A stretch of 64,000 bases of DNA, taken from NCBI RefSeq assembly GCF_964204645.1, contig NC_134025.1, positions 26,516,299 to 26,580,298 on the forward strand, written 5' to 3'. The notes under the pieces were generated by a model, which worked only from the letters and a program-made list of their open reading frames with translations, was not told where the DNA came from and searched no databases. Shown here piece after piece: positions 1 to 64,000 of the stretch (positions within the stretch are counted from its first letter, which is position 1; the number at the start of each line of letters is the position of its first letter). The stretch is from Tubulanus polymorphus (lineage: Eukaryota; Animalia; Nemertea). A program made the position numbers and the translations under genes.

Positions 1-950
1 GTATTAAGGCAACTGTTAAAAACCTTAAGGTAAACGCGGTCCACCCACACTGTTGGTGTTAGATCGACATGTAACATAATAATACTTGCGTGGGCTGGAT
101 AATACCTCAGGGTACGTTAATCAAGCCTGTTGATGTATCCTTTCGTTTGAAAAAAAACATGCATTATTTATTGAAAGTTAGGTTCTTCTGAGGAAAGTTG
201 ACTTGATAATTTTTGATAAAGAGTACCTTAAATGTTTGTAATGGCATGAAGACATTTTTACTTGAAGCGACCGGTGAAACTTCACATCAAACTTTTAAGA
301 GATTCCTCTCTCTCCCTCTTCCTCTATTTGAAATTTCACCCTTTTCTGACCTGCTCATTCCTAGTTTACATCACTAGTCATGATTTATATTCCATAAATA
401 ATGATCAAAGTGATATTTATCGGGGGCCCTAGCTATTGGCTTGCTGGGGTTTCCTTCATTGTTTCATAATTTCAGAACGTATGCATTATTTATTGTGTAT
501 TATATTACCTGGTATTCATATTATTAATACAAGGAAAATAAAGATTCATTCATTCAATCCAGTGTCAGGGTAGTTCGGTATCACGATCGCAGATTTCTAT
601 TAAGCCTTGCATGAGGGTCATGTTCTTTGACATGGAAAATGTTTGCCTTTTAGGCCAGCTTTATTTGTATCCATTTAGAGATGGTTAGTAAGTTATCAAA
701 GCCTTAAAAAGCTGTAATCTTGGTTAAAAAGGATTTTAGAATTTAAACTAGCTGCAAGTAAGATGAATAACTACTGCTAATGTCAGCTGTTGCCTTTAAG
801 CAAATTATCCATCCCTGCGATTATAAGAAGACTGATAATGTTTGTTTTTCATCCGCCCTGTGAAGTCGTCCTTGTGGCTGAAAATTCATTTTCTAATGGC
901 TACGCTTTTCCGTGATTAATCGAAGTTTTATGATGAATTTTGCGTTGCAG

Positions 951-3421
951 GGTGAACGTCTCAGTCACGCTGTCGGCTGTGCATTCGCAATATGCCTAGA
1001 ACGGAAACAAAAAAGGGATAAAGAATCCGGAGTGACTGTTACGTACAGCGAAGATCGGACAAGTTTTACTCGTACCGGATCTTTTCGACAGACTACAATG
1101 ACTGAACGAATTGTCGATCCACAAAGTGCTATAGTCGCAGGTATGGTCATACGATGGCTGGAAAATTCGGGGTTCTTCGGATTATTTTGTGGAAGATGCC
1201 AATTAAGCGAAAGACCGACAGCACTTCGAGCTAATTCACTAGTTGATCAGGCAACGAGTAATTTCCCTCTTACAACCGTCCAATATCTCAATACGTGAAT
1301 ACTGTGAATTCGCCTTAATTAGGGCTGATAGATGATTTTCCCAACTGAACGCAGAGTGGTTGAGTTATGAGAATGCATGAAACGTTCTCCAGGGAATAGC
1401 AGTGGTGCTGCGCTGCCGCTTGCCATTATTTTATAGCTCTACATGGTTTCATTGTATTTGACTTGTTTTAACCCTTAACTCTATCTTTGCCGCGCTATTC
1501 TTCTGATAGTAGAAATTCTTGATTTATTTCAGAACCTGTTCCGATGAAAAAAGTGGATACACCGTATGCCGTACAACGACCACATGCAACGGTTTCTATG
1601 CTACAGCGAATGGGATCATTCAGGGGCTTTTCTAAATTAAATGAGTCTTCGTCCCCTTTTAAAAGACAATTATCTCTTAGACTGAGCGACTTACCATCCA
1701 CTTTGCAAAGACAACAAGCAATGGCTTTCGATAATAATGGCAACGTGAACAGTTCGAATGGTCCAGGTATGTACGCATACATATTCAATATTTACATACA
1801 CAAAGTTTATAAGGTAAATCACTGATTAGGAAGGATCATCCTGTAACTGTATCAGCATTCATCAATATAACGGTGAATTCATTTCCAAGCTTTTGATCGA
1901 GAAAGTTCATATTCGTAGCTACAACGCGTTTACCAGCTATCTAAAGTAAATGGCACCTATTATTGTCTTGAACATTGTTCATTAGAAGGATGATGAAGAG
2001 TACAACAAATGTGTTATTGAAATGATCGATAATATCTGTGCTACATAACCGGTACTGGTACACGGCGTGCGCGCTGTTCACACTGAAATGGTTCTGTTTG
2101 CCCGTAACCATGGTTACAGTATCAGCTGCTACGTGTGGTAGATGGTGTTATCTGTTTCGTTAAAACAAACATTGTTTGATGGGTATCAGGCATTGTGAAT
2201 CTTTCTGTATGTAGTGTGCGCGTTCGGAAGAAATAAATGCATTCAGCAAATAGAATATACAGTATATCGCATTGACTGTGAAAAGCGTAGGCGTTTGATA
2301 GATATCGTGGTACAGTAATAAAGCCTTTCGGCCATAAAACGTCTCATTCAATTTTTCTTTTTTAGCGAGTCCAATTGCCGAGGCTTCGCCAACTAAAGAA
2401 AATGCTGATAGTATTGCGGAGATGTGTCAACAGCTCAGTCAGGGTTTAACAGCGATGTCGTACGAAGGCTTTTCGAAGAATGTACGCGAAGGATCGGCCC
2501 ACTCTTCGGTTAACTCCACTCCACCTCCCCTTACTGCAGCTCTAGCCCCAGCACCAGGTAAATTGATTTCAACCTGTGAAGCGCAGTGCTCAATTCCAGT
2601 TGTCGGAAAAGGTGGCTGGACCAGGAAAAATAAGCTAATCAGAAAAACATAAGGAATTTGACAAATAGCAAAACCTGGAAAGCCTGGGAAATTGGACATG
2701 CTAATTAAACACGTGTTTCATAATCAATACGTGATTGATGAAGCATGAATAAATTGTAACATCTTAGACCTAGAAAATTCTCCATTTACCTGCTGATTCA
2801 CTCAGGGACTTTTATCTAATAACATGGGGTAACTCAGGGAATATGAAAAGGGCGGAAAGTGTCTCATGAGATTTGACTTGTTACTCAATTTTTAACCCAG
2901 AACTGTTGCATATCTCTTCCATTTGCTGATTGACAATTGTTTATGATATCGTTCTAGGTACTGAGGCTATCCGTCAAAATAATCCATGGGGAAGTCCTTC
3001 ACATTTGGAGCCACACTTGGAGTCGAGTGCATCAACAACAATGACAGTAATAGATTGGTCGAAATCGCGTAACACCTCTAACAACGGAGACGGTGAACTG
3101 TTTCCACTCAACAACCAATACAATAGTGCATCGGCATTTTCTCGGGCTCCAGCCCTCTCCCAGATTAGAAGCCATTCCATTGATACAGGTGAGGTTTACT
3201 CCGCGAGGCAGATGCAGTCGTCACGAGCTCCGACATTACGAGAAATGGGCCATTCCAGCTCTACCACCCGCAACTGGCAGAGCATGTCCAGTCCACAGGG
3301 CCCGAATCTAGAGGATCCATTCGATGTTGCTTGGGCGGCTAAGGCAGCTGCAGCGAAAAATAGTACTAATACCAATCCGTTTAATAATAAATCAGTGAAA
3401 GCATTTGAGGTAAATTTATAA
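951..3421 (+). CDS. numb: Numb (3' part; upstream PTB-domain exons lie outside the window)
   Basis: Exons 951-1140, 1533-1766, 2366-2557, 2958-3421 join in frame with AG/GT boundaries. They encode the PTB C-terminus ([25 protein letters not shown]), NumbF-like segments ([32 protein letters not shown]) and the typical C-terminal DPF, NPF and KAFEVNL end. Confidence 0.95.
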
Positions 3422-5285
3422 CAGTGTACATTAGATTTCGCATCTCAATGGACCTACCTAAACATATCTATTAATATCGAAAATAAAGTAAAACTAGTTT
3501 GTCTGGAATGATATTGTTAGTGCCGGGGTATACATTATGACCAGTCATTGGATCAAGTAAGACATTTGTTGAAGCAGATACAGGTATTGCAAGCATATAC
3601 TGTTGGAAGATGAAATAGGTGCTTTTATAAGAATGTGAGCTATGTTTTATTTCAGTATTTTGTTTATATTGATTATTTATCTTCTGAACCCTATTCTTTT
3701 TTCACATATTTACGCAATTTATTTTAACGATGCGCATCATAGCCTGTTATATCTATTTCACTCATTATAAATGATAGTGCTCAAAAGTCTAGCTCAGGCC
3801 ATTCTTAAATCAAAGTGATCATCATCATCATAATGTAAAATCTCAAGTGATTAATCAGTATGTTATTTGGCCTATATTGCACACATTAGGTAAACTGGTA
3901 TGTTTAAATCATTCATGCTCTCAATTTTTACTTTAATGCATCACTTATGCCTATTGCAGGACACGTATACTTAACAAAACTCTCAGTCCGAAATGATTTT
4001 GTAATGAACTCTTAATTTTAAGTGATCATAGTTGAGTTAATACGTCATAATAATGCAAGTAAACATTCAGCAGTCATTGTATTCCACAAGCTTCTGTGAT
4101 TATCACTTGAGTGAGCTAAAATAGCTGATATGGTACGAGAGCATTTTATTATTTTCTTTGGCTTCATTTTTCATTTCTTACATACCGGCCAGTAAAAGAC
4201 AAAAAAATTATTATTTGAAATAAACAGTGACATCTCTGATGGATTACCACATAATCAATTGTTGTTTCCGGAAGCAATGGCATTATGCATTTCTGGTATT
4301 GTGAAGTCAATTAAATAATGAATAGGTTCCCTTCATTATCATCATCACTATCATCTTTATGTCATCTTTATTCTTATTGCGTTATCATGTACAAAATTGT
4401 GGTATATATTATTATAACGGATATCTTATAAATTCTTTTTTAAATATGTAAATATTGATGTATCAAATCACTTGATCATTATCTATAATACAATATTAGA
4501 TGTAAATATAGAAATGATATGTTTTAAATCTGTTATACAGAAAATTGGAACAGAACTACGAATATTTAATTTTATAAATGACAATTAAATGTTGTGATGC
4601 TTGTTCTTCGCCAGATCCACTGTTACTGATCTGTCCGGGATTTCAATTGAAGCTTGGTTTGCTTGTCAGTTATTGAACATAGATTAAGGTGAAATTTGAA
4701 TTCCCAGGCATAGGTCAGAAAGTCTCTAACCAACATAGCCTATGTATTTGCTTCTGTATTTAATGTCAGTAAAAAGTTCAAACGATTTCGTCCAAATTTA
4801 TGCTCGATTCATAAATAGAACATTTTTCTATTTAGAAGTAACTTATCTGTGAGGAAATGTCCGTAGCAACTTGATGTGATGTTTCACATACTGAATGAAT
4901 ATACACCTACTAGGAAAATAGTTATCTAAGGGAAAAAGGGCATATTCTATTGTAGAATTATGATTAGGCTTAGCCTACTACATTTTAAATCATAAAAGAA
5001 GTAACAAGATAAATACATTCTGGTATAGGAAATGTAGATTGTGAACAAGATCGACATTCTGTTCCAATATATCTGCCAATCACAATTCCTTGGCGGAAAC
5101 AAATAGAATTTGTTTTAAAATGGGAAATAATAAACTGTAAAGAGTATCAATGAAAAAGTATGTAGTTATTGTTTTATTTGCTGGAAAAAATTATTTAATG
5201 TCAATGAAGGATTTCAAATCACTGGTTGATCATTATATCACTCATAGTTCATAGCACATTATATCTTGTGGTATCCTACTGGATA

Positions 5286-6604
5286 TCACGAGTTGCCGGC
5301 TTTCGATCTGCTGGGCCCAGCGATTGGTACATCTCTCTCATCCCATAAAGTCACTCCATCACAAGCACATATTCGTTTTGTGTTTTGAAATAGTCCAGCG
5401 GAACGTGCTATTATTCCACAAGCCAACCTGAAACAAGAGGAGATAATTTGCATCCTAAAACTCATTCGTCAAGCAAGTCGAATATCGAGTCGTAACTACA
5501 CGTATATACTTTTACCTGCTCATCGATGAGGTACTCTGTATCGAGCTGACTACTATTGATCTTCCAATTAAATCCCAGACCCTCAGGTTCTTATTATCGA
5601 ATCGGAAAGTCGATCTACCTGAATCAGCGGCACTTATTTCACCAATAACTCCAATAGGCTGAAAGATCGAAAATTACTATTAAATGATAAATCGAAATAC
5701 ACTATCCAAAATGAGCAAAACTTTTTATCAATCACCTAAAAAATCAGTACATACATTTTCTTTGGAGTTATCGCAACCATATATGCCACCACAACTGAAA
5801 TCCAATAGTAACAAATTGTAAACTATACAATAAGCATTATGCAGCACAAGGAAAGATTTGCCGCCTTACCTTTCACAGCCATTAGAGATATCTCCATATT
5901 GATGAACTGCAAGTTGACAATGTCCGACTGGTAAACCATCAATCGTTCCATCAATCACAAATGTTGTCTCATCAGTTTGTACCATTCTAACTACTCCCTT
6001 ACAAGTTCCTATCGTTCCTGCCATCATCGCAACTGCAGCACCTAAACTCTTACCTGGACAGGTATAATAAAACTGACCCGTTACTCAATGGAAGCTATTT
6101 CATCAATTGTCTGAGAAAATGAGGAATAAAATGATAGTTTAATCACCTGTACTACCACCAAGACCTTTGATCACTGCTCTGCGTCCTGTTTCTTCAATAA
6201 CTGATTTGATTGTATCTGAAGGAAGTTCAGTTTCAACCACAACTAACTCCTTCTCTAAATCCACGGTGAAGTCAGTTTCATTGATACCTGCGCAGAAAGA
6301 TTAAATTCAATTTTGGAATGAATCGCCTCAAGTCGAAGACGTTGAAATTCCAGATTTTCAAACTTTATACTGTATTATTACCATTTTTTGTGAGAACAGA
6401 TTTGATGGCTGAAACACAGCTATTGCAAGTCATTTGAACCGCAAATTCTATCTGTAATATACTTCAACACTTATAAATAGCAATCGAGACGTTGATGCTG
6501 TATATTGATTTGTAAAATATAATTTGATTTGAATTTTACATTTTTCCTATTGTAAAACGCTTTCTACGCTCATCAAACGGTTTTACCTTCGATTTACTCG
6601 ACAT
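5286..6604 (-). CDS. CCS: Copper chaperone for superoxide dismutase, 7 exons
   Basis: Exons 6604-6587, 6451-6382, 6287-6147, 6053-5870, 5794-5755, 5658-5516, 5427-5286 join in frame. Domain I has [12 protein letters not shown] (MxCxxC), domain II is SOD-like ([25 protein letters not shown]) and domain III has the CxC motif ([14 protein letters not shown]). Missed by the ORF track because the exons are short. Confidence 0.95.
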
Positions 6605-6879
6605 CTTTAAATTAACGTTTCTATAAGACTGAAAAGTGTATCTTATGCTTGGGAGTAAAGACCAGAACACCACTAAAACCAGCAAAAACACGAAAAATCC
6701 ATTTCCGCATGTATTATCGCATGTTCGTACATACATGCACATGTATGACGTCACGCAGCCGAGCTCGATTGTTACACGCATGCGCATCCGGTTTCGGATT
6801 TGAAATTGTTGTCGCGAGAAATGAATGATTTGTCGATAATTAAACGTTGATTTAGCTTATTGAGATATAATTTATCAGC
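6605..6879. promoter_or_regulatory. Probable bidirectional promoter between CCS and the G2E3/PHF7-like gene
   Basis: Only 275 bp separate the divergent ATGs. The interval contains a perfect CRE TGACGTCA (6746-6753) and an NRF1-type ACGCATGCGCA (6776-6786). Confidence 0.7.
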
Positions 6880-9800
6880 ATGGATACGATCTCTGGTAAG
6901 ATATTGCCGATATTGATTAGATTAGTGATGTAATGATGAGTGATATCGCTTAAAATCAGCGGATTAGTCATTAAACACTCGTTCCCGCGGTGACAGCCTA
7001 CATACAGGCAGTAGTCTGGGCAAACTCCTTTGGTTTCTTAGTCTTAAAAGTCATTCATTTATTACGTACGCATTAGGGGAGAGGGAGGGGTCAGTGCAAT
7101 TGCGTACTGTAATGCTTAATGTATATGAAAGAATGGCCAATTTTGCGTACAGAGGGGGGTTGAAAAAATCAAATTTTATGCGTACGTAATCAATGTTTGA
7201 CCCCTATCTAGGTTCTAGTTAAATGAGGTTCAAACAAGAATTCTGAAATATCATTTTATCCAATTCCTAATGAATAAGATTTAATGCACAGGCATCAAAT
7301 CTTCATTCATCTTGTGGAGAATTTGCAGAGAGCATTATTTCGGAAGAAGTGTCTAATTTGACGTGTCTGTGACTGAATGATGGAAGGTATGACCAGCAGC
7401 CCAAATGGCCAACCTTAAAACTATAGCGACTTAGCGTCTTAGAGTTTGATTAATATTCTTGTTGACTTGGTCTGAGATTTCTATTGGCCTGTGTCTAATA
7501 GTATTGGTGTTTATTTTTGTTGCAGAACATTGTGACAAACCTAAAAAGATAAAAAAGAAGAAAAGACATTCTGTTGCTGAGCCAGGGACATGTTTATTTT
7601 GTGGCACATCGTCGAAAGATGAAAATTTCTATGGAAAGTTATTTTCATTGAATGGAATATCAGTGCATTACTTTTGTATGGTAAGTTTCTACTAGATTTT
7701 GAGAAACCTTTAAAATATACTGATTTGGTCTGAGTCGGTTTTTTTTTTTAGCTTTTTTCCAGTGGATTATGTCAAAATGGTGGTTCTGAAAAGGATGGAA
7801 TACTCGGGTTTTTAACTATCGATATCAAAAAGGAATATCGACGTGGAAAGCGTTTAGTTAGTATTGTACCGTAGATCTACTCACTGGTTTATTGCTGTCT
7901 TACTCATTTCTTCTTGTGAGTCAAAATATATTTTCTGTTTCAGAAATGTGGCTATTGTAAAAATAAGGGAGCCACAATAGGATGTTGCATGAAGGCGTGC
8001 AGAATGATGTTTCATTTTGATTGTGGAAGAAAAAATGGTGCTTTGCATCAGTTCTTCGGAACCTACAGGTACAAAATGGAAGTGTCTAGAAATTGATAAA
8101 GTTTGGAACAAACCATGCAAATGTATTGGCACAGCATCTGCAATTTAGGATTCATTTTTATGCTGCGTTCGCTGTGCTGTAGGTGATCTGTGGCATGTGA
8201 AAATCGCACTGATATTTTTGCAAAACATCCATTAGATGTAAAGAAAGTCTTTGCTAAAAACAAAATGCGCACGCGATACGCTGCCTTCTGATCGTAGAGA
8301 ATCTGTCCACTCGGCTCCGGGTGAATAGATTCGCGTAGTGCGTCCCCCACTTGAATTGTCTGAAGTGTCATGAATATTTTTGGTAAGGCCTACTCATGAA
8401 TACTGTTAAAAAAGTGTGTAAAACAGTTAGTAGAAAAGATTCTTTTCTCTTTCAGTTCTTACTGTCACAGTCACAGACTCAAACAGCAGATACCACCAGA
8501 TAGGACGTATTCAGACCCATGTCCAATATGTATGACTCCGGTTGAAACGGTGCCTTCATTACAATCATTGAAACCTCAATGCTGCAGGAAAACATGGTTT
8601 CATAGATCCTGCATTGAGGTAAGATTTTAGATTCACCAGAAACTAATAGCAAGTAGTACTGATTACAGGCAAACTTTCGAAAGTCATCACATTACAAGTT
8701 ATATAATATCAGCTAGGGCGTATGAATGTCAAAATCATTTTTTATTCCCATTCAAAATGCTTTTAAAATCTGTCTTGGAGCTGTAGTTTGCATTACAGGG
8801 TTGGAGGTCCCAATTCTCTTATTTCTTGATTGAATCTTTCAATAATTGATAAGTCGTGGGCTCACCTTATATTTGACTTGCACGAGTTCAGCTATAGAAC
8901 TTGCAGTTTGCGATCATGAGCTTAAAGCTATTTGTCAAAATATTCTCGCATATTATTTCTTACAGAAATTTGCTGTATCTGCTGGGTTGTACTTTTTCAA
9001 ATGTCCGATGTGTAACAACAAAGATGAATTCCAAAGTGAGATGTTGAAATTTGGTATTTATATTCCTGACCAGTAAGTTGATTATATAACCTTGAATTGT
9101 TAAGAAAAACTGATTTTAGATGTATTGAAAAATTGTAAATCGTTATGTTATATTTAAAGTTCAAATCTATTTCTATATATAATATTAGAGATGCTACTTG
9201 GGAACGCGAACCAAATGCCTTTGTTGATCTTATTGAGAGATACAACCATTGTGATAGTACTGAGTGTTTCTGTCCAAAGGGTCGAGACTTCAATAAAGAT
9301 GACACGTAAGTACATTATGTACATGCACATATGCAATAAATTTGGATCATTCCTGATCAGCGAGAGACCAACAAAATTCATCTGAAGATTCAAAATCTTA
9401 CATAACTGGCATATTGATTAAAGAGAAAATAGAATAATTCCATTTGATCAAAATCTAGATTTGCTAAAATTGTACTCAATCCTTGAGTTTGATGTTTTAC
9501 TTGCACTTATTTGTAGGAAATGGGAAATAGTTTTATGTGACTTGTGTGGTTCTAGTGGCACTCATCTAAAGTGTCAGAAATTGAAATCTCATATGGATAA
9601 TTGGTCATGTACAACTTGTAAAAATACAGATGCTGCTGGTAAGTGTTCATTTACTGGCTAGATTATTTCTGTAAAATCCATTTCTACGTTCAATCAAACA
9701 TTCTGCTCTTCAGCTAAAAGCTGCGCAAGCAAACCTAACAAAACGGAAAATGAGTACACAAAGATCCTTAAAAAGAAAGCGGAAAGCGAATACCCCTCCT

Positions 9801-12737
9801 CGTCGAAAAGTAAATTACTGTTAACTGTGAAGGATAAACCAAAAAAACGCAAACATAGTGCGACTCATATTACTGTAAAAAGGCGGAAAACAGCAGCAAC
9901 GTCAACAGTTACCCTCACTCAAGTAAGGTTTTATCAGTTTTATTTTGGTAAATAATCTTAGTCCTCCTACCCATTCGACTATAACCAGAAATGCTAGTTT
10001 TCCGGAAATTTAGGATCACCGATGTCAATTCCGGAAATTTGGTGAGAATTCCTCGCGGCAACCAGTAATGGCACGGACTGTAAAAGCGTTCGTTTGCTTG
10101 TACTCATCGTAGCTTCTGTGTGATTTTATCTTGGTCTCTGTTTCTGAGGACTTTCTGCTACAATGTATATATGTGTGCTTGTTGTGGTATCTGTGCGTGC
10201 GTAGGCGGAGCGCCACTGTTGTGACGCCATTTCCAATTAAAAGTCAATTATCTTTACGCGCCGTTGTACATCGTCCCGCTGACGGCCAACAATGTGAAGA
10301 TGCATGTGGTAATAATTAAGATGATATTTAATAAATATCATCTTAATTATTACCACGCGCGTGCTATGTCCCGAGGCACGCAGCTTTGTAACTTTCTTTT
10401 TGCGGGGCGGTCTGCAAAATGAGCACGCACGGAAAGATTGTCAGTCGGGAGTTTGCCGATATAAAGGCAATTGACAGCGGTATAAAAAATAAATTTAACT
10501 GGCACTGGCTAGAGTGTAAGGACAGTAACGGGGACTACTTATCGAACTACATTCGTAAGATAGACTTAGCTGGCGTGGCGTACTGCGTCGTTTGTAAAGA
10601 CCAGGTCAAATACGGTAGTGGCGGGAAAAAGATATTCTTCGTCACCCGGATAGCGCGCGGCATAAGAAGGCAGCGAGGGATGTGAAGCACAACGAATGCC
10701 TGCCGACGTATTTTTTAGATGAAAGATGCCGATCGTGATACTGCATCTCTGGCGATGCAAAAACGCAAAATTTTTTCTGGGGGAGGACCCCCAGACCCCC
10801 TGTTCTAAATTCCGGAATTTTGGTACTTTGACCCTAGCATCTCTGTATAACCTAATAGTCATCTTCAAGAATGAAGATGACTATTAAGTTATAGTTGAAA
10901 GGTCAATTTAAATTATTAGCTTGGAGGAAACTCGTTTTATTAGTGTGGGATTCTCTATATATCGTTACAGCACGGAATAGTGTTTCACCAATGGTTATTT
11001 AGGCGTTTGTTTGGAATTTGAGACAATTTTGTACATGTGCAGTTTCTCCCCGTACTCTCTGTAAAGATTATGAATATTTTGGAAATTTTGTATTTTGTTT
11101 TGAAAAATCCAGGTTTTTTACTGAATGTAGAAAATGAACAATGACAATATGTAAAAATTCCACTTTACACCAATCTTTCCACTGCTTAATGAAATTTTGT
11201 TAGCTTTTATCTCACGATATCAAATCGTATTTTGCTTTCAGTGTGCCAACAGCGAGATAGATAATTCCAATACAAGTGCTCTTCCAGCGACAGAGAAATC
11301 ATTATCTGGCAAAGAAAAGATGAAAAAGCAAGGATCTAATAGATTTTGGACCTATATTCCCACTCCTCCTCCTCCAGAACATTCTCCCTCGAAGGTCTCG
11401 CCGTCAAAAATTCTCAATAAGAGACTCCGTTCGCAAAGATCGAGCAATGATCAGGGACAACTAACTACAGCTCATGATAGTGAATCATCAGACTCCGATT
11501 CATCTCAATTGATCTCTTCAAATTCAGCTAAGAAATCACTGATGACTGAAGCTTCAGTTGTTTCTTACCATCCTATTGTTTCTTTGCCTACATTTTCCGA
11601 TAATCAAAGCGCAAAATTTGAACCTACATGTACCGGCTTTGATACTAAATCATCTCATGCAAAAGAAATGATGAAACAACCCAAAAATAAGAAACTTCGC
11701 AAAAACACAGCGCGTAAATCAATGCAGCGATCAGCTAGTAGCAATTATAAACTGTTGAATCAGGTGAATAGTACAACGTGGAAAGTGACTCCAGATTTTT
11801 CTCCGAATTCTCACGAAGTTGCGGCACCAGTTTCAATTACGGTTGATTCGGATTCCGATGACGACATCAAAATAACAAGCGTGAAACTAAACAGTTATAA
11901 ATGTGTTTGTCACGCCGTGAAACCGCGACGTTTCGTTCCTCGAAATCCGGGAATTATTGTCGATTTAACGTTAAATAGCGACACCGATACCGAGAATACG
12001 ACATCGATTGAATCATTTACCTCAGATAAACATGATCCGAACTGTAAAACTGGGGTTAGATTGAATGATGAAATTCCTGCACATTCGTTATACGTTGACA
12101 GAGATTCGGCGAACATGCGTAAGCTATTGATTGCCGATAGTTGCGTTGCTAATAAAACAACTGAGTACTGTGATCTTAACGACCTCGTGAAATTAGGATG
12201 TCCTCAAATTGTGGCGCCTTCATCAGTTATATCTGTTGAATATGAGGGAATAAAATCAGCGTCGAAGTCGCCAAAGATGTATCATAATTGCAATTCTAAT
12301 CAATCGCCGAGAGGAATAAAACTCTTCAGTCCTACACAAGTGGCGAAAATATACGGTGAAATTAAGCGCACTGGAAACTGCGATGCAAACCTGAGGTAAG
12401 AAACATATATAGTGCCGGTGCTTTCATTATTGGGAGATGTCCTCCAATAGACCAAATATAACTTGAACCTGTACAAAATACTGTTTTTGTGTTGTAGATC
12501 ACCTAACTCTCTCGCCTTACTAATGGGGCACTCCCAGCCTTCAGCACATACCACAGATGTAAGTATGATGTTCATAACTATTAAAGCATTCACAATGAAT
12601 GGTAGTGAATTTGGGTCAGCATTGGCACAATGAACCCTGAATTATACTGGTGTGAAGAAAATGGATTTTTCTTGTATTTTTAGAATAGATCAAGTGGTAA
12701 ACCAGTTGGAGTAGTGCAGCCCCTGGACTTTGTTTAG
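6880..12737 (+). CDS. G2E3/PHF7-like PHD/RING zinc-finger protein without a HECT domain
   Basis: Exons 6880-6895, 7526-7680, 7752-7856, 7944-8068, 8456-8618, 8966-9072, 9189-9305, 9517-9638, 9714-9922, 11242-12395, probably then 12498-12558 and 12684-12737 (alternatively stopping at 12399). Family-like motifs: VHYFCMLFSSGL, GILGFLTIDIKKE, CGYCKNKGATIGC, WFHRSCI, AGLYFFKCPMCNNKDEF, IYIPDQDATWE, WEIVLCDLCGSSGTH; then a long Ser/Lys-rich low-complexity tail. Confidence 0.88.
7045..7206. mobile_element. Small MITE-like element in intron 1 of the G2E3/PHF7-like gene
   Basis: Imperfect ~28-bp terminal inverted repeats: taaaagtcattcatttattacgtacgca versus the reverse complement of the right end, taggggtcaaacattgattacgtacgca; G-rich interior. 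A PIF/Harbinger affinity is a guess. Confidence 0.55.
9986..10845 (+). mobile_element. Internally deleted non-autonomous DNA transposon (hAT-like) in an intron
   Basis: 12-bp TIRs cagaaatgctag / ctagcatctctg (1 mismatch), 6-bp direct repeat tataac on both flanks and subterminal ttccggaa repeats at both ends. It carries a truncated ORF at 10419-10685 with W..CxxC spacing (NWHWLE...YIRKIDLAGVAYCVVCKDQVKYG) resembling a transposase N-terminal BED-like finger. Confidence 0.75.
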
Positions 12738-14007
12738 CTCATACACTTCACTACTCATTCTAGTAGATGGAGATTGAAACTAGAGAAACCTCATCAACTA
12801 TTAAAACCTAAATGTCCATAGAATTTGACCCAGGGATGTATATAGTGGCTTCAAAGCAATATTTAAAATAGCATTCATAACATTCATCAATTTCTTGTAA
12901 TGCGCTTTTGATGTTTACAAATATCTACAAATATCTACAGCCTATTGATGATTGACTATTTATGTACATACTATAAATCTCTGTATAGTGATTGTATTAG
13001 AATGATCATGTAGAATGTAGCAGTAAATATATTTTCGCTTTGTATGCAATGCAATATTAGATTGAATATTTTCTCATTGATACTAATTGAAGCCGGGGGG
13101 AGGAAAGTGCTTGAGATCATGAAAAGAGAATCTTGTAGTATTTTACCATTGTAGTTATAGTAGTTAGTTTTATTTTCACTTAGGAAAATAATATCCCCTC
13201 CCCCTAGAGCAATATTAAGCATAATGTATGTATGAAGAAGACGTCCTCCGCGTCATGGATGTGTACATACGCGTACCTTACAATAGAAAGAATTGAAAGT
13301 GGTAATTTTGTGATCAATTCCATTTGGCATGTCTTCCTGTATGATTTTGCATTATCTTCCATTTGAAATGTCTTCCTATGTATTTCATCAATATTGTCCT
13401 CTGGTTATGGATGCATAGTTATATTTTAATACATTTTATGGACTGGGAAACTGTTGTGATATTTTAATGGTTTGGTTGGTGCCTGGTTGTGATCCTTTTA
13501 GTGCTTCTTTTGGAGAACTTTAGTGAATGTTTTGATTTGTGCTCATTTTTCACTTAGGCATACAAGTTTACTAAAAATATTGGGCACATATATCATTTCT
13601 GGGCAATAACATGCCATCACTGCATGTCCTAGTGCATGAATAACATAAGTGAGACCTATTGGTCCCATGAGATCCGAGGAAAGTGAAAATTAATGTGTTA
13701 GTAAGATATTGATTGTCATTATTATATATTGTCTGAAAATCTTGAAGTATAAAATTTAATTTGCTTTAAATTCTTTCTGTGGCATGTGAGTCATCGCTAG
13801 TCTTATAATAGTGGCTTTAGAAAATAGATTTAAAAAGCAGATCCCCATATAAAACTTGGACGTTGATGCAAATATTCATCAAAACAAACTAGAGTTGAAT
13901 GAATGATGTATGAAATTGAAGAAAATACATGTATATGTATTCCTCACATGCCACAGTTGATTAACAAGGCTGTATTAGATCTCAACCCATCAGTGCTGCC
14001 CCTATGA

Positions 14008-14422
14008 ATAACGATAGCGGAATTTATGTAAACTGAAATACCGCCGGAATACGCTTTACGTTCAATACGACCACTGTGAAGTCCAATTCTATATAATACC
14101 ATACTATGAATCGTCCTAAATTTTAAATGACATTTCCATATTTTTTTCGGGTAAATGTATTAAATTCGCAAAACTCTTTGAACAAACTTAGAACGTAGTC
14201 CGGCCATCGATAAAACACTCTTTTTTTTCGATTCCGTCGCCCTCTCCTCAACATAAAAACGCTTATAAAACGAATTCATTTATAGATAAATTGCTAGGGA
14301 GTTTCAGCCGAGCTGTTTCTCGGAATCCAGCCTGCAAATCGGTATATATTTTGTCCATTACGGCTGTTCAAAAACATGGCAAACAAGTATTACGTTAGTA
14401 AACGTTTTTCCGCTATCGTTAT
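14008..14422. mobile_element. MITE-like element (~415 bp)
   Basis: Perfect 15-bp inverted repeat ataacgatagcggaa (14008-14022) / ttccgctatcgttat (14408-14422). It can also be read as a 12-bp TIR flanked by TA. No coding capacity. Confidence 0.6.
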
Positions 14423-15079
14423 CAACGCTTTATTTAATGAGACTATTCTCAATAAAGAATACAAATATAAATGATTTTTTTACCCAATTTTTTGTTTTGT
14501 TTAATCATTTGTATGGTCAGTCTGTCCATTGAATCACAGTACCAGGGATACTGGATGATCTAAGCTACAGTTCACCCCAAACTTCAAATACTAGCCCCTC
14601 TGCATTGAATGCCTGCCTTCTATCATGGGCGCCGAGTGCCCATGATTTTTACACACCATAACTGCCAAAAGTACTTGGCTTTTACTTAAGCCTTACTCTC
14701 ACAAACCATGTGGTTATTCAAGATGTCCAAATTTATGTTCCATTGTATTATCTATCATAAGCTCCGAGAATTGTGGATACAAGAGGAATTACTGGAAACA
14801 TGTAGCTCCATTGTTGAAATAACTGCATTCAAATGTATCCGGTAACCAGGTAAATAGATAGGGACAATCCTTGTTAAAGAATTTTAAAAAAAACATGATA
14901 GTATTCATGTATTCATATTTATTATCGAAATATTTATGAAACTATACATACGCTTTATAAAAAGAAACATGCTGCTAACACAATACCCATTTATACCAGG
15001 TAATTACAAATACTGGTAAACAGTACTTCTAAAAAATGTACACTATATAAATTCGTCTTCAGTCACTGATAAGGTTTTA

Positions 15080-16381
15080 TCATAATGTAGCCAAAATCCG
15101 AGTAAATGATATGAATAAAACAAGGATTGTCTGTCCAACTCCATAAACTAAACAATAAAGTGGCGCCATTGTAAATCCAGATGAGCGGTAGACTCCTGCT
15201 ATTACAGCACCTGAGTAAGAGATCAGAATACACAGTGAGAAATACAGTCAAACTTCGTTTAAAATTAGGCTATACAAAAATGATACCTTGTTTCTCCTAA
15301 TCGGCAGGGTCGTTTTGTAAAATGCAATTAAATTTGTACTCAGTTCATTCCTATAACAATGTAATGTACATGGTAGATAGGCGGCCAGCCGGGTCAACTT
15401 ATAAGCAAAGGAGAAACGAGGTATGACTTTTTCAGCCTTATCACAATATTTTTTGTGCAAATTTGTATTTCTAACACTTATAGAAATACAGTCAACTCCC
15501 AATATACCACCACAGTATGGCGGTATAACGGGGGTGTTTTACTTTGTATTCGTATAGAGATGTACATTGAGAAAACCTGGCGGTGGGGGAGGTGGCAGTA
15601 AATGGGAGGGCAGTATATCGCAGGTTGACTATTCATTGCCACAAATGCCTATTCAAAAATACAGGGCAGATAGAAATGTTTAGCCTTATTTATAATAAAC
15701 AGTTTTCATACCATAAAACAGAGTAAAGTCAAATCAAATGAAGTAACTATAATTCGAAGACTTACTGGTGATAACTCCACCAGTTAATGGACTGACTACG
15801 CCCATGACTAGAATTCCGATCGGAATAAATCGACCGATTTTATGATTCTGCAATCGACAGAAAGCAATAGCTGCGGCTATCGTGTGAACAAATATCGACG
15901 AAAACAACGCCCATAGGAACACTTGATACCAAATTTCTGTAGAGAAAAATAAACACAATTAGATAGAGCTTAAAAGTTGTGTAACTGTGGTGTAATGAAT
16001 TCTGATTGATTTACCAGCAAATTTATTTATCAGGTTATTTGGTTGTAGTCCTATGACATTTTTGATTGATCCAAGCTCCCCAATCTGGAAAGAGAAGAGG
16101 TTACACGGATAGGGACACTGGCGCCAAGCTGAAGTCATAATACTTCATACTAATTAAAACACTGACTTTGACTTGACAATGACACTATAATTAGGTAGAT
16201 GTTTTTGTTTGGAAGTGGATATTTTGACTTTGTTTTACCTGTTTAATTAACTACAAACTAACTACTTATCAATCGCTATAAATCAACAATCGCGGGCCTT
16301 TTCGCCTTGTTCGAACTATATTATCAAAGATTTTATTCAATCATCTGAACAGTCAAAAAAAGCACTCAAAGTACTTACCAT
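15080..16381 (-). CDS. TMEM170: Transmembrane protein 170
   Basis: Exons 16381-16379 (ATG only), 16084-16015, 15936-15766, 15210-15080 give EIWYQVFLWALFSSIFVH...HKIGRFI...GGVITSAVIAGVYRSSG...GVGQT...SFTRILATL*, matching the family pattern. The start exon is less certain; an in-frame ATG also exists near 16138. Confidence 0.93.
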
Positions 16382-17145
16382 AAATGCAGGACCGCACAAT
16401 ATCAAAGAGAGCATTCTTAAAATATATCAGCGCCTACATCCAATAACGTTCTATGGCCTCTAACGTCAAATTCTATTTTTCTCAAGGTCGGCGGCGACCA
16501 AAGCGTATCGTACTATTTACCAAGAATAACCGAGAAAAAAATACAACGTTCGCGGCGGGTGCCGCCTGTGTTCCTTCATATCAGGCCAATTTACAATCGC
16601 GCGCTCCGTACGAGTGTGGGCAGGGGGACACACGTGTCCGGCAGCCAGAGACGGGTACTTCAGTAGATTTTGATACTATCTGACTACCGAATTACTTTAC
16701 CCGGGTGGTTGTCTCCACACTATAGGCGTTCCCGCTAAGTGTACCTCTGTGCCGTATATCAGACACAAGGTTCTTGATGAACCGAATTACTTGAGGAACT
16801 TAACTCAGGCCGCCCGGTCGCCCGCGCCGGACTAACTCTGAACAAACGAAAAAAGATTTTGGAGGTGGTCACCCGTGCCACACAAAAAATACCAGACTGA
16901 TTTCTGGTACCTAATTCATTTCCCATAACTTTTAAGCTGTCGCCGAACAAGACAAAAGAATAATAAGTATTTGCCGAAAATAAACTGAAACACACGGCGT
17001 GATCTGGTGCGTGGCCACGCGTCATAGTGGCGAGTAATGGTATATATATATACAAATAAATACCAATGAGTTAGAAAACAAATATCAGGGCGACATTCAG
17101 AAAGTATCGCCTAACATTTGATTTCGTAGACAGAAGAACGCTACA

Positions 17146-17212
17146 ATGTTGGCAATGTGTGGTGTCTTGATATTCGTTTTATCATTGCTCTACGGAATCG
17201 GCAATGGGCAAG
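17146..17212 (+). CDS. Signal-peptide exon S1 of gene A
   Basis: MLAMCGVLIFVLSLLYGIGNGQ followed by G|gtaag (67 nt, phase 1). Confidence 0.85.
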
Positions 17213-20200
17213 GTAAGAATCGGCGGATTTAGAAAGCGTGGCAAGCAATATTAAATTTTTGGCGCGCTCGTCGTCAGTTTCTACAATATGATTATATGAA
17301 TTTTAGAGATTTTCTTCAAATAAACATTTACCAATTTGCCGCTTAAAATCCTGGTTAATCGAATGTTACGATGTTTGGTGTAATCAAAATTGATATTCGA
17401 TAAACATGTATATCGATACATATGATTAAAAGATACTTTTTGAATACGGTCAAGTTAGGACGCACTATTATCAGAGTGTCGTAAGATTGATCATAATGAG
17501 ATCACACGCATGTATACTCATGAGCCTAAACGGAAAAAAATAACTACCATTGGAAATAAATAGGATTGGTCGTTTCACAACTTGAAAAACAATTCTTATC
17601 ATAAATTGTAGATTTACAAATGACATCATTCACGACAAGTCCAGCCACATTTTACCTGGGTGAAGCACAGAATGCCGTTCCTCTAACGATTAATATAGAA
17701 AATGCCGATTCTTCAAACGTGATTCCTGCTGCAACATCTCCAAATGAGAACTATGTTTTCACATTCCAATTTGCAACGGGTACAACTCAAATTGGTTCAG
17801 TTATTACAATAAGCGGTATTACACTAGCAGAAAGGCAAGTGGGTCTTGCAGCAGCGACTACTCTAACATTTACAGGTGCTACAGCAGATTATCCTGCATT
17901 AGATGCAGTCACTTGTCCAGCAGCTACTCATCTATGTATGACTGTTGCCGAAAGTAGCACCGCTTACACAGATGCAGTAACAACTAATAATCAAGCATGT
18001 ATAACTATAACAAGAGTTTGCCAACCGGGTAAGTGCTTCTATACTTGAATCTCTGATGAATTTTAGAGATAGATTAATTCTAGAATGAATTGATTTTCAT
18101 TTAGACCCAACGGCTTCTACAGGTCCAACATGGGTTGGACTAACTACACTACCACAGGGTACTGCCACATCGGTAACGTTTGACTTACCAATACAAAATG
18201 TAGCTGCATCGGGACAAGGAAATGATATCGTAGCTGCACCTACGGGCACGAAAAACTTTGCTACGGAATTGTATTTTGCGTCAGATAGCGCCGGAGCAAC
18301 AGCAGTTACAGGGAATGTCGCGGCTACAGTGTCATCGAATGATGCCGCAGCTTTACCAGCAGATTCATCGACTACAGTTACTCTTCGAGCGACTGGAACT
18401 GTAACTTTACCATCTGCCATTTGCTATACTACCGACTTCTTGTGTGCCCGTGTGAAAGAAGGAGCTTCGTGTAAATGGGCTGATGCTGGCTCAACAAACA
18501 ATGTAATGTGTTCCTCGATAGTGTCAGTGAAAGCTTGCGATCCTGGTTTGTATAGATTTCTTACATTGTATTTACCGTATGGGATACCCATAAAATGAAC
18601 GGTCTTTGCATTTTCAGACCCTATCACAAAGACATTTACACCACTTAGTACAGCTGAGTATATTCAACCAAACACGTTCACGTTAACATTTGATATCGTT
18701 TTCGAAAACACTGCTCCAGGCGGTAATTCAGATATAGCCTCAGTAACGGCTCCTAATTCCAATTTCAAAGTCGACATAATTTTGTCTAATATTGACATGA
18801 CGACTTGTGCTGCGGGTTCAGTGTCGATTTCATCTACTTCAAATGTTGACCAAACAGTGTCTCTAGCAAGTGGAGCAGTAACAAGTACAATATCTGGCAG
18901 TGCTTCAATAACGGTGCCTTCAGCCACATCAGACTGCAATGATATGCGGTATATTTGCGCAAGGTTGAACGTCCCCGCAACAGCATCTTACACAGATAAA
19001 GACCTCACAAACAACTGTAAATGCGTCGATATATCGGCTCAGAAATCGTGCTTTCCTGGTACGTCTTATGATAATTTTGAGAAAATAATTTAGCCATTTG
19101 CATGAACGTGTTAGTTAATTATGCAGAAGATTTTACACGATTTTATTCATAATAGATCTAAAGCTGAATAGTATAACGGGTACGCCAGTATCAGGAGTTC
19201 TAAATGATGCATCAGCCACAAATTATAAAATCACAACTGCCTTGAAAAATAATGCCGTGAATTCAGCAATCTACTCAGGAAACAATATTCTAGCTACAAC
19301 TGGGACCGATTACAACTACGATATATCGGTTATCATTTCTAATGTTGATATCGGTGCTGGTGGAACTGATACTCTTGGACATTCTGCAATATCTATTTCA
19401 TCATATACAACACCAGCGCAAAGACAAACAGCTTTGGCAGCTCAGGCAACTACGTCGATCGTTGATATCGTCATGAGTATAACGATTGACCCGGCTTACT
19501 GTGCGAATGCGCTGTATTTATGTGCAACTGTGTCACGAGGTACCAACGCGAATTTCCCCACGGAAACAATCCTTGCAAACAATGCCCAATGTAAAGATAT
19601 ATCAGCAACTTCAGATAAAACATGTACACCAGGTAAGTACATTGTACGGCGAAAAGTCATTTTATCACAGTTATGAAATGACTTATGACTGGCGTGTGTA
19701 GTCCGTTGTCATTGCCGAATGTATGAATAATACAAAAGGTATCTTATTCATTTTTAGATCCTGTTATAAATACATTCACAGTATCATCGGCTCATAATTT
19801 TATTACTGGAGTTACTGTAGCTTCCGCCGCATTTGACATAACAATTGAGAACAGTGTCACTTCAAATGCTGATATAGCGGCTGCAACAGGAGGCAATATT
19901 AATTTCAAAACGAACCTGATTCTTGCTAGTGCTGATATGGTGACATGTACTGCAGGATTTACAAGTACAGTTTCAACGGTCAGTAGTCAAGTAGCACTAG
20001 CATCAGGAGCCACCACATCAGTAATCTCAGCTACAGGATCAGTAACAATGCCAACTGTAACAGCGGATTGTAACAATGCTAACTTTCTATGCGCGCAACT
20101 AGTAGCTGGAACTGGAGCAACTTATACAGATGGTGACACTACGAATAATTGCAAATGCGCGGATATAACTGCACAGAAATCCTGTTTCCCAGGTCGTATA

Positions 20201-23200
20201 ACATCTCTAATTACCCAGAAGTTGTTGCTCAGTTGTCTAAAAACATATCCTAGTTTAAACCGTCTTGAATTTCAGATATTGATGTTCTATCCATTGTGTC
20301 AAATGGCCCTTTGACTGCTGGAGAGAAAATAAATGATCAATCAGCCATTGATTATCAATTCAACCTTAATTTGAAAAATGTTGCAACAGCGGGTCTAGGA
20401 AATCACATCTTACAGGCTACTGGTGCAAGTGATTACAACTATGTAGTGACCGCATATCTGTCAGATAACGATGTCAGAGGTGGAACTGCTGATACTTTGT
20501 CACTTGGAAATATCGCCTCATTGACTTATACTTCCGGATCAGCATCAACGGAAAGAAAAGCAGCAATGGCAGCCCAGGCTACGCATTCATTAACATCGAT
20601 AAATATCAACTATCAGATACCTGATTTAACGAAATGTTTGACCGTCACATATTTATGTGCTACTGTTACTCAAGGAACAAACGCGCAATATGCAGCAGAA
20701 ACAGTAACAACTAATAATGTTCAATGTGTTGATATCAGTGCTGATATACAATGTAGTGCAGGTATGATAAACTGAAGTCATGCTTGAAGAAGAATGTTTT
20801 AATGACTTTCTAATGGTACCATTATTTTTGTTACAGATCCAGTGATCAAGACGTTCACTCCACTTTCCACAGCGGTGTACATTCAACCTAACACGTTCTC
20901 ATTGACATTTGATGCTGTCTTTGAAAACACTGCTTCAGCAGGACACACTGACATTACGGCAGTAACAGCTCCTAATTCTAACTTCAAAGTCGACTTAATC
21001 CTGTCTAATATCGATATGACAACGTGTACTGCGGGTTCAGTCTCAATTTCTTCTACATCAAATGTTGACCAAATTGTTGCCCTTTCGAGTGGAGCCGTTA
21101 CTAGTACAATATCCGGTAGTGCGTCAATCACAGTGCCTTCAGTCACCGCTGACTGTAATGATATAAGATACGTTTGCGCAAAGTTGAATGTACCATCAAC
21201 TGCATCATATACAGATAGGGATCTCACAAATAACTGCAAATGTGTCGATATAACAGCCCAGAAATCCTGCTTTCCGGGTGCGTTCTAATTGGATTTAGAT
21301 AATGTTTTGAATCAATTGAGAGGTCAACCAGCTTGGAATAATTTGATCGATATTTCTTGATATTTTAGATTTAAAGATGACCAGTATAACAGGTGCTCCA
21401 GTATCTGGAACTCTAAATGACGCATCTACAACAAGTTATAAGATCACAACAGCCTTGAAAAATAATGCAGTTAATACGGCAGCTTACTACGGAAATAACA
21501 TCCTCGCCACGACTGGGACCGATTACAACTACGACATATCAGTTATCATTTCTAATGCTGATATCGGTGCTGGTGGAACTGATACTCTTGCACATTCTGC
21601 AATTTCTATTTCATCATATACAACACCAGCTCAAAGACAAACAGCTTTAGCAGCTCAGGCAACTACGTCAATCGTTGATATCGTCATGAGTATAACGATT
21701 GACCCGGCTAAATGTGCGAATGCTCTGTATTTATGTGCAACTGCGTCACAAGCTGCCAACGCAAAGTTTGCGGCTGAAACCATTCTAACAAATAACGCTC
21801 AGTGTAAAGATATATCAGCAACGGCGGATAAAATATGTACACCAGGTAATTTCATATGAATATTCGTGATAGTCGATACACATATCCTTTTCACACATAA
21901 CTCAATGTTCTAATCGACTTGATTTCAGATCCTATCATCAAAACATTCTCAGTAGCATCGACGAATCATTTTATCACTGGAGTCGCTGTAGCTGCCGCAG
22001 CGTTTGATATTACATTTGAGAATAGTGCTACTACAAATGCTGATATAGCAGCTGCGACAGGAGCAAATATCAATTTCAAAGCAAACCTCATTCTTGCTAG
22101 TGCTGATATGGTGACATGTACTGCAGGATTTACAAGTACAGTTTCAACTGTCAGTAGTCAGGTAGCACTAGCATCAGGGGCTACCACAGCCACAATTTCA
22201 GCAACTGGATCAGTAACAATGCCAACTGTAACTGCGGACTGTAACAATGCTAACTTTCTATGTGCGCAACTTGTGGCCGGAACTGGTGCAACTTATACAG
22301 ATGGTGACAATACGAATAATTGTAAATGCGCGGATATTACTGCGCAGAAATCATGTTTTCCAGGTAAAATCGATTTATGCACTGATAATTGGTAAACATC
22401 TTGTGTGACTTCAATCGTATGTCATAAACTGTAACTACATGTAAATACCAATATACAGTTGAAGAAATATATCGGCATGTATACCTCATGGAAAAATAAA
22501 TTCGCATAGAATGATTCCTTTGTAGATATCGACGTGGTGGCAATCGTGTCTAATGGTCCCGTGACTGCTGGGGAAAAACTGAATGATCAATCAGCCATTG
22601 ATTATCAATTCAACCTTAATTTGAAAAATGTTGCAACAGCTGGTCTAGGAAATAATATCTTACAAGCTACTGGTGCAAGTGATTTTAACTATGATGTGAC
22701 CGCATATCTGTCAGATAACGATGTCAGAGGTGGAACTGTCGATACTTTGGCACTTGGCAATATCGCCTCATTGACTTACACTTCAGCATCAGCATCGACG
22801 GAAAGAAAAGCAGCAATGGCAGCCCAGGCTACACATTCATTAACATCGATAAATATCAATTATCAGATACCTGATTTAACGAAATGTTTGACAGTCAAAT
22901 ATTTATGTGCTACTCTTACCCGAGGAACAAACGCGCGATATGCAGCAGAAACAGTTACAACTAATAATGTTCAATGTGTTGATATCAGTGCTGATATACA
23001 ATGTAGTGCAGGTATGATAATAAAAGCCACCCCTGAATCAATTCTTCCACCCATCCCGAATGATGACCCTGAACTAGCAAAAAATTATTCAATATTGTTT
23101 TTACAGATCCAATAATCAAGACGTTCACTCCACTTTCCTCAGCGGTGTACATTCAACCTAACACATTCTCGTTGACGTTTGATGTTGTTTTTGAAAACAT

Positions 23201-26200
23201 TGCTTCAGCAGGACACACTGATATAACGGCAGTAACAGCTCCTAATTCGAACTTCAAAGTCGACTTAATCCTGTCTAATATCGATATGACAACTTGTTCT
23301 GCGGGTTCTGTCTCAATTTCCTCGACTTCAAATGTTGACCAAACTGTTGCTCTTTCGAGTGGAGCCGTTTCTAGTACAATATCCGGTAGTGCATCAATCA
23401 CAGTGCCTTCAGCCACATCAGACTGTAATGACATGAGATATGTTTGTGCAAAGTTGAACGTCCCTGCAACAGCATCTTATACAGATAAAGACCTTACAAA
23501 CAACTGTAAATGCACCGACGTATCCGCACAGAAGTCTTGCTTTCCTGGTGGGTTTAAACAAATCAAAGGCCGTTCAAATTCTATAACTTTTTACATCCAT
23601 TAATTTATGCATCGACATGAAAATGATTAAGTTTATATTTCTGCTTTATATGTTTACTTCATCTTTGTAGATATTCAAATGACCAGTATAACAGGTGCTC
23701 CAGTATCTGGAACTCTAAATGACGTATCAGCTACAAATTATAAGATCACGACAGGTGTAAAAAATAATGCAGTAAATACAGCAGCTTACTATGGAAATAA
23801 TATCCTCGCCACGACTGGGTCCAATTACAACTACGATATATCAGTAACCATTTCTAATGTTGATATCGGTGCTGGTGGAACTGATACTCTTGGACATTCT
23901 GCAATATCTATTTCATCATATACGACACCAGCACAAAGACAAACAGCTTTGGCAGCTCAGGCAACTACGTCGATCGTTGATATCGTCATGAGTATAACGA
24001 TTGACCCGGCTAACTGTGCGAATGCACTGTATTTGTGTGCGACTGTATCTCGAGGAACCAACGCCAATCTTCCTGCGGAAACCATTCTCACAAATAACGC
24101 TCAATGTAAAGATATATCAGCAATCTCTGATAAAATATGTACACCAGGTATTTAAGGATACAGGGAATAACTGACAAATGTTGTATGTTTTATTCTAGAT
24201 ATATTGTTTTATTGTAGATAAAATTCAGATTTGGTTTCTTTTTAGATCCTATCATAAAAACCTTCTCAGTCGCTTCGACGAATCATTTTATCACTGGAGT
24301 CGCTGTTGCCGCCGCAGCGTTTGACATTTCATTTGAAAACATCGTTACTACAAATGCTGATATAGCAGCTGCAACAGGAGGCAATATTAATTTCAAAACG
24401 AACCTGATTCTTGCAAGTGCTGATATGGTGACATGTACTGCAGGATTTACAAGTACAGTTTCAACTGTCAGTAGTCAAGTAGCACTAGCATCAGGGGCTA
24501 CCACGTCAGTAATCTCAGCGACCGGATCAGTAACAATGCCAACTGTAACAGCGGACTGTAACAATGCTAAGTACCTATGTGCACAACTTGTAGCTGGAAC
24601 TGGTGCAACGTATACTGACCGGGATTCCACGAATAATTGTAAATGCGTCGATTTAACTGGACAGAGGTCATGTTTCCCAGGTATAAGCCTCGTTTTTATA
24701 TCATTGGTTTTACTATATCCATCCGCTTAAGTAATGGTGCTATTCAAATACCTTTACCTATTCATTTTAGATATCGATGCTGTAAGTATAACCTCCAACG
24801 GTCCGGTCCATGCTGGAGAGAAACTGAATGACTATTCAGCAATTGATTACAGATTCAGTTTAAATCTTCAAAACGTAGCTACAGTTAGCATTGGAAATGA
24901 TATACTACTTGCAACTGGTGCAAGTGATTATAACTATGTCGTGACTGCGTATCTGTCAGATAATGATGTCAGAGGTGGCACTGCCGATACTTTGTCATAT
25001 GGTAATATCGCTTCATTGACTTATACCTCAGCATCAGCGTCGACGGAAAGAAAAGCAGCAATGGCAGCCCAGGCTACACATTCATTAACATCGATAAATA
25101 TCAACTATCAGATACCTGATTCAGTGAAATGCGTGACAACAAAGTACTTATGCGTAACCGTCGATCGAGGGACAAATGCACAATACGTAGCGGAATCAGT
25201 TACAAATAATAATATTCAGTGTTTAGATATAAGTGCCGATATCTATTGTAATGCAGGTAAATAGGCGTGATAATACATGTAACCTTCTTGATACTGATGT
25301 TTCGATGAGTTTGTTGACCGCCGCCAGTCTAAGGGGTATCAGCTTGTTTTCAACTCGTATTATTTTAAGACAATTGCTTTAGTAATCTTTTATGCTAGAC
25401 AGTTCAATACTTGAAATAGGTTGTTTATGAGCCATATATTTCGCAATTACTTCGTCTTCGTCGCAAGGCATTTTGTCAATAGAATTATACATACCTCCCT
25501 GAATGTAAATGACTTTTCAACAAAAGATATTTGTCGACCGTAACTGCTCTAATCTGGTTTTCGTGACCACTCACTAATTCCACCGAAGCGTTGAAAAATA
25601 ATCTAATCTTTGGCCATTAGTAAACATTTCAGCGAATGAGTGAATTGTTTTGCGCCTATGTTACATATATTTCTGACCAAGAGCGGCGGTTTTCATCGAG
25701 AAAGGGAATAACTAAATGTCTGATAGACCTCACTTTCAAAATATCTTTGTTATGGATTAGGGAAAATACAATGGGGAAAATAGTTTTGGGTTTGCTATGG
25801 ATTTGCTCATTTTTAATGAGTACGGTGATCGGACAAGGTACGTAAGTTTCTTGGGTGATTATCCAAGTAGGATGATCAGCGTTTCTGTTCATCGAGAAGC
25901 TATTATATGTGACTGGTCGGCAAAGGCAGCTTCTTGCGACCGAATATCTTTTCTTAAGAAAATTTCTAAATTGATTCTGAAATGGTAATCCTTGCCATCC
26001 ATGCTAATATATGACGACTTTTTAGGGAAATGAACCAATGATAAAAGCTTGCTAAAATTAATTGTAATATTCTTCAATTGGTTGGTAATGATATAGATAG
26101 CGAAGACTTGATTCCATTCCATATTTGTAGATTTGGAAATGACTTCGTTCACAACAAATCCAGAAACATTCTACCTGGGTGAAGCACAGAATACTGTTCC

Positions 26201-29200
26201 ACTCACGATTAATATAAGAAATGCCGATTCGTCAAACGTGATTCCTGCTGCAACATCTCCACATGAGAACTATGTTTTCACATTCCAATTTGCAACGGGT
26301 ACAACTCAAATTGGGCCAGCAATTACTATAAACGGTATTACACTAGCAGAAAGACAAGCGGGTCTTGCGGCAGCGACTACTCTAACATTTACAGGTGCTA
26401 CAGCAGATTATCCAGCACTGGATGCTGTAACATGTCCAGCAGCTACTCATCTATGTATGACTGTTGCCGAAAGTAGCACCGGTTACGTAGATACACTTAC
26501 AACCAATAATCAAGCATGTATAACTGTAACTAGAGTTTGCCAACCGGGTAAGTGCTTCTAAATAATGAATCTGCGATTTTTGTATCTACAAGAACAAAGA
26601 AGTTCTACTGGGAATTCATCTTTTCCAGATCCAACGGCATCTGCGGGTCCAACTTGGGTTGGACTTACGACCTTGACCGCAGCAACAGCCACAGCGGTTA
26701 CGTTTGACTTACCAATACAAAATGTAGCTGCATCTGGACAAGGAAATGATATCGTAGCTGCACCTACGGGCACGAAAAACTTTGCTACGGAATTGTATTT
26801 TGCGTCAGATAGCGCCGGAGCAACAGCAGTTACGGGGAATGTCGCGGCTACAGTGTCATCGAATGATGCCGCAGCTTTACCAGCAGATTCATCGACTACT
26901 GTTACTCTTCGAGCGACTGGAACTGTAACTTTACCATCTACCATTTGTTATACTACTGACTACTTGTGTGCCCGTGTGAAAGAAGGAGCTTCGTGCAAAT
27001 GGGCTGATGCTGGCTTAACAAACAACGTTAAATGCTCATCGATAGCGTCAGTGAGAAACTGCAACCCAGGTATCATCGAAGGCTTTAACGCTATTTTGTG
27101 AGGATTGATTGTGTAATACCTTTCTGAAAACTGCTTTGATATTTCAGATCCAGTAATTAAGACGTTCACTCCACTTGCATCAGCGCATTATGTCCAGCCA
27201 AATACGTTCACTTTAACATTTGATGTCGTCTTTGAAAACACAGCTCCAGGTGGTAATGCAGACATAGCCTCGGTGACAGGTCCTAACTCAAATTTCAAAG
27301 TTGATATAATATTGTCAGATATTGACATGACCACTTGTACAGCGGGTTCGGTGTCGATTTCATCTTCATCAAATGTTGACGAAACGGTGGCTTTAGCAAA
27401 TGGAGCGGTAACTAGTACAGTATCTGGCAGTGCTACGATTGCAGTACCTTCAGCTTCATCTGATTGTAATAATATAGCATATGTTTGTGCTAAGTTGAAT
27501 GTTCCTTCAACAGCCTCTTATACGGATAGAGACCTCACAAACAACTGCAAATGTGTCGATATTGTAGCACAAAAGTCCTGTTTCCCTGGTAAAGACATTT
27601 TTTTCTAACATTTTAATATTCCCAACTTGGGAAATAACTCAAATCACACATTTTGATAAAATATTTTATTCTGTATTGTATAGATGTCAAGATGAACAGC
27701 TTAACAGGTGCTCCAGTATCAGGAACACTAAATGATGCATCCGCCACAAATTATAAGATTACATCTGTCCTGAGAAATAATGCTGTAAATACGGCAGCTT
27801 ACTACGGAAATAATATTCTGTCCACGACTGGGTCCGATTACAACTACGATATATCAGTTATCATTTCTGATGCTGATATCGGTGCTGGTGGAACTGATAC
27901 TCTCGGACATTCTGCAATATCTGTCTCATCATATACAACACCGGCACAAAGACGAACAGCTTTAGCGGCCCAGGCAACTACGTCGATCGTTGATATCGTC
28001 ATGAGTATAACGATTGACCCAGCTAAATGCGCGAATGCTCGATATTTATGTGCAACTGTATCACGAGGTACCAACGCAAATTTCCCCGCAGAAACAATCC
28101 TCACAAACAATGCACAATGTAAGGATATATCAGCAACCTCAGATAAAACATGTACACCAGGTAAGAAAAATAGATCATTTTAACAAATACATTTCTTTTT
28201 GATCAACAATTGATATTTCGAGAGTGAGCAATTTTTCAGTCAAGTGGGGATTACTATTGGTTATGTTATTGAAATTCACAACGAGATAAACTCATCAAAT
28301 TCATCTCCATTCACAAAAATGATGTCATTCTCAATTTCAGATCCCGTGATAACTACCTTTTCCATTGCATCAACGGACCGTTTTATTACTGGAGTTGCAA
28401 CTACTACGTCATTCGATACTAAATTTCAGAATATCGCAACAACTAATGCAGATATATTGGCTGCTACTGGGGGTAATATCAACTTCAAAACTAACATATT
28501 CTTGGCAAACGCTGATATGTTGATATGTACATTACCGGGAATAACAACTTCTGTATCCACTGTAAGTAGTCAGGTAGCAATTGCATCAGGAGCCACTACG
28601 GCAACCATCGGAGCAACAGCATCAATAACAATGCCAACTGTAACAGCGGACTGTAACAATGCTAATTATTTGTGCGCGCAACTTGTGGCTGGAACTGGTG
28701 CAACTTATACTGACGTGGACGCTACAAACAATTGTAAATGTGTTGATATAACTGCGCAGAAATCATGTTTTCCTGGTGAGTTTTAGCAATTTACTAATTG
28801 TTGCATCTAATCTACCATTAAGAATTATTGAAACAACGGTATGTATGAATTACCTCTATTTATTCAAGATATCGATGTGGTGGCAATAATATCAAACGGA
28901 CCTGCGACGACTGGTCAAAAACTGAATGACCAATCAGCAATTAACTACAAATTCAGCTTGAACCTCAAAAACGTTGCGACGGCGGGTCTAGGAAATGATA
29001 TCTTGGAAGCTACTGGAACCACCGATTATAACTACGTAGTGACTGCATATCTGTCAGATAATGATGTCAGAGGTGGCACTGCCGATACATTGTCACTTGG
29101 TAATATCGCTTCATTGACTTATACCTCAGCATCAGCATCAACTGAAAGAAAAGCAGCAATGGCAGCTCAGGCTACACATTCATTAACATCGATAAATATC

Positions 29201-32200
29201 AACTATCAGATACCTGATTTAACGAAATGTCGAGCAGTCACATATCTATGTGCTACTGTTACTCGAGGAACAAACGCGCAATATGCAGCAGAATCTGTTA
29301 CAACTAATAATGTTCAGTGTCTTGATATCAGCACTGATATACAATGTAGTGCAGGTATGATCATTGAAAATACCTCTTGGCTTTTTAATTTTGTTTGAGG
29401 GATGACTACCTATATTAAGATAGCCATAACCTTCCTTTTCCAGATCCTACCATCAAGACATTTACCCCGCTATCGTCAGCAATATACATTCAACCAAATA
29501 CGTTCTCATTGACGTTTGATGTTACTTTTGAAAACGCAGCTTCTGCAGGACACACTGACATTACGGCAGTAACAGCGCCTAATTCTAACTTCAAAGTCGA
29601 CTTAATCCTTTCTAATATCGATATGACAACGTGTACTGCGGGTTCAGTCTCAATTTCGTCTACATCAAATGTTGACCAAACTGTTGCTCTTTCGAGTGGA
29701 GCCGTTACTAGTACAATATCCGGAAGTGCATCAATCACAGTGCCTTCAGTCACCGCTGACTGTAATGATATGAGATATATCTGCGCTAAGTTGAATGTTC
29801 CTACTTCTGCGTCATATACTGATAATGACCTCACAAACAACTGCAAGTGCGTCGATATAACAGCTCAGAAATCCTGCTTTCCTGGTATGTTAGTTTATGG
29901 AATTATTGTGGAAATCTTTGTTTTATTTCAGCTCTTTAGTTCTATAAGTAACATATAAGTGTTTCTTTTTAGATTTAAAGATGACCAGTGTAACAGGTGC
30001 TCCAGTATCTGGAACTCTAAATGATGCATCAGCCACAAATTATAAGATCACAACTGCTCTGAAAAATAATGCAGTAAATACGGCAGCTTACTACGGAAAT
30101 AATATCCTCGCCACGACCGGGTCCAATTACAACTACGACATATCAGTTATCATTTCTAATGCTGATATCGGTGCCGGTGGAACTGATACTCTTGGACATT
30201 CTGCAATATCTATTTCATCATATACGACTCCGGCACAAAGACAAGCAGCTTTGGCAGCTCAGGCAACTACGTCGATCGTTGATATCATCACGAGTATAAC
30301 GATTGACCCAGCCAAATGTACAAACGCTTTGTATTTATGTGCAACTGTGTCTCGAGGAACCAATGCAAATTTCCCTGCAGAAACCATCCTCACAAATAAT
30401 TATCAATGTAAAGATATATCAGCTACCTCGGATAAAATATGTACACCAGGTACTTTCATATGAATATTCTTGATAGTCGATACACATTCCCTTTTCATAC
30501 ATAGCTTGATGTTGTTATGGACTATATTTCAGATCCTATCATCAAAACCTTCTCAGTCGCATCGACGAATCATTTTATCACTGGAGTCGCTGTTGCTGCC
30601 GCAGCGTTTGATATTACAATTGAGAACAGTGTCACTATAAATGCTGATATAGCAGCTGTAACAGGAGGAAATATTAATTTCAAAACGAACCTCATTCTTG
30701 CAAGTGCTGATATGGTGACATGTACTGCAGGATTTACAAGTACAGTTTCAACTGTCAGTAGTCAGGTAGCATTAGCATCAGGAGCTACCACATCACCAAT
30801 TTCAGCAACTGGATCAGTAACAATGCCAACTGTAACAGCAGACTGTAACAACGCTAATTATTTGTGCGCTCAACTTGTTGTTGGGACTGGTGCATCTTAT
30901 ACAGATTTGAACACTACAAATAATTGTAATTGTGTCGATATATCTGCGCAGAAATCATGTTTTCCAGGTATACCAGAAAGTCATTGTATTGTTAAATAGT
31001 CGTTAGTTACTTTGTTTTGTAAATTTTCTGAATTCGGTTCGATAGATGGCCTTAACCACGTTTGGCGATTTACAAGGAATCCCGTGTAATTGCGTTAAAT
31101 GTTGTGTTGGGTTATTTGCTCCTTAACGTTTGATATCTACTAACATTAACACACTTTCTTCATTTTAGATATCGATTTGGTGGACATAAATTCTAATGGT
31201 CCGGTAACGCCTGGAGAAAAGCTTAATGATCAGTCAGCCATTAACTATAAATTCAACCTCAACATAAAAAACGTCGCCACCTCTGGTCTAGGTAACGACA
31301 TTTTGGAAGCTACGGGTGGAAGTGACTTTAACTATCAGTTGACTGCGTATCTGTCGGATAATAATGTACGAGGTGGCACTGCTGATACTTTGTCACTTGG
31401 TAATATAGGCTCATTGACTTATACATCTCCGAATGAACGAAAAGTAGCACTGGCCGCTCAGGCTACGCATTCCATCACATCGATAATCATCAACTACCAG
31501 ATACCTCATGCAGTAAAATGTTTATCCATCACTTATCTATGTGTTACTGTCGATCGAGGAACAAATGCACAATATGCGGCAGAAACTGTTACAACTAATA
31601 ATGTCCAATGTCTAGATATAAGTGCTGATATTCAATGTCAGGCAGGTCAGTTAATCGTGCACATCTTCAAATTCGGCAATAACGAAAACTTATAAATGCA
31701 TGTATATACATCTATGACTGCTGAATTGCATTTCAGATCCAATAATCAAGACGTTCACTCCACTTTCCACTGCGGTGTACATTCAACCAAACACATTCTC
31801 ATTGACATTTGATGTTGTTTTTGAAAACACTGCTTCTGCAGGACACACCGATATAACGGCAGTAACAGCTCCTAATTCTAACTTCAAAGTCGACTTAATC
31901 CTGTCTAATATTGATATGACAACTTGTTCTGCGGGTTCAGTGTCAATTTCTTCAACTTCAAGTGTTGACCAAACTCTAGCGTTGGCAACTGGAGCAGTGA
32001 CCAGTACAATATCTGGTAGTGCTTCTATTACGGTACCTTCAGCTACATCCGACTGTAATGACATTAGATATGTTTGTGCAAAGTTGAACGTCCCTGCAAC
32101 AGCATCATATACAGACAACGACCTTACAAACAACTGCAAATGTGTCGATATATCAGCACAAAAATCCTGTTTTCCAGGTATGTCTCGTACCCTGGTTAAC

Positions 32201-35200
32201 ATGTATTTCTTTTTAGATTCTTAATTTCGTTACCAGGCGATACTGAGTGTTCTAACAGATTAGATACGTATTAATGATTTAATACCTGAATTCTAAGTGC
32301 GTTTTGCTTCTTTTGCTCTGTAAATGTGCATTAATACTTAAAGAATAAACCATTGGTTTTTTTTGAAACCATGAACAGCATATTTCATATAAACATAAAC
32401 GTGCTAAGTGATTTCAATTGTATATCGTCTTGTAGATTTCAGGATGACCAGTATAACAGGTGCTCCAGTATCGGGAACACTAAATGACGCAACTGCTACA
32501 AGTTATAAGATTACGACAGCCTTGAAAAACAATGCAGTAAATACGGCAGCTTACTACGGAAATAACATCCTCGCCACGACTGCGTCCAATTACAACTACG
32601 ATATATCAGTAATCATTTCTAATGCTGATATCGGTGCTGGTGGATCTGATACTCTCGGACATTCTGCAATATCTGTTTCATCATATACAACACCAGCGCA
32701 AAGACAAACAGCTTTGGCAGCTCAGGCAACTACGTCGATCGTTGATATCGTCATGAGTATAACGATTGACCCGGCTAAATGCGCGAATGCTCTGTATTTA
32801 TGTGCAACTGTGTCTCGAAATACAAATGCGAATTGTGCTGCTGAAACCATTCTAACAAATAACGCTCAATGTAAAGATATATCAGCAACTTCAGACAAAA
32901 CATGTACCCCTGGTTCGTATAATTCTTGAATCGAACTCTCTGATATTACATCATCGGAAATAGAACGATAAACACACTCAAACGTGGTGAACGGATAATA
33001 AGATAAAAACCCACTACCTACAAATTAAAAGAATTTAAAAACAAGAAATTCATTTACTCGAACAATCTAAAAAAATTTTGAACTTCGAATATTTTATAAA
33101 TTTAGATTGTTCGAATAAATGAATTTCTTGTTTTTAAATTCTTCTTATTTGTAGATAGTGGGTTTTTATCTAATTATCATCGGAAATATTTATATGTGTA
33201 TACATATGATTCTTTTCGTGTATTCATACTTTTTTTATAATAGATCCTATCGTCCACACGTTTACGATTCCATCAACCGATCTCTTTATAACTGGGGTTG
33301 CTGTCACGCCGTCAATCACCATCAAATTCCAGAATACTGCAACTACAAACGCAGATATATCTTCTGCAACTGGTGCAAACGTAAATTTCAAAACGAATCT
33401 GATTTTGGCAAACGCTGATATGTCCACGTGCACCCTACCAGGAATAACGAATACAATATCTACCGTGAGTAGTCAAGTGGCGCTTGCATCAGGAGCGACC
33501 TCATCCGCCATTTCAGCAACTGGATCGGTAACGATGCCAACTAGTATCCCGGATTGTTACAATGCAAACTACCTATGTGCTCAACTTGTGGCCGGCACCG
33601 GTGCAACTTACACAGATGGTGACACTACAAATAATTGTAAATGCGCAGATATTACTTCACAAAAGTCGTGTTTTCCGGGTAAGTCAACTTAGACCTTCTA
33701 TAAAAATTTGAGATAAATTCATGTATATATATCATGTATTGGCATCAGTCATACATAGTTTTGATTTGCACTAACAGATATCGACGTGGTGGCAATCGTG
33801 TCTAATGCTCCTGTCACTGGTGGAGAAAAACTCAATGATCAATCTGCTATCAACTATAAATTCAACCTCAATCTACAAAATGTCGCGACTGCAAGTTTAG
33901 GAAACGACATCTTACAAGCTACTGGTGCGAATGATTTTAACTATGATGTGACAGCGTATCTGTCCGATAACGATGTCAGAGGTGGAACTGCTGATACTTT
34001 GGCACTTGGTAATATCGCCTCGTTGACTTACACATCAGTATCAGCCTCAACTGAAAGAAAAGCAGCAATGGCAGCCCAGGCTACACATTCATTAACATCG
34101 ATCAATATCAACTATCAGATACCTGATGCAACAAAATGTTTGAGTGTACGATATCTATGTGCCACTGTTGGTCGAGGAACGAATGCAAAATATGCTGCAG
34201 AAACAGATATTACTAATAACGTCCAGTGTCTTGATATCAGTTCTGATATAAAATGCAGCCCAGGTCAGTTTACAAGACATTTACCATATTGTGCATTTAT
34301 CCCATGTGAATACTGTTTTATTATGTTAATATAAATTATTGTATAATATTCCAGATCCAGTTATCAAAACATTTACTCCGCTTGCATCAGCTCTCTACAT
34401 CCAACCGAACACATTGGCTTTGTCTTTTGATGTCACCGTAGAGAATACTGCATTAGGTGGAAACTCGGATATAGCCTCAGTAACGGCTCCTAATTCTAAT
34501 TTCAAAGTCGATGTCATTCTGTCTAATATTGACATGACGACTTGTGCTGCTGGTTCAGTTTCAATTTCATCTACTTCGAATGTTGACCAAACTGTGTCTC
34601 TAGCAAGTGGAGCAGTAACAAGTACAATATCTGGAAGTGCTTCAATCTCAGTACCTTCTGCCATATCAGACTGCAATGAAATGAGATACGTTTGTGCGAA
34701 GTTAAACGTCCCTGCAACAGCATCTTATACAGATAAAGACCTCACAAACAACTGCAAATGTGTTGATATATCAGCACAGAAATCCTGCTTTCCAGGTATA
34801 TGATGATCCAATGATCTAACGTGCATATCGGCCTCTTCATAAATATGAATCATAATAAACATTACCCGGTGATAATTTTTTACAGATGTAAAAATGACAT
34901 CTATAACTGGCGTTCCAGTATCGGGGACACTTAATGACGCATCAGCCACAAATTATAAGATCACAACCGTCTTGAAAAATAATGCAGTAAATACGGCTGC
35001 ATATTACGGAAATAATATCCTCGCAACGACTGCGTCCAATTACAACTACGATATATCAGTAATAATTTCTAATGCTGATATCGGTGCTGGTGGAACTGAT
35101 ACTCTTGGACATTCTGCAATATCTATTTCATCATATACGACACCGGCGCAACGACAAACAGCTTTGGCAGCTCAGGCAACTACGTCGATCGTTGATATCG

Positions 35201-38200
35201 TCATGAGTATAACGATTGACCCGGCTAAATGCGCGAATGCACTGTATTTGTGTGCAACTGTATCTCGAGGAACCAACGCAAATTATCCTGCGGAAACCGT
35301 GCTCACAAACAACTATCAGTGTAAAGATATATCAACAACCTCGGATAAAACATGTTCCCCTGGTTAGTGAGGAAAGACTTTTTTATTATCGTACATTTGC
35401 TATATGCTGATACTATTTTGAAACAAAATAAGCATAATGGCAAATTGTTTTGTTCATGATGATTATCTGACATGTATATAAATTATTTCAGATCCAATTG
35501 TGAGTTTGTTTACAGTTTCATCTACTGATCGTTTCATCACCGGAGTTGCAACCACCACGTCATTTGACACGAAATTCCAAAATATCGCAACAACTAATGC
35601 AGATATATCGGCTGCAACTGGGGGTAATATCAACTTCAAAACTAACATATTCTTGGCAAACGCTGATATGTTAATATGTACATTACCGGGAATAACAACT
35701 TCTGTATCCACTGTAAGTAGTCAGGTAGCAATTGCATCAGGAGCCACTACGGCAACCATCGGAGCAACAGCATCAATAACAATGCCAACTGTAACAGCGG
35801 ACTGTAACAATGCTAATTATTTGTGCGCACAACTTGTGGCTGGAACTGGTGCAACTTATACTGACGTGGACGCTACAAACAACTGTAAATGTGTCGATAT
35901 TACTGCGCAGAAATCATGTTTTCCTGGTGAGTTTGTACGGTACTGAATGATAAACCTTTTCATATTTCAATATGATGCATTATTTTCGTTACCTTTTTTG
36001 AAAGATATCGATGTAGTGAGCATAGCCGCCAATGGACCTGTGACGACTGGGGAAAAACTGAATGATCAAACAGCAATTAACTACAAATTCAGCCTGAATC
36101 TCAAAAACGTTGCGACGGTGGGTCTAGGAAATGACATCTTGGAAGCTACTGGGACCACTGATTATAACTACGTAGTGACTGCATATCTGTCTGATAATGA
36201 TGTCAGAGGTGGCACTGCTGATACTTTGTCTCTTGGCAATATTGCCTCATTGACTTACACCTCAGCATCAGCATCAACGGAAAGAAAAGCAGCAATGACA
36301 GCCCAGGCTACACATTCATTGACCTCGATAAATATCAACTATCAGATACCTGATGCAACAAAATGTTTGACAGTGTCGTATCTATGTGCTACCGTTGGTC
36401 GGGGAACAAACGCGCAATATGCAGCAGAAACAGTTACAACTAATAATGTTCAATGTGTAGATATACGTACTGTTATACAATGCAGCCCAGGTTTGTTCTA
36501 AATACCACTCATGCGTCTAACATTCCTTATCCGATAATTTTATGTTTTTTTATTTTACTGAACCTTTTTTTAGATCCAATCGTCCAAGCATTTACACCGA
36601 CGTCAGCAGTTGTCTTTCAACGAGGAGTGGCAGTATCGACGAGTTTCACGATTGTTCTTAAAAATGATGCACCTGCCGGTCACACTGATATACAAGCAGC
36701 ATCTGGAAGTGGAGTGAATTTTGATGTTTCTTTGTATTTGAGTGATGTAGATCTTTCTACTGGTGCCAACCCAACCGTTTCTTTGCCCTTTACGAGTGAT
36801 GTTTCTAAAGGTGACGCTCTGGCGCGAGCTGCTCTTCTTCCAGCTACTGGATCAATCAGTGGTACCTCAACAGTTACTATGCCAGATGCATCAACTTGTA
36901 ATAGTATCAAATTCCTGTGTGCTCATACCGCTACTGGAACTGGAGCGACCTTTACGGACAGAGATTTAACAAATAACTACAAGTGCACCAATATTGTTGC
37001 TCAAAAGTCTTGTTATCCAGGTAATGGTAAGAACTTCTTCAGCTTTCGTCCCATTTCCATGTAGCTGTACTGAATGTTTTGTTTCTATCCTCTCATATCT
37101 AGATATCAATATAGCAAGTCTGACTGGCGCTGCTTTAAATGTTGGTGAATTGATCAACGATAATCTACCTATAGATTTCCGATTAACCATAGGTCTTCAA
37201 AATGTAGCCCCTACGAAATCAAATTACGGCAATGACATTTACGCAATTTCTGGTATTGGCAATTACAATTATGACGTTACAGCATATGTCTCTAATGCTG
37301 ATGTTGGAGCAGGTGGTATCAACTCACTGTCCAATCATGCAATTTCACCGTTAACTTACACAACGGCATCCCAAAGACAAGCTGCATTAGCAGCCGGTGC
37401 GACACATTCGTTGACGAATATTGATACAAATTATCAGATCCCAAGTGCAATTTGTATAGATGCAACTCATCTATGCGTTCAAGTATCTGCTGGAAATAAT
37501 GCAAAATTCACCGAAGATGTGCTGACTAATAATATCAAGTGTATATCCCTTGGAACAACGAAAGTGTGCACAGCAGGTAACGTAACCATAGATGAAGTAT
37601 CCTGCAATGTAATAATTCCGAGAAAAATTGTTTAACCTTTGTCATTTTTGTAATTCTATAGATTGGGACTGTATTAGTTTTGCTGATGATAATGATCCGA
37701 TATACAAAGACAGCCTAGCTACACCAATAACCTTTACGGCCAATGTAAAACACATCGGTCCAGATCCACCGGCGCGAAATATCCCATCAGTTGTAGGAAC
37801 AACAAGTAACTACATATCCTTTCTTTTTTCTTATTTTCGGGGGTATAACTTAAATCTTTACATTTAACTTCATCTTTGTCGCAGGTACAAATTTCGTTCT
37901 CGAGATTCGACTAGCTCAATTTGATATTCGTGCAGTTGGTATAGCATCTGATACATTGAATCTGATTCAGACATCAGCTCCCACAACTGCAGATGATCTG
38001 AAAGTTGGCATGAACTACGGGGAGACAATAGCGTTCACTGGAACGGCCACTATAACTGTGCCATCTGCACAATGTGACAATATAATATACATGTGTGCAA
38101 AAATAGGACAAGGTACAGCGACAGGGCTTTATAACCTCGCGTCGAATGATTGGAGTTGCACGAATATAAAAAACAGAGTCAGCTGCGCTATAAGTATGTT

Positions 38201-41200
38201 ATCACAAATGTTGTGTGTATCAAAAAGTCATTGAAAATAATTCTCGTTTTCATTGATATAGATATGTTGCATTACAGATGCTCAAATACCAGCGTTCACA
38301 AATCCACCGGAACTGACACTGGGTGTTGCTCAAACTGGGGTAGCCCTAGACATTAATGTTAAGAATGCCGCTACCACGGACAATATTGCTGCTGTAACAG
38401 GAACTAATGAAAACTTCGTCTTTACGTATACCTACGAACAAGAAACAGCACCGGGGGTATACTCAGTAATATCGACGCTTACAATTAGTGGACTGACTGT
38501 CGCAAAACGCCAGGTTGGTATAGCGGCTACAGCGACTCACACATTTACTGGAGCTTCCGTTGATTTTCCAGCTTTAACGACGTATACCTGTCCCCTTGTG
38601 ACACATGTCTGTGTAGAAGTACAAAAAGGGACGGGAGCGTCATACATTGAGTCCGCTACCACTGATAACAGAAAGTGTACCCAAACGCAGAGGATGTGCT
38701 TTCCAGGTAATGAATCATTATTGATGGTGATAAAATCAAATCTTTAAACAAAGGCGTTAATGACGTTATCTTTCATTTTAGACCCTACGTGGAAGGCACC
38801 AGCACCTAACAATCCAACTTGGGTAGGACTGGCAAATATTCCACAAGCCACAGCTACTACGGTTACATTCGATGCCATCATATTCAATACGGCTCCGACC
38901 GGACTGGGCAACGATATTCTTGCTGCCACAATGGGGGACAAAAATTATGCCCTCGAACTATACTTTGCATCTGATAGTAGTGGATCTTCATCATTAACAA
39001 GTAATTTTACTGCAACCCTCAGTACAAATGATCAGGCAGCTTTACCGGCTGATAGTGGGACAACATCTGTAACGATCCGAGCATCAGCAACTGTGACACT
39101 TCCTACAGCTAATTGTCCTCAGGCCGATTATCTTTGTGGCCGAATAAAACCAGGAACTGGTCCAAAATGGGTCGACAATGTGTTAACTAATAACGTTTCC
39201 TGTTCCACAATATTGTCCGTCAGAGGTTGTAATCCAGGTAAGCCCTAAATTGGGTTATGATTTATTTCATTTTCAAAGAATGTAATATGTTGATTGATGT
39301 AGATGCATGTTCCATTCTACAAATATAATTTTCAGATCCAATTGTGAATTCATTTACGGCACCAACAGACACGTTTGTAAGATCAGTTAATGTTCCAACC
39401 TCAGGATTTGATGTCATTTTACAAAATATAGCACCCGGTGGAAACTCAATCATAACAGCTGCTTCTGCGGGTAATGTTAATTTCAACATCACTTTGACTT
39501 TGACGGACGTTGATTTAAGCACAGGAGCGACAGCAACAGTTTCCGTAGTTTCAACAACCACTATCAATAAAGCGGATGCATTAGGAAGCGCCAATTCATT
39601 GTTGCCTACTTCTGGTAATTTTGCGGGAACAAGTTCTATTACGATGCCGGATTCAGTAAACTGCAACAAAATCAAATTTATTTGCGCTAGAACCGAAGAA
39701 GGAACTGGTGCAACGTTTACTGATGTTAATTCAAACAACAATTACAAATGCAGCAATATAGTTGCGCAGAAAACATGTTTCCCAGGTAAAATTATAGATT
39801 ATTCAGCACCATCAATTGTTCTCCAATGTTATCATTTTTGATCATATAACTACAAACTATTCCGTTTATAGTTCTATGATTTAGTTTTCTGTCAGATTTT
39901 GAAGCGAGCATTACTGATAAGTGGTGGATTATTTGCCTTTGCCTTTGTAGATGTCGACATTACGAGTCTATCGGCGTTAGGACCAGTCACCGGTGGTGAT
40001 AAACTAAATGATCGTGCAGCAATTAACTACAAATTCACTGTTAATTTACAAAACGTTGGAGCAACAACCGCCGATTACGGCAACAACATTCTAGCAGCAA
40101 CCGGTGGAAACTCTAATTACGAAGTAAAATGGTACATCTCCGATGCCGATGTCAGACCCGGTGGTGGGACGAACACTTTGGGTATTGCGCAAAGTGGAGT
40201 TGTGACTTACACAACTCCAGCGCAGACACAAGCGGCGATGGCAGCTGGAGCAACGACTTCCATAGTTGACGTCCAAATAAATTACATGATCCCACAAGCG
40301 AAGTGTCCTAATGCCGCTTACTTATGCGCATACGTGCAGGCTCACAGTACCGCGAAATACATCGAAACACCATTAACGAATAATTTGTATTGCTCTAGCA
40401 TACTGGCTGATAAGAATTGCGCACCAAGTAAGTTTCTACATCTAAGTTCCCTTCATCTAAAAGATTAAGTTCCAATACATACATTATACATCTACCTAGA
40501 CAATGTCTCGACATACAGTTTCAAATGTTTCATTTAAGTTTTTACCAATCTAAATGGAGCTGTATCTGTACCAGAAAATACGACATCAGGTTCCGATATA
40601 TTTAACGCCACAGCCACTGACGGCAATGGTGATACACTTACTTATTCAATCCAAGCTGGAGTCGGGCCATTCACTATCAATACTGCCAGTGAGTGTGAAA
40701 TATCCACATATTTTCATACAGTCATTTTTGATAATAACTTCTCTAATTGACTACGTGTTATTCATTTTAGCTGGAGATATCTCGTTAACGGGAACTATCA
40801 ATTTCGAGGTTGATCCTACAACATACTCTTTAGGCGTTTATGTTACTGACGGAGTCTACAGCGTCACTGATAAAGTATTGACGATTACAATCACAGATTC
40901 GAATGATCCTCCAGTTGCAAGCAATTTAGCACCCAATGTAGCTAACGCGGCAGCTACTGTTACCTTTGCGGAAGATTATACTGGTCAGGTATTTGATGCT
41001 GCACATACAGATGAAGATTTGCCGGCACAAACAATCACATATTCTATTCAAAGCGTTTCATCAGGCGGTACCAATGTTGCGAGTTATCCATTTTCAATTG
41101 ATGGAGCCAATGGTAAGCATCAGTTTAGTTCTAAACATGTATATGAACAGTATTTCCATATGTTTCTAGATGATTATGTATGTTTTATTTTCTATACAGG

Positions 41201-44200
41201 GCAAATAACAGTTGTCAGTCCTTTTCTTAATTATGAGGCTTACACCGTTTACGAGGTCATCATACTAGTTACAGATGATGGGTCCCCAATCAAATCTAGT
41301 AGTGGTACCCTGACAGTGAGCGTCACTAATGTACAAGAACCTCCTGTTTTCACAAAGCTACCAACAACAGTGAATATTCTTGAAAGTGAGACAGTTGCAA
41401 AAACAGTTTTTACCTTGGCAGCGGTTGATCCTGAAAATGATGCTGTAAGTTACAAATTGTCCGCAAGTCCTTTCGATGGCAAATTCTATATGGATGGTAA
41501 CAGTAAGTAGATTATCAACTATTGGTGCTGACAGAATTTCAGAACTTCTTATTCCTAACCATTCATCACGTAGATTAAAAGTCAAGTCTACACACATCAT
41601 TTTATTATAGGTATTAAACACAATGCTAATCCAGGATTTGATCACGAATTCAAATCAAGCTACATACTTAGCGTTTTAGCATACGATGGGAATGTTCCTG
41701 GTAATGTTGAAAGGTTAACTGTGATGATAGATAACGTTCCCGAAGTTCCAAAGTTTACCAACCTTCCTGGTGTGGCTACTGTCCCAGAGAATAGGGTTAA
41801 TTCTGCAACGATTTTCAAGGTTTGCCCTCAGAGGATAACTTGAGTATTTTGATGATAGATTGTACTTCAATGATTTTAAACATTTCTACAACTTTTTATC
41901 AAAGGTGCAAGCAGTTGACGAGGAAAATGATGCAATCACTTATAGTGTTGTTTCTGTTTATCCTCCCGAGGGTTCGAGTAAATTTACATTGGATTCAGGT
42001 GAATATTTTTTCATTGACAAATAATATTTCATTATACAAATAAAATCATTTTATTTACATGAAAATTATATTTCAAAATAAGCTATGTTATCATCAAAAG
42101 ACCGTTTGTATAAGAAAATCTATGCTATATTAGATTATCTTTTATTTGCAGCTACTGGTATTCTCACTCAATTAGCAAGTCCTCAGTTAGACTTTGAAGC
42201 GTATTTCAATTCGTACGAACATTTGATAAAGGCTTGTGATTCGAGTGGCTGCAGCTCCGCGAATCTAACAGTTGACGTTCGTAATATCAACGAGGTTCCA
42301 GTAACGAGTACACCAAAGAAAACCATTAGAATAAAAGAAACAGTTAGTTCATAATGTCATTTCTAATAAATGTATTGCAGTAAAGAATTCAAATAACAAA
42401 TATTTATTTTCTCCGTTTTTCTTCTTTCAGGAAACTGGAAGTTACACCCATGTTCCAGTCCACAGTGATACTTCTTGTACTCAATTAACGACAATTTACA
42501 CTAGTTTGATTACAATGAGCGGCTGTACTGTTAATGTCGTAATGACTGATCTCGATAAATCAAACGGTTACCCGTCATCATTCTATGCAGGCAAGTAAAG
42601 AAACTACTTGATGTTTGGTTACCAATTGGTTTGCATTTTGGCAGCACTCCATTACTCTCTCATTTCGTTTTACAATTCTAGATATAACAGAAAAGGATAA
42701 TGGTGGACTCTTTGCGACAATCGGAATTGAAGTCGAAATACAGAATGTTAACGACGAAACACCCGTGTTCACATTAGGCTCAAATCCGAGTTCAACAGTC
42801 TCAGAAGATGCCACTTCTGGAACGACAGTATTTTCATTCACTGTTACCGACGCCGATTTACCTCCATTTGACATTTTTTCTATAACTGTCGATCCATCCA
42901 CTTTAGCATGGAACTATTTCCAAGCATCTATGATAAGTGCGTCGGTCGGGATTGTAACGGTTAAATCACCTCCAGATAGAGAATCTATTTCAACTATGTT
43001 AATAAAAGTGTTAGCAGTTGATAGTGATTTTGTCTGGGTTCCTGCAACTATTAATACTGGTCAGATTAACCAAACGGTCACCATCACAAATGTAAACGAC
43101 AATATTCCTGTAATGAGCAAAGATCTATACAATTGGGAAATATCATCTACGGCGAAAATGGGAAAATATATTGGTGTATTGTCAGCCACAGATGGAGATA
43201 TAGGTACGTGTATTGTTTGTAAGAGGATAGCTTCTTATCTCGAGTAAGAGATTGAGGCTTGCTCTTAATAGAATTTGCTTTTTTTTCCATTTTAGAGTTT
43301 AATATTGTAAGTTATGAGTTTCTGTACAGTTCAACTGAGTTCACATTAGGACAGTCTACTGGTGATGTAAATAGCCGCGTTACACCTTTACTCGACAAGC
43401 ATAAATACCTACTCTATGCTGTTGCCAAAGACAATGTACCAGTTCCTCCATCTTTTACCTCCTTGTAAGAAAGATTTAATAACGAAAATTAAGTTAGATT
43501 AACAGATGCATTGAATTCATGTTTCTTTTTATATTCATTCTCTATTCATCAGAGTTAGTACAATAAGAATTGACACCTACAATGAATCTGATGTTCTATC
43601 AAGCTGGTATACGAATAAAACGCTGGATTATTGGATACCTTCAACGATTCAAGACTTCTTAGCTGCAGCGAGTTCTGTTTGTGGAAAGTGTGTGGCAAGG
43701 CTTCACAATGTTTCTGATGTGGAGTACCGGTGTGTTTCCTATTAATCTTAGATCTAACAACGTCTTTTAATTTGTATTCATATTTTTCTCTATATCATTT
43801 CGATTTGCAGTACCAATTCGAAGCTTTTGCTTTACTTTCTACAAGATGATTCGACAAATCTTATTGGAAATATAGGCCGAAGAAAGGAGTTCATGAACGT
43901 TGATTCCTTGATAAATCTGTATACCGAAGATACCAATGGAACTCCAATACAGGCCATACAAACAAATGCCTTGTTTTCTGGGTTTCCCGTTTCGAAAATT
44001 GAAAGAACAGTTGCTTCATCTGAGGTTCCTTATAACTTCTGGAGGGACAATATTGGTGCTCACTTGTTGATTGGATCTGGCCAGTGTATAGCATTAGCTC
44101 TGGTTCTTGGATTTATCGCATGGGCAACCTATAAAAGCCACCCGGGGCCATTAAATAAACAGTGAGTTGAATTAAAGCCGAGTGGTTTAAAAGTAGATGA

Positions 44201-44505
44201 TAAGTAAGGAATTTATAATAGATTCTTAATGCTACTATGTCAATTATTTTCTTTACAGCGCTATGGCTGATGATTTTATATACAGTCGGCGGTCCGTACT
44301 CAATAACAAAATATGGCCTGCTTGGCAAGACATAACACCTGCACCAACCACTTCACCGAGAGTTATTATCAGGAATCAGAAGACGAACCATCCTCTTCCC
44401 AGCCCACCGAGGCGTGAGCCAAGCAATGCAAGCACATCTGATGTTGTTTTCAATATTCATCCGGGGTCGACGGGTGATGGCTTCATTCCTATGGACAACT
44501 GGTGA
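17146..44505 (+). CDS. Giant cadherin-like type I membrane protein, gene A (long model ~6915 aa: signal, 39 Cys-domain repeats, ~7 cadherin repeats, TM, tail)
   Basis: All predicted exons join in frame (20748 nt when the internal signal exon at 25771 is skipped), with no premature stops in any exon. Whether 17146-25256 really splices to the downstream part is an inference. Confidence 0.75.
17612..25256 (+). CDS. Upstream domain array of gene A: A-B-(C-D-E-F)x3, 14 single-exon domains
   Basis: Exons A 17612-18028, B 18105-18545, C 18618-19058, D 19156-19632, E 19758-20192, F 20276-20761, C 20837-21277, D 21369-21845, E 21929-22363, F 22526-23011, C 23107-23547, D 23671-24147, E 24246-24680, F 24771-25256. 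All are phase 1-1, with lengths 417/441/441/477/435/486 by type. Confidence 0.9.
25771..25837 (+). CDS. Second (internal) signal-peptide exon S2 of gene A; starts a ~4790-aa model
   Basis: MGKIVLGLLWICSFLMSTVIGQ followed by G|gtacgt. Same 67-nt length and GQ end as S1, and it is followed by new A and B domains. Confidence 0.85.
26131..40427 (+). CDS. Downstream domain array of gene A: A-B-(C-D-E-F)x4-G-H-I-J-K-L-M, 25 domains
   Basis: A 26131-26547, B 26629-27069, C 27148-27588, D 27684-28160, E 28341-28775, F 28869-29354, C 29444-29884, D 29973-30449, E 30533-30967, F 31169-31645, C 31737-32177, D 32436-32912, E 33244-33678, F 33778-34263, C 34355-34795, D 34886-35362, E 35492-35926, F 36005-36490, G 36574-37020, H 37103-37576, I 37662-37805 plus 37885-38193, J 38278-38706, K 38782-39237, L 39336-39785, M 39951-40427. 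All phase 1-1. Confidence 0.9.
32994..33178. repeat. Intronic foldback (inverted repeat with ~77-bp arms)
   Basis: gataataagataaaaacccactac...cgaacaatctaaa mirrored by tttagattgttcg...gtgggtttttatctaattatc with few mismatches. Confidence 0.85.
40539..44505 (+). CDS. Cadherin repeats, membrane-adjacent domain, TM helix and cytoplasmic tail of gene A
   Basis: Exons 40539-40688, 40771-41112, 41200-41502, 41611-41819, 41905-41998, 42152-42342, 42431-42590, 42682-43203, 43296-43464, 43553-43729, 43811-44161, 44259-44505. Cadherin Ca-binding motifs include PEN, ATDGNGD, INFE, TDSNDPP, LNYE, LDFE, NVNDETPVF, TDAD, DRE and NVNDNIP. Hydrophobic helix at ~44061-44132; ends GFIPMDNW. Confidence 0.9.
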
Positions 44506-45210
44506 CAAAAACATCTCTTCTAGAGTTTCAACAGTTTAGATCTGTCATACGCTTACACGACGTCATCGGTTATCTGCCAGTGCATGTTGGTAATATGTGC
44601 AGTTACATATGAATTATTATGCATTATGCGCACAAATTAGTAGTATATATTAATGTATTTAGCTTTTATATGGTTGCATTTCATTTCGTTGCGTTACGAC
44701 TTTCTTCATTCCACACTTCGAATATATTGTATGAGATTTATTATCCGTTTTTATGTGTTTTGAATAAATATCAATGTAATGAAACATCATCGTACATGAA
44801 GTACTTCAACATTTTATTCGGTAATATTAGACCGCGCAGGAAGACCATTGTTTCTGTAAGTAATTTGAATTTCTCGTTCATCAGTCGAAAGCCAGAATCG
44901 TTTTTAAGAAATTGTATAAGACAATGCACCCCGTGTGACAATCCATTTCTATTCTACATCCATACAGTAAAAAGGTACTTATACAATTTTGTGTAGAAAC
45001 AGTGTTTATTCAAAAATAGCACTAAAATTAACATGTATAAAGGTGATTGTGAAAATAAAAACATGTGAGACAAATAGTGTCATATTTGGCACGTGACATT
45101 TCGAAGAAATGAGACATCTTTAAAATTAAGTGAACAAATTACAGAACGTATACAATATATATAATGCAACACAAATATCATATCTACTTTGTATTACTTT
45201 GGTGTAGAAA

Positions 45211-48200
45211 TTACCAATTATCCATTGGTATATAACCTGTATCGTTATTGCCATGTTTGAGATTAATATTTACATCGGATGAACTCGTTTTACTCGCTTC
45301 CCTTGATGGACCTTTCGGAGTAGAGGGTCGTCGTGTTATGTTAAGAGCAGTGCTTCGAGCGGCCCGAGATCTCCTAGGGGTAGGGGTTCGATTCTGCTCA
45401 ACCTGAAGAGCTGTTTCTTCAATATCCTTAGTGACATTGCTAGTTTTTATTTTGTTCTGATCATGTCCCCTCGTCACGAGAGCATCATCAAGCGACATCC
45501 TGCGTAGATTGATTAGATTTTCAAAAGTTAATTTCGTTCCTTGAAACAAGAATACGCTGTATTTCGATATATGAATCTCAACTCACCGCGATGCTGTTGG
45601 ATTGGGATGGCATTTATAGGCAGCCCAAGCAAGAATTCCTAGGAACAGAGCTAACGAAGAACTTATTCCCATGCCCATAACTATGTGAGCGCCAGCATTA
45701 TCGTGCCAAAAATCATAAGGTACTACCGGAGCTGGTACAGTTCGCTCGATCTTTGTAACAGGGAATGCAGCAAATAGAGGGTTTGTTCTTATGTCTGCCA
45801 CTGGGGTTCCGTTAACAGTATAAAGATCCAGAAAAGAATCTACGTTTAGAAATTCCTTTTGCTTTCCAATATTGCCTAAATTGTTGCTTGTATCGTCTTT
45901 AAGAAAGTAGAGTTGGAGTTTCGATTTACCATCACTGCAAATGAATAGTAAAAAAAATAAAACAATCACGCATGATTTACTGCTACCAAATAAAAACTAA
46001 CGTGGATATACGTACGCTGTGCCTGTGACGTTGTGTAAGCGAGCAATACAAGTTCCACAAACAGAACTTGCTGCAGTCAAGAAACTTTGAATATTTGCCG
46101 TTGTCCAGTAGGTAGGTGGTTGGTCGGTGTACCAACTTGATAACGAGTCACTCTCGATATACGTATCAATTCTAATTGTACTTACCCTAAAAATTCATGC
46201 ATTCATTATAAACTAAATGAATCAAGTATTGTTTTTTAATCAGAAAATGGCGACATAAAAATAAACGTTTTTATACTGACAAAGATGAATAGAAGATAGG
46301 TGCAGGTCCTGCATCCTTCGCTGTCACGTATAAAACGTATTCATGCCAGTCTAGTAACGGTGTTACTAGACTGTTGACATTCCCACTGCTTGCTTCAACT
46401 ATAAATTCAGAAGAGCTGTACAGGAGATGAAACGACACCGAGTTGAATTCTGGAATGAAATGGCGAAGAAGAATAAAAAGTGAAACAAGAAAATACAGAA
46501 TATGAACACCGAAGCAGCCACAAAACCTACTTCCAGCTGATGAATATTACATACCTACATCCGCATCTGACGCCGTGAGGGTTCCTAGGAGTTTACCGAT
46601 AGTAGCTATTGAAGATATTTCCCAATTATAAAGGTTCTGACCCATCACAGGTATATTGTCGTTAATATTGGTGATAGTGACCGTGTGGGTAATTTGACCA
46701 GTGTTAACAGTTGGAGGAGCCCATATATTATCACTGTCGACTGCTAACACTTTTATTGAGATAGTTGAAATAGATTCTCTATCTGGAGGTGATTTAACCG
46801 TCACAATCCCGATTGACGAACTTATCATAGATGCTTGGAAATAGTTCCACGCTGATGTGGATGGATCGACAGTAACAGAAAAAGTGTCAAATGGAGGCAA
46901 ATCAGCGTCGGTAACAGTGAACGAAAATACTGTACTCCCAGGAGAAGCGTTCTCGGCAACAGTAGCAGATGGATTTGGTCCCAACGTGAAAGCTGGTGTT
47001 TCATCATTGACGTTTAAGATTTCAGCTATGATCGAAAATGTAGCAAAGAGACCACCATTATCCGTCACTTTCACATCTGAAATGTTTAGAATAATCAGCA
47101 TCAATGACATGGCCTAAAACTATCACAAAGGACTAAAACTCACAACACATACCAAGATAGAATGTCGATGGTTTTCCACCTGCCTTGTCAATATCTACAG
47201 GGCCAATTCCAACGACACAGTTGGTTAGAGTAAATAAATTACTATAGATACTCGGATATTTGGTACATGTATGGGTGGCACCAGCATCTACATCTAACGG
47301 AACAATAGTGTAGCTCGAAGTTTGCTGAAAAATTTGGCAAACAAAATTTCTTTTTTTTAAATTATCGAAAATATGACGGATTTTGTTCGCTCAAATTGAT
47401 ACTAACCGTTTCTTTAATTCGAATTGTATGTATCGGATAACTGAAATATGGCGCTTCGTTGATATCGGAAACACTGACAGTAAGATTAGCAGTTGTACAG
47501 CTTACCGGATCACAAGCCATAATAGCCTGTTTATACGTATTGAAATATGCTTCATGGTTTAATGCCACATTCGCTAATTGGGTAATAACACCAGTGGCTG
47601 AAAGTGTATAGAAAGATAGGAAACATAGAAAGATAGGAAACCAACATTTAAATTAATTGCATTCAAGGTTGAAGTAATACGACTGCAAGGTCCACGTGAC
47701 ATCGGCTTGATATTTGAATTCGTAGATACCTGAATTAATTTGAAACATGCTTGAACCTTCGGGCGGGTAAACAGCCGTTATTGTATAGTTGATAGTTTCA
47801 TTTTCGTCATCAACTGCATTTACCTACGCGTGGAAAAAATACACCCATTAGACATTAAGATATTGATATTGAAATATCGAAATTTATAGATAATACATTG
47901 GACTGGAATATAAATTCCAGTCCAGTTGCTTATATATTGAAAAAACCTACAGTGAAAAACTGAGACGTATCAACTCGGTTTTCATCGAGCGGTGCGGTTC
48001 CGGGCAGATTCGTAAATCGCGGTGCCTCAGGAACGTTATCTATGAATACAGTCAGAGTTCCAACTGTCCCAGGTACATTTCCATCATAAGCCAAAATGCT
48101 TAAAGTGTAGGTTGAGGTGAATTCGGTATTGAAATTCGGATTCGCGTTGTATTTAAGAACTACAAGATAGAGATGGAACTAAAATGTTCATACAAAATAT

Positions 48201-51200
48201 ATGTTCCAGTAGCGTTGATGTCGGGCCTATATATAAAACATTTCAATATTTCATTGTTTTCTTAAGATATGACAATGTAATCAATCTTACCGTTACCCAC
48301 GAGACTGAATTTCCCGTCCAATGGACTTGCTGATAACATGTATGATACAGTATCATTCTCAGGATCGACTGCTGCCAATGTAAAAAAGTTACTCGCTGCA
48401 GTGACACTTTCGGAAATGTTTACAGTTGTCGGTAGTTTCGTGAATACAGGCGGTTCTTGTACATTCGTCACACTAACAGTAAGAGTACCACTACCCGATT
48501 TTATCGGGCTTCCATCGTCAGTTACTCGTACAATCACCTCATAAACAGAGTGAACCTCGAAATTTAGGAAAGGACTGACGACTGTTATCTGCCCTGTTTA
48601 AAAAAAACCATATCTAACTTCAGATTGTTCTTATTGTTCCCAAATCATCTATAGAATCATTCTGTATTGGAATGTTACCTTACCATTGGCTCCATCCATT
48701 AAAAATGGAGAACTCGCTACATTGGTACCGCCTGATGAAACGCTTTGAATAGAATATGTTATAGTTTGTGCCGGCAAATCTTCATCTGTATGTGCAGCAT
48801 CAAATACCTGACCAGTATAATCTTCCGCAAAGGTAACAGTAGCTGCCGCGTTTGCTACATTGGGTGCTAAATTGCTTGCAACTGGAGGATCATTCGAATC
48901 TGTGATTGTAATCGTCAATACTTTGTCAGTGACGCTGTAGACTCCGTCAGTAACATAAACACCTAAAGAGTACGTTGTAGGATCAACCTCGAAATTGATA
49001 GTTCCCGTTAACGAGATATCTCCAGCTAAAATGAATAACACGTGGTCAATTAGAGATGTTATTATCATAAATGACTGTATGAAAATATGTTGATTTATAT
49101 TTTGCACTCACTGGCAGTATTGATGGTGAATGGCCCGACTCCAGCTTGGATTGAATAAGTAAGTGTATCACCATTGCCGTCAGTGGCTGTGGCGTTAAAT
49201 ATATCGGAACCTGATGTCGTATTTTCCGGTATAGATACCGCTCCATTTAGATTGGTAAAAACTGAAGTGAAACAGTGTCAATGTATATATAATGCTAAAA
49301 TGTGTAAAATCTGTAAGACGGGTGTAGTGCGACTGATCTATGTAATTGTCAAGGAAACTTACTTGGTGCACAATTCTTATCAGCCAGTATGCTTGAGCAA
49401 TACAAATTATTCGTTAATGGTGTTTCGATATATTTCGCGGTACTGTGAGCCTGCACGTATGCGCATAAATAAGCGGCATTAGGACACTTTGCTTGTGGGA
49501 TCATGTAATTTATTTGGACGTCAACTATGGAGGTCGTTGCCCCAGCTGCCATCGCCGCTTGTGTCTGTGCAGGTGTTGCGTATGTCACGACTCCACTTTG
49601 TGCAATACCCAAAGTATTCGCCCCACCACCGGGTCTGATATCAGCATCGGAGATGTACCATTTTACTTCGTAATTAGAGTTTCCACCGGTTGCTGCTAGT
49701 ATGTTGTTGCCGTAATCGGCGGTTGTTGCTCCAACGTTTTGTAAATTAACAGTGAATTTGTAGTTAATTGCTGCACGATCGTTTAGTTTTTCACCACCGG
49801 TGACTGGTCCTAGCGCCGATAGACTCGTGATTTCGACATCTACAATTCAAAGGAATATAATACACCGCTCATCAGTAATGCCTGTTTCAAAATTCGACGG
49901 AAAGCTAAATCAAACAAGGATAACGTTGGAGGAGAATTTGATAGTACTGAATAATTGATAATTTTACCTGGGAAACATGTTTTCTGCGCAACTATATTGC
50001 TGCATTTGTAATTGTTGTTTGAATTAACATCTGTGTACGTTGCGCCAGTTCCTTCTTGCGTTCTAGCGCAAATAAATTTGATTTTGTTGCAGTCTACTGA
50101 ATCCGGCATCGTAATAGAACTTGTTCCCGCAAAATTACCTGAAGCAGGCAACAATGCATTGGCGCTTCCTAATGCATCCGCTTTATTGATAGTGGTTGTT
50201 GAAACTACGGAAACTGTGGCAGTCGCACCTGTGCTTAAATCAACGTCCGTCAAAGTCAATGTGATGTTGAAATTAACATTACCCGCAGAAGCAGCTGTTA
50301 TGATTGAGTTTCCACCGGGTGCTATATTTTGTAAAATGACATCAAATCCTGAGGTTGGAACATTAACTGATCTTACAAACGTGTCTGTTGGTGCCGTAAA
50401 TGAATTCACAATTGGATCTGAAAATTATATTTGTAGAATGGAAGATGCATCTACATCAATCAACATATCAAATTCTTTGAAAATGAATAAATAATAACCT
50501 AATTTAGGGCTTACCTGGATTACAACCTTTGACAGACACTACTGTAGAACAGGAAACGTTATTAGTTAACACATTGTCGACCCATTTTGGACCAGTTCCT
50601 GGTTTTATTCGGCCACAAAGATAATCGGCCTGAGGACAATTAGCTGTAGGAAGTGTCACAGTTGCTGATGCTCGGATCGTTACAGATGTTGTCCCACTAT
50701 CAGCCGGTAAAGCTGCCTGATCATTTGTACTGACGGTTGCAGCAAAATTACTTGTTAATGACGAAGATCCACTACTATCAGACGCAAAGTATAGTTCAAA
50801 TGCATAATTTTTGTCCCCAAGTGTGGCAGCAAGAATATCGTTGCCCAGTCCTGTCGGAGCCGTATTGAGTATAATGGCATCGAATGTGACTGTAGTAGAT
50901 GAGCCTTGTGGAATACTTGTTAGTCCTACCCAAGATGGGTTGCTAGGTGCTGGTGCCTTCCACGTTGGATCTGAATAAAGGAATGAACGTTAGTGTGAGA
51001 CTATTCATTCGTTTTACATAGATTAGAATGTTTATTCAACTTATAGGAAATTACATGCTTTAAGGTAATACGTACCTGGCTTGCACATTCGTTGCGTTGT
51101 TTGGCAAAACTTATTGTCAGTTGTCACGGCATCAACAAACGAAGCTCCTGTACCTGCCTGCACCTCTACACACACATGTGTCACTCGAGGACAAGTATAA

Positions 51201-54200
51201 TCGGTCAACGCTGGGAAATCAACGGTAGCTCCTGTGAAGGTGTGAGTCGTTGTGGCCGCTATACCAACCTGGCGTTTTGCGACAGTCAGTCCACTTATTG
51301 TAAGCGTCGATATGACTGAGAATGACCCCGGTGTAACTTCCTGTTCGTAAGTGTATGTAAATACGTAGTTTTCATTCGTTCCTGTTACTGCGGCAATATT
51401 GTCCGTTGTAGCAGCATTCTGGACGTCTATTTGCAGGGCAACCCCAGTTTGAACCACACCCAGAGTGAGTTCCGGTGGAGTTGTGAACGTTGGTAATTTA
51501 ATATCTGCAAGATTTACTCAAAACAAATAGTGACGATTGATGATGATACAGGTCTGGATATTATGCAAATAGATTTACTTACTTATCGCACAACTCACTC
51601 TATCCTTGATGTATATACAGCACCAATCGTTTGGAGTAAGGTTAATGAACCCAGTTACGGTCCCTTGTCCAATTCCTGCGCATAGATAGTTTGTTCTGTC
51701 ACATTTAGCAGAGTCAACGTTGATGTTTGTACTTCCACTAAGAGTGTAAGTCTGGCCATAATTCAAACCAACTTTCAGATCATTAGGCCCAGAGGTAACT
51801 GGAACGAGCGGAGATGCTAGAGAATCCGAAGCGATTCCAACAGCTCGTACGTCATACTGGGTCAGTCTCAAATCGATGGCAAAATTAGTATCTGCAAGTA
51901 TTCAACAATATTTATGAGGTTTGGTTGATTTATATTCTCGATTTGATCTTGTAAGATTTTATGGTGAATACCAGCTGTTCCCACAGTTGTTGCTATATCT
52001 TGGGCTGGTGGATCAGGTCCTATATGTTTTATCGTAGCCGTGAATGTTATCGCACTAGTAGATCCGCTATTATAAATTGGACTGCTATCATCTGCAAAAC
52101 TTGTACAATTCCAATCTGAAAAAAGTAGAAAATGAATTTCGTTGTTGTTGAATTTCTACTGCCGAATTTTCTTATTTCGTATACAAACCTGCTGTACAAG
52201 CTTTCAAATTCGCAAGACTTTGACATTTAACATTATTCGTCTGAACATCATCGGTGAATTTTGCATTAGTACCAGCCGTTACATTAACACATATGAATGA
52301 AGCTGCCTTGCAAATGGCGCTTGGGATTTGGTAATTCACGATCGCATCTAGGTTAGAATTGCCACCAGCTGCTAGCGCAGACTGTCTTTCCGAAGCCGTT
52401 GGGTAGGAAATAACTGGGCTAGCGACAGTATTTGAGAGCGTGTTGGGGCTGCCTGTTGTAACGTCTACATCAGATACAAATGCACTAACGTCAAAATTAT
52501 AGTTGCCAGTCCCAGTAATTGCGATAATGTTATTGCCATAATCCGCAGTAGTTGGTGCGACGTTTTTCAAATTCAATGCTAATTTCAAATCAATAGCTGC
52601 ATTGTCGTTAATAAGTTGTCCTGTAGTCACAGCAGTGGGTGTAAAAGTAAACACTTCCACATCTGCCAAATAAAAGCATGATTAGAATTTCACTTCCATT
52701 TTGTCATGAGCAATAGATTCATTTATGAACGAAGATTTACATATTTGCCTACCGGGATAACAAGACTTTTGAGCAACGATATTGGCGCACTTGTAATTAT
52801 TTGTCAAATCCCTATCAGTGAAGGTCGCTCCAGTTCCAGTAGCGGTATGAGCACACAGGAATTTGATACTATTACAAGTTGATGCATCTGGCATAGTAAC
52901 TGTTGAGGTACCACTGATTGATCCAGTAGCTGGAAGAAGAGCAGCTCTCGCCAGAGCGTCACCTTTAGAAACATCACTCGTAAAGGGCAAAGAAATAGTT
53001 GGGGCGGTACCAGTAGAAAGATCGACATCACTCAAATACAAAGAAACATCAAAATTCACTCCACTTCCAGACGCTGCTTGTATATCAGTGTGACCGGCAG
53101 GTGCATCATTTTTAAGAACAATCGTAAAACTCGTCGATACTGCCACTCCTCGTTGAAAGACAACTGATGACGTTGGTGTAAATGCTTGGACGATTGGATC
53201 TAAAAGAAGGTTCATTAAGATTGAAAAACAAAGACAAAATCATCGGAAGACGAAAGTTAAACGCGAGGGTGGTAATTAGAACAAACCTGGGCTGCATTGT
53301 ATATCAGCACTGATATCTACACATTGAAAATTATTAGTTGCCACTGTTTCTGCTGCATATTGCGCGTTTGTTCCTCGATCAACAGTGGCACATAGATATC
53401 GAACACTCAAACATTTTGTTGCATCAGGTATTTTATAGTTGATATTTATCGAGGTTAATGAATGTGTAGCCTGGGCTGCCATTGCTGCTTTTCTTTCCGT
53501 CGATGCTGATGCTGATGTGTAAGTCAATGAGGCGATATTGCCAAGTGCCAAAGTATCACCACCTCCGACATCACTGTCTGACAGATATGCTGTCACAACA
53601 TAGTTGAAATCATTTGCTCCTGTAGCTTGTAAGATATTGTTTCCTAGACCTGTAGTTGCGACATTTTTCAAATTGAGGTCAAATTTGTAGTTGATGGCTG
53701 ATTGATCATTAAGTTTCTCGCCAGAAGTTACAGGAGCGTTTGAGACAATTGCCAATACATCAATATCTGTAAAAAGGAGCATTTACATTTAGGAGGTAGC
53801 CAAATTGATATTTTGATAAACGATAGGCTTTCATTTGGGTTGTATTTGGTCGATGAGAACTATTGTTACCTGGAAAACATGATTTCTGCGCAGTAATATC
53901 CGCGCATTTACAATTATTCGTAGCGTCACCATCGGTGTAAGTTGCACCAGTTCCAGGCACTAGTTGGGCGCACAGATAATTGGCATTGTTACAGTCTGCT
54001 GTTACAGTTGGCATTGTTACTGATCCAGTTGCTGAAATTGGTGCTGTGGTAGCTCCTGACGCTAGTGCTACCTGACTACTTACAGTGGATACAGAAGTTG
54101 CTATTCCCGGTAATGTACATATCAACATATCAGCGTTTGCAAGAATGAGGTTCGTTTTGAAATTAATATTTCCTCCCGTTGCGGCTGCTATATCAGCATT

Positions 54201-57012
54201 TGTAGTAACGATGTTTTCAAATGTAATATCAAACGCTGCGGCAGCTACAGCGACTCCAGTGATAAAATGATTCGTTGATGCTACTGAGAATGTTTTAACA
54301 ATTGGATCTTAAAAAGAAAGAAATTGTTTGTCAAACCAAATTGTTTTGTTTGCTTGCGCGAAAAAACCAAACATTTTGAATTCTCGCGCGAGAAAAAACG
54401 GGCCAATTTGAAAATTTTTTATCGTTGTACTAGCCGTATAGAAATTCTTTTTAGTATGGCCCGAATCAGCAACCATTCCAGTTCGTACCTGGTGTACATG
54501 TTTTATCTGCTGCAACTGATCAGTATAGATCAAAGTAAGATTGTCTTAAATGAGGAAACTTACCAGGTGTACATAGCTTATCGGCTACAGCTGATATATC
54601 TTTACATTGGTCATTATTTGTAGTGTCAGTTTCAGTCGCAAAATTGGCATTTGTACTTCGAGACACAGTTGCACATATATACAGCGCATTCGCACATTTA
54701 GCCGGGTCAATCGTTATACTCATGACGATATCAACGATCGACGTAGTTGCCTGAGCTGCCAAAGCTGTTTGTCTTTGCGCTGGTGTTGTATATGATGAAA
54801 TAGATATTGCAGAATGTCCAAGAGTATTAGATCCACCAGCACCGATATCAGCATTAGAAATGATTACTGATATATCGTAGTTGTTATCGGACCCAGTAGT
54901 AGCAAGGATGTTATTTCCTGAATAAACTGCTGTATTTATAGCATTGTTTTTCAGAACTGTCGTGATCTTATAACTTGTGGCTGATGCATCATTTAGTGTT
55001 CCCGATGCCGGAGCACCTGTAATGCTGATCATCTTGACATCTGTAAGAAAATATTGGCATAGATATTTAATATGAATAAATGGGTTATTTCAATGATAAA
55101 ATATTCTTTCGTACCTTTTATTTACAGTATTGATTTCATTAGTCGCCTCGTGGTTCCAGATTTATAGCGTTAGGCCAGTATACTTGCAAGACCCCAGATT
55201 TAGACACTGTTCAAACCCTGGGTATAGCCAAATTTAGTTCTTGAGAACCAAGATCGTTCTGGAACCACGACGACTGCCAATAGCTATTTCTGGATTTGTA
55301 TGATTTAAAAAACGTCATCAGAAAGTTTCAACAAAATCGTTCAACATACCAGGGAAGCATGATTTCTGTGCTGATATATCGACGCATTTGCAATTGTTTG
55401 TGAGGTCTTTATCTATATAAGATGCTGTTGCAGGAACGTTCAACTTTGCACAAACATATCTCATGTCATTACAGTCTGATGTGGCCGATGGCACCGTTAC
55501 TGAAACAGCGCCAGATATTGTACCTGTTACTGCTCCATCTGCCAAACCAATAGTTTGATCGATATCCGAAATAGAGGAAATTGACACAAAACCCGCAGTG
55601 CAAGTTGTCATGTCAATGTCAGACAGAATTACATCTACTTTGAAATTAGAATTAGCGCCTGCTACTGCTGCTATATCTGAATTTCCTCCCGGAGCTATAT
55701 TTTCAAAGATAACATCAAAAGTCAAAGAGAATATGTTAGGTTGAATGTAAACCGCTGTGGAAAGTGGAGTGAACGTCTTGATAATTGGATCTGAAATAAA
55801 GAGACAGAATTTTTCTATGTATATCTATATCTTATTCCAATGTGTTATATGATTTAATCAAATAGTTAAGGTTATATCTGCTTCCTGATCGTATACTTAT
55901 TTGCCTACCGGGGTTGCATTTTTTTACTGCCACTATTGATGAACATTTTACGTTGTTCGTTGAAACAGCATCCGTCCATTTACATGAAACTCCTTCAGTT
56001 ACAACAGCACACAAGTAGTCGGTAGTATAACAAATGGCAGATGGTAAAGTTACAGTTCCAGTCGCTCGAAGAGTAACTGTAGTCGATGAATCTGCTGGTA
56101 AAGCTGCGGCATCATTCGCTGACACTGTAGCCGCGACATTCCCTGTAACTGCTGTTGCTCCGGCGCTATCTGACGCAAAATACAATTCCGTAGCAAAGTT
56201 TTTCGTGCCCGTAGGTGCAGCTACGATATCATTTCCTTGTCCAGATGCAGCTACATTTTGTATTGGTAAGTCAAACGTAACCGCTGTGGCTGTTGCTGCG
56301 GTCAAGGTCGTAAGTCCAACCCAAGTCGGAACTGCAGATGCTGTTGGATCTGGAAAAGATTAATTCTCTATCGGTATAGAATTCTGTTCTTAGTACATGT
56401 AAAATTTAAATACGATTTATATCATCGAGCACTTACCCGGTTGGCAAACTCTTGTTATGGTTATACATGCTTGATTATTAGTTGTTACTGCATCTGTGTA
56501 ACCGGTGCTACTTTCGGCAACAGTCATACATAGATGAGTAGCTGCTGGACATGTTACAGCATCCAGTGCTGGATAATCTGCTGTAGCTCCTGTAAATGTT
56601 AATGTAGCTAGTGCTACAAGACCCGCCTGTCTCTCTGCCAGTGTAATACCATTTATCGTAATAACTGGTCCAATCTGGGTAGTTCCCGTCGCAAATTGGA
56701 ATGTGAAAACATAGTTCTCATTTGGTGAATTCGCGGCAGGAATTGGGGTGGCAGTATCAGCATTTTTAATATCAATCGTTAGCGGAACGGCATTCTGTGC
56801 TTCACCCAAGTAGAATGTTGCTGGACTTGTTGTGAACGATGTCATTTCCAAATCTGAAAAAAGCCAAAAGAATGGTTTTATGATAGTTTCGCAACACTAA
56901 TTAATATTCTGTTGTGAAACTGGATGCCATTAAAAGACACGGGTATTTTCATACCTTGACCTGATACAATCCGACTTAGGAACAACGATATCCACAGAAA
57001 TAGAAATGCCAT
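45211..57012 (-). CDS. Giant cadherin-like protein, gene B (inverted paralog of A); model from the internal signal exon ~2965 aa with 13 Cys domains
   Basis: S 57012-56955, A 56853-56437, B 56349-55909, C 55790-55350, D 55040-54564, E 54307-53870, F 53766-53287, G 53199-52753, H 52662-52189, I 52115-51972 plus 51891-51583, J 51504-51076, K 50970-50515, L 50417-49968, M 49839-49363; then 49261-49112, 49025-48684, 48593-48291, 48159-47951, 47823-47730, 47597-47407, 47324-47153, 47076-46555, 46449-46281, 46186-46016, 45934-45587, 45499-45211. Total 8898 nt in frame, with the same intron positions and phases as gene A; ends GYIPMDNW. Confidence 0.88.
54489..54522 (-). pseudogene. Orphan 3' fragment of a D-type exon with its donor site
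   Basis: atcagttgcagcagataaaacatgtacaccag|gtacg encodes SVAADKTCTPG, lying about 40 nt into the intron after the intact D exon. Confidence 0.75.
55141..55275. mobile_element. Tiny MITE-like insertion in the C-D intron of gene B
   Basis: Perfect 13-bp inverted repeat tcgtggttccaga / tctggaaccacga, extended by agtcg / cgact. This intron is longer than most C-D introns. Confidence 0.55.
56955..57012 (-). CDS. Internal signal-peptide exon of gene B
   Basis: MAFLFLWISLFLSRIVSGQ followed by G|gtatga, phase 1, directly upstream of domain A. Confidence 0.8.
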
Positions 57013-57660
57013 CACGGACGTGTCCGTATAATGTACATCAAACATTTAACAGTTTTACTCGTTTGAACACTAATCAATTCTTTTATATTTGCCTATTGCC
57101 GAAGATTTATGGTTGGTAAAAGATCGAAGAAAACAAATCCTATATTTTATATGTCTCAATATAAAACACCTGCGATCATTTGAGTGACGCCATTAAAAAT
57201 GAACGTACTAGATAAACTTGAAAAAGGGCTATACAAGATAATATAAAACGAATGGCTGAACACTGGAATAATAGTACCATTCATCAAAAATGTATGTGTC
57301 ATATTGTCTGTAGTTTCACAACAATTCTGTATTTGTAGATAAAACGAATAGACGACCCTTTTAATCTTCAAAAAGAAATGAAAAGCTATTATTCGTGTTA
57401 TTCGTATAGCCATTATGTTGTCTGCCATCGCGTATTTTATTATTTTTGTCTGTCACTAATAACAAACCCCGAAATGATTGATTAAAAAGATTGTATGCCC
57501 ATTTCATACGTGTATGAAATAATAAAACATCAGTATTCCAATAGGTCAAAAATTTCTTTAATTTCTTTCGCTAAGGAAAATAATATCTAATCAATGTGCA
57601 TAACACATTTTCCAGAAAATGGTCTGGATGCATCTTGAGAAAAAAAGTTAATATACATAC

Positions 57661-64000
<6,340 letters not shown>

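What the first reader, a model, noticed from the sequence alone, without database searches (positions are those of the whole stretch)
17612..40427. Unrecognised ~150-aa domain with a CARDB/DUF11-like D/E-x4-NN signature
Seen: all 13 domain types share an alternating beta-strand pattern and a C-terminal consensus of roughly P-x(2-5)-C-x(5-6)-[LVIM]-C...[DE]-x4-NN-x2-C-x(6-10)-C-x-[PA] (NN is degenerate in type I). Most also have an N-x(6-11)-[DN]-I-x(6-9)-N[FY] segment. Known: bacterial CARDB and DUF11 Ig-like domains end with similar E/D...NN motifs. Inference: a disulfide-stabilised, possibly Ca-binding Ig-like beta-sandwich with heavy Thr/Ser O-glycosylation potential.
Basis: partly seen in the sequence, partly recalled or inferred. 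Interest (0 to 1): 0.75.

Follow-up and report, generated by a model that had tools for sequence, protein, structure and literature searches.

The report
Unnamed animal CARDB-related exon module
A ribbon-worm gene stacks 39 copies of an unnamed ~150-amino-acid module, nearly all one exon each, in front of cadherin repeats and a predicted membrane anchor; the module also occurs in other marine invertebrates, is predicted to fold like an immunoglobulin domain, is likely a distant relative of a microbial cell-surface domain (CARDB), and likely binds calcium to stiffen a long surface stalk.

Summary
Observation confirmed. The window is animal DNA (Tubulanus polymorphus by exact protein match). 17612-40427 holds 39 modules of 13 types in 40 phase-1 exons; an inverted paralog holds 23 more. 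The full consensus fits 55 of 62 modules and 0 of 12,400 shuffles; copies are under purifying selection. No Pfam or NCBIfam family fits. A profile finds 429 representatives; the 17 named of 20 looked up are nemertean, annelid, echinoderm, hemichordate and amphioxus proteins, with the module beside cadherin, EGF, Sushi, VWC, LDLa or avidin domains. AlphaFold2 gives a confident beta-sandwich (pLDDT 94); fold matches are Ig-like but unspecific (best Z 7.6). The CARDB link is indirect: window modules score no better than reversed controls, but hemichordate homologs match prokaryotic CARDB at 90% HH probability and two amphioxus homologs pass Pfam's CARDB cutoff. 60 of 62 modules begin with an Asp built across the splice junction, a candidate calcium ligand with the D/E..NN motif, as in LOXL2. 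Calcium binding, disulfides, function and isoforms are inferred. Mucin-like O-glycosylation is not supported. Verdict: unnamed animal variant of a known domain kind.

The parts
17146..17212 (+). First exon, predicted signal peptide SP1 (22 aa), phase-1 donor
   Evidence: sequence
17612..25256 (+). 14 module exons, order A B C D E F C D E F C D E F (2,125 aa); the last exon has an intact GT donor, and reads through to a stop 2 codons later if unspliced
25771..25837 (+). Internal second signal-peptide exon SP2 (22 aa) with ATG and phase-1 donor, inside the only long intron (874 nt): alternative first exon or start of a second gene
26131..36490 (+). 18 module exons, A B then (C D E F) x4
36574..40427 (+). 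7 single-copy modules G H I J K L M; type I is split into exons 37662-37805 and 37885-38193
40539..43465 (+). Exons for about 7 cadherin repeats (5 stretches by Pfam in the paralog P0001); boundaries approximate
44052..44129 (+). Predicted transmembrane helix
   Evidence: hydropathy of the paralog
44230..44505 (+). Last exon, cytoplasmic tail ending in IPMDNW and stop; start approximate
45211..49330 (-). Inverted paralog: cadherin repeats, predicted transmembrane helix (45619-45696) and tail, also ending in IPMDNW; upper boundary approximate
49363..56853 (-). Inverted paralog: 13 modules A-M once each; J, K, L, M are letter-for-letter in RefSeq XP_074662363.1 (P0001)
56955..57012 (-). Internal signal-peptide exon SP3 of the inverted paralog, in an 807-nt intron
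57661..64000 (-). Upstream array of the inverted paralog: partial D at the window edge, then E F C D E F C F C D (10 complete modules); a module-end remnant near 59500-59560

Best explanation
The repeat is an unnamed extracellular module of marine invertebrates, encoded almost always as one phase-1 exon, predicted to fold as an Ig-like beta-sandwich and likely descended from the same stock as the prokaryotic CARDB domain; here it is stacked up to 39 times in front of cadherin repeats and a predicted membrane anchor, where it likely forms a long, calcium- and disulfide-stiffened surface stalk. Shown: exon structure, motif, purifying selection, homologs in five animal phyla in varied domain contexts, absence from Pfam/NCBIfam. 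Predicted: the beta-sandwich. Inferred: (1) the four invariant Cys form two disulfides, the last Cys lying 2-3 residues before the next module; (2) one Ca2+ per module is held by the N-terminal Asp, made across the splice junction, together with the D/E-x4-N-N loop, as LOXL2 holds its calcium; (3) symmetric phase-1 exons let the module be duplicated and shuffled next to cadherin, EGF, Sushi, VWC, LDLa, avidin and PKD-type domains; (4) in Tubulanus the array works as a spacer or adhesive rod of very roughly 100-180 nm (domain length of about 4-4.5 nm recalled), its length set by exon duplication and possibly by choice between two signal-peptide first exons.
For: Exons and motif. Selection. Signal exons, cadherins, membrane segment. 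Family: 429 representatives at E<=0.001, 186 at 1e-10; 17 of 20 looked up carry names, all animals; partner domains. In 102 of 107 short unnamed hits the last Cys is followed within 1-2 residues by G/S and mostly divergent tail sequence, as expected if a phase-1 donor is read through in other genomes too. Fold: pLDDT 94.2, pTM 0.87; all top VIA rows are Ig-like sandwiches, including 2l0d (Z 7.3, rmsd 3.4, 103 aligned), CARDB 3idu (Z 6.6, 3.8, 101) and LOXL2 5ze3 (Z 6.6, 4.0, 126; first aligned pair model residue 1 to residue 550). CARDB bridge: A2 profile vs hemichordate modules 99.7%; hemichordate modules vs 121 prokaryotic CARDB-type domains 90.2%, E 1.6e-6, 105 columns from the first Asp to the NN; reversed and cadherin controls under 0.5%. 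With the selection motif removed the CARDB HMM still scores four hemichordate proteins 22-47 bits against at most 3.3 for reversed or shuffled copies. Amphioxus P0080 and P0158 pass Pfam CARDB (35.2 and 35.5 bits, cutoff 22.7), and P0080 was hit by the window profile at E 4.6e-19. Ligand-type residues: D/E138 in all, N144 in 98%, N143 in 67% of alignment A2; junction Asp in 60 of 62. LOXL2 calcium ligands are Asp549, Leu550, Glu722, Asp724, Asn727, Asn728 (PMC5899467, passage).
Against: The window's modules score no better than their reversals with the CARDB HMM (mean 3.1 vs 4.2 bits). Direct profile comparison is weak: 28.6%, 0.4%, 5.9%; the echinoderm-type subfamily gives 1.8%. The hhalign E-values are for one pair, so 1.6e-6 is about 0.04 over a Pfam-sized library. 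The CARDB set was chosen by a motif containing E..NN; without it the hemichordate match drops to 35%. HMM sums run over several similar repeats. Pfam CARDB gives P0004 only E 9 and four other hemichordate-type proteins nothing; in P0080 no single stretch passes alone and the best is the C-terminal motif. No fold match reaches Z 8 and CARDB rows are tied with glycosidase, TRAP and Spo0M domains; Foldseek has none at E<=0.001. The ligand equivalent to Asp724 is D/N/E in only 28 of 62 modules; types I and J lack NN, and J starts with Asn. Nothing tests the stalk function.
Confidence: 0.62

Rival explanations
1. The module is an animal Ig-like sandwich whose D/E..NN motif resembles CARDB by convergence or only at clan level; the amphioxus and hemichordate matches reflect common beta-strand patterns.
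For: No direct signal for window modules; fold matches tied among many Ig-like families; four invariant Cys, whereas 69 of 121 CARDB-type domains have no Cys.
Against: Colinear 105-column match at 90% through hemichordates, motif-free scores far above controls, and two amphioxus proteins over Pfam's cutoff.
Confidence: 0.2
2. The modules are specific binding domains (homophilic, lectin-like or microbe-binding) rather than spacers, and the 13 types give a recognition code.
For: Types differ strongly (14-61% identity) yet each is kept at 70-97% among copies for 10 of 13 types; small hemichordate proteins consist of 2-4 modules plus an anchor; H, I and J diverge between paralogs (55, 56, 80%). 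CARDB stands for cell adhesion related domain (PMC8416519, passage).
Against: C-D-E-F copy number varies from 1 to 4 per array, which suits a spacer; residues conserved across the family are structural or ligand-type; DUF11 repeats were judged stalk or stabilising elements in two papers (passages).
Confidence: 0.3
3. The upstream arrays are separate secreted genes (SP1 plus 14 modules; the minus-strand counterpart) that end at a read-through stop and serve as mucus, tube or matrix proteins, beside two membrane-anchored cadherin-like genes. This concerns gene structure and is compatible with the module reading.
For: Each downstream array restarts with its own signal-peptide exon and the A-B start modules, on both strands; stops follow the last upstream exons.
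Against: The last upstream exon keeps a GT donor in the right phase for the next A exon; no AATAAA/ATTAAA between 25256 and 25770 on +, though three occur in the matching minus-strand intron.
Confidence: 0.4
4. A mucin-like, heavily O-glycosylated repeat.
For: Thr 14.2% and Ser 9.5% of module residues.
Against: Confident folded model; Thr/Ser lie in strands; Pro only 3.8%; homologs have less Thr+Ser.
Confidence: 0.07

Closest known systems
CARDB (Pfam PF07705, E-set clan CL0159)
   Same: Predicted Ig-like sandwich; N-terminal Asp-hydrophobic start, conserved Asn after strand 2, C-terminal acidic..NN loop in the same order; tandem use in surface proteins; amphioxus homologs pass the Pfam cutoff.
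   Different: About 150 instead of 100 aa, four invariant Cys, animal, exon-bounded; no window module hits PF07705.
DUF11 / CLIPPER (PF01345)
   Same: E-set sandwich repeated in stalks of fibrillar adhesins, sometimes with cadherin-like domains and disulfides (PMC12617251, passages).
   Different: No Pfam hit; no conserved first-strand Lys for the Lys-Asp-Asn isopeptide bond; that survey judged eukaryotic hits false positives.
Lysyl oxidase catalytic-domain core (LOXL2, 5ze3)
   Same: Sandwich core (Z 6.6, 126 aligned); calcium site made from an N-terminal Asp and an E-x-D-x-x-N-N loop, the same spacing as the module's D/E-x4-NN.
   Different: No conserved His (0.6% of residues), so no copper site or enzyme activity is implied; 8% identity.
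Non-classical cadherins and cadherin-repeat surface proteins
   Same: About 7 cadherin repeats, one membrane segment, short tail.
   Different: N-terminal array of 13-39 non-cadherin modules; no classical cadherin cytoplasmic domain in Pfam.
Exon-shuffled class 1-1 extracellular modules (EGF, Sushi, VWC, Ig, FN3; class recalled)
   Same: One module per symmetric phase-1 exon, found beside these modules in homologs.
   Different: No Pfam or NCBIfam model in the copies held; no description found in the ten paper searches.

Membership tests
CARDB (PF07705) | Pfam model score above the gathering cutoff | tested here: not met
   0 of 19, 0 of 38 and none listed for 121 members. Met by amphioxus homologs P0080 and P0158, not by P0159.
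CARDB (PF07705) | E-set Ig-like beta-sandwich fold | tested here: inconclusive
   Beta-sandwich predicted; 2l0d Z 7.3 (its CARDB label is recalled) and 3idu Z 6.6 are tied with unrelated Ig-like domains, none at Z 8.
CARDB (PF07705) | N-terminal Asp and C-terminal acidic..NN loop, colinear with the family profile | tested here: met
   Junction Asp 60 of 62, D/E-x4-NN 58 of 62; colinear in profile alignments.
CARDB (PF07705) | Bound metal ion at that loop (3idu is titled as a di-metal complex) | not testable with these tools
   No coordinates or binding data available.
DUF11 / CLIPPER (PF01345) | Pfam match | tested here: not met
DUF11 / CLIPPER (PF01345) | First-strand Lys of the isopeptide triad (not universal in DUF11 either) | tested here: not met
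   Lys within six residues of the start in 26 of 62 modules, at varying positions; no conserved Lys column near the N terminus in A2.
Cadherin repeat (PF00028), for the module itself | Profile match and cadherin linker motifs | tested here: not met
   hhalign 0.27% against a small profile of 7 cadherin repeats; Pfam hits only downstream of module M.
Cadherin superfamily, for the host protein | Tandem cadherin repeats before a membrane segment | tested here: met
   PF00028 E 1.8e-42, 5 stretches in P0001; hits in + strand exons.
Classical cadherins | Catenin-binding cytoplasmic domain | tested here: not met
   No such Pfam family in P0001 at E<=0.1.
Lysyl oxidase catalytic domain | Copper-binding histidines | tested here: not met
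   His is 0.6% of module residues and no His column is conserved.
Mucin PTS region | Unfolded Pro/Thr/Ser-rich tract | tested here: not met

The most novel reading that the evidence does not exclude
An overlooked mobile extracellular module of bilaterians, taken from the prokaryotic CARDB adhesin stock, fitted with disulfides and turned into a phase-1 shuffling exon whose calcium site is completed only by splicing (the Asp codon is split by the intron). In Tubulanus it builds cadherin-anchored rods of up to about 6,900 aa whose length is switched by alternative signal-peptide first exons: an animal counterpart of microbial fibrillar adhesins.
Probability: 0.2. Interest if true: 0.72.

Novelty: new variant of a known kind. 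Interest (0 to 1): 0.5.

Why it matters
It would put a name and a fold on a module that fills large unannotated parts of extracellular proteins in nemerteans, annelids, echinoderms, acorn worms and amphioxus (31 copies in one crinoid protein), and add a member to the short list of exon-shuffled animal modules. If the CARDB link and calcium site hold, it ties an animal surface module to microbial adhesin stalks and to the calcium site of lysyl oxidases, and gives a direct test with single recombinant modules. It does not reveal a new mechanism yet: function is inferred from architecture.

Tried and rejected
No whole genome is held. Word-based homolog searches found only P0001; the search with P0080 residues 1150-1300 found one amphioxus protein and no prokaryote. 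PDB sequence searches: 5 weak unrelated hits for A1 (best a phage coat protein, E 0.0023), none for A2 or P0080. NCBIfam: best E 0.014, nothing consistent. ESM Atlas: CARDB clusters at 0.82-0.88 and an unnamed archaeal cluster at 0.91, with recognition below the reliable level; leads only. Foldseek top row for the better model was TTHA1873 (E 0.0096, TMq 0.30); the paper search gave two passing mentions, not read. Expression: no RNA holder listed; runs X1-X3 cover introns and show no splice joints; X4 laid 0 and 1 contigs, which is no evidence either way. The alignment A2 had no stretch conserved enough for a genome scan, so prokaryotic carriers of this module were not scanned that way. The tree is a quick tree with 28 of 56 inner branches open and no CARDB rows; it says nothing on origin or transfer. 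Iterated profiles broaden with each round, so amphioxus-versus-A2 scores are partly circular. ECM18 as a possible name-bearing member (recalled): one search listing, not read. Earlier findings of this scan: none.
Full report
What is in the sequence. The ORF list shows regularly spaced frames of about 150 codons on + from 17.6 to 40.5 kb and on - from 49 to 64 kb. They are exons of an animal gene. Each starts after an AG and ends before a GT in phase 1, with introns mostly 72-330 nt. On + there are 39 modules in 40 exons (type I is split), in the order ABCDEF-CDEF-CDEF, then AB-(CDEF)x4-GHIJKLM; on - there are 23 complete modules, EFCDEFCFCD then ABCDEFGHIJKLM. After M come about seven cadherin repeats, a membrane segment and a short tail on both strands. 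Modules J-M of the minus gene are letter-for-letter in RefSeq XP_074662363.1 of the nemertean Tubulanus polymorphus, annotated as uncharacterized and starting only at module J.

Observation check. Types I and J both lack NN. Identity is 55-97% within types and 14-61% between. Median dN/dS in types A-F is 0.10-0.23 (pairs with indels were left out for E and F).

Gene structure. Three signal-peptide exons precede the three A modules: 17146-17212, 25771-25837 and, on -, 57012-56955. The second and third lie inside the arrays, in the only introns over 800 nt. Either each strand carries one long gene with an alternative internal first exon (about 6,900 or 4,800 aa on +, plus the tail length of P0001), or a secreted module-only gene lies upstream of a membrane-anchored one. 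Donor and acceptor phases allow the long form; no RNA data were available to decide.

Family. No Pfam or NCBIfam model fits the modules (the Pfam copy has models up to 2025). A profile of 38 of the 62 modules found 429 representatives at E<=0.001, of which 150 were listed. Of 20 looked up, 17 carry names and all are animals: Tubulanus, Dimorphilus (annelid), Anneissia, Diadema, Asterias (echinoderms), Glandiceps, Ptychodera, Saccoglossus (hemichordates), Branchiostoma; three are unnamed. The other 130 listed and 279 unlisted hits have no taxon here. The module occurs alone in arrays with a signal peptide and anchor, or beside cadherin, EGF and Sushi, VWC, LDLa/laminin B/Ig, EGF plus avidin, and PKD domains; a crinoid protein has 31 copies. 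In 102 of 107 short hits the match ends at Cys-x(1,2)-Gly/Ser, which suggests the same exon boundary in other genomes (inferred, their DNA was not seen). Across 121 sequences four Cys are invariant, N55 and D/E138 are present in all that cover them, N144 in 98%.

Fold. AlphaFold2 gave pLDDT 81 for type L with 38 sequences and 94.2 (pTM 0.87) for type M with 121: about eight strands and two short helices. Foldseek found nothing at E<=0.001. VIA-align ranked only Ig-like sandwiches on top, best Z 7.7 and 7.6, none at 8; CARDB 3idu scored 6.0 and 6.6, 2l0d 6.4 and 7.3, LOXL2 6.6. The fold class is clear, the family is not decided by structure.

Link to CARDB. I collected 121 prokaryotic domains from 123 loci matched by a recalled CARDB motif; 70 of the 75 aligned by tool hit PF07705. 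Window modules score no better than their reversals against this set, and profile comparison gives 0.4-29%. Through relatives the link appears: 41 hemichordate modules match the A2 profile at 99.7% and the CARDB profile at 90.2% over 105 columns, with controls under 0.5%; without the selection motif 35%. The motif-free HMM scores four hemichordate proteins 22-47 bits against at most 3.3 for controls, but does not score P0001 or the crinoid protein. Two amphioxus proteins pass Pfam's CARDB cutoff, and one repeat of P0080 matches my CARDB HMM end to end at 25 bits. I put common descent at about 0.75-0.8.

Mechanism. 60 of 62 modules begin with an Asp whose codon is split by the intron; both J modules begin with Asn. 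In LOXL2 a calcium is held by Asp549, Leu550, Glu722, Asp724, Asn727 and Asn728 (PMC5899467, passages read). The module has the same D/E-x4-N-N spacing, and VIA's alignment begins with model residue 1, the residue after the junction Asp, on LOXL2 residue 550 (only range ends are given). So a calcium site that ties the first strand to the last loop is likely, though the Asp724 position is D/N/E in only 28 of 62. With two probable disulfides this would give a stiff unit in seawater. Variable numbers of CDEF blocks suit a spacer; DUF11 repeats are described as stalks of fibrillar adhesins (PMC12617251, passages) and as not needed for aggregation in a methanogen (PMC6759345, passages). Specific binding by some types remains possible.

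Literature. Ten searches (listings and abstract starts) gave no description of this module or of animal CARDB; one search was spoiled by 'cardboard', and only 40 of 99 papers with the word CARDB were listed. PMC8416519 (passages) treats CARDB as a prokaryotic E-set domain. PMC4729200 (passages and two supplementary files) does not mention CARDB or two of the Saccoglossus gene numbers. Subscription papers, bioRxiv supplements and newer Pfam or InterPro releases were not searched, so a name may exist there.

Verdict. A real, unnamed, widespread invertebrate extracellular module; a new variant of the CARDB/E-set kind rather than a filed member. Interest 0.5.

Noticed in passing
window 36574-37020 and 38782-40427 (+) against 52753-53199 and 49363-50970 (-): Patchy homogenisation between the inverted paralogs: exons G, K, L, M are 93-97% identical in DNA (fourfold sites 77/83, 72/82, 68/76, 67/78) and the K-L intron 94%, while H, I, J are 61-79% and most introns about 50%. 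Suggests gene conversion.
   Followed up: partly
window 25771-25837 (+) and 56955-57012 (-): Internal signal-peptide exons inside both module arrays; alternative promoters or tandem genes.
   Followed up: partly
window 44490-44505 (+) and 45211-45230 (-): Both otherwise divergent cytoplasmic tails end in the same six residues IPMDNW, a possible C-terminal binding motif.
   Followed up: no
window about 59500-59560 (-): Remnant of a module end (C-type tail followed by a GT) in a 398-nt intron where D and E are missing from the repeat: a decayed or deleted exon.
   Followed up: partly
window 63580-63775 and nearby: Long (AT)n microsatellite in an intron of the minus gene.
   Followed up: no
window about 900-3450 (+): 3' exons of a gene that looks like Numb (PTB-domain end and NPF-type tail; identification recalled, not tested).
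   Followed up: no
window about 6500-15500: Short frames near 7450-8150 read like a PHD-finger/G2E3-type gene (recalled), with a 414-codon low-complexity frame at 11155-12396.
   Followed up: no
P0001 (XP_074662363.1): The RefSeq model starts at module J and omits modules A-I and the signal exon seen in the window, so the locus is under-annotated.
   Followed up: partly
P0157 (Diadema setosum): Eight modules inserted in an EGF-repeat plus avidin protein, a fibropellin-like layout (name recalled).
   Followed up: no
P0071, P0099 (Dimorphilus), P0061: Three modules sit before PKD-type repeats (Pfam PKD shown for P0061) in proteins of up to 6,071 aa, possibly polycystin-1-like.
   Followed up: no
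P0010 (XP_074650262.1): A more distant Tubulanus paralog with four modules plus cadherins and anchor; its longest contig has the same length as that of P0001.
   Followed up: no

Follow-up and report, generated by a model that had tools for sequence, protein, structure and literature searches.

We report a second signal-peptide exon that lies in the middle of a long array of repeat-domain exons in the nemertean Tubulanus polymorphus; it is real, it is selected, and it is present in both of two neighbouring paralogs. We propose that the first of these, gene A, is a single cadherin-related gene with two nested promoters, of the type of C. elegans hmr-1A/B, in which the internal signal exon (S2) is skipped in the long form. 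We give this reading a probability of about 55%. The promoter at S2 would yield a 4788-aa protein with 25 repeats on a cadherin and predicted transmembrane (TM) anchor. The promoter at the upstream signal exon (S1), together with a predicted junction between the 25256 donor and exon A (26131), would yield a 6913-aa protein with 39 repeats on the same anchor; in silico, both frames are open.

The window, by which we mean the whole 64,000-nt stretch analysed, is animal DNA with short introns (72-130 nt for most of those in the domain arrays). A profile of 18 window exons found the RefSeq protein XP_074662363.1 (P0001; LOC141914919, Tubulanus polymorphus, Nemertea), whose single exons match minus-strand gene B at 100%. 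Gene A, on the plus strand, and gene B are convergent inverted paralogs with 79% identity over 1498 aligned tail residues. In both, a series of phase 1-1 exons, each with about 140-160 codons and a single domain, leads into cadherin repeats, a predicted TM and a short tail. Pfam finds only Cadherin and a weak Cadherin_4 on P0001, with no catenin-binding cytoplasmic domain; the cadherin part holds five Pfam Cadherin stretches, and their spacing suggests about seven repeats. The predicted TM of P0001 fell below the hydropathy cut-off, and the aligned segments of two relatives passed it. CDHR- and PCDH15-type cadherins have a SEA-like domain next to the membrane; the structure model of the membrane-adjacent segment here (pLDDT 38) is too poor for use.

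The order of gene A is S1, A B (CDEF)x3, a 514-nt gap, S2, A B (CDEF)x4, G-M and the constant region (see table). The initial annotation had drawn much of this outline, and its coordinates hold: a first array that ends in an ordinary donor, a new signal exon at 25771-25837 after which the A-B-(CDEF) pattern begins again at 26131, and 14 domains upstream against 25 downstream (A, B, 4xCDEF, G-M).

Features of genes A and B in the window, with positions counted from its first letter
Feature	Coordinates	Strand	Description
Gene A, signal exon S1	17146..17212	+	22 aa, phase-1 donor
Gene A, array 1	17612..25256	+	14 phase 1-1 exons, A B (CDEF)x3, one CARDB-like domain each, 2125 aa
Gene A, boundary exon F	24771..25256	+	ends GCAG|gtaaat, donor intact
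Gene A, gap A	25257..25770	+	514 nt, putative site of the internal promoter
Gene A, internal signal exon S2	25771..25837	+	ATG exon, 67 nt, 22 aa, translation MGKIVLGLLWICSFLMSTVIGQ; phase-1 donor CAAG|gtacgt
Gene A, unit 2 array	26131..36490	+	A B (CDEF)x4, 18 domain exons
Gene A, domains G-M	36574..40427	+	7 domains; I split over two exons
Gene A, constant region	40539..44505	+	cadherin repeats, membrane-adjacent Cys-containing segment, predicted TM (~44060-44135), short tail, stop 44503-44505
Gene B, upstream array	57661..64000	-	10 whole domain exons in the window, ending in a D exon with strong donor; start beyond the window
Gene B, internal signal exon	57012..56955	-	19 aa, phase-1 donor; no in-frame splice-in from the upstream array
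Gene B, downstream unit	56853..45214	-	A-M (13 domains), cadherins, predicted TM; exon A from 56853

Mis-assembly or a haplotype duplicate was rejected on the spanning DNA contigs and the divergence of the paralogs. One contig (run X1) spans 25092-26292 with one differing letter and a depth of 34, like its neighbours, and a second (run X2) spans 25092-25831 across the boundary between array 1 and S2; both runs belong to a single study, and the assembly itself may have been built from X1. Tracts of 94-99% identity join gene A (36600-37000 and 38800-41000) to gene B, some of them across introns, with flanks at 50-70%. From their pattern they are likely to be gene conversion between the arms of the palindrome. 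Because conversion mixes the copies, exon trees are unable to date the layout against the split of the two genes. At 42591 gene A has a GC-AG intron (donor gcaagt) that the frame requires, and gene B has GT there. One intron holds a palindrome of about 220 nt (32960-33180) with a very high contig depth, 23,783 in its bin (run X1), and this element is likely a high-copy MITE.

Gene B repeats the layout of gene A: an upstream array, a gap (gap B, 648 nt, between the D exon at 57661 and the signal exon at 57012), a signal exon, A onward and a constant region. P0001 corresponds to its downstream unit from J onward. The model begins at an ATG inside exon I (51683, minus strand), read in a different frame, and contains none of the domain exons further upstream; this start is probably a model artefact, with repeat masking as a possible cause of the truncation. 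The arrays break at different exon types, F in gene A and D in gene B, so the two layouts may stem from separate events. Two exon-end remnants with donors (about 59560-59505 and 54520-54490, minus strand) lie inside gene B introns and look like decayed or partly duplicated domain exons, and another gene B intron holds a TA microsatellite of about 200 nt (63579-63776).

A scan for signal exons (ATG, hydrophobic core, small residue and phase-1 donor) gave exactly three matches on both strands of the 64 kb (128 kb): S1, S2 and the gene B signal exon. Its criteria were chosen post hoc, with the exons already seen. Shuffled gaps yielded such a match in 5 of 1000 cases for gap A and in 1 of 1000 for gap B. 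The three exons and their flanks show no alignment above shuffles at the DNA level, yet all keep the ATG, the hydrophobic core, a G-Q end and the phase-1 donor, and thus all three are probably used as starts. Upstream of S1 there is a usable acceptor opening at 17130 and a candidate donor at 17040, which makes a 5'UTR intron before S1 likely. S2 and the gene B signal exon have no good acceptor directly upstream, as expected of internal first exons that are skipped.

Array 1 itself bears the marks of a used coding sequence. Its 14 exons contain no stop, and mean dN/dS is 0.12 within the array (12 pairs) and 0.11 between array 1 and unit 2 (50 pairs), both at dS 0.6-0.9; the overall range of 0.11-0.15 denotes purifying selection. 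Moreover, array 1 holds no N-x-S/T sequon among its 167 Asn, against 39.8 in shuffles (none of 2000 as low), and the absence persists with one copy per class (0 against 16.1 expected). D-x-S/T (43) and S/T-x-N (44) are plentiful in the same array. Unit 2 has one sequon against 54.3 expected and the upstream array of gene B two against 28.7; over the roughly 7300 aa of the repeat arrays at 17612-36490 and 53287-63551, three sequons stand against some 137 expected. In the cadherin parts a depletion is not clear (8 against 12.5; 10 against 12.9). Sequons are also few in the domain parts of P0010 and P0021 and partly depleted in the crinoid protein, no depletion was seen in the three hemichordate proteins tested, and among the deuterostome proteins tested the loss is weaker or absent. 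The stop-free frame, the purifying selection and the missing sequons together argue that array 1 is a real product of the secretory pathway. The sequon loss points to ER passage and to selection that keeps N-glycans off the repeats; it offers no way to choose among the splicing models.

What, then, becomes of the donor at 25256? At 5.5 bits it is an ordinary one (rank 28 of 59 among the domain-exon donors of the window), and the boundary donor of gene B at 57661 ranks 10 of 59. The boundary exons of both genes are among the most diverged of their classes (dS 0.6-1.4 to paralogs; for exon F of gene A, 0.8-1.4 to all other F copies). They are thus old enough to have lost an unused donor. In a neutral-decay simulation, the retention of the donors was about 3-10 times more probable under use than under read-through (branch lengths 0.2-0.45), an advantage of continued use that falls below 2-fold if the boundary is young. 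With every domain exon in phase 1-1 and no good acceptor at S2, the next domain exon would be the in-frame partner of the orphan donor. No structural bar to such an F-to-A joining is apparent, since J, deep in the chain, is the closest match of A (43%); K, L and M likewise resemble B, G and D. We envision that a 5' segment with promoter, signal exon and repeats was duplicated in tandem without a terminator, in which case joining the next phase-1 exon would be the default outcome. Promoter choice, probably differing between cell types, would then determine how long a rod, extracellular and nearly free of N-glycans, is made, and the internal promoter may fall silent under read-through from the upstream one.

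Judged from the genomic sequence, the points in favour of nested promoters include the ordinary-to-strong boundary donors kept in both genes and, by analogy, a crinoid relative (P0003) whose 30-domain array comes with a TM, and the hmr-1A/B precedent described in PMC3216324. Against it, no protein model was found for the long form in the searches described below, and the joining introns, at 874 nt in gene A and 807 nt in gene B, would exceed every other intron of their arrays in length. Comparison of the three putative promoter regions gave no alignment above shuffles and no shared motif, at a resolution that short motifs could escape, and the CpG signal in the gaps is slight (observed/expected 1.14 and 1.27 against 0.89 in pooled introns). 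Also against it, the kept donors suit a short spliced terminal exon equally well, and cryptic acceptors lie closer than exon A with scores within the true range.

These last points lead to the main alternative, in which array 1 is its own gene and encodes a secreted 14-domain protein of about 2150 aa that has no anchor, a possibility that we hold only tentatively. Such a protein would be a soluble partner, or a matrix or tube component, beside the membrane protein, and it could coexist with the long form through alternative polyadenylation; nested isoforms and a separate secreted protein may thus both exist. Anchorless ends occur among relatives: the models of Glandiceps XP_077997940.1, Ptychodera XP_070535949-51 (with alternative short ends) and Asterias XP_071788223/24 all stop a few residues past the last domain, these being RefSeq models unconfirmed by RNA here. 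The genome is compact, too. How the protein would end matters. The initial annotation had proposed read-through or an AG at 25760, and both are weak. Read-through gives G-K-stop as described (TAG at 25262-25264), which we consider quite improbable as the true end: an in-frame stop as early, within two codons of the donor, follows 3 of 33 other gene A domain exons listed, and one within four codons follows 11 of 33, so that early stops are common in this gene. The AG (25759-25760) does lead to a stop at the eighth codon, but at -1.3 bits it falls short of all 59 true acceptors, the weakest of which has 1.9. A stronger version, absent from that annotation, would use a short terminal exon spliced at 25370, 25399 or 25633, where cryptic acceptors of 5-6 bits are followed by stops after 3-10 codons; we regard this ending as unlikely, if less so than read-through. 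These acceptors occur near background density (3 per 514 nt and 3 per 648 nt in the two gaps, against 6 per 1647 nt in ordinary introns and 28 per 7000 nt of intergenic DNA), and the exon A acceptors score above them (7.2 and 10.8). Gaps A and B share no terminal exon, in that they give no alignment above shuffles. The presence of both AATAAA and ATTAAA in gap B speaks for a secreted product and against nesting; gap A has neither, which counts against a secreted product, if weakly (chance of none 0.45). Finally, a terminal exon, a 3'UTR, a terminator and a promoter would all have to fit in 514 nt.

A different use of the same donor would be a choice of cassettes in the manner of sDscam, with array 1 joined to exon G (36574) and unit 2 skipped to give a protein of 4178 aa and 21 domains. 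We find this improbable. An F exon closes array 1 just as one closes unit 2 ahead of G, the joined frame is open, the G acceptor is strong (9.3 bits), and PMC4835542 describes chelicerate sDscam multi-exon cassettes with their own promoters that join a constant exon. However, splicing would have to pass over 18 exons with good acceptors, the gap shows neither similarity nor complementarity to the intron before G, and the upstream array of gene B ends in D rather than F. That intron is conserved between genes A and B, but it adjoins a 96%-identical tract, one of the 94-99% tracts for which gene conversion is the best reading. The broader notion of an independently evolved spiralian system akin to sDscam and protocadherins is doubtful as well, if slightly less so. 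Promoter choice would there select among cassettes of 14-18 CARDB-like, N-glycan-free domains, each spliced to a constant cadherin/TM part; the two inverted paralogs would convert each other, and their phase-symmetric exons would allow further combinatorial lengths. Least probable of all, and very unlikely in our view, is that S2 is retained as an internal exon by way of a weak acceptor (25727) or that array 1 is a relic of recent date. The former keeps the frame open over 111 nt (25727-25837, in frame with S2), but at 2.2-2.6 bits this acceptor is close to the low end of the true sites, and gene B has no in-frame equivalent. Pseudogene or relic status is rejected by the dN/dS of array 1, its 14 stop-free exons and the sequon loss. 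An operon with trans-splicing, which would draw on a putative nemertean spliced leader, gained no support in our literature searches (a term search of PMC7986045 gave 0 matches), which leaves it unsupported rather than disproved.

We then return to nested promoters as the preferred reading and to the family in which they would operate. On 12 of 12 window domain exons tested no Pfam family passes, none has a Pfam Ig match, and none reaches the gathering score of CARDB (PF07705). That threshold is passed by one of 17 relatives, Branchiostoma P0084 (35.2 against 22.7 bits). AlphaFold models the domain as a beta-sandwich, mostly strand, at pLDDT 83. Structural matches are middling (best Z 7.3; CARDB 3idu at Z 5.9, rmsd 3.9, 100 aligned), Foldseek gave no match at E<=0.001, and the Atlas neighbours are CARDB clusters (0.87-0.89), useful as leads only. 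We call the domain CARDB-like, not CARDB, a predicted Ig-like sandwich.

With HMMER, the 18-exon profile matched 428 proteins at E<=0.001; 150 of these were listed, and 20 of the 150 were looked up by name. Among the matches listed are proteins of Anneissia, Glandiceps, Ptychodera, Saccoglossus, Asterias, Branchiostoma and Dimorphilus. Relatives from crinoid, sea star, hemichordate, amphioxus and annelid come with a TM, with other modules or without an anchor. XP_074650262.1 is a Tubulanus paralog with four domains, cadherins and a TM, and P0021 is an unnamed relative with two domains. In the annelid Dimorphilus the same domain occurs in giant multi-pass proteins (P0076 and P0105), polycystin-like to judge by their hydropathy. 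No internal signal-like segment pointing to a nested start appears in the relatives' models, which would not show one. Word-based searches (models of 283-2000, 2798-5000 and 75-2797 aa, top candidates scored) found no model that covers the arrays, nor did the 150 of 428 HMMER matches listed, the sole search to cover models above 5000 aa; the same searches found no protein model of gene A. In run X4, presumed to be RNA, no contig matched 16500-36400 at 92% or 24500-44450 at 80%; with no housekeeping control alongside, this carries no information about expression. The literature listings searched, a coverage that leaves out most subscription papers, held no paper on this family, and a term search of PMC7544503 gave 0 matches.

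The rest of the window (1-16400) holds ordinary neighbour genes: the end of what we take to be a Numb-like gene, an HMA-domain gene that is probably the copper chaperone CCS (weak Pfam hit) and stands in head-to-head orientation to a presumably G2E3-like PHD-finger gene, and TMEM170 (Pfam pass). A transposase-like fragment at about 10400-10700 has no meaningful Pfam match.

The locus is a test case of how a partial 5' duplication turns into either a lengthened isoform or a new gene for a secreted protein, with two instances next to each other. It also reveals a family of giant cadherin-anchored repeat proteins with repeat numbers from 2 to 39, including arrays of about 50 exons for which no protein model was found. 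If the promoters are indeed nested, their choice sets the length of the ectodomain, and this may bear on the surface coats of ribbon worms or on long adhesive links.

How does this compare with known systems? The initial annotation had laid out the right set of outcomes (two promoters on one anchor, a separate secreted protein, or direct splicing to a later exon), of which we hold the first to be the most likely; its comparison with clustered protocadherins or sDscam is loose. Nested isoforms have the layout of hmr-1A/B and casy-1, and only direct splicing of array 1 to G would be sDscam-like. In clustered protocadherins the variable first exon encodes the cadherin ectodomain and the TM, and a conserved promoter element precedes each start. 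Likeness lies in the several starts upstream of one shared 3' region; in Tubulanus, however, cadherins and TM are constant and the variable part consists of 14 non-cadherin exons, whereas the protocadherin variable part is one large first exon, as stated in PMC4835542. The same paper describes sDscam-beta genes with tandem multi-exon 5' cassettes, each with a leader exon, that arose by 5' segmental duplication, and with cross-cassette splices that alter domain number. Gene A similarly has two tandem multi-exon 5' cassettes with leader exons and an origin by 5' duplication. Yet by sequence the Tubulanus genes are not related to Dscam, with its Ig and FNIII domains (no Pfam Ig match in the 12 domain exons scanned, and a shared part made of cadherins), their cassettes hold 14-18 domains rather than 1-2, two starts are seen in gene A, and splicing from cassette to constant region is putative.

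The closest parallels come from C. elegans. According to PMC3216324, alternative promoters of hmr-1 produce HMR-1A with 2 and HMR-1B with 14 cadherin repeats, and the short isoform differs from the long one only by a small unique first exon; in casy-1 (a versus b/c), PMC5864096 places promoters inside an intron. As in these genes, S2 and the gene B exon are small unique first (signal) exons inside a long gene, the short form of gene A shares all downstream exons, and the long frame stays open in silico once S2 is skipped. Unlike classical cadherins, P0001 shows no catenin-binding tail by Pfam. Unlike in hmr-1, the extra part of gene A is made of CARDB-like rather than cadherin repeats and is a copy of the 5' end of the short form itself, two inverted paralogs share the layout, and the long junction is a predicted one. 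The likely mechanism is of a known kind; what is new here is the type of repeat, the occurrence in twin genes and the loss of sequons.

Follow-up and report, generated by a model that had tools for sequence, protein, structure and literature searches.

We found that a gene on the minus strand of this DNA (gene B) carries an intact internal signal exon and an A-B restart between two arrays of open, conserved domain exons. We put the probability at about one in two that gene B is a nested two-promoter gene, similar to the neurexin alpha/beta genes, that makes a long and a short form. According to this model, the long transcript would splice a D exon (57661) to exon A (56853) and lose the signal exon along with the intron. 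A short form of about 2,965 residues would start from a predicted promoter in the spacer between the arrays; it would share the cadherin, membrane, and tail exons, and its signal peptide would be cleaved. The upstream array would have its own start past position 64000. The likely effect would be surface rods of different lengths from one locus. Positions are those of the window, the whole 64,000-nucleotide stretch that was analyzed.

Two paralogs built from one repeat domain

The window is animal DNA with short introns and includes the 3' end of a numb-like gene. Two paralogs lie tail to tail in it: gene A occupies 17146-44505 on the plus strand, and gene B, on the minus strand, runs from beyond 64000 down to 45211. 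We mapped 60 domain exons in the two genes, leaving out longer or shorter alternative acceptors at six exons. Every one is phase 1-1, is 417 to 486 nt long, and encodes one domain with four invariant cysteines. The exon order in gene A is signal, A B, three rounds of C D E F, an 874-nt spacer with a signal exon, A B, four rounds of C D E F, G H IJ a b g h, cadherins, and a membrane segment. The order in gene B is ...D E F C D E F C F C D, an 807-nt spacer with a signal exon, A B C D E F G H IJ a b g h, cadherins, and a membrane segment. The other introns in both genes are mostly 70 to 130 nt. Gene A has the following features.

17146-17212, plus strand: first signal exon
17612-25256, plus strand: upstream array, A B (C D E F)x3
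24771-25256, plus strand: junction F exon, with the donor G/GTAAAT
25257-26130, plus strand: spacer of 874 nt, bridged by DNA contigs
25771-25837, plus strand: internal signal exon, within the 874-nt spacer
26131-44505, plus strand: downstream part, A B (C D E F)x4 G H I J a b g h, cadherin repeats, membrane segment, tail

The part of gene B downstream of its restart is laid out as follows.

52189-55790, minus strand: exons C D E F G H of the downstream array
51972-52115, minus strand: split domain I, open, phase 1
51583-51891, minus strand: domain J, open, phase 1, resembling the first domain of a short relative
49363-51504, minus strand: exons a b g h, a fused module that lacks a signal exon; its members are older homologues of A, B, G, and D/F/H
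45211-49325, minus strand: cadherin repeats, membrane-adjacent region, transmembrane segment, cytoplasmic tail, and stop (45213-45211)

An earlier note had described an internal restart in both paralogs with differing junction domains (F in gene A, D in gene B), and both layouts are read in the sequence. Its view that gene B repeats the same nested-start design held for the downstream half, which matches gene A. For the upstream start, no fourth A flank of at least 80% identity was found, and that start may not be A-B. The two recurrences are not demonstrably independent because the split between genes A and B predates the divergence of the junction exons and has reached saturation; the saturation is seen at I, J, and the membrane region, alongside converted patches with a dS of 0.09 to 0.19. 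Taking the length of a public gene model, P0001, for the distal part, we estimated about 2,965 residues for the short form of gene B and about 4,805 and 6,930 residues for the short and long forms of gene A.

The top match of a profile search with 22 repeat exons was that model, XP_074662363.1 (P0001) of Tubulanus polymorphus. Aligned one by one, three exon stretches agree with gene B at 100% identity, and the longer matches are less identical solely through the introns that they span. The model represents only the distal part of gene B, exons a, b, g, and h and the cadherin part; it begins within exon J, in a different frame, and lacks a signal peptide. The public model covers only about half of the short form, and the downstream A-H exons also have no database model. 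We found no protein model of the upstream arrays with an A exon as the query among proteins of 243 to 2,000 residues (0 of 1,501 candidates) or with P0001 residues 8 to 612 among proteins of 2,798 to 5,000 residues (0 of 2,758). A mixed-alignment query of proteins of 75 to 2,797 residues returned 4 of 7,990, P0001 and three distant cadherin proteins, none of which covers the upstream arrays. These searches covered sizes up to 5,000 residues, so the absence of a model is weak evidence. Among the papers listed by literature searches, none dealt with gene A, gene B, or the repeat-domain family, which is not proof of absence. A metagenome scan gave a single locus, a bacterial stretch (L001) without a domain-profile match, which was dropped.

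The gene B junction and the fate of the upstream array

The junction between the two arrays of gene B has the following features.

57661-58137, minus strand: junction D exon, ending CCG G/GTATGT, with a strong donor and all four cysteines kept
56854-57660, minus strand: spacer of 807 nt, the predicted intron of the long form, with the predicted internal promoter and the signal exon inside
57587-57589, minus strand: read-through stop TAG, reached after 24 codons if the D donor is unused
57436-57441, minus strand: AATAAA, at chance level
57361-57365, minus strand: acceptor-like site (score 8.1) that gives Asp-stop in phase 1, a possible terminal exon at chance level
57080-57087, minus strand: TATA-box-like TATAAAAG, 75 nt upstream of the signal-exon ATG
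56955-57012, minus strand: internal signal-peptide exon, 58 nt, phase 1, from ATG to ...GQ G/GTATGA, donor score 9.3
56437-56853, minus strand: restart exon A
55909-56349, minus strand: restart exon B

The earlier note had placed the end of the D exon at 57661 (CCGG/gtatgt), the signal exon at 57012-56955, and the start of exon A at 56853, and these coordinates, like all the others that it gave, are correct. It had also named an assembly artefact as a possibility to check. We found that the gene B junction is real in the DNA, since one X1 contig (56696-57893, 2 differing letters) spans the D end, the spacer, the signal exon, and the A start. Three runs (X1, X2, and X3) cover the stretch, introns included, and behave as DNA. 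Another X1 contig (25150-26292) crosses the gene A junction, and a contig from X2, a second sample, runs from F to the signal exon in gene A. X1 is possibly the source of the assembly, and its contig support is not fully independent. Depth in X2 and X3 is low over the gene B spacer. Four joints with short sides of 23 to 37 nt (53552-59062, 55462-58050, 54396-54448, and 56290-56428) are likely paralog mosaics and were rejected.

The signal exon is not a chance pattern. We scanned both strands of the window for signal-exon-like places, with a filter chosen after the three signal exons were known, and found four, three directly ahead of the three A exons and one antisense within an exon. The three signal exons (two in gene A, one in gene B) and their flanks gave no blastn alignment to one another, and despite this all three are still hydrophobic, phase 1, and GQ ended. 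The gene B exon has a best 10-residue hydropathy of 2.64, and its signal peptide is predicted by hydropathy only. An open path leads in frame from this exon to the shared membrane and tail exons. No in-frame acceptor was found in the gene B spacer ahead of the signal ATG, as expected of a first exon. A role as an internal cassette exon was ruled out, as each candidate acceptor in the spacers leads to a stop. The consensus of the TATA box is TATAWAWR; the TATA-like box in the gene B spacer has about a 5% chance of occurring in 90 nt, and the gene A spacer has no canonical TATA box.

We then consider how the upstream array ends. The donor at 57661, which the earlier note had called good, scores 10.3 and that at the gene A junction scores 8.0, compared with a mean of 7.8 over 60 donors; the A-exon acceptors at the two junctions score 9.6 and 6.3. 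A score of at least 10.3 was reached by 4 of 4,704 random intron hexamers and by 12 of the 60 real donors, and a score of at least 8.0 by 19 and 28, respectively. When decay was simulated at 0.2 to 1.0 changes per site, an unused donor still scored at least 8 in 3 to 33% of cases and at least 10.3 in 0.7 to 12%. By hand calculation, continued use of both junction donors would be favored about 2- to 400-fold, depending on the assumed age, and about 10-fold at 0.5. The junction donors copy no other donors of their own exon type, and their introns do not align. Strong donors indicate likely splicing without telling which acceptor is used. Since all 60 domain exons are phase 1-1, D would join A in frame, and the A acceptor is the sole site in the gene B spacer that keeps the frame; we infer that D probably splices to A. 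The signal-exon donor (9.3) would compete with the D donor for the A acceptor: it lies just 101 nt away, a distance modal for introns here, and the D donor lies 807 nt away. Behind H, an older module that resembles A-B (a b g h, with IJ) is joined on in frame and lacks a signal exon, a precedent for read-through in these genes. A crinoid relative, a single membrane protein of 5,459 residues with 28 profile matches, also counts in favor of the nested reading.

The main rival explanation, which we regard as unlikely but worth serious attention, takes the upstream array to be a tandem gene of its own or to stop early in every case, and to code for a secreted protein made of the domains only. The signal exon at 57012 would then be the ordinary first exon of gene B, and the layout would reflect ordinary tandem duplication with domain loss. 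The secreted protein would end 24 codons into the spacer or by a splice to a tiny Asp-stop terminal exon at 57365, and it could coexist as a minor isoform of a nested gene. The 650 nt between the D exon and the ATG leave room for a 3' end and a promoter, and a hemichordate relative (P0010, 645 residues) with a signal-like start has no later hydrophobic segment and ends right after a domain's last cysteine. A close fourth A start was not found in the three DNA runs, in which only three A-exon 5' flanks (17612, 26131, and 56853) appeared at at least 80% identity. Calibrated on 10 other F copies, this threshold recovered one, at 80%, and missed nine, at 69 to 77%; the known A copies are 84 to 90% alike, and 11 to 55% of the same-type pairs of C to F fall below 80%. 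We consider a close fourth signal-A-B start for the upstream array of gene B unlikely, and a copy less than 80% identical would escape detection.

The acceptor-like site at 57365 (8.1) and the AATAAA at 57441 also fit a secreted product, but both are at chance level. AATAAA occurs 8 times in 6,594 nt of ordinary introns and in 54% of 1,000 shuffles; an acceptor-like site such as that at 57365 occurs in 54% of shuffles, or 14% with AT/AC after it. The gene A spacer contains neither AATAAA nor ATTAAA. Ends formed by intron read-through are usually tied to weak donors in human genes, as stated in one study (PMC3708835), whereas the junction donors here are strong or average rather than weak (10.3 and 8.0, compared with the mean of 7.8). 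The same study describes the composite terminal exon of the IgM type, in which ending in the intron gives the secreted form; here, the donor is strong and the poly(A) signal is at chance level. The read-through tails of the two genes (2 and 24 residues) share nothing, and the sole X1 variant within the gene B tail (57627) alters a residue, a weak indication from one site. The earlier note had read the AATAAA (57441-57436) as leaving a secreted product possible; being at chance level, absent from the gene A spacer, and preceded by a strong donor, it does not bear this out.

A second rival is a choice among cassettes as in the chelicerate sDscam-beta genes, in which each promoter would serve its own cassette and the last exon of the upstream cassette would skip the second signal-A-B start and join a later C, E, or G exon. 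Such cassettes, with tandem duplicated 5' modules that each have a promoter ahead of shared constant exons and with cross-cassette joints that alter domain number, have been described (PMC4835542). Both arrays of gene A end in F, G comes after the last F, D and F normally precede C-, E-, or G-type exons and never A, and any skip would be in frame with all exons in phase 1. Nonetheless, we consider this improbable: just two starts per gene are seen, the upstream array of gene B ends in D and not F, the A acceptor is both strong and nearest in genes whose introns are mostly 70 to 130 nt, and there is no Dscam homology. A large array of alternative cassettes is not present, with three A-type starts in all.

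It is slightly less probable still that only the long read-through form is made and that the internal signal exon and promoter are vestiges of duplication. The older module behind H did lose any signal exon (the H-to-I intron is 73 nt and has none). Against this, both internal signal exons keep the ATG, frame, hydrophobic core, GQ end, and a 9.3 donor though their surroundings no longer align, and the gene B spacer has the TATA-like box.

State of the gene B upstream array

The upstream array of gene B consists of the following exons, ahead of the junction D exon.

63809-64000, minus strand: D exon, 3' part; the array continues past the window edge
63117-63551, minus strand: E exon, open, phase 1-1
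62450-62935, minus strand: F exon, open, phase 1-1
61920-62360, minus strand: C exon, open, phase 1-1
61318-61794, minus strand: D exon, open, phase 1-1
60807-61241, minus strand: E exon, open, phase 1-1
60208-60693, minus strand: F exon, open, phase 1-1
59680-60120, minus strand: C exon, open, phase 1-1
about 59509-59559, minus strand: leftover E/C exon end of 51 nt in a C-F intron, 82% identical over 51 nt to an E exon end
58796-59281, minus strand: F exon, open, phase 1-1
58254-58694, minus strand: C exon, open, phase 1-1

The array is scarred yet in frame. As the earlier note had stated, the upstream exons are all open; all 10 complete ones in the window are open and phase 1-1. The 51-nt leftover at about 59559-59509 appears to be the scar of a lost D-E pair, and the array also holds a duplicated F-C-intron unit. 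Following the dN/dS check that the note had suggested, we found a pooled value of 0.15 among the upstream exons of gene B (8 pairs), which is like downstream and not neutral. The value is 0.14 among the upstream exons of gene A (12 pairs) and 0.12 to 0.17 across all nine classes. Gene conversion among the exon copies is patchy. Because copies exchange sequence, we counted private changes in addition to the pooled dN/dS. The three upstream C exons of gene B group together as a separate clade (support, 0.98), and their private changes number 22 synonymous and 9 nonsynonymous. The junction D exon (58137-57661), the most divergent of 10 D copies, has 21 synonymous and 22 nonsynonymous (about 0.35), above the upstream C copies, and the junction F exon of gene A (F24771) has 20 and 17 (about 0.27). 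The divergence of the junction exons was rejected as a mark of a terminal role, as internal exons F31169 and E33244 are equally divergent. In neutral simulations at three divergences, with 300 runs at each, no run left the 10 upstream exons of gene B all stop free (0 of 300 each time); D58137 was open with all four cysteines in 16 of 2,000. These data indicate that the gene B upstream exons are evidently under purifying selection.

The scar, the patchy conversion, and the lack of a database protein for the upstream array in the size ranges searched would fit an assembly artefact or a dead or dying partial duplicate whose recent origin or conversion has kept it open, but we hold this to be very unlikely given the private changes of the C clade, the simulations of D58137, the equal lack of a database model for the downstream A-H exons, and, for an artefact, the X1 and X2 contigs across the junctions. 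The claim of the earlier note that the array is not a dead partial duplication agrees with the dN/dS of 0.15, the private changes, and the 0 of 300 simulations.

Known systems, relatives, and origin

Adhesion genes are known that have internal promoters, each with a signal exon of its own. Beta-neurexin has its own internal signal exon, and isoforms of CDH23 use internal start sites. In all the neurexin paralogs (NRXN1-3), a pair of promoters gives long and short membrane forms (PMC9222181). Genes A and B would resemble them in giving long and short membrane forms from two predicted starts each. They differ in having no sequence relation to the neurexins, a spacer of just about 0.8 kb, and an internal start copied from the N-terminal module of the same gene; both forms of gene A would therefore begin with A-B. 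Cadherin-23, also a membrane protein of the cadherin superfamily, has long (27 repeats) and short (7 repeats) ectodomains (PMC8268283); in genes A and B, the forms would differ in length through their Ig-like four-cysteine repeats, which lie N-terminal to the cadherin repeats. The tandem leader-exon modules, two in gene A, resemble those of sDscam-beta and the clustered protocadherins, but there are two starts per gene and not many, the modules have 8 to 20 exons, and Dscam homology is absent.

Membership in the cadherin superfamily is supported by a PF00028 match of 144 bits (curated cutoff, 28.8) and one membrane segment. The older exons match their homologues with scores of 303 (A-a), 429 (B-b), 408 (G-g), and 306 to 331 (D/F/H-h), and the best match of J is the first domain of the short relative (43 bits, weak). 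The model of the repeat domain is an Ig-like beta-sandwich (pLDDT, 82.7). Its fold matches are middling, the best with a Z of 7.8, and the CARDB structure 3idu (Z, 6.6; rmsd, 4.1; 101 aligned) is tied with many Ig-like folds. Frames of the repeat exons had no Pfam match at an E of 0.1 (0 of 8; CARDB PF07705 included), Foldseek gave no match to the model at an E of 0.001, and all Atlas matches were under 0.9. The model would thus make the domain Ig-like and CARDB-like by resemblance only.

By profile search, the same domain is found in Tubulanus XP_074662363.1 and XP_074650262.1, Anneissia XP_033114395.1, and Ptychodera, Glandiceps, Saccoglossus, Branchiostoma, and Dimorphilus records; these relatives (crinoid, hemichordates, amphioxus, and annelid) are named from 20 of the 150 listed matches. 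The family is an uncharacterized Ig-like, four-cysteine domain of marine invertebrates, and this locus marks it as a family still to be named. XP_074650262.1 and P0018 are similar to genes A and B in having a signal, the same domains (4 or 2), cadherins, and a membrane segment. Compared with these relatives at the protein level, genes A and B differ in carrying 13 to 39 such domains and an internal restart.

The sequence suggests that front modules were added to a short ancestral gene on more than one occasion: one would have been fused (H to I, with the 73-nt intron), and one would have kept its start. The 5' module (promoter, signal exon, A-B, and repeats) was likely duplicated ahead of the gene itself and then reshaped by unequal exchange. 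If the two-promoter reading is confirmed by RNA, the locus would offer a visible route to an internal-promoter design, with duplication of the 5' module caught twice with the inner start kept and once fused. We more tentatively propose, as a doubtful extension, that these genes grow by repeated duplication of the whole front end (promoter, signal exon, A-B tip, and repeats) with inner starts kept as switches. One locus would then give cadherin-anchored rods of about 3,000, 4,800, and 6,900 residues that share their tip domains, the fused IJ-a-b-g-h would be an earlier round that lost its switch, and array length would vary between individuals. The two arrays of gene B are linked by D61794 of the upstream array, which groups with downstream D55040 (support, 0.998).

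Patchwork similarity between genes A and B

Genes A and B are inverted, tail-to-tail paralogs. We found that the similarity between gene A 36491-41110 (+) and gene B 53286-48720 (-) is in patches, with low-dS blocks adjoining high-dS ones. For the exon types G, b, g, and h and one cadherin stretch, dS between the two genes is 0.09 to 0.19, and the b-g intron is 94% alike. The adjoining H, I, and J exons have dS values of 1.3 to saturated. We read this patchwork of low and high dS as gene conversion between the inverted paralogs.

Possible length variation in the gene B arrays

In the upstream array of gene B, a 513-nt contig from sequencing run X2, which behaves as DNA, fuses the C exon at 62199-61953 to a C end, the intron, and junction D (the last D exon of this array) at 58286-58050 (window 58286-61953). 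On both sides of the C-C joint, the contig has 0 letters differing from the window. The joint may represent either a haplotype shorter by 3,666 nt or a converted C, with junction D retained. In X1, two contigs, at 59210-59706 and at 62864-63349, are covered about half as deeply as the junction contig (56696-57893), which is no more than a hint.

The D-E intron of the downstream array contains a 21-nt remnant of a D exon end at 54509-54489 (-), which suggests that this array was once longer.

The D-E intron of the upstream array also contains a 196-nt (AT)n microsatellite at about 63580-63775.

Tail ends and public protein models

Genes A and B converge, and roughly 700 nt separate their stops. 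Both genes end in a common short C-terminal motif (G, Y or F, IPMDNW, stop), apart from which their tails differ.

Shared terminal motif
44480-44505 (+), gene A
45211-45235 (-), gene B

The public model of the distal part of gene B, XP_074662363.1 (window 51504-45211), begins within exon J in a different frame from gene B and leaves out roughly 1,370 residues that the predicted short form would have. For gene A, we found no database model among proteins of 75 to 2,797 and 2,798 to 5,000 aa. The Tubulanus relative XP_074650262.1 is a short paralog with a signal, four domains, cadherins, and a membrane segment.

Other frames in the window

Additional features
1523-3418 (+), numb-like gene, 3' exons (Pfam PF06311, E 3e-25)
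10392-10682 (+), 97-codon frame with a cysteine pair; only sub-threshold Pfam matches
11155-12396 (+), 414-codon serine-rich frame; only sub-threshold Pfam matches

The cysteine pair of the 97-codon frame resembles a transposon zinc finger.
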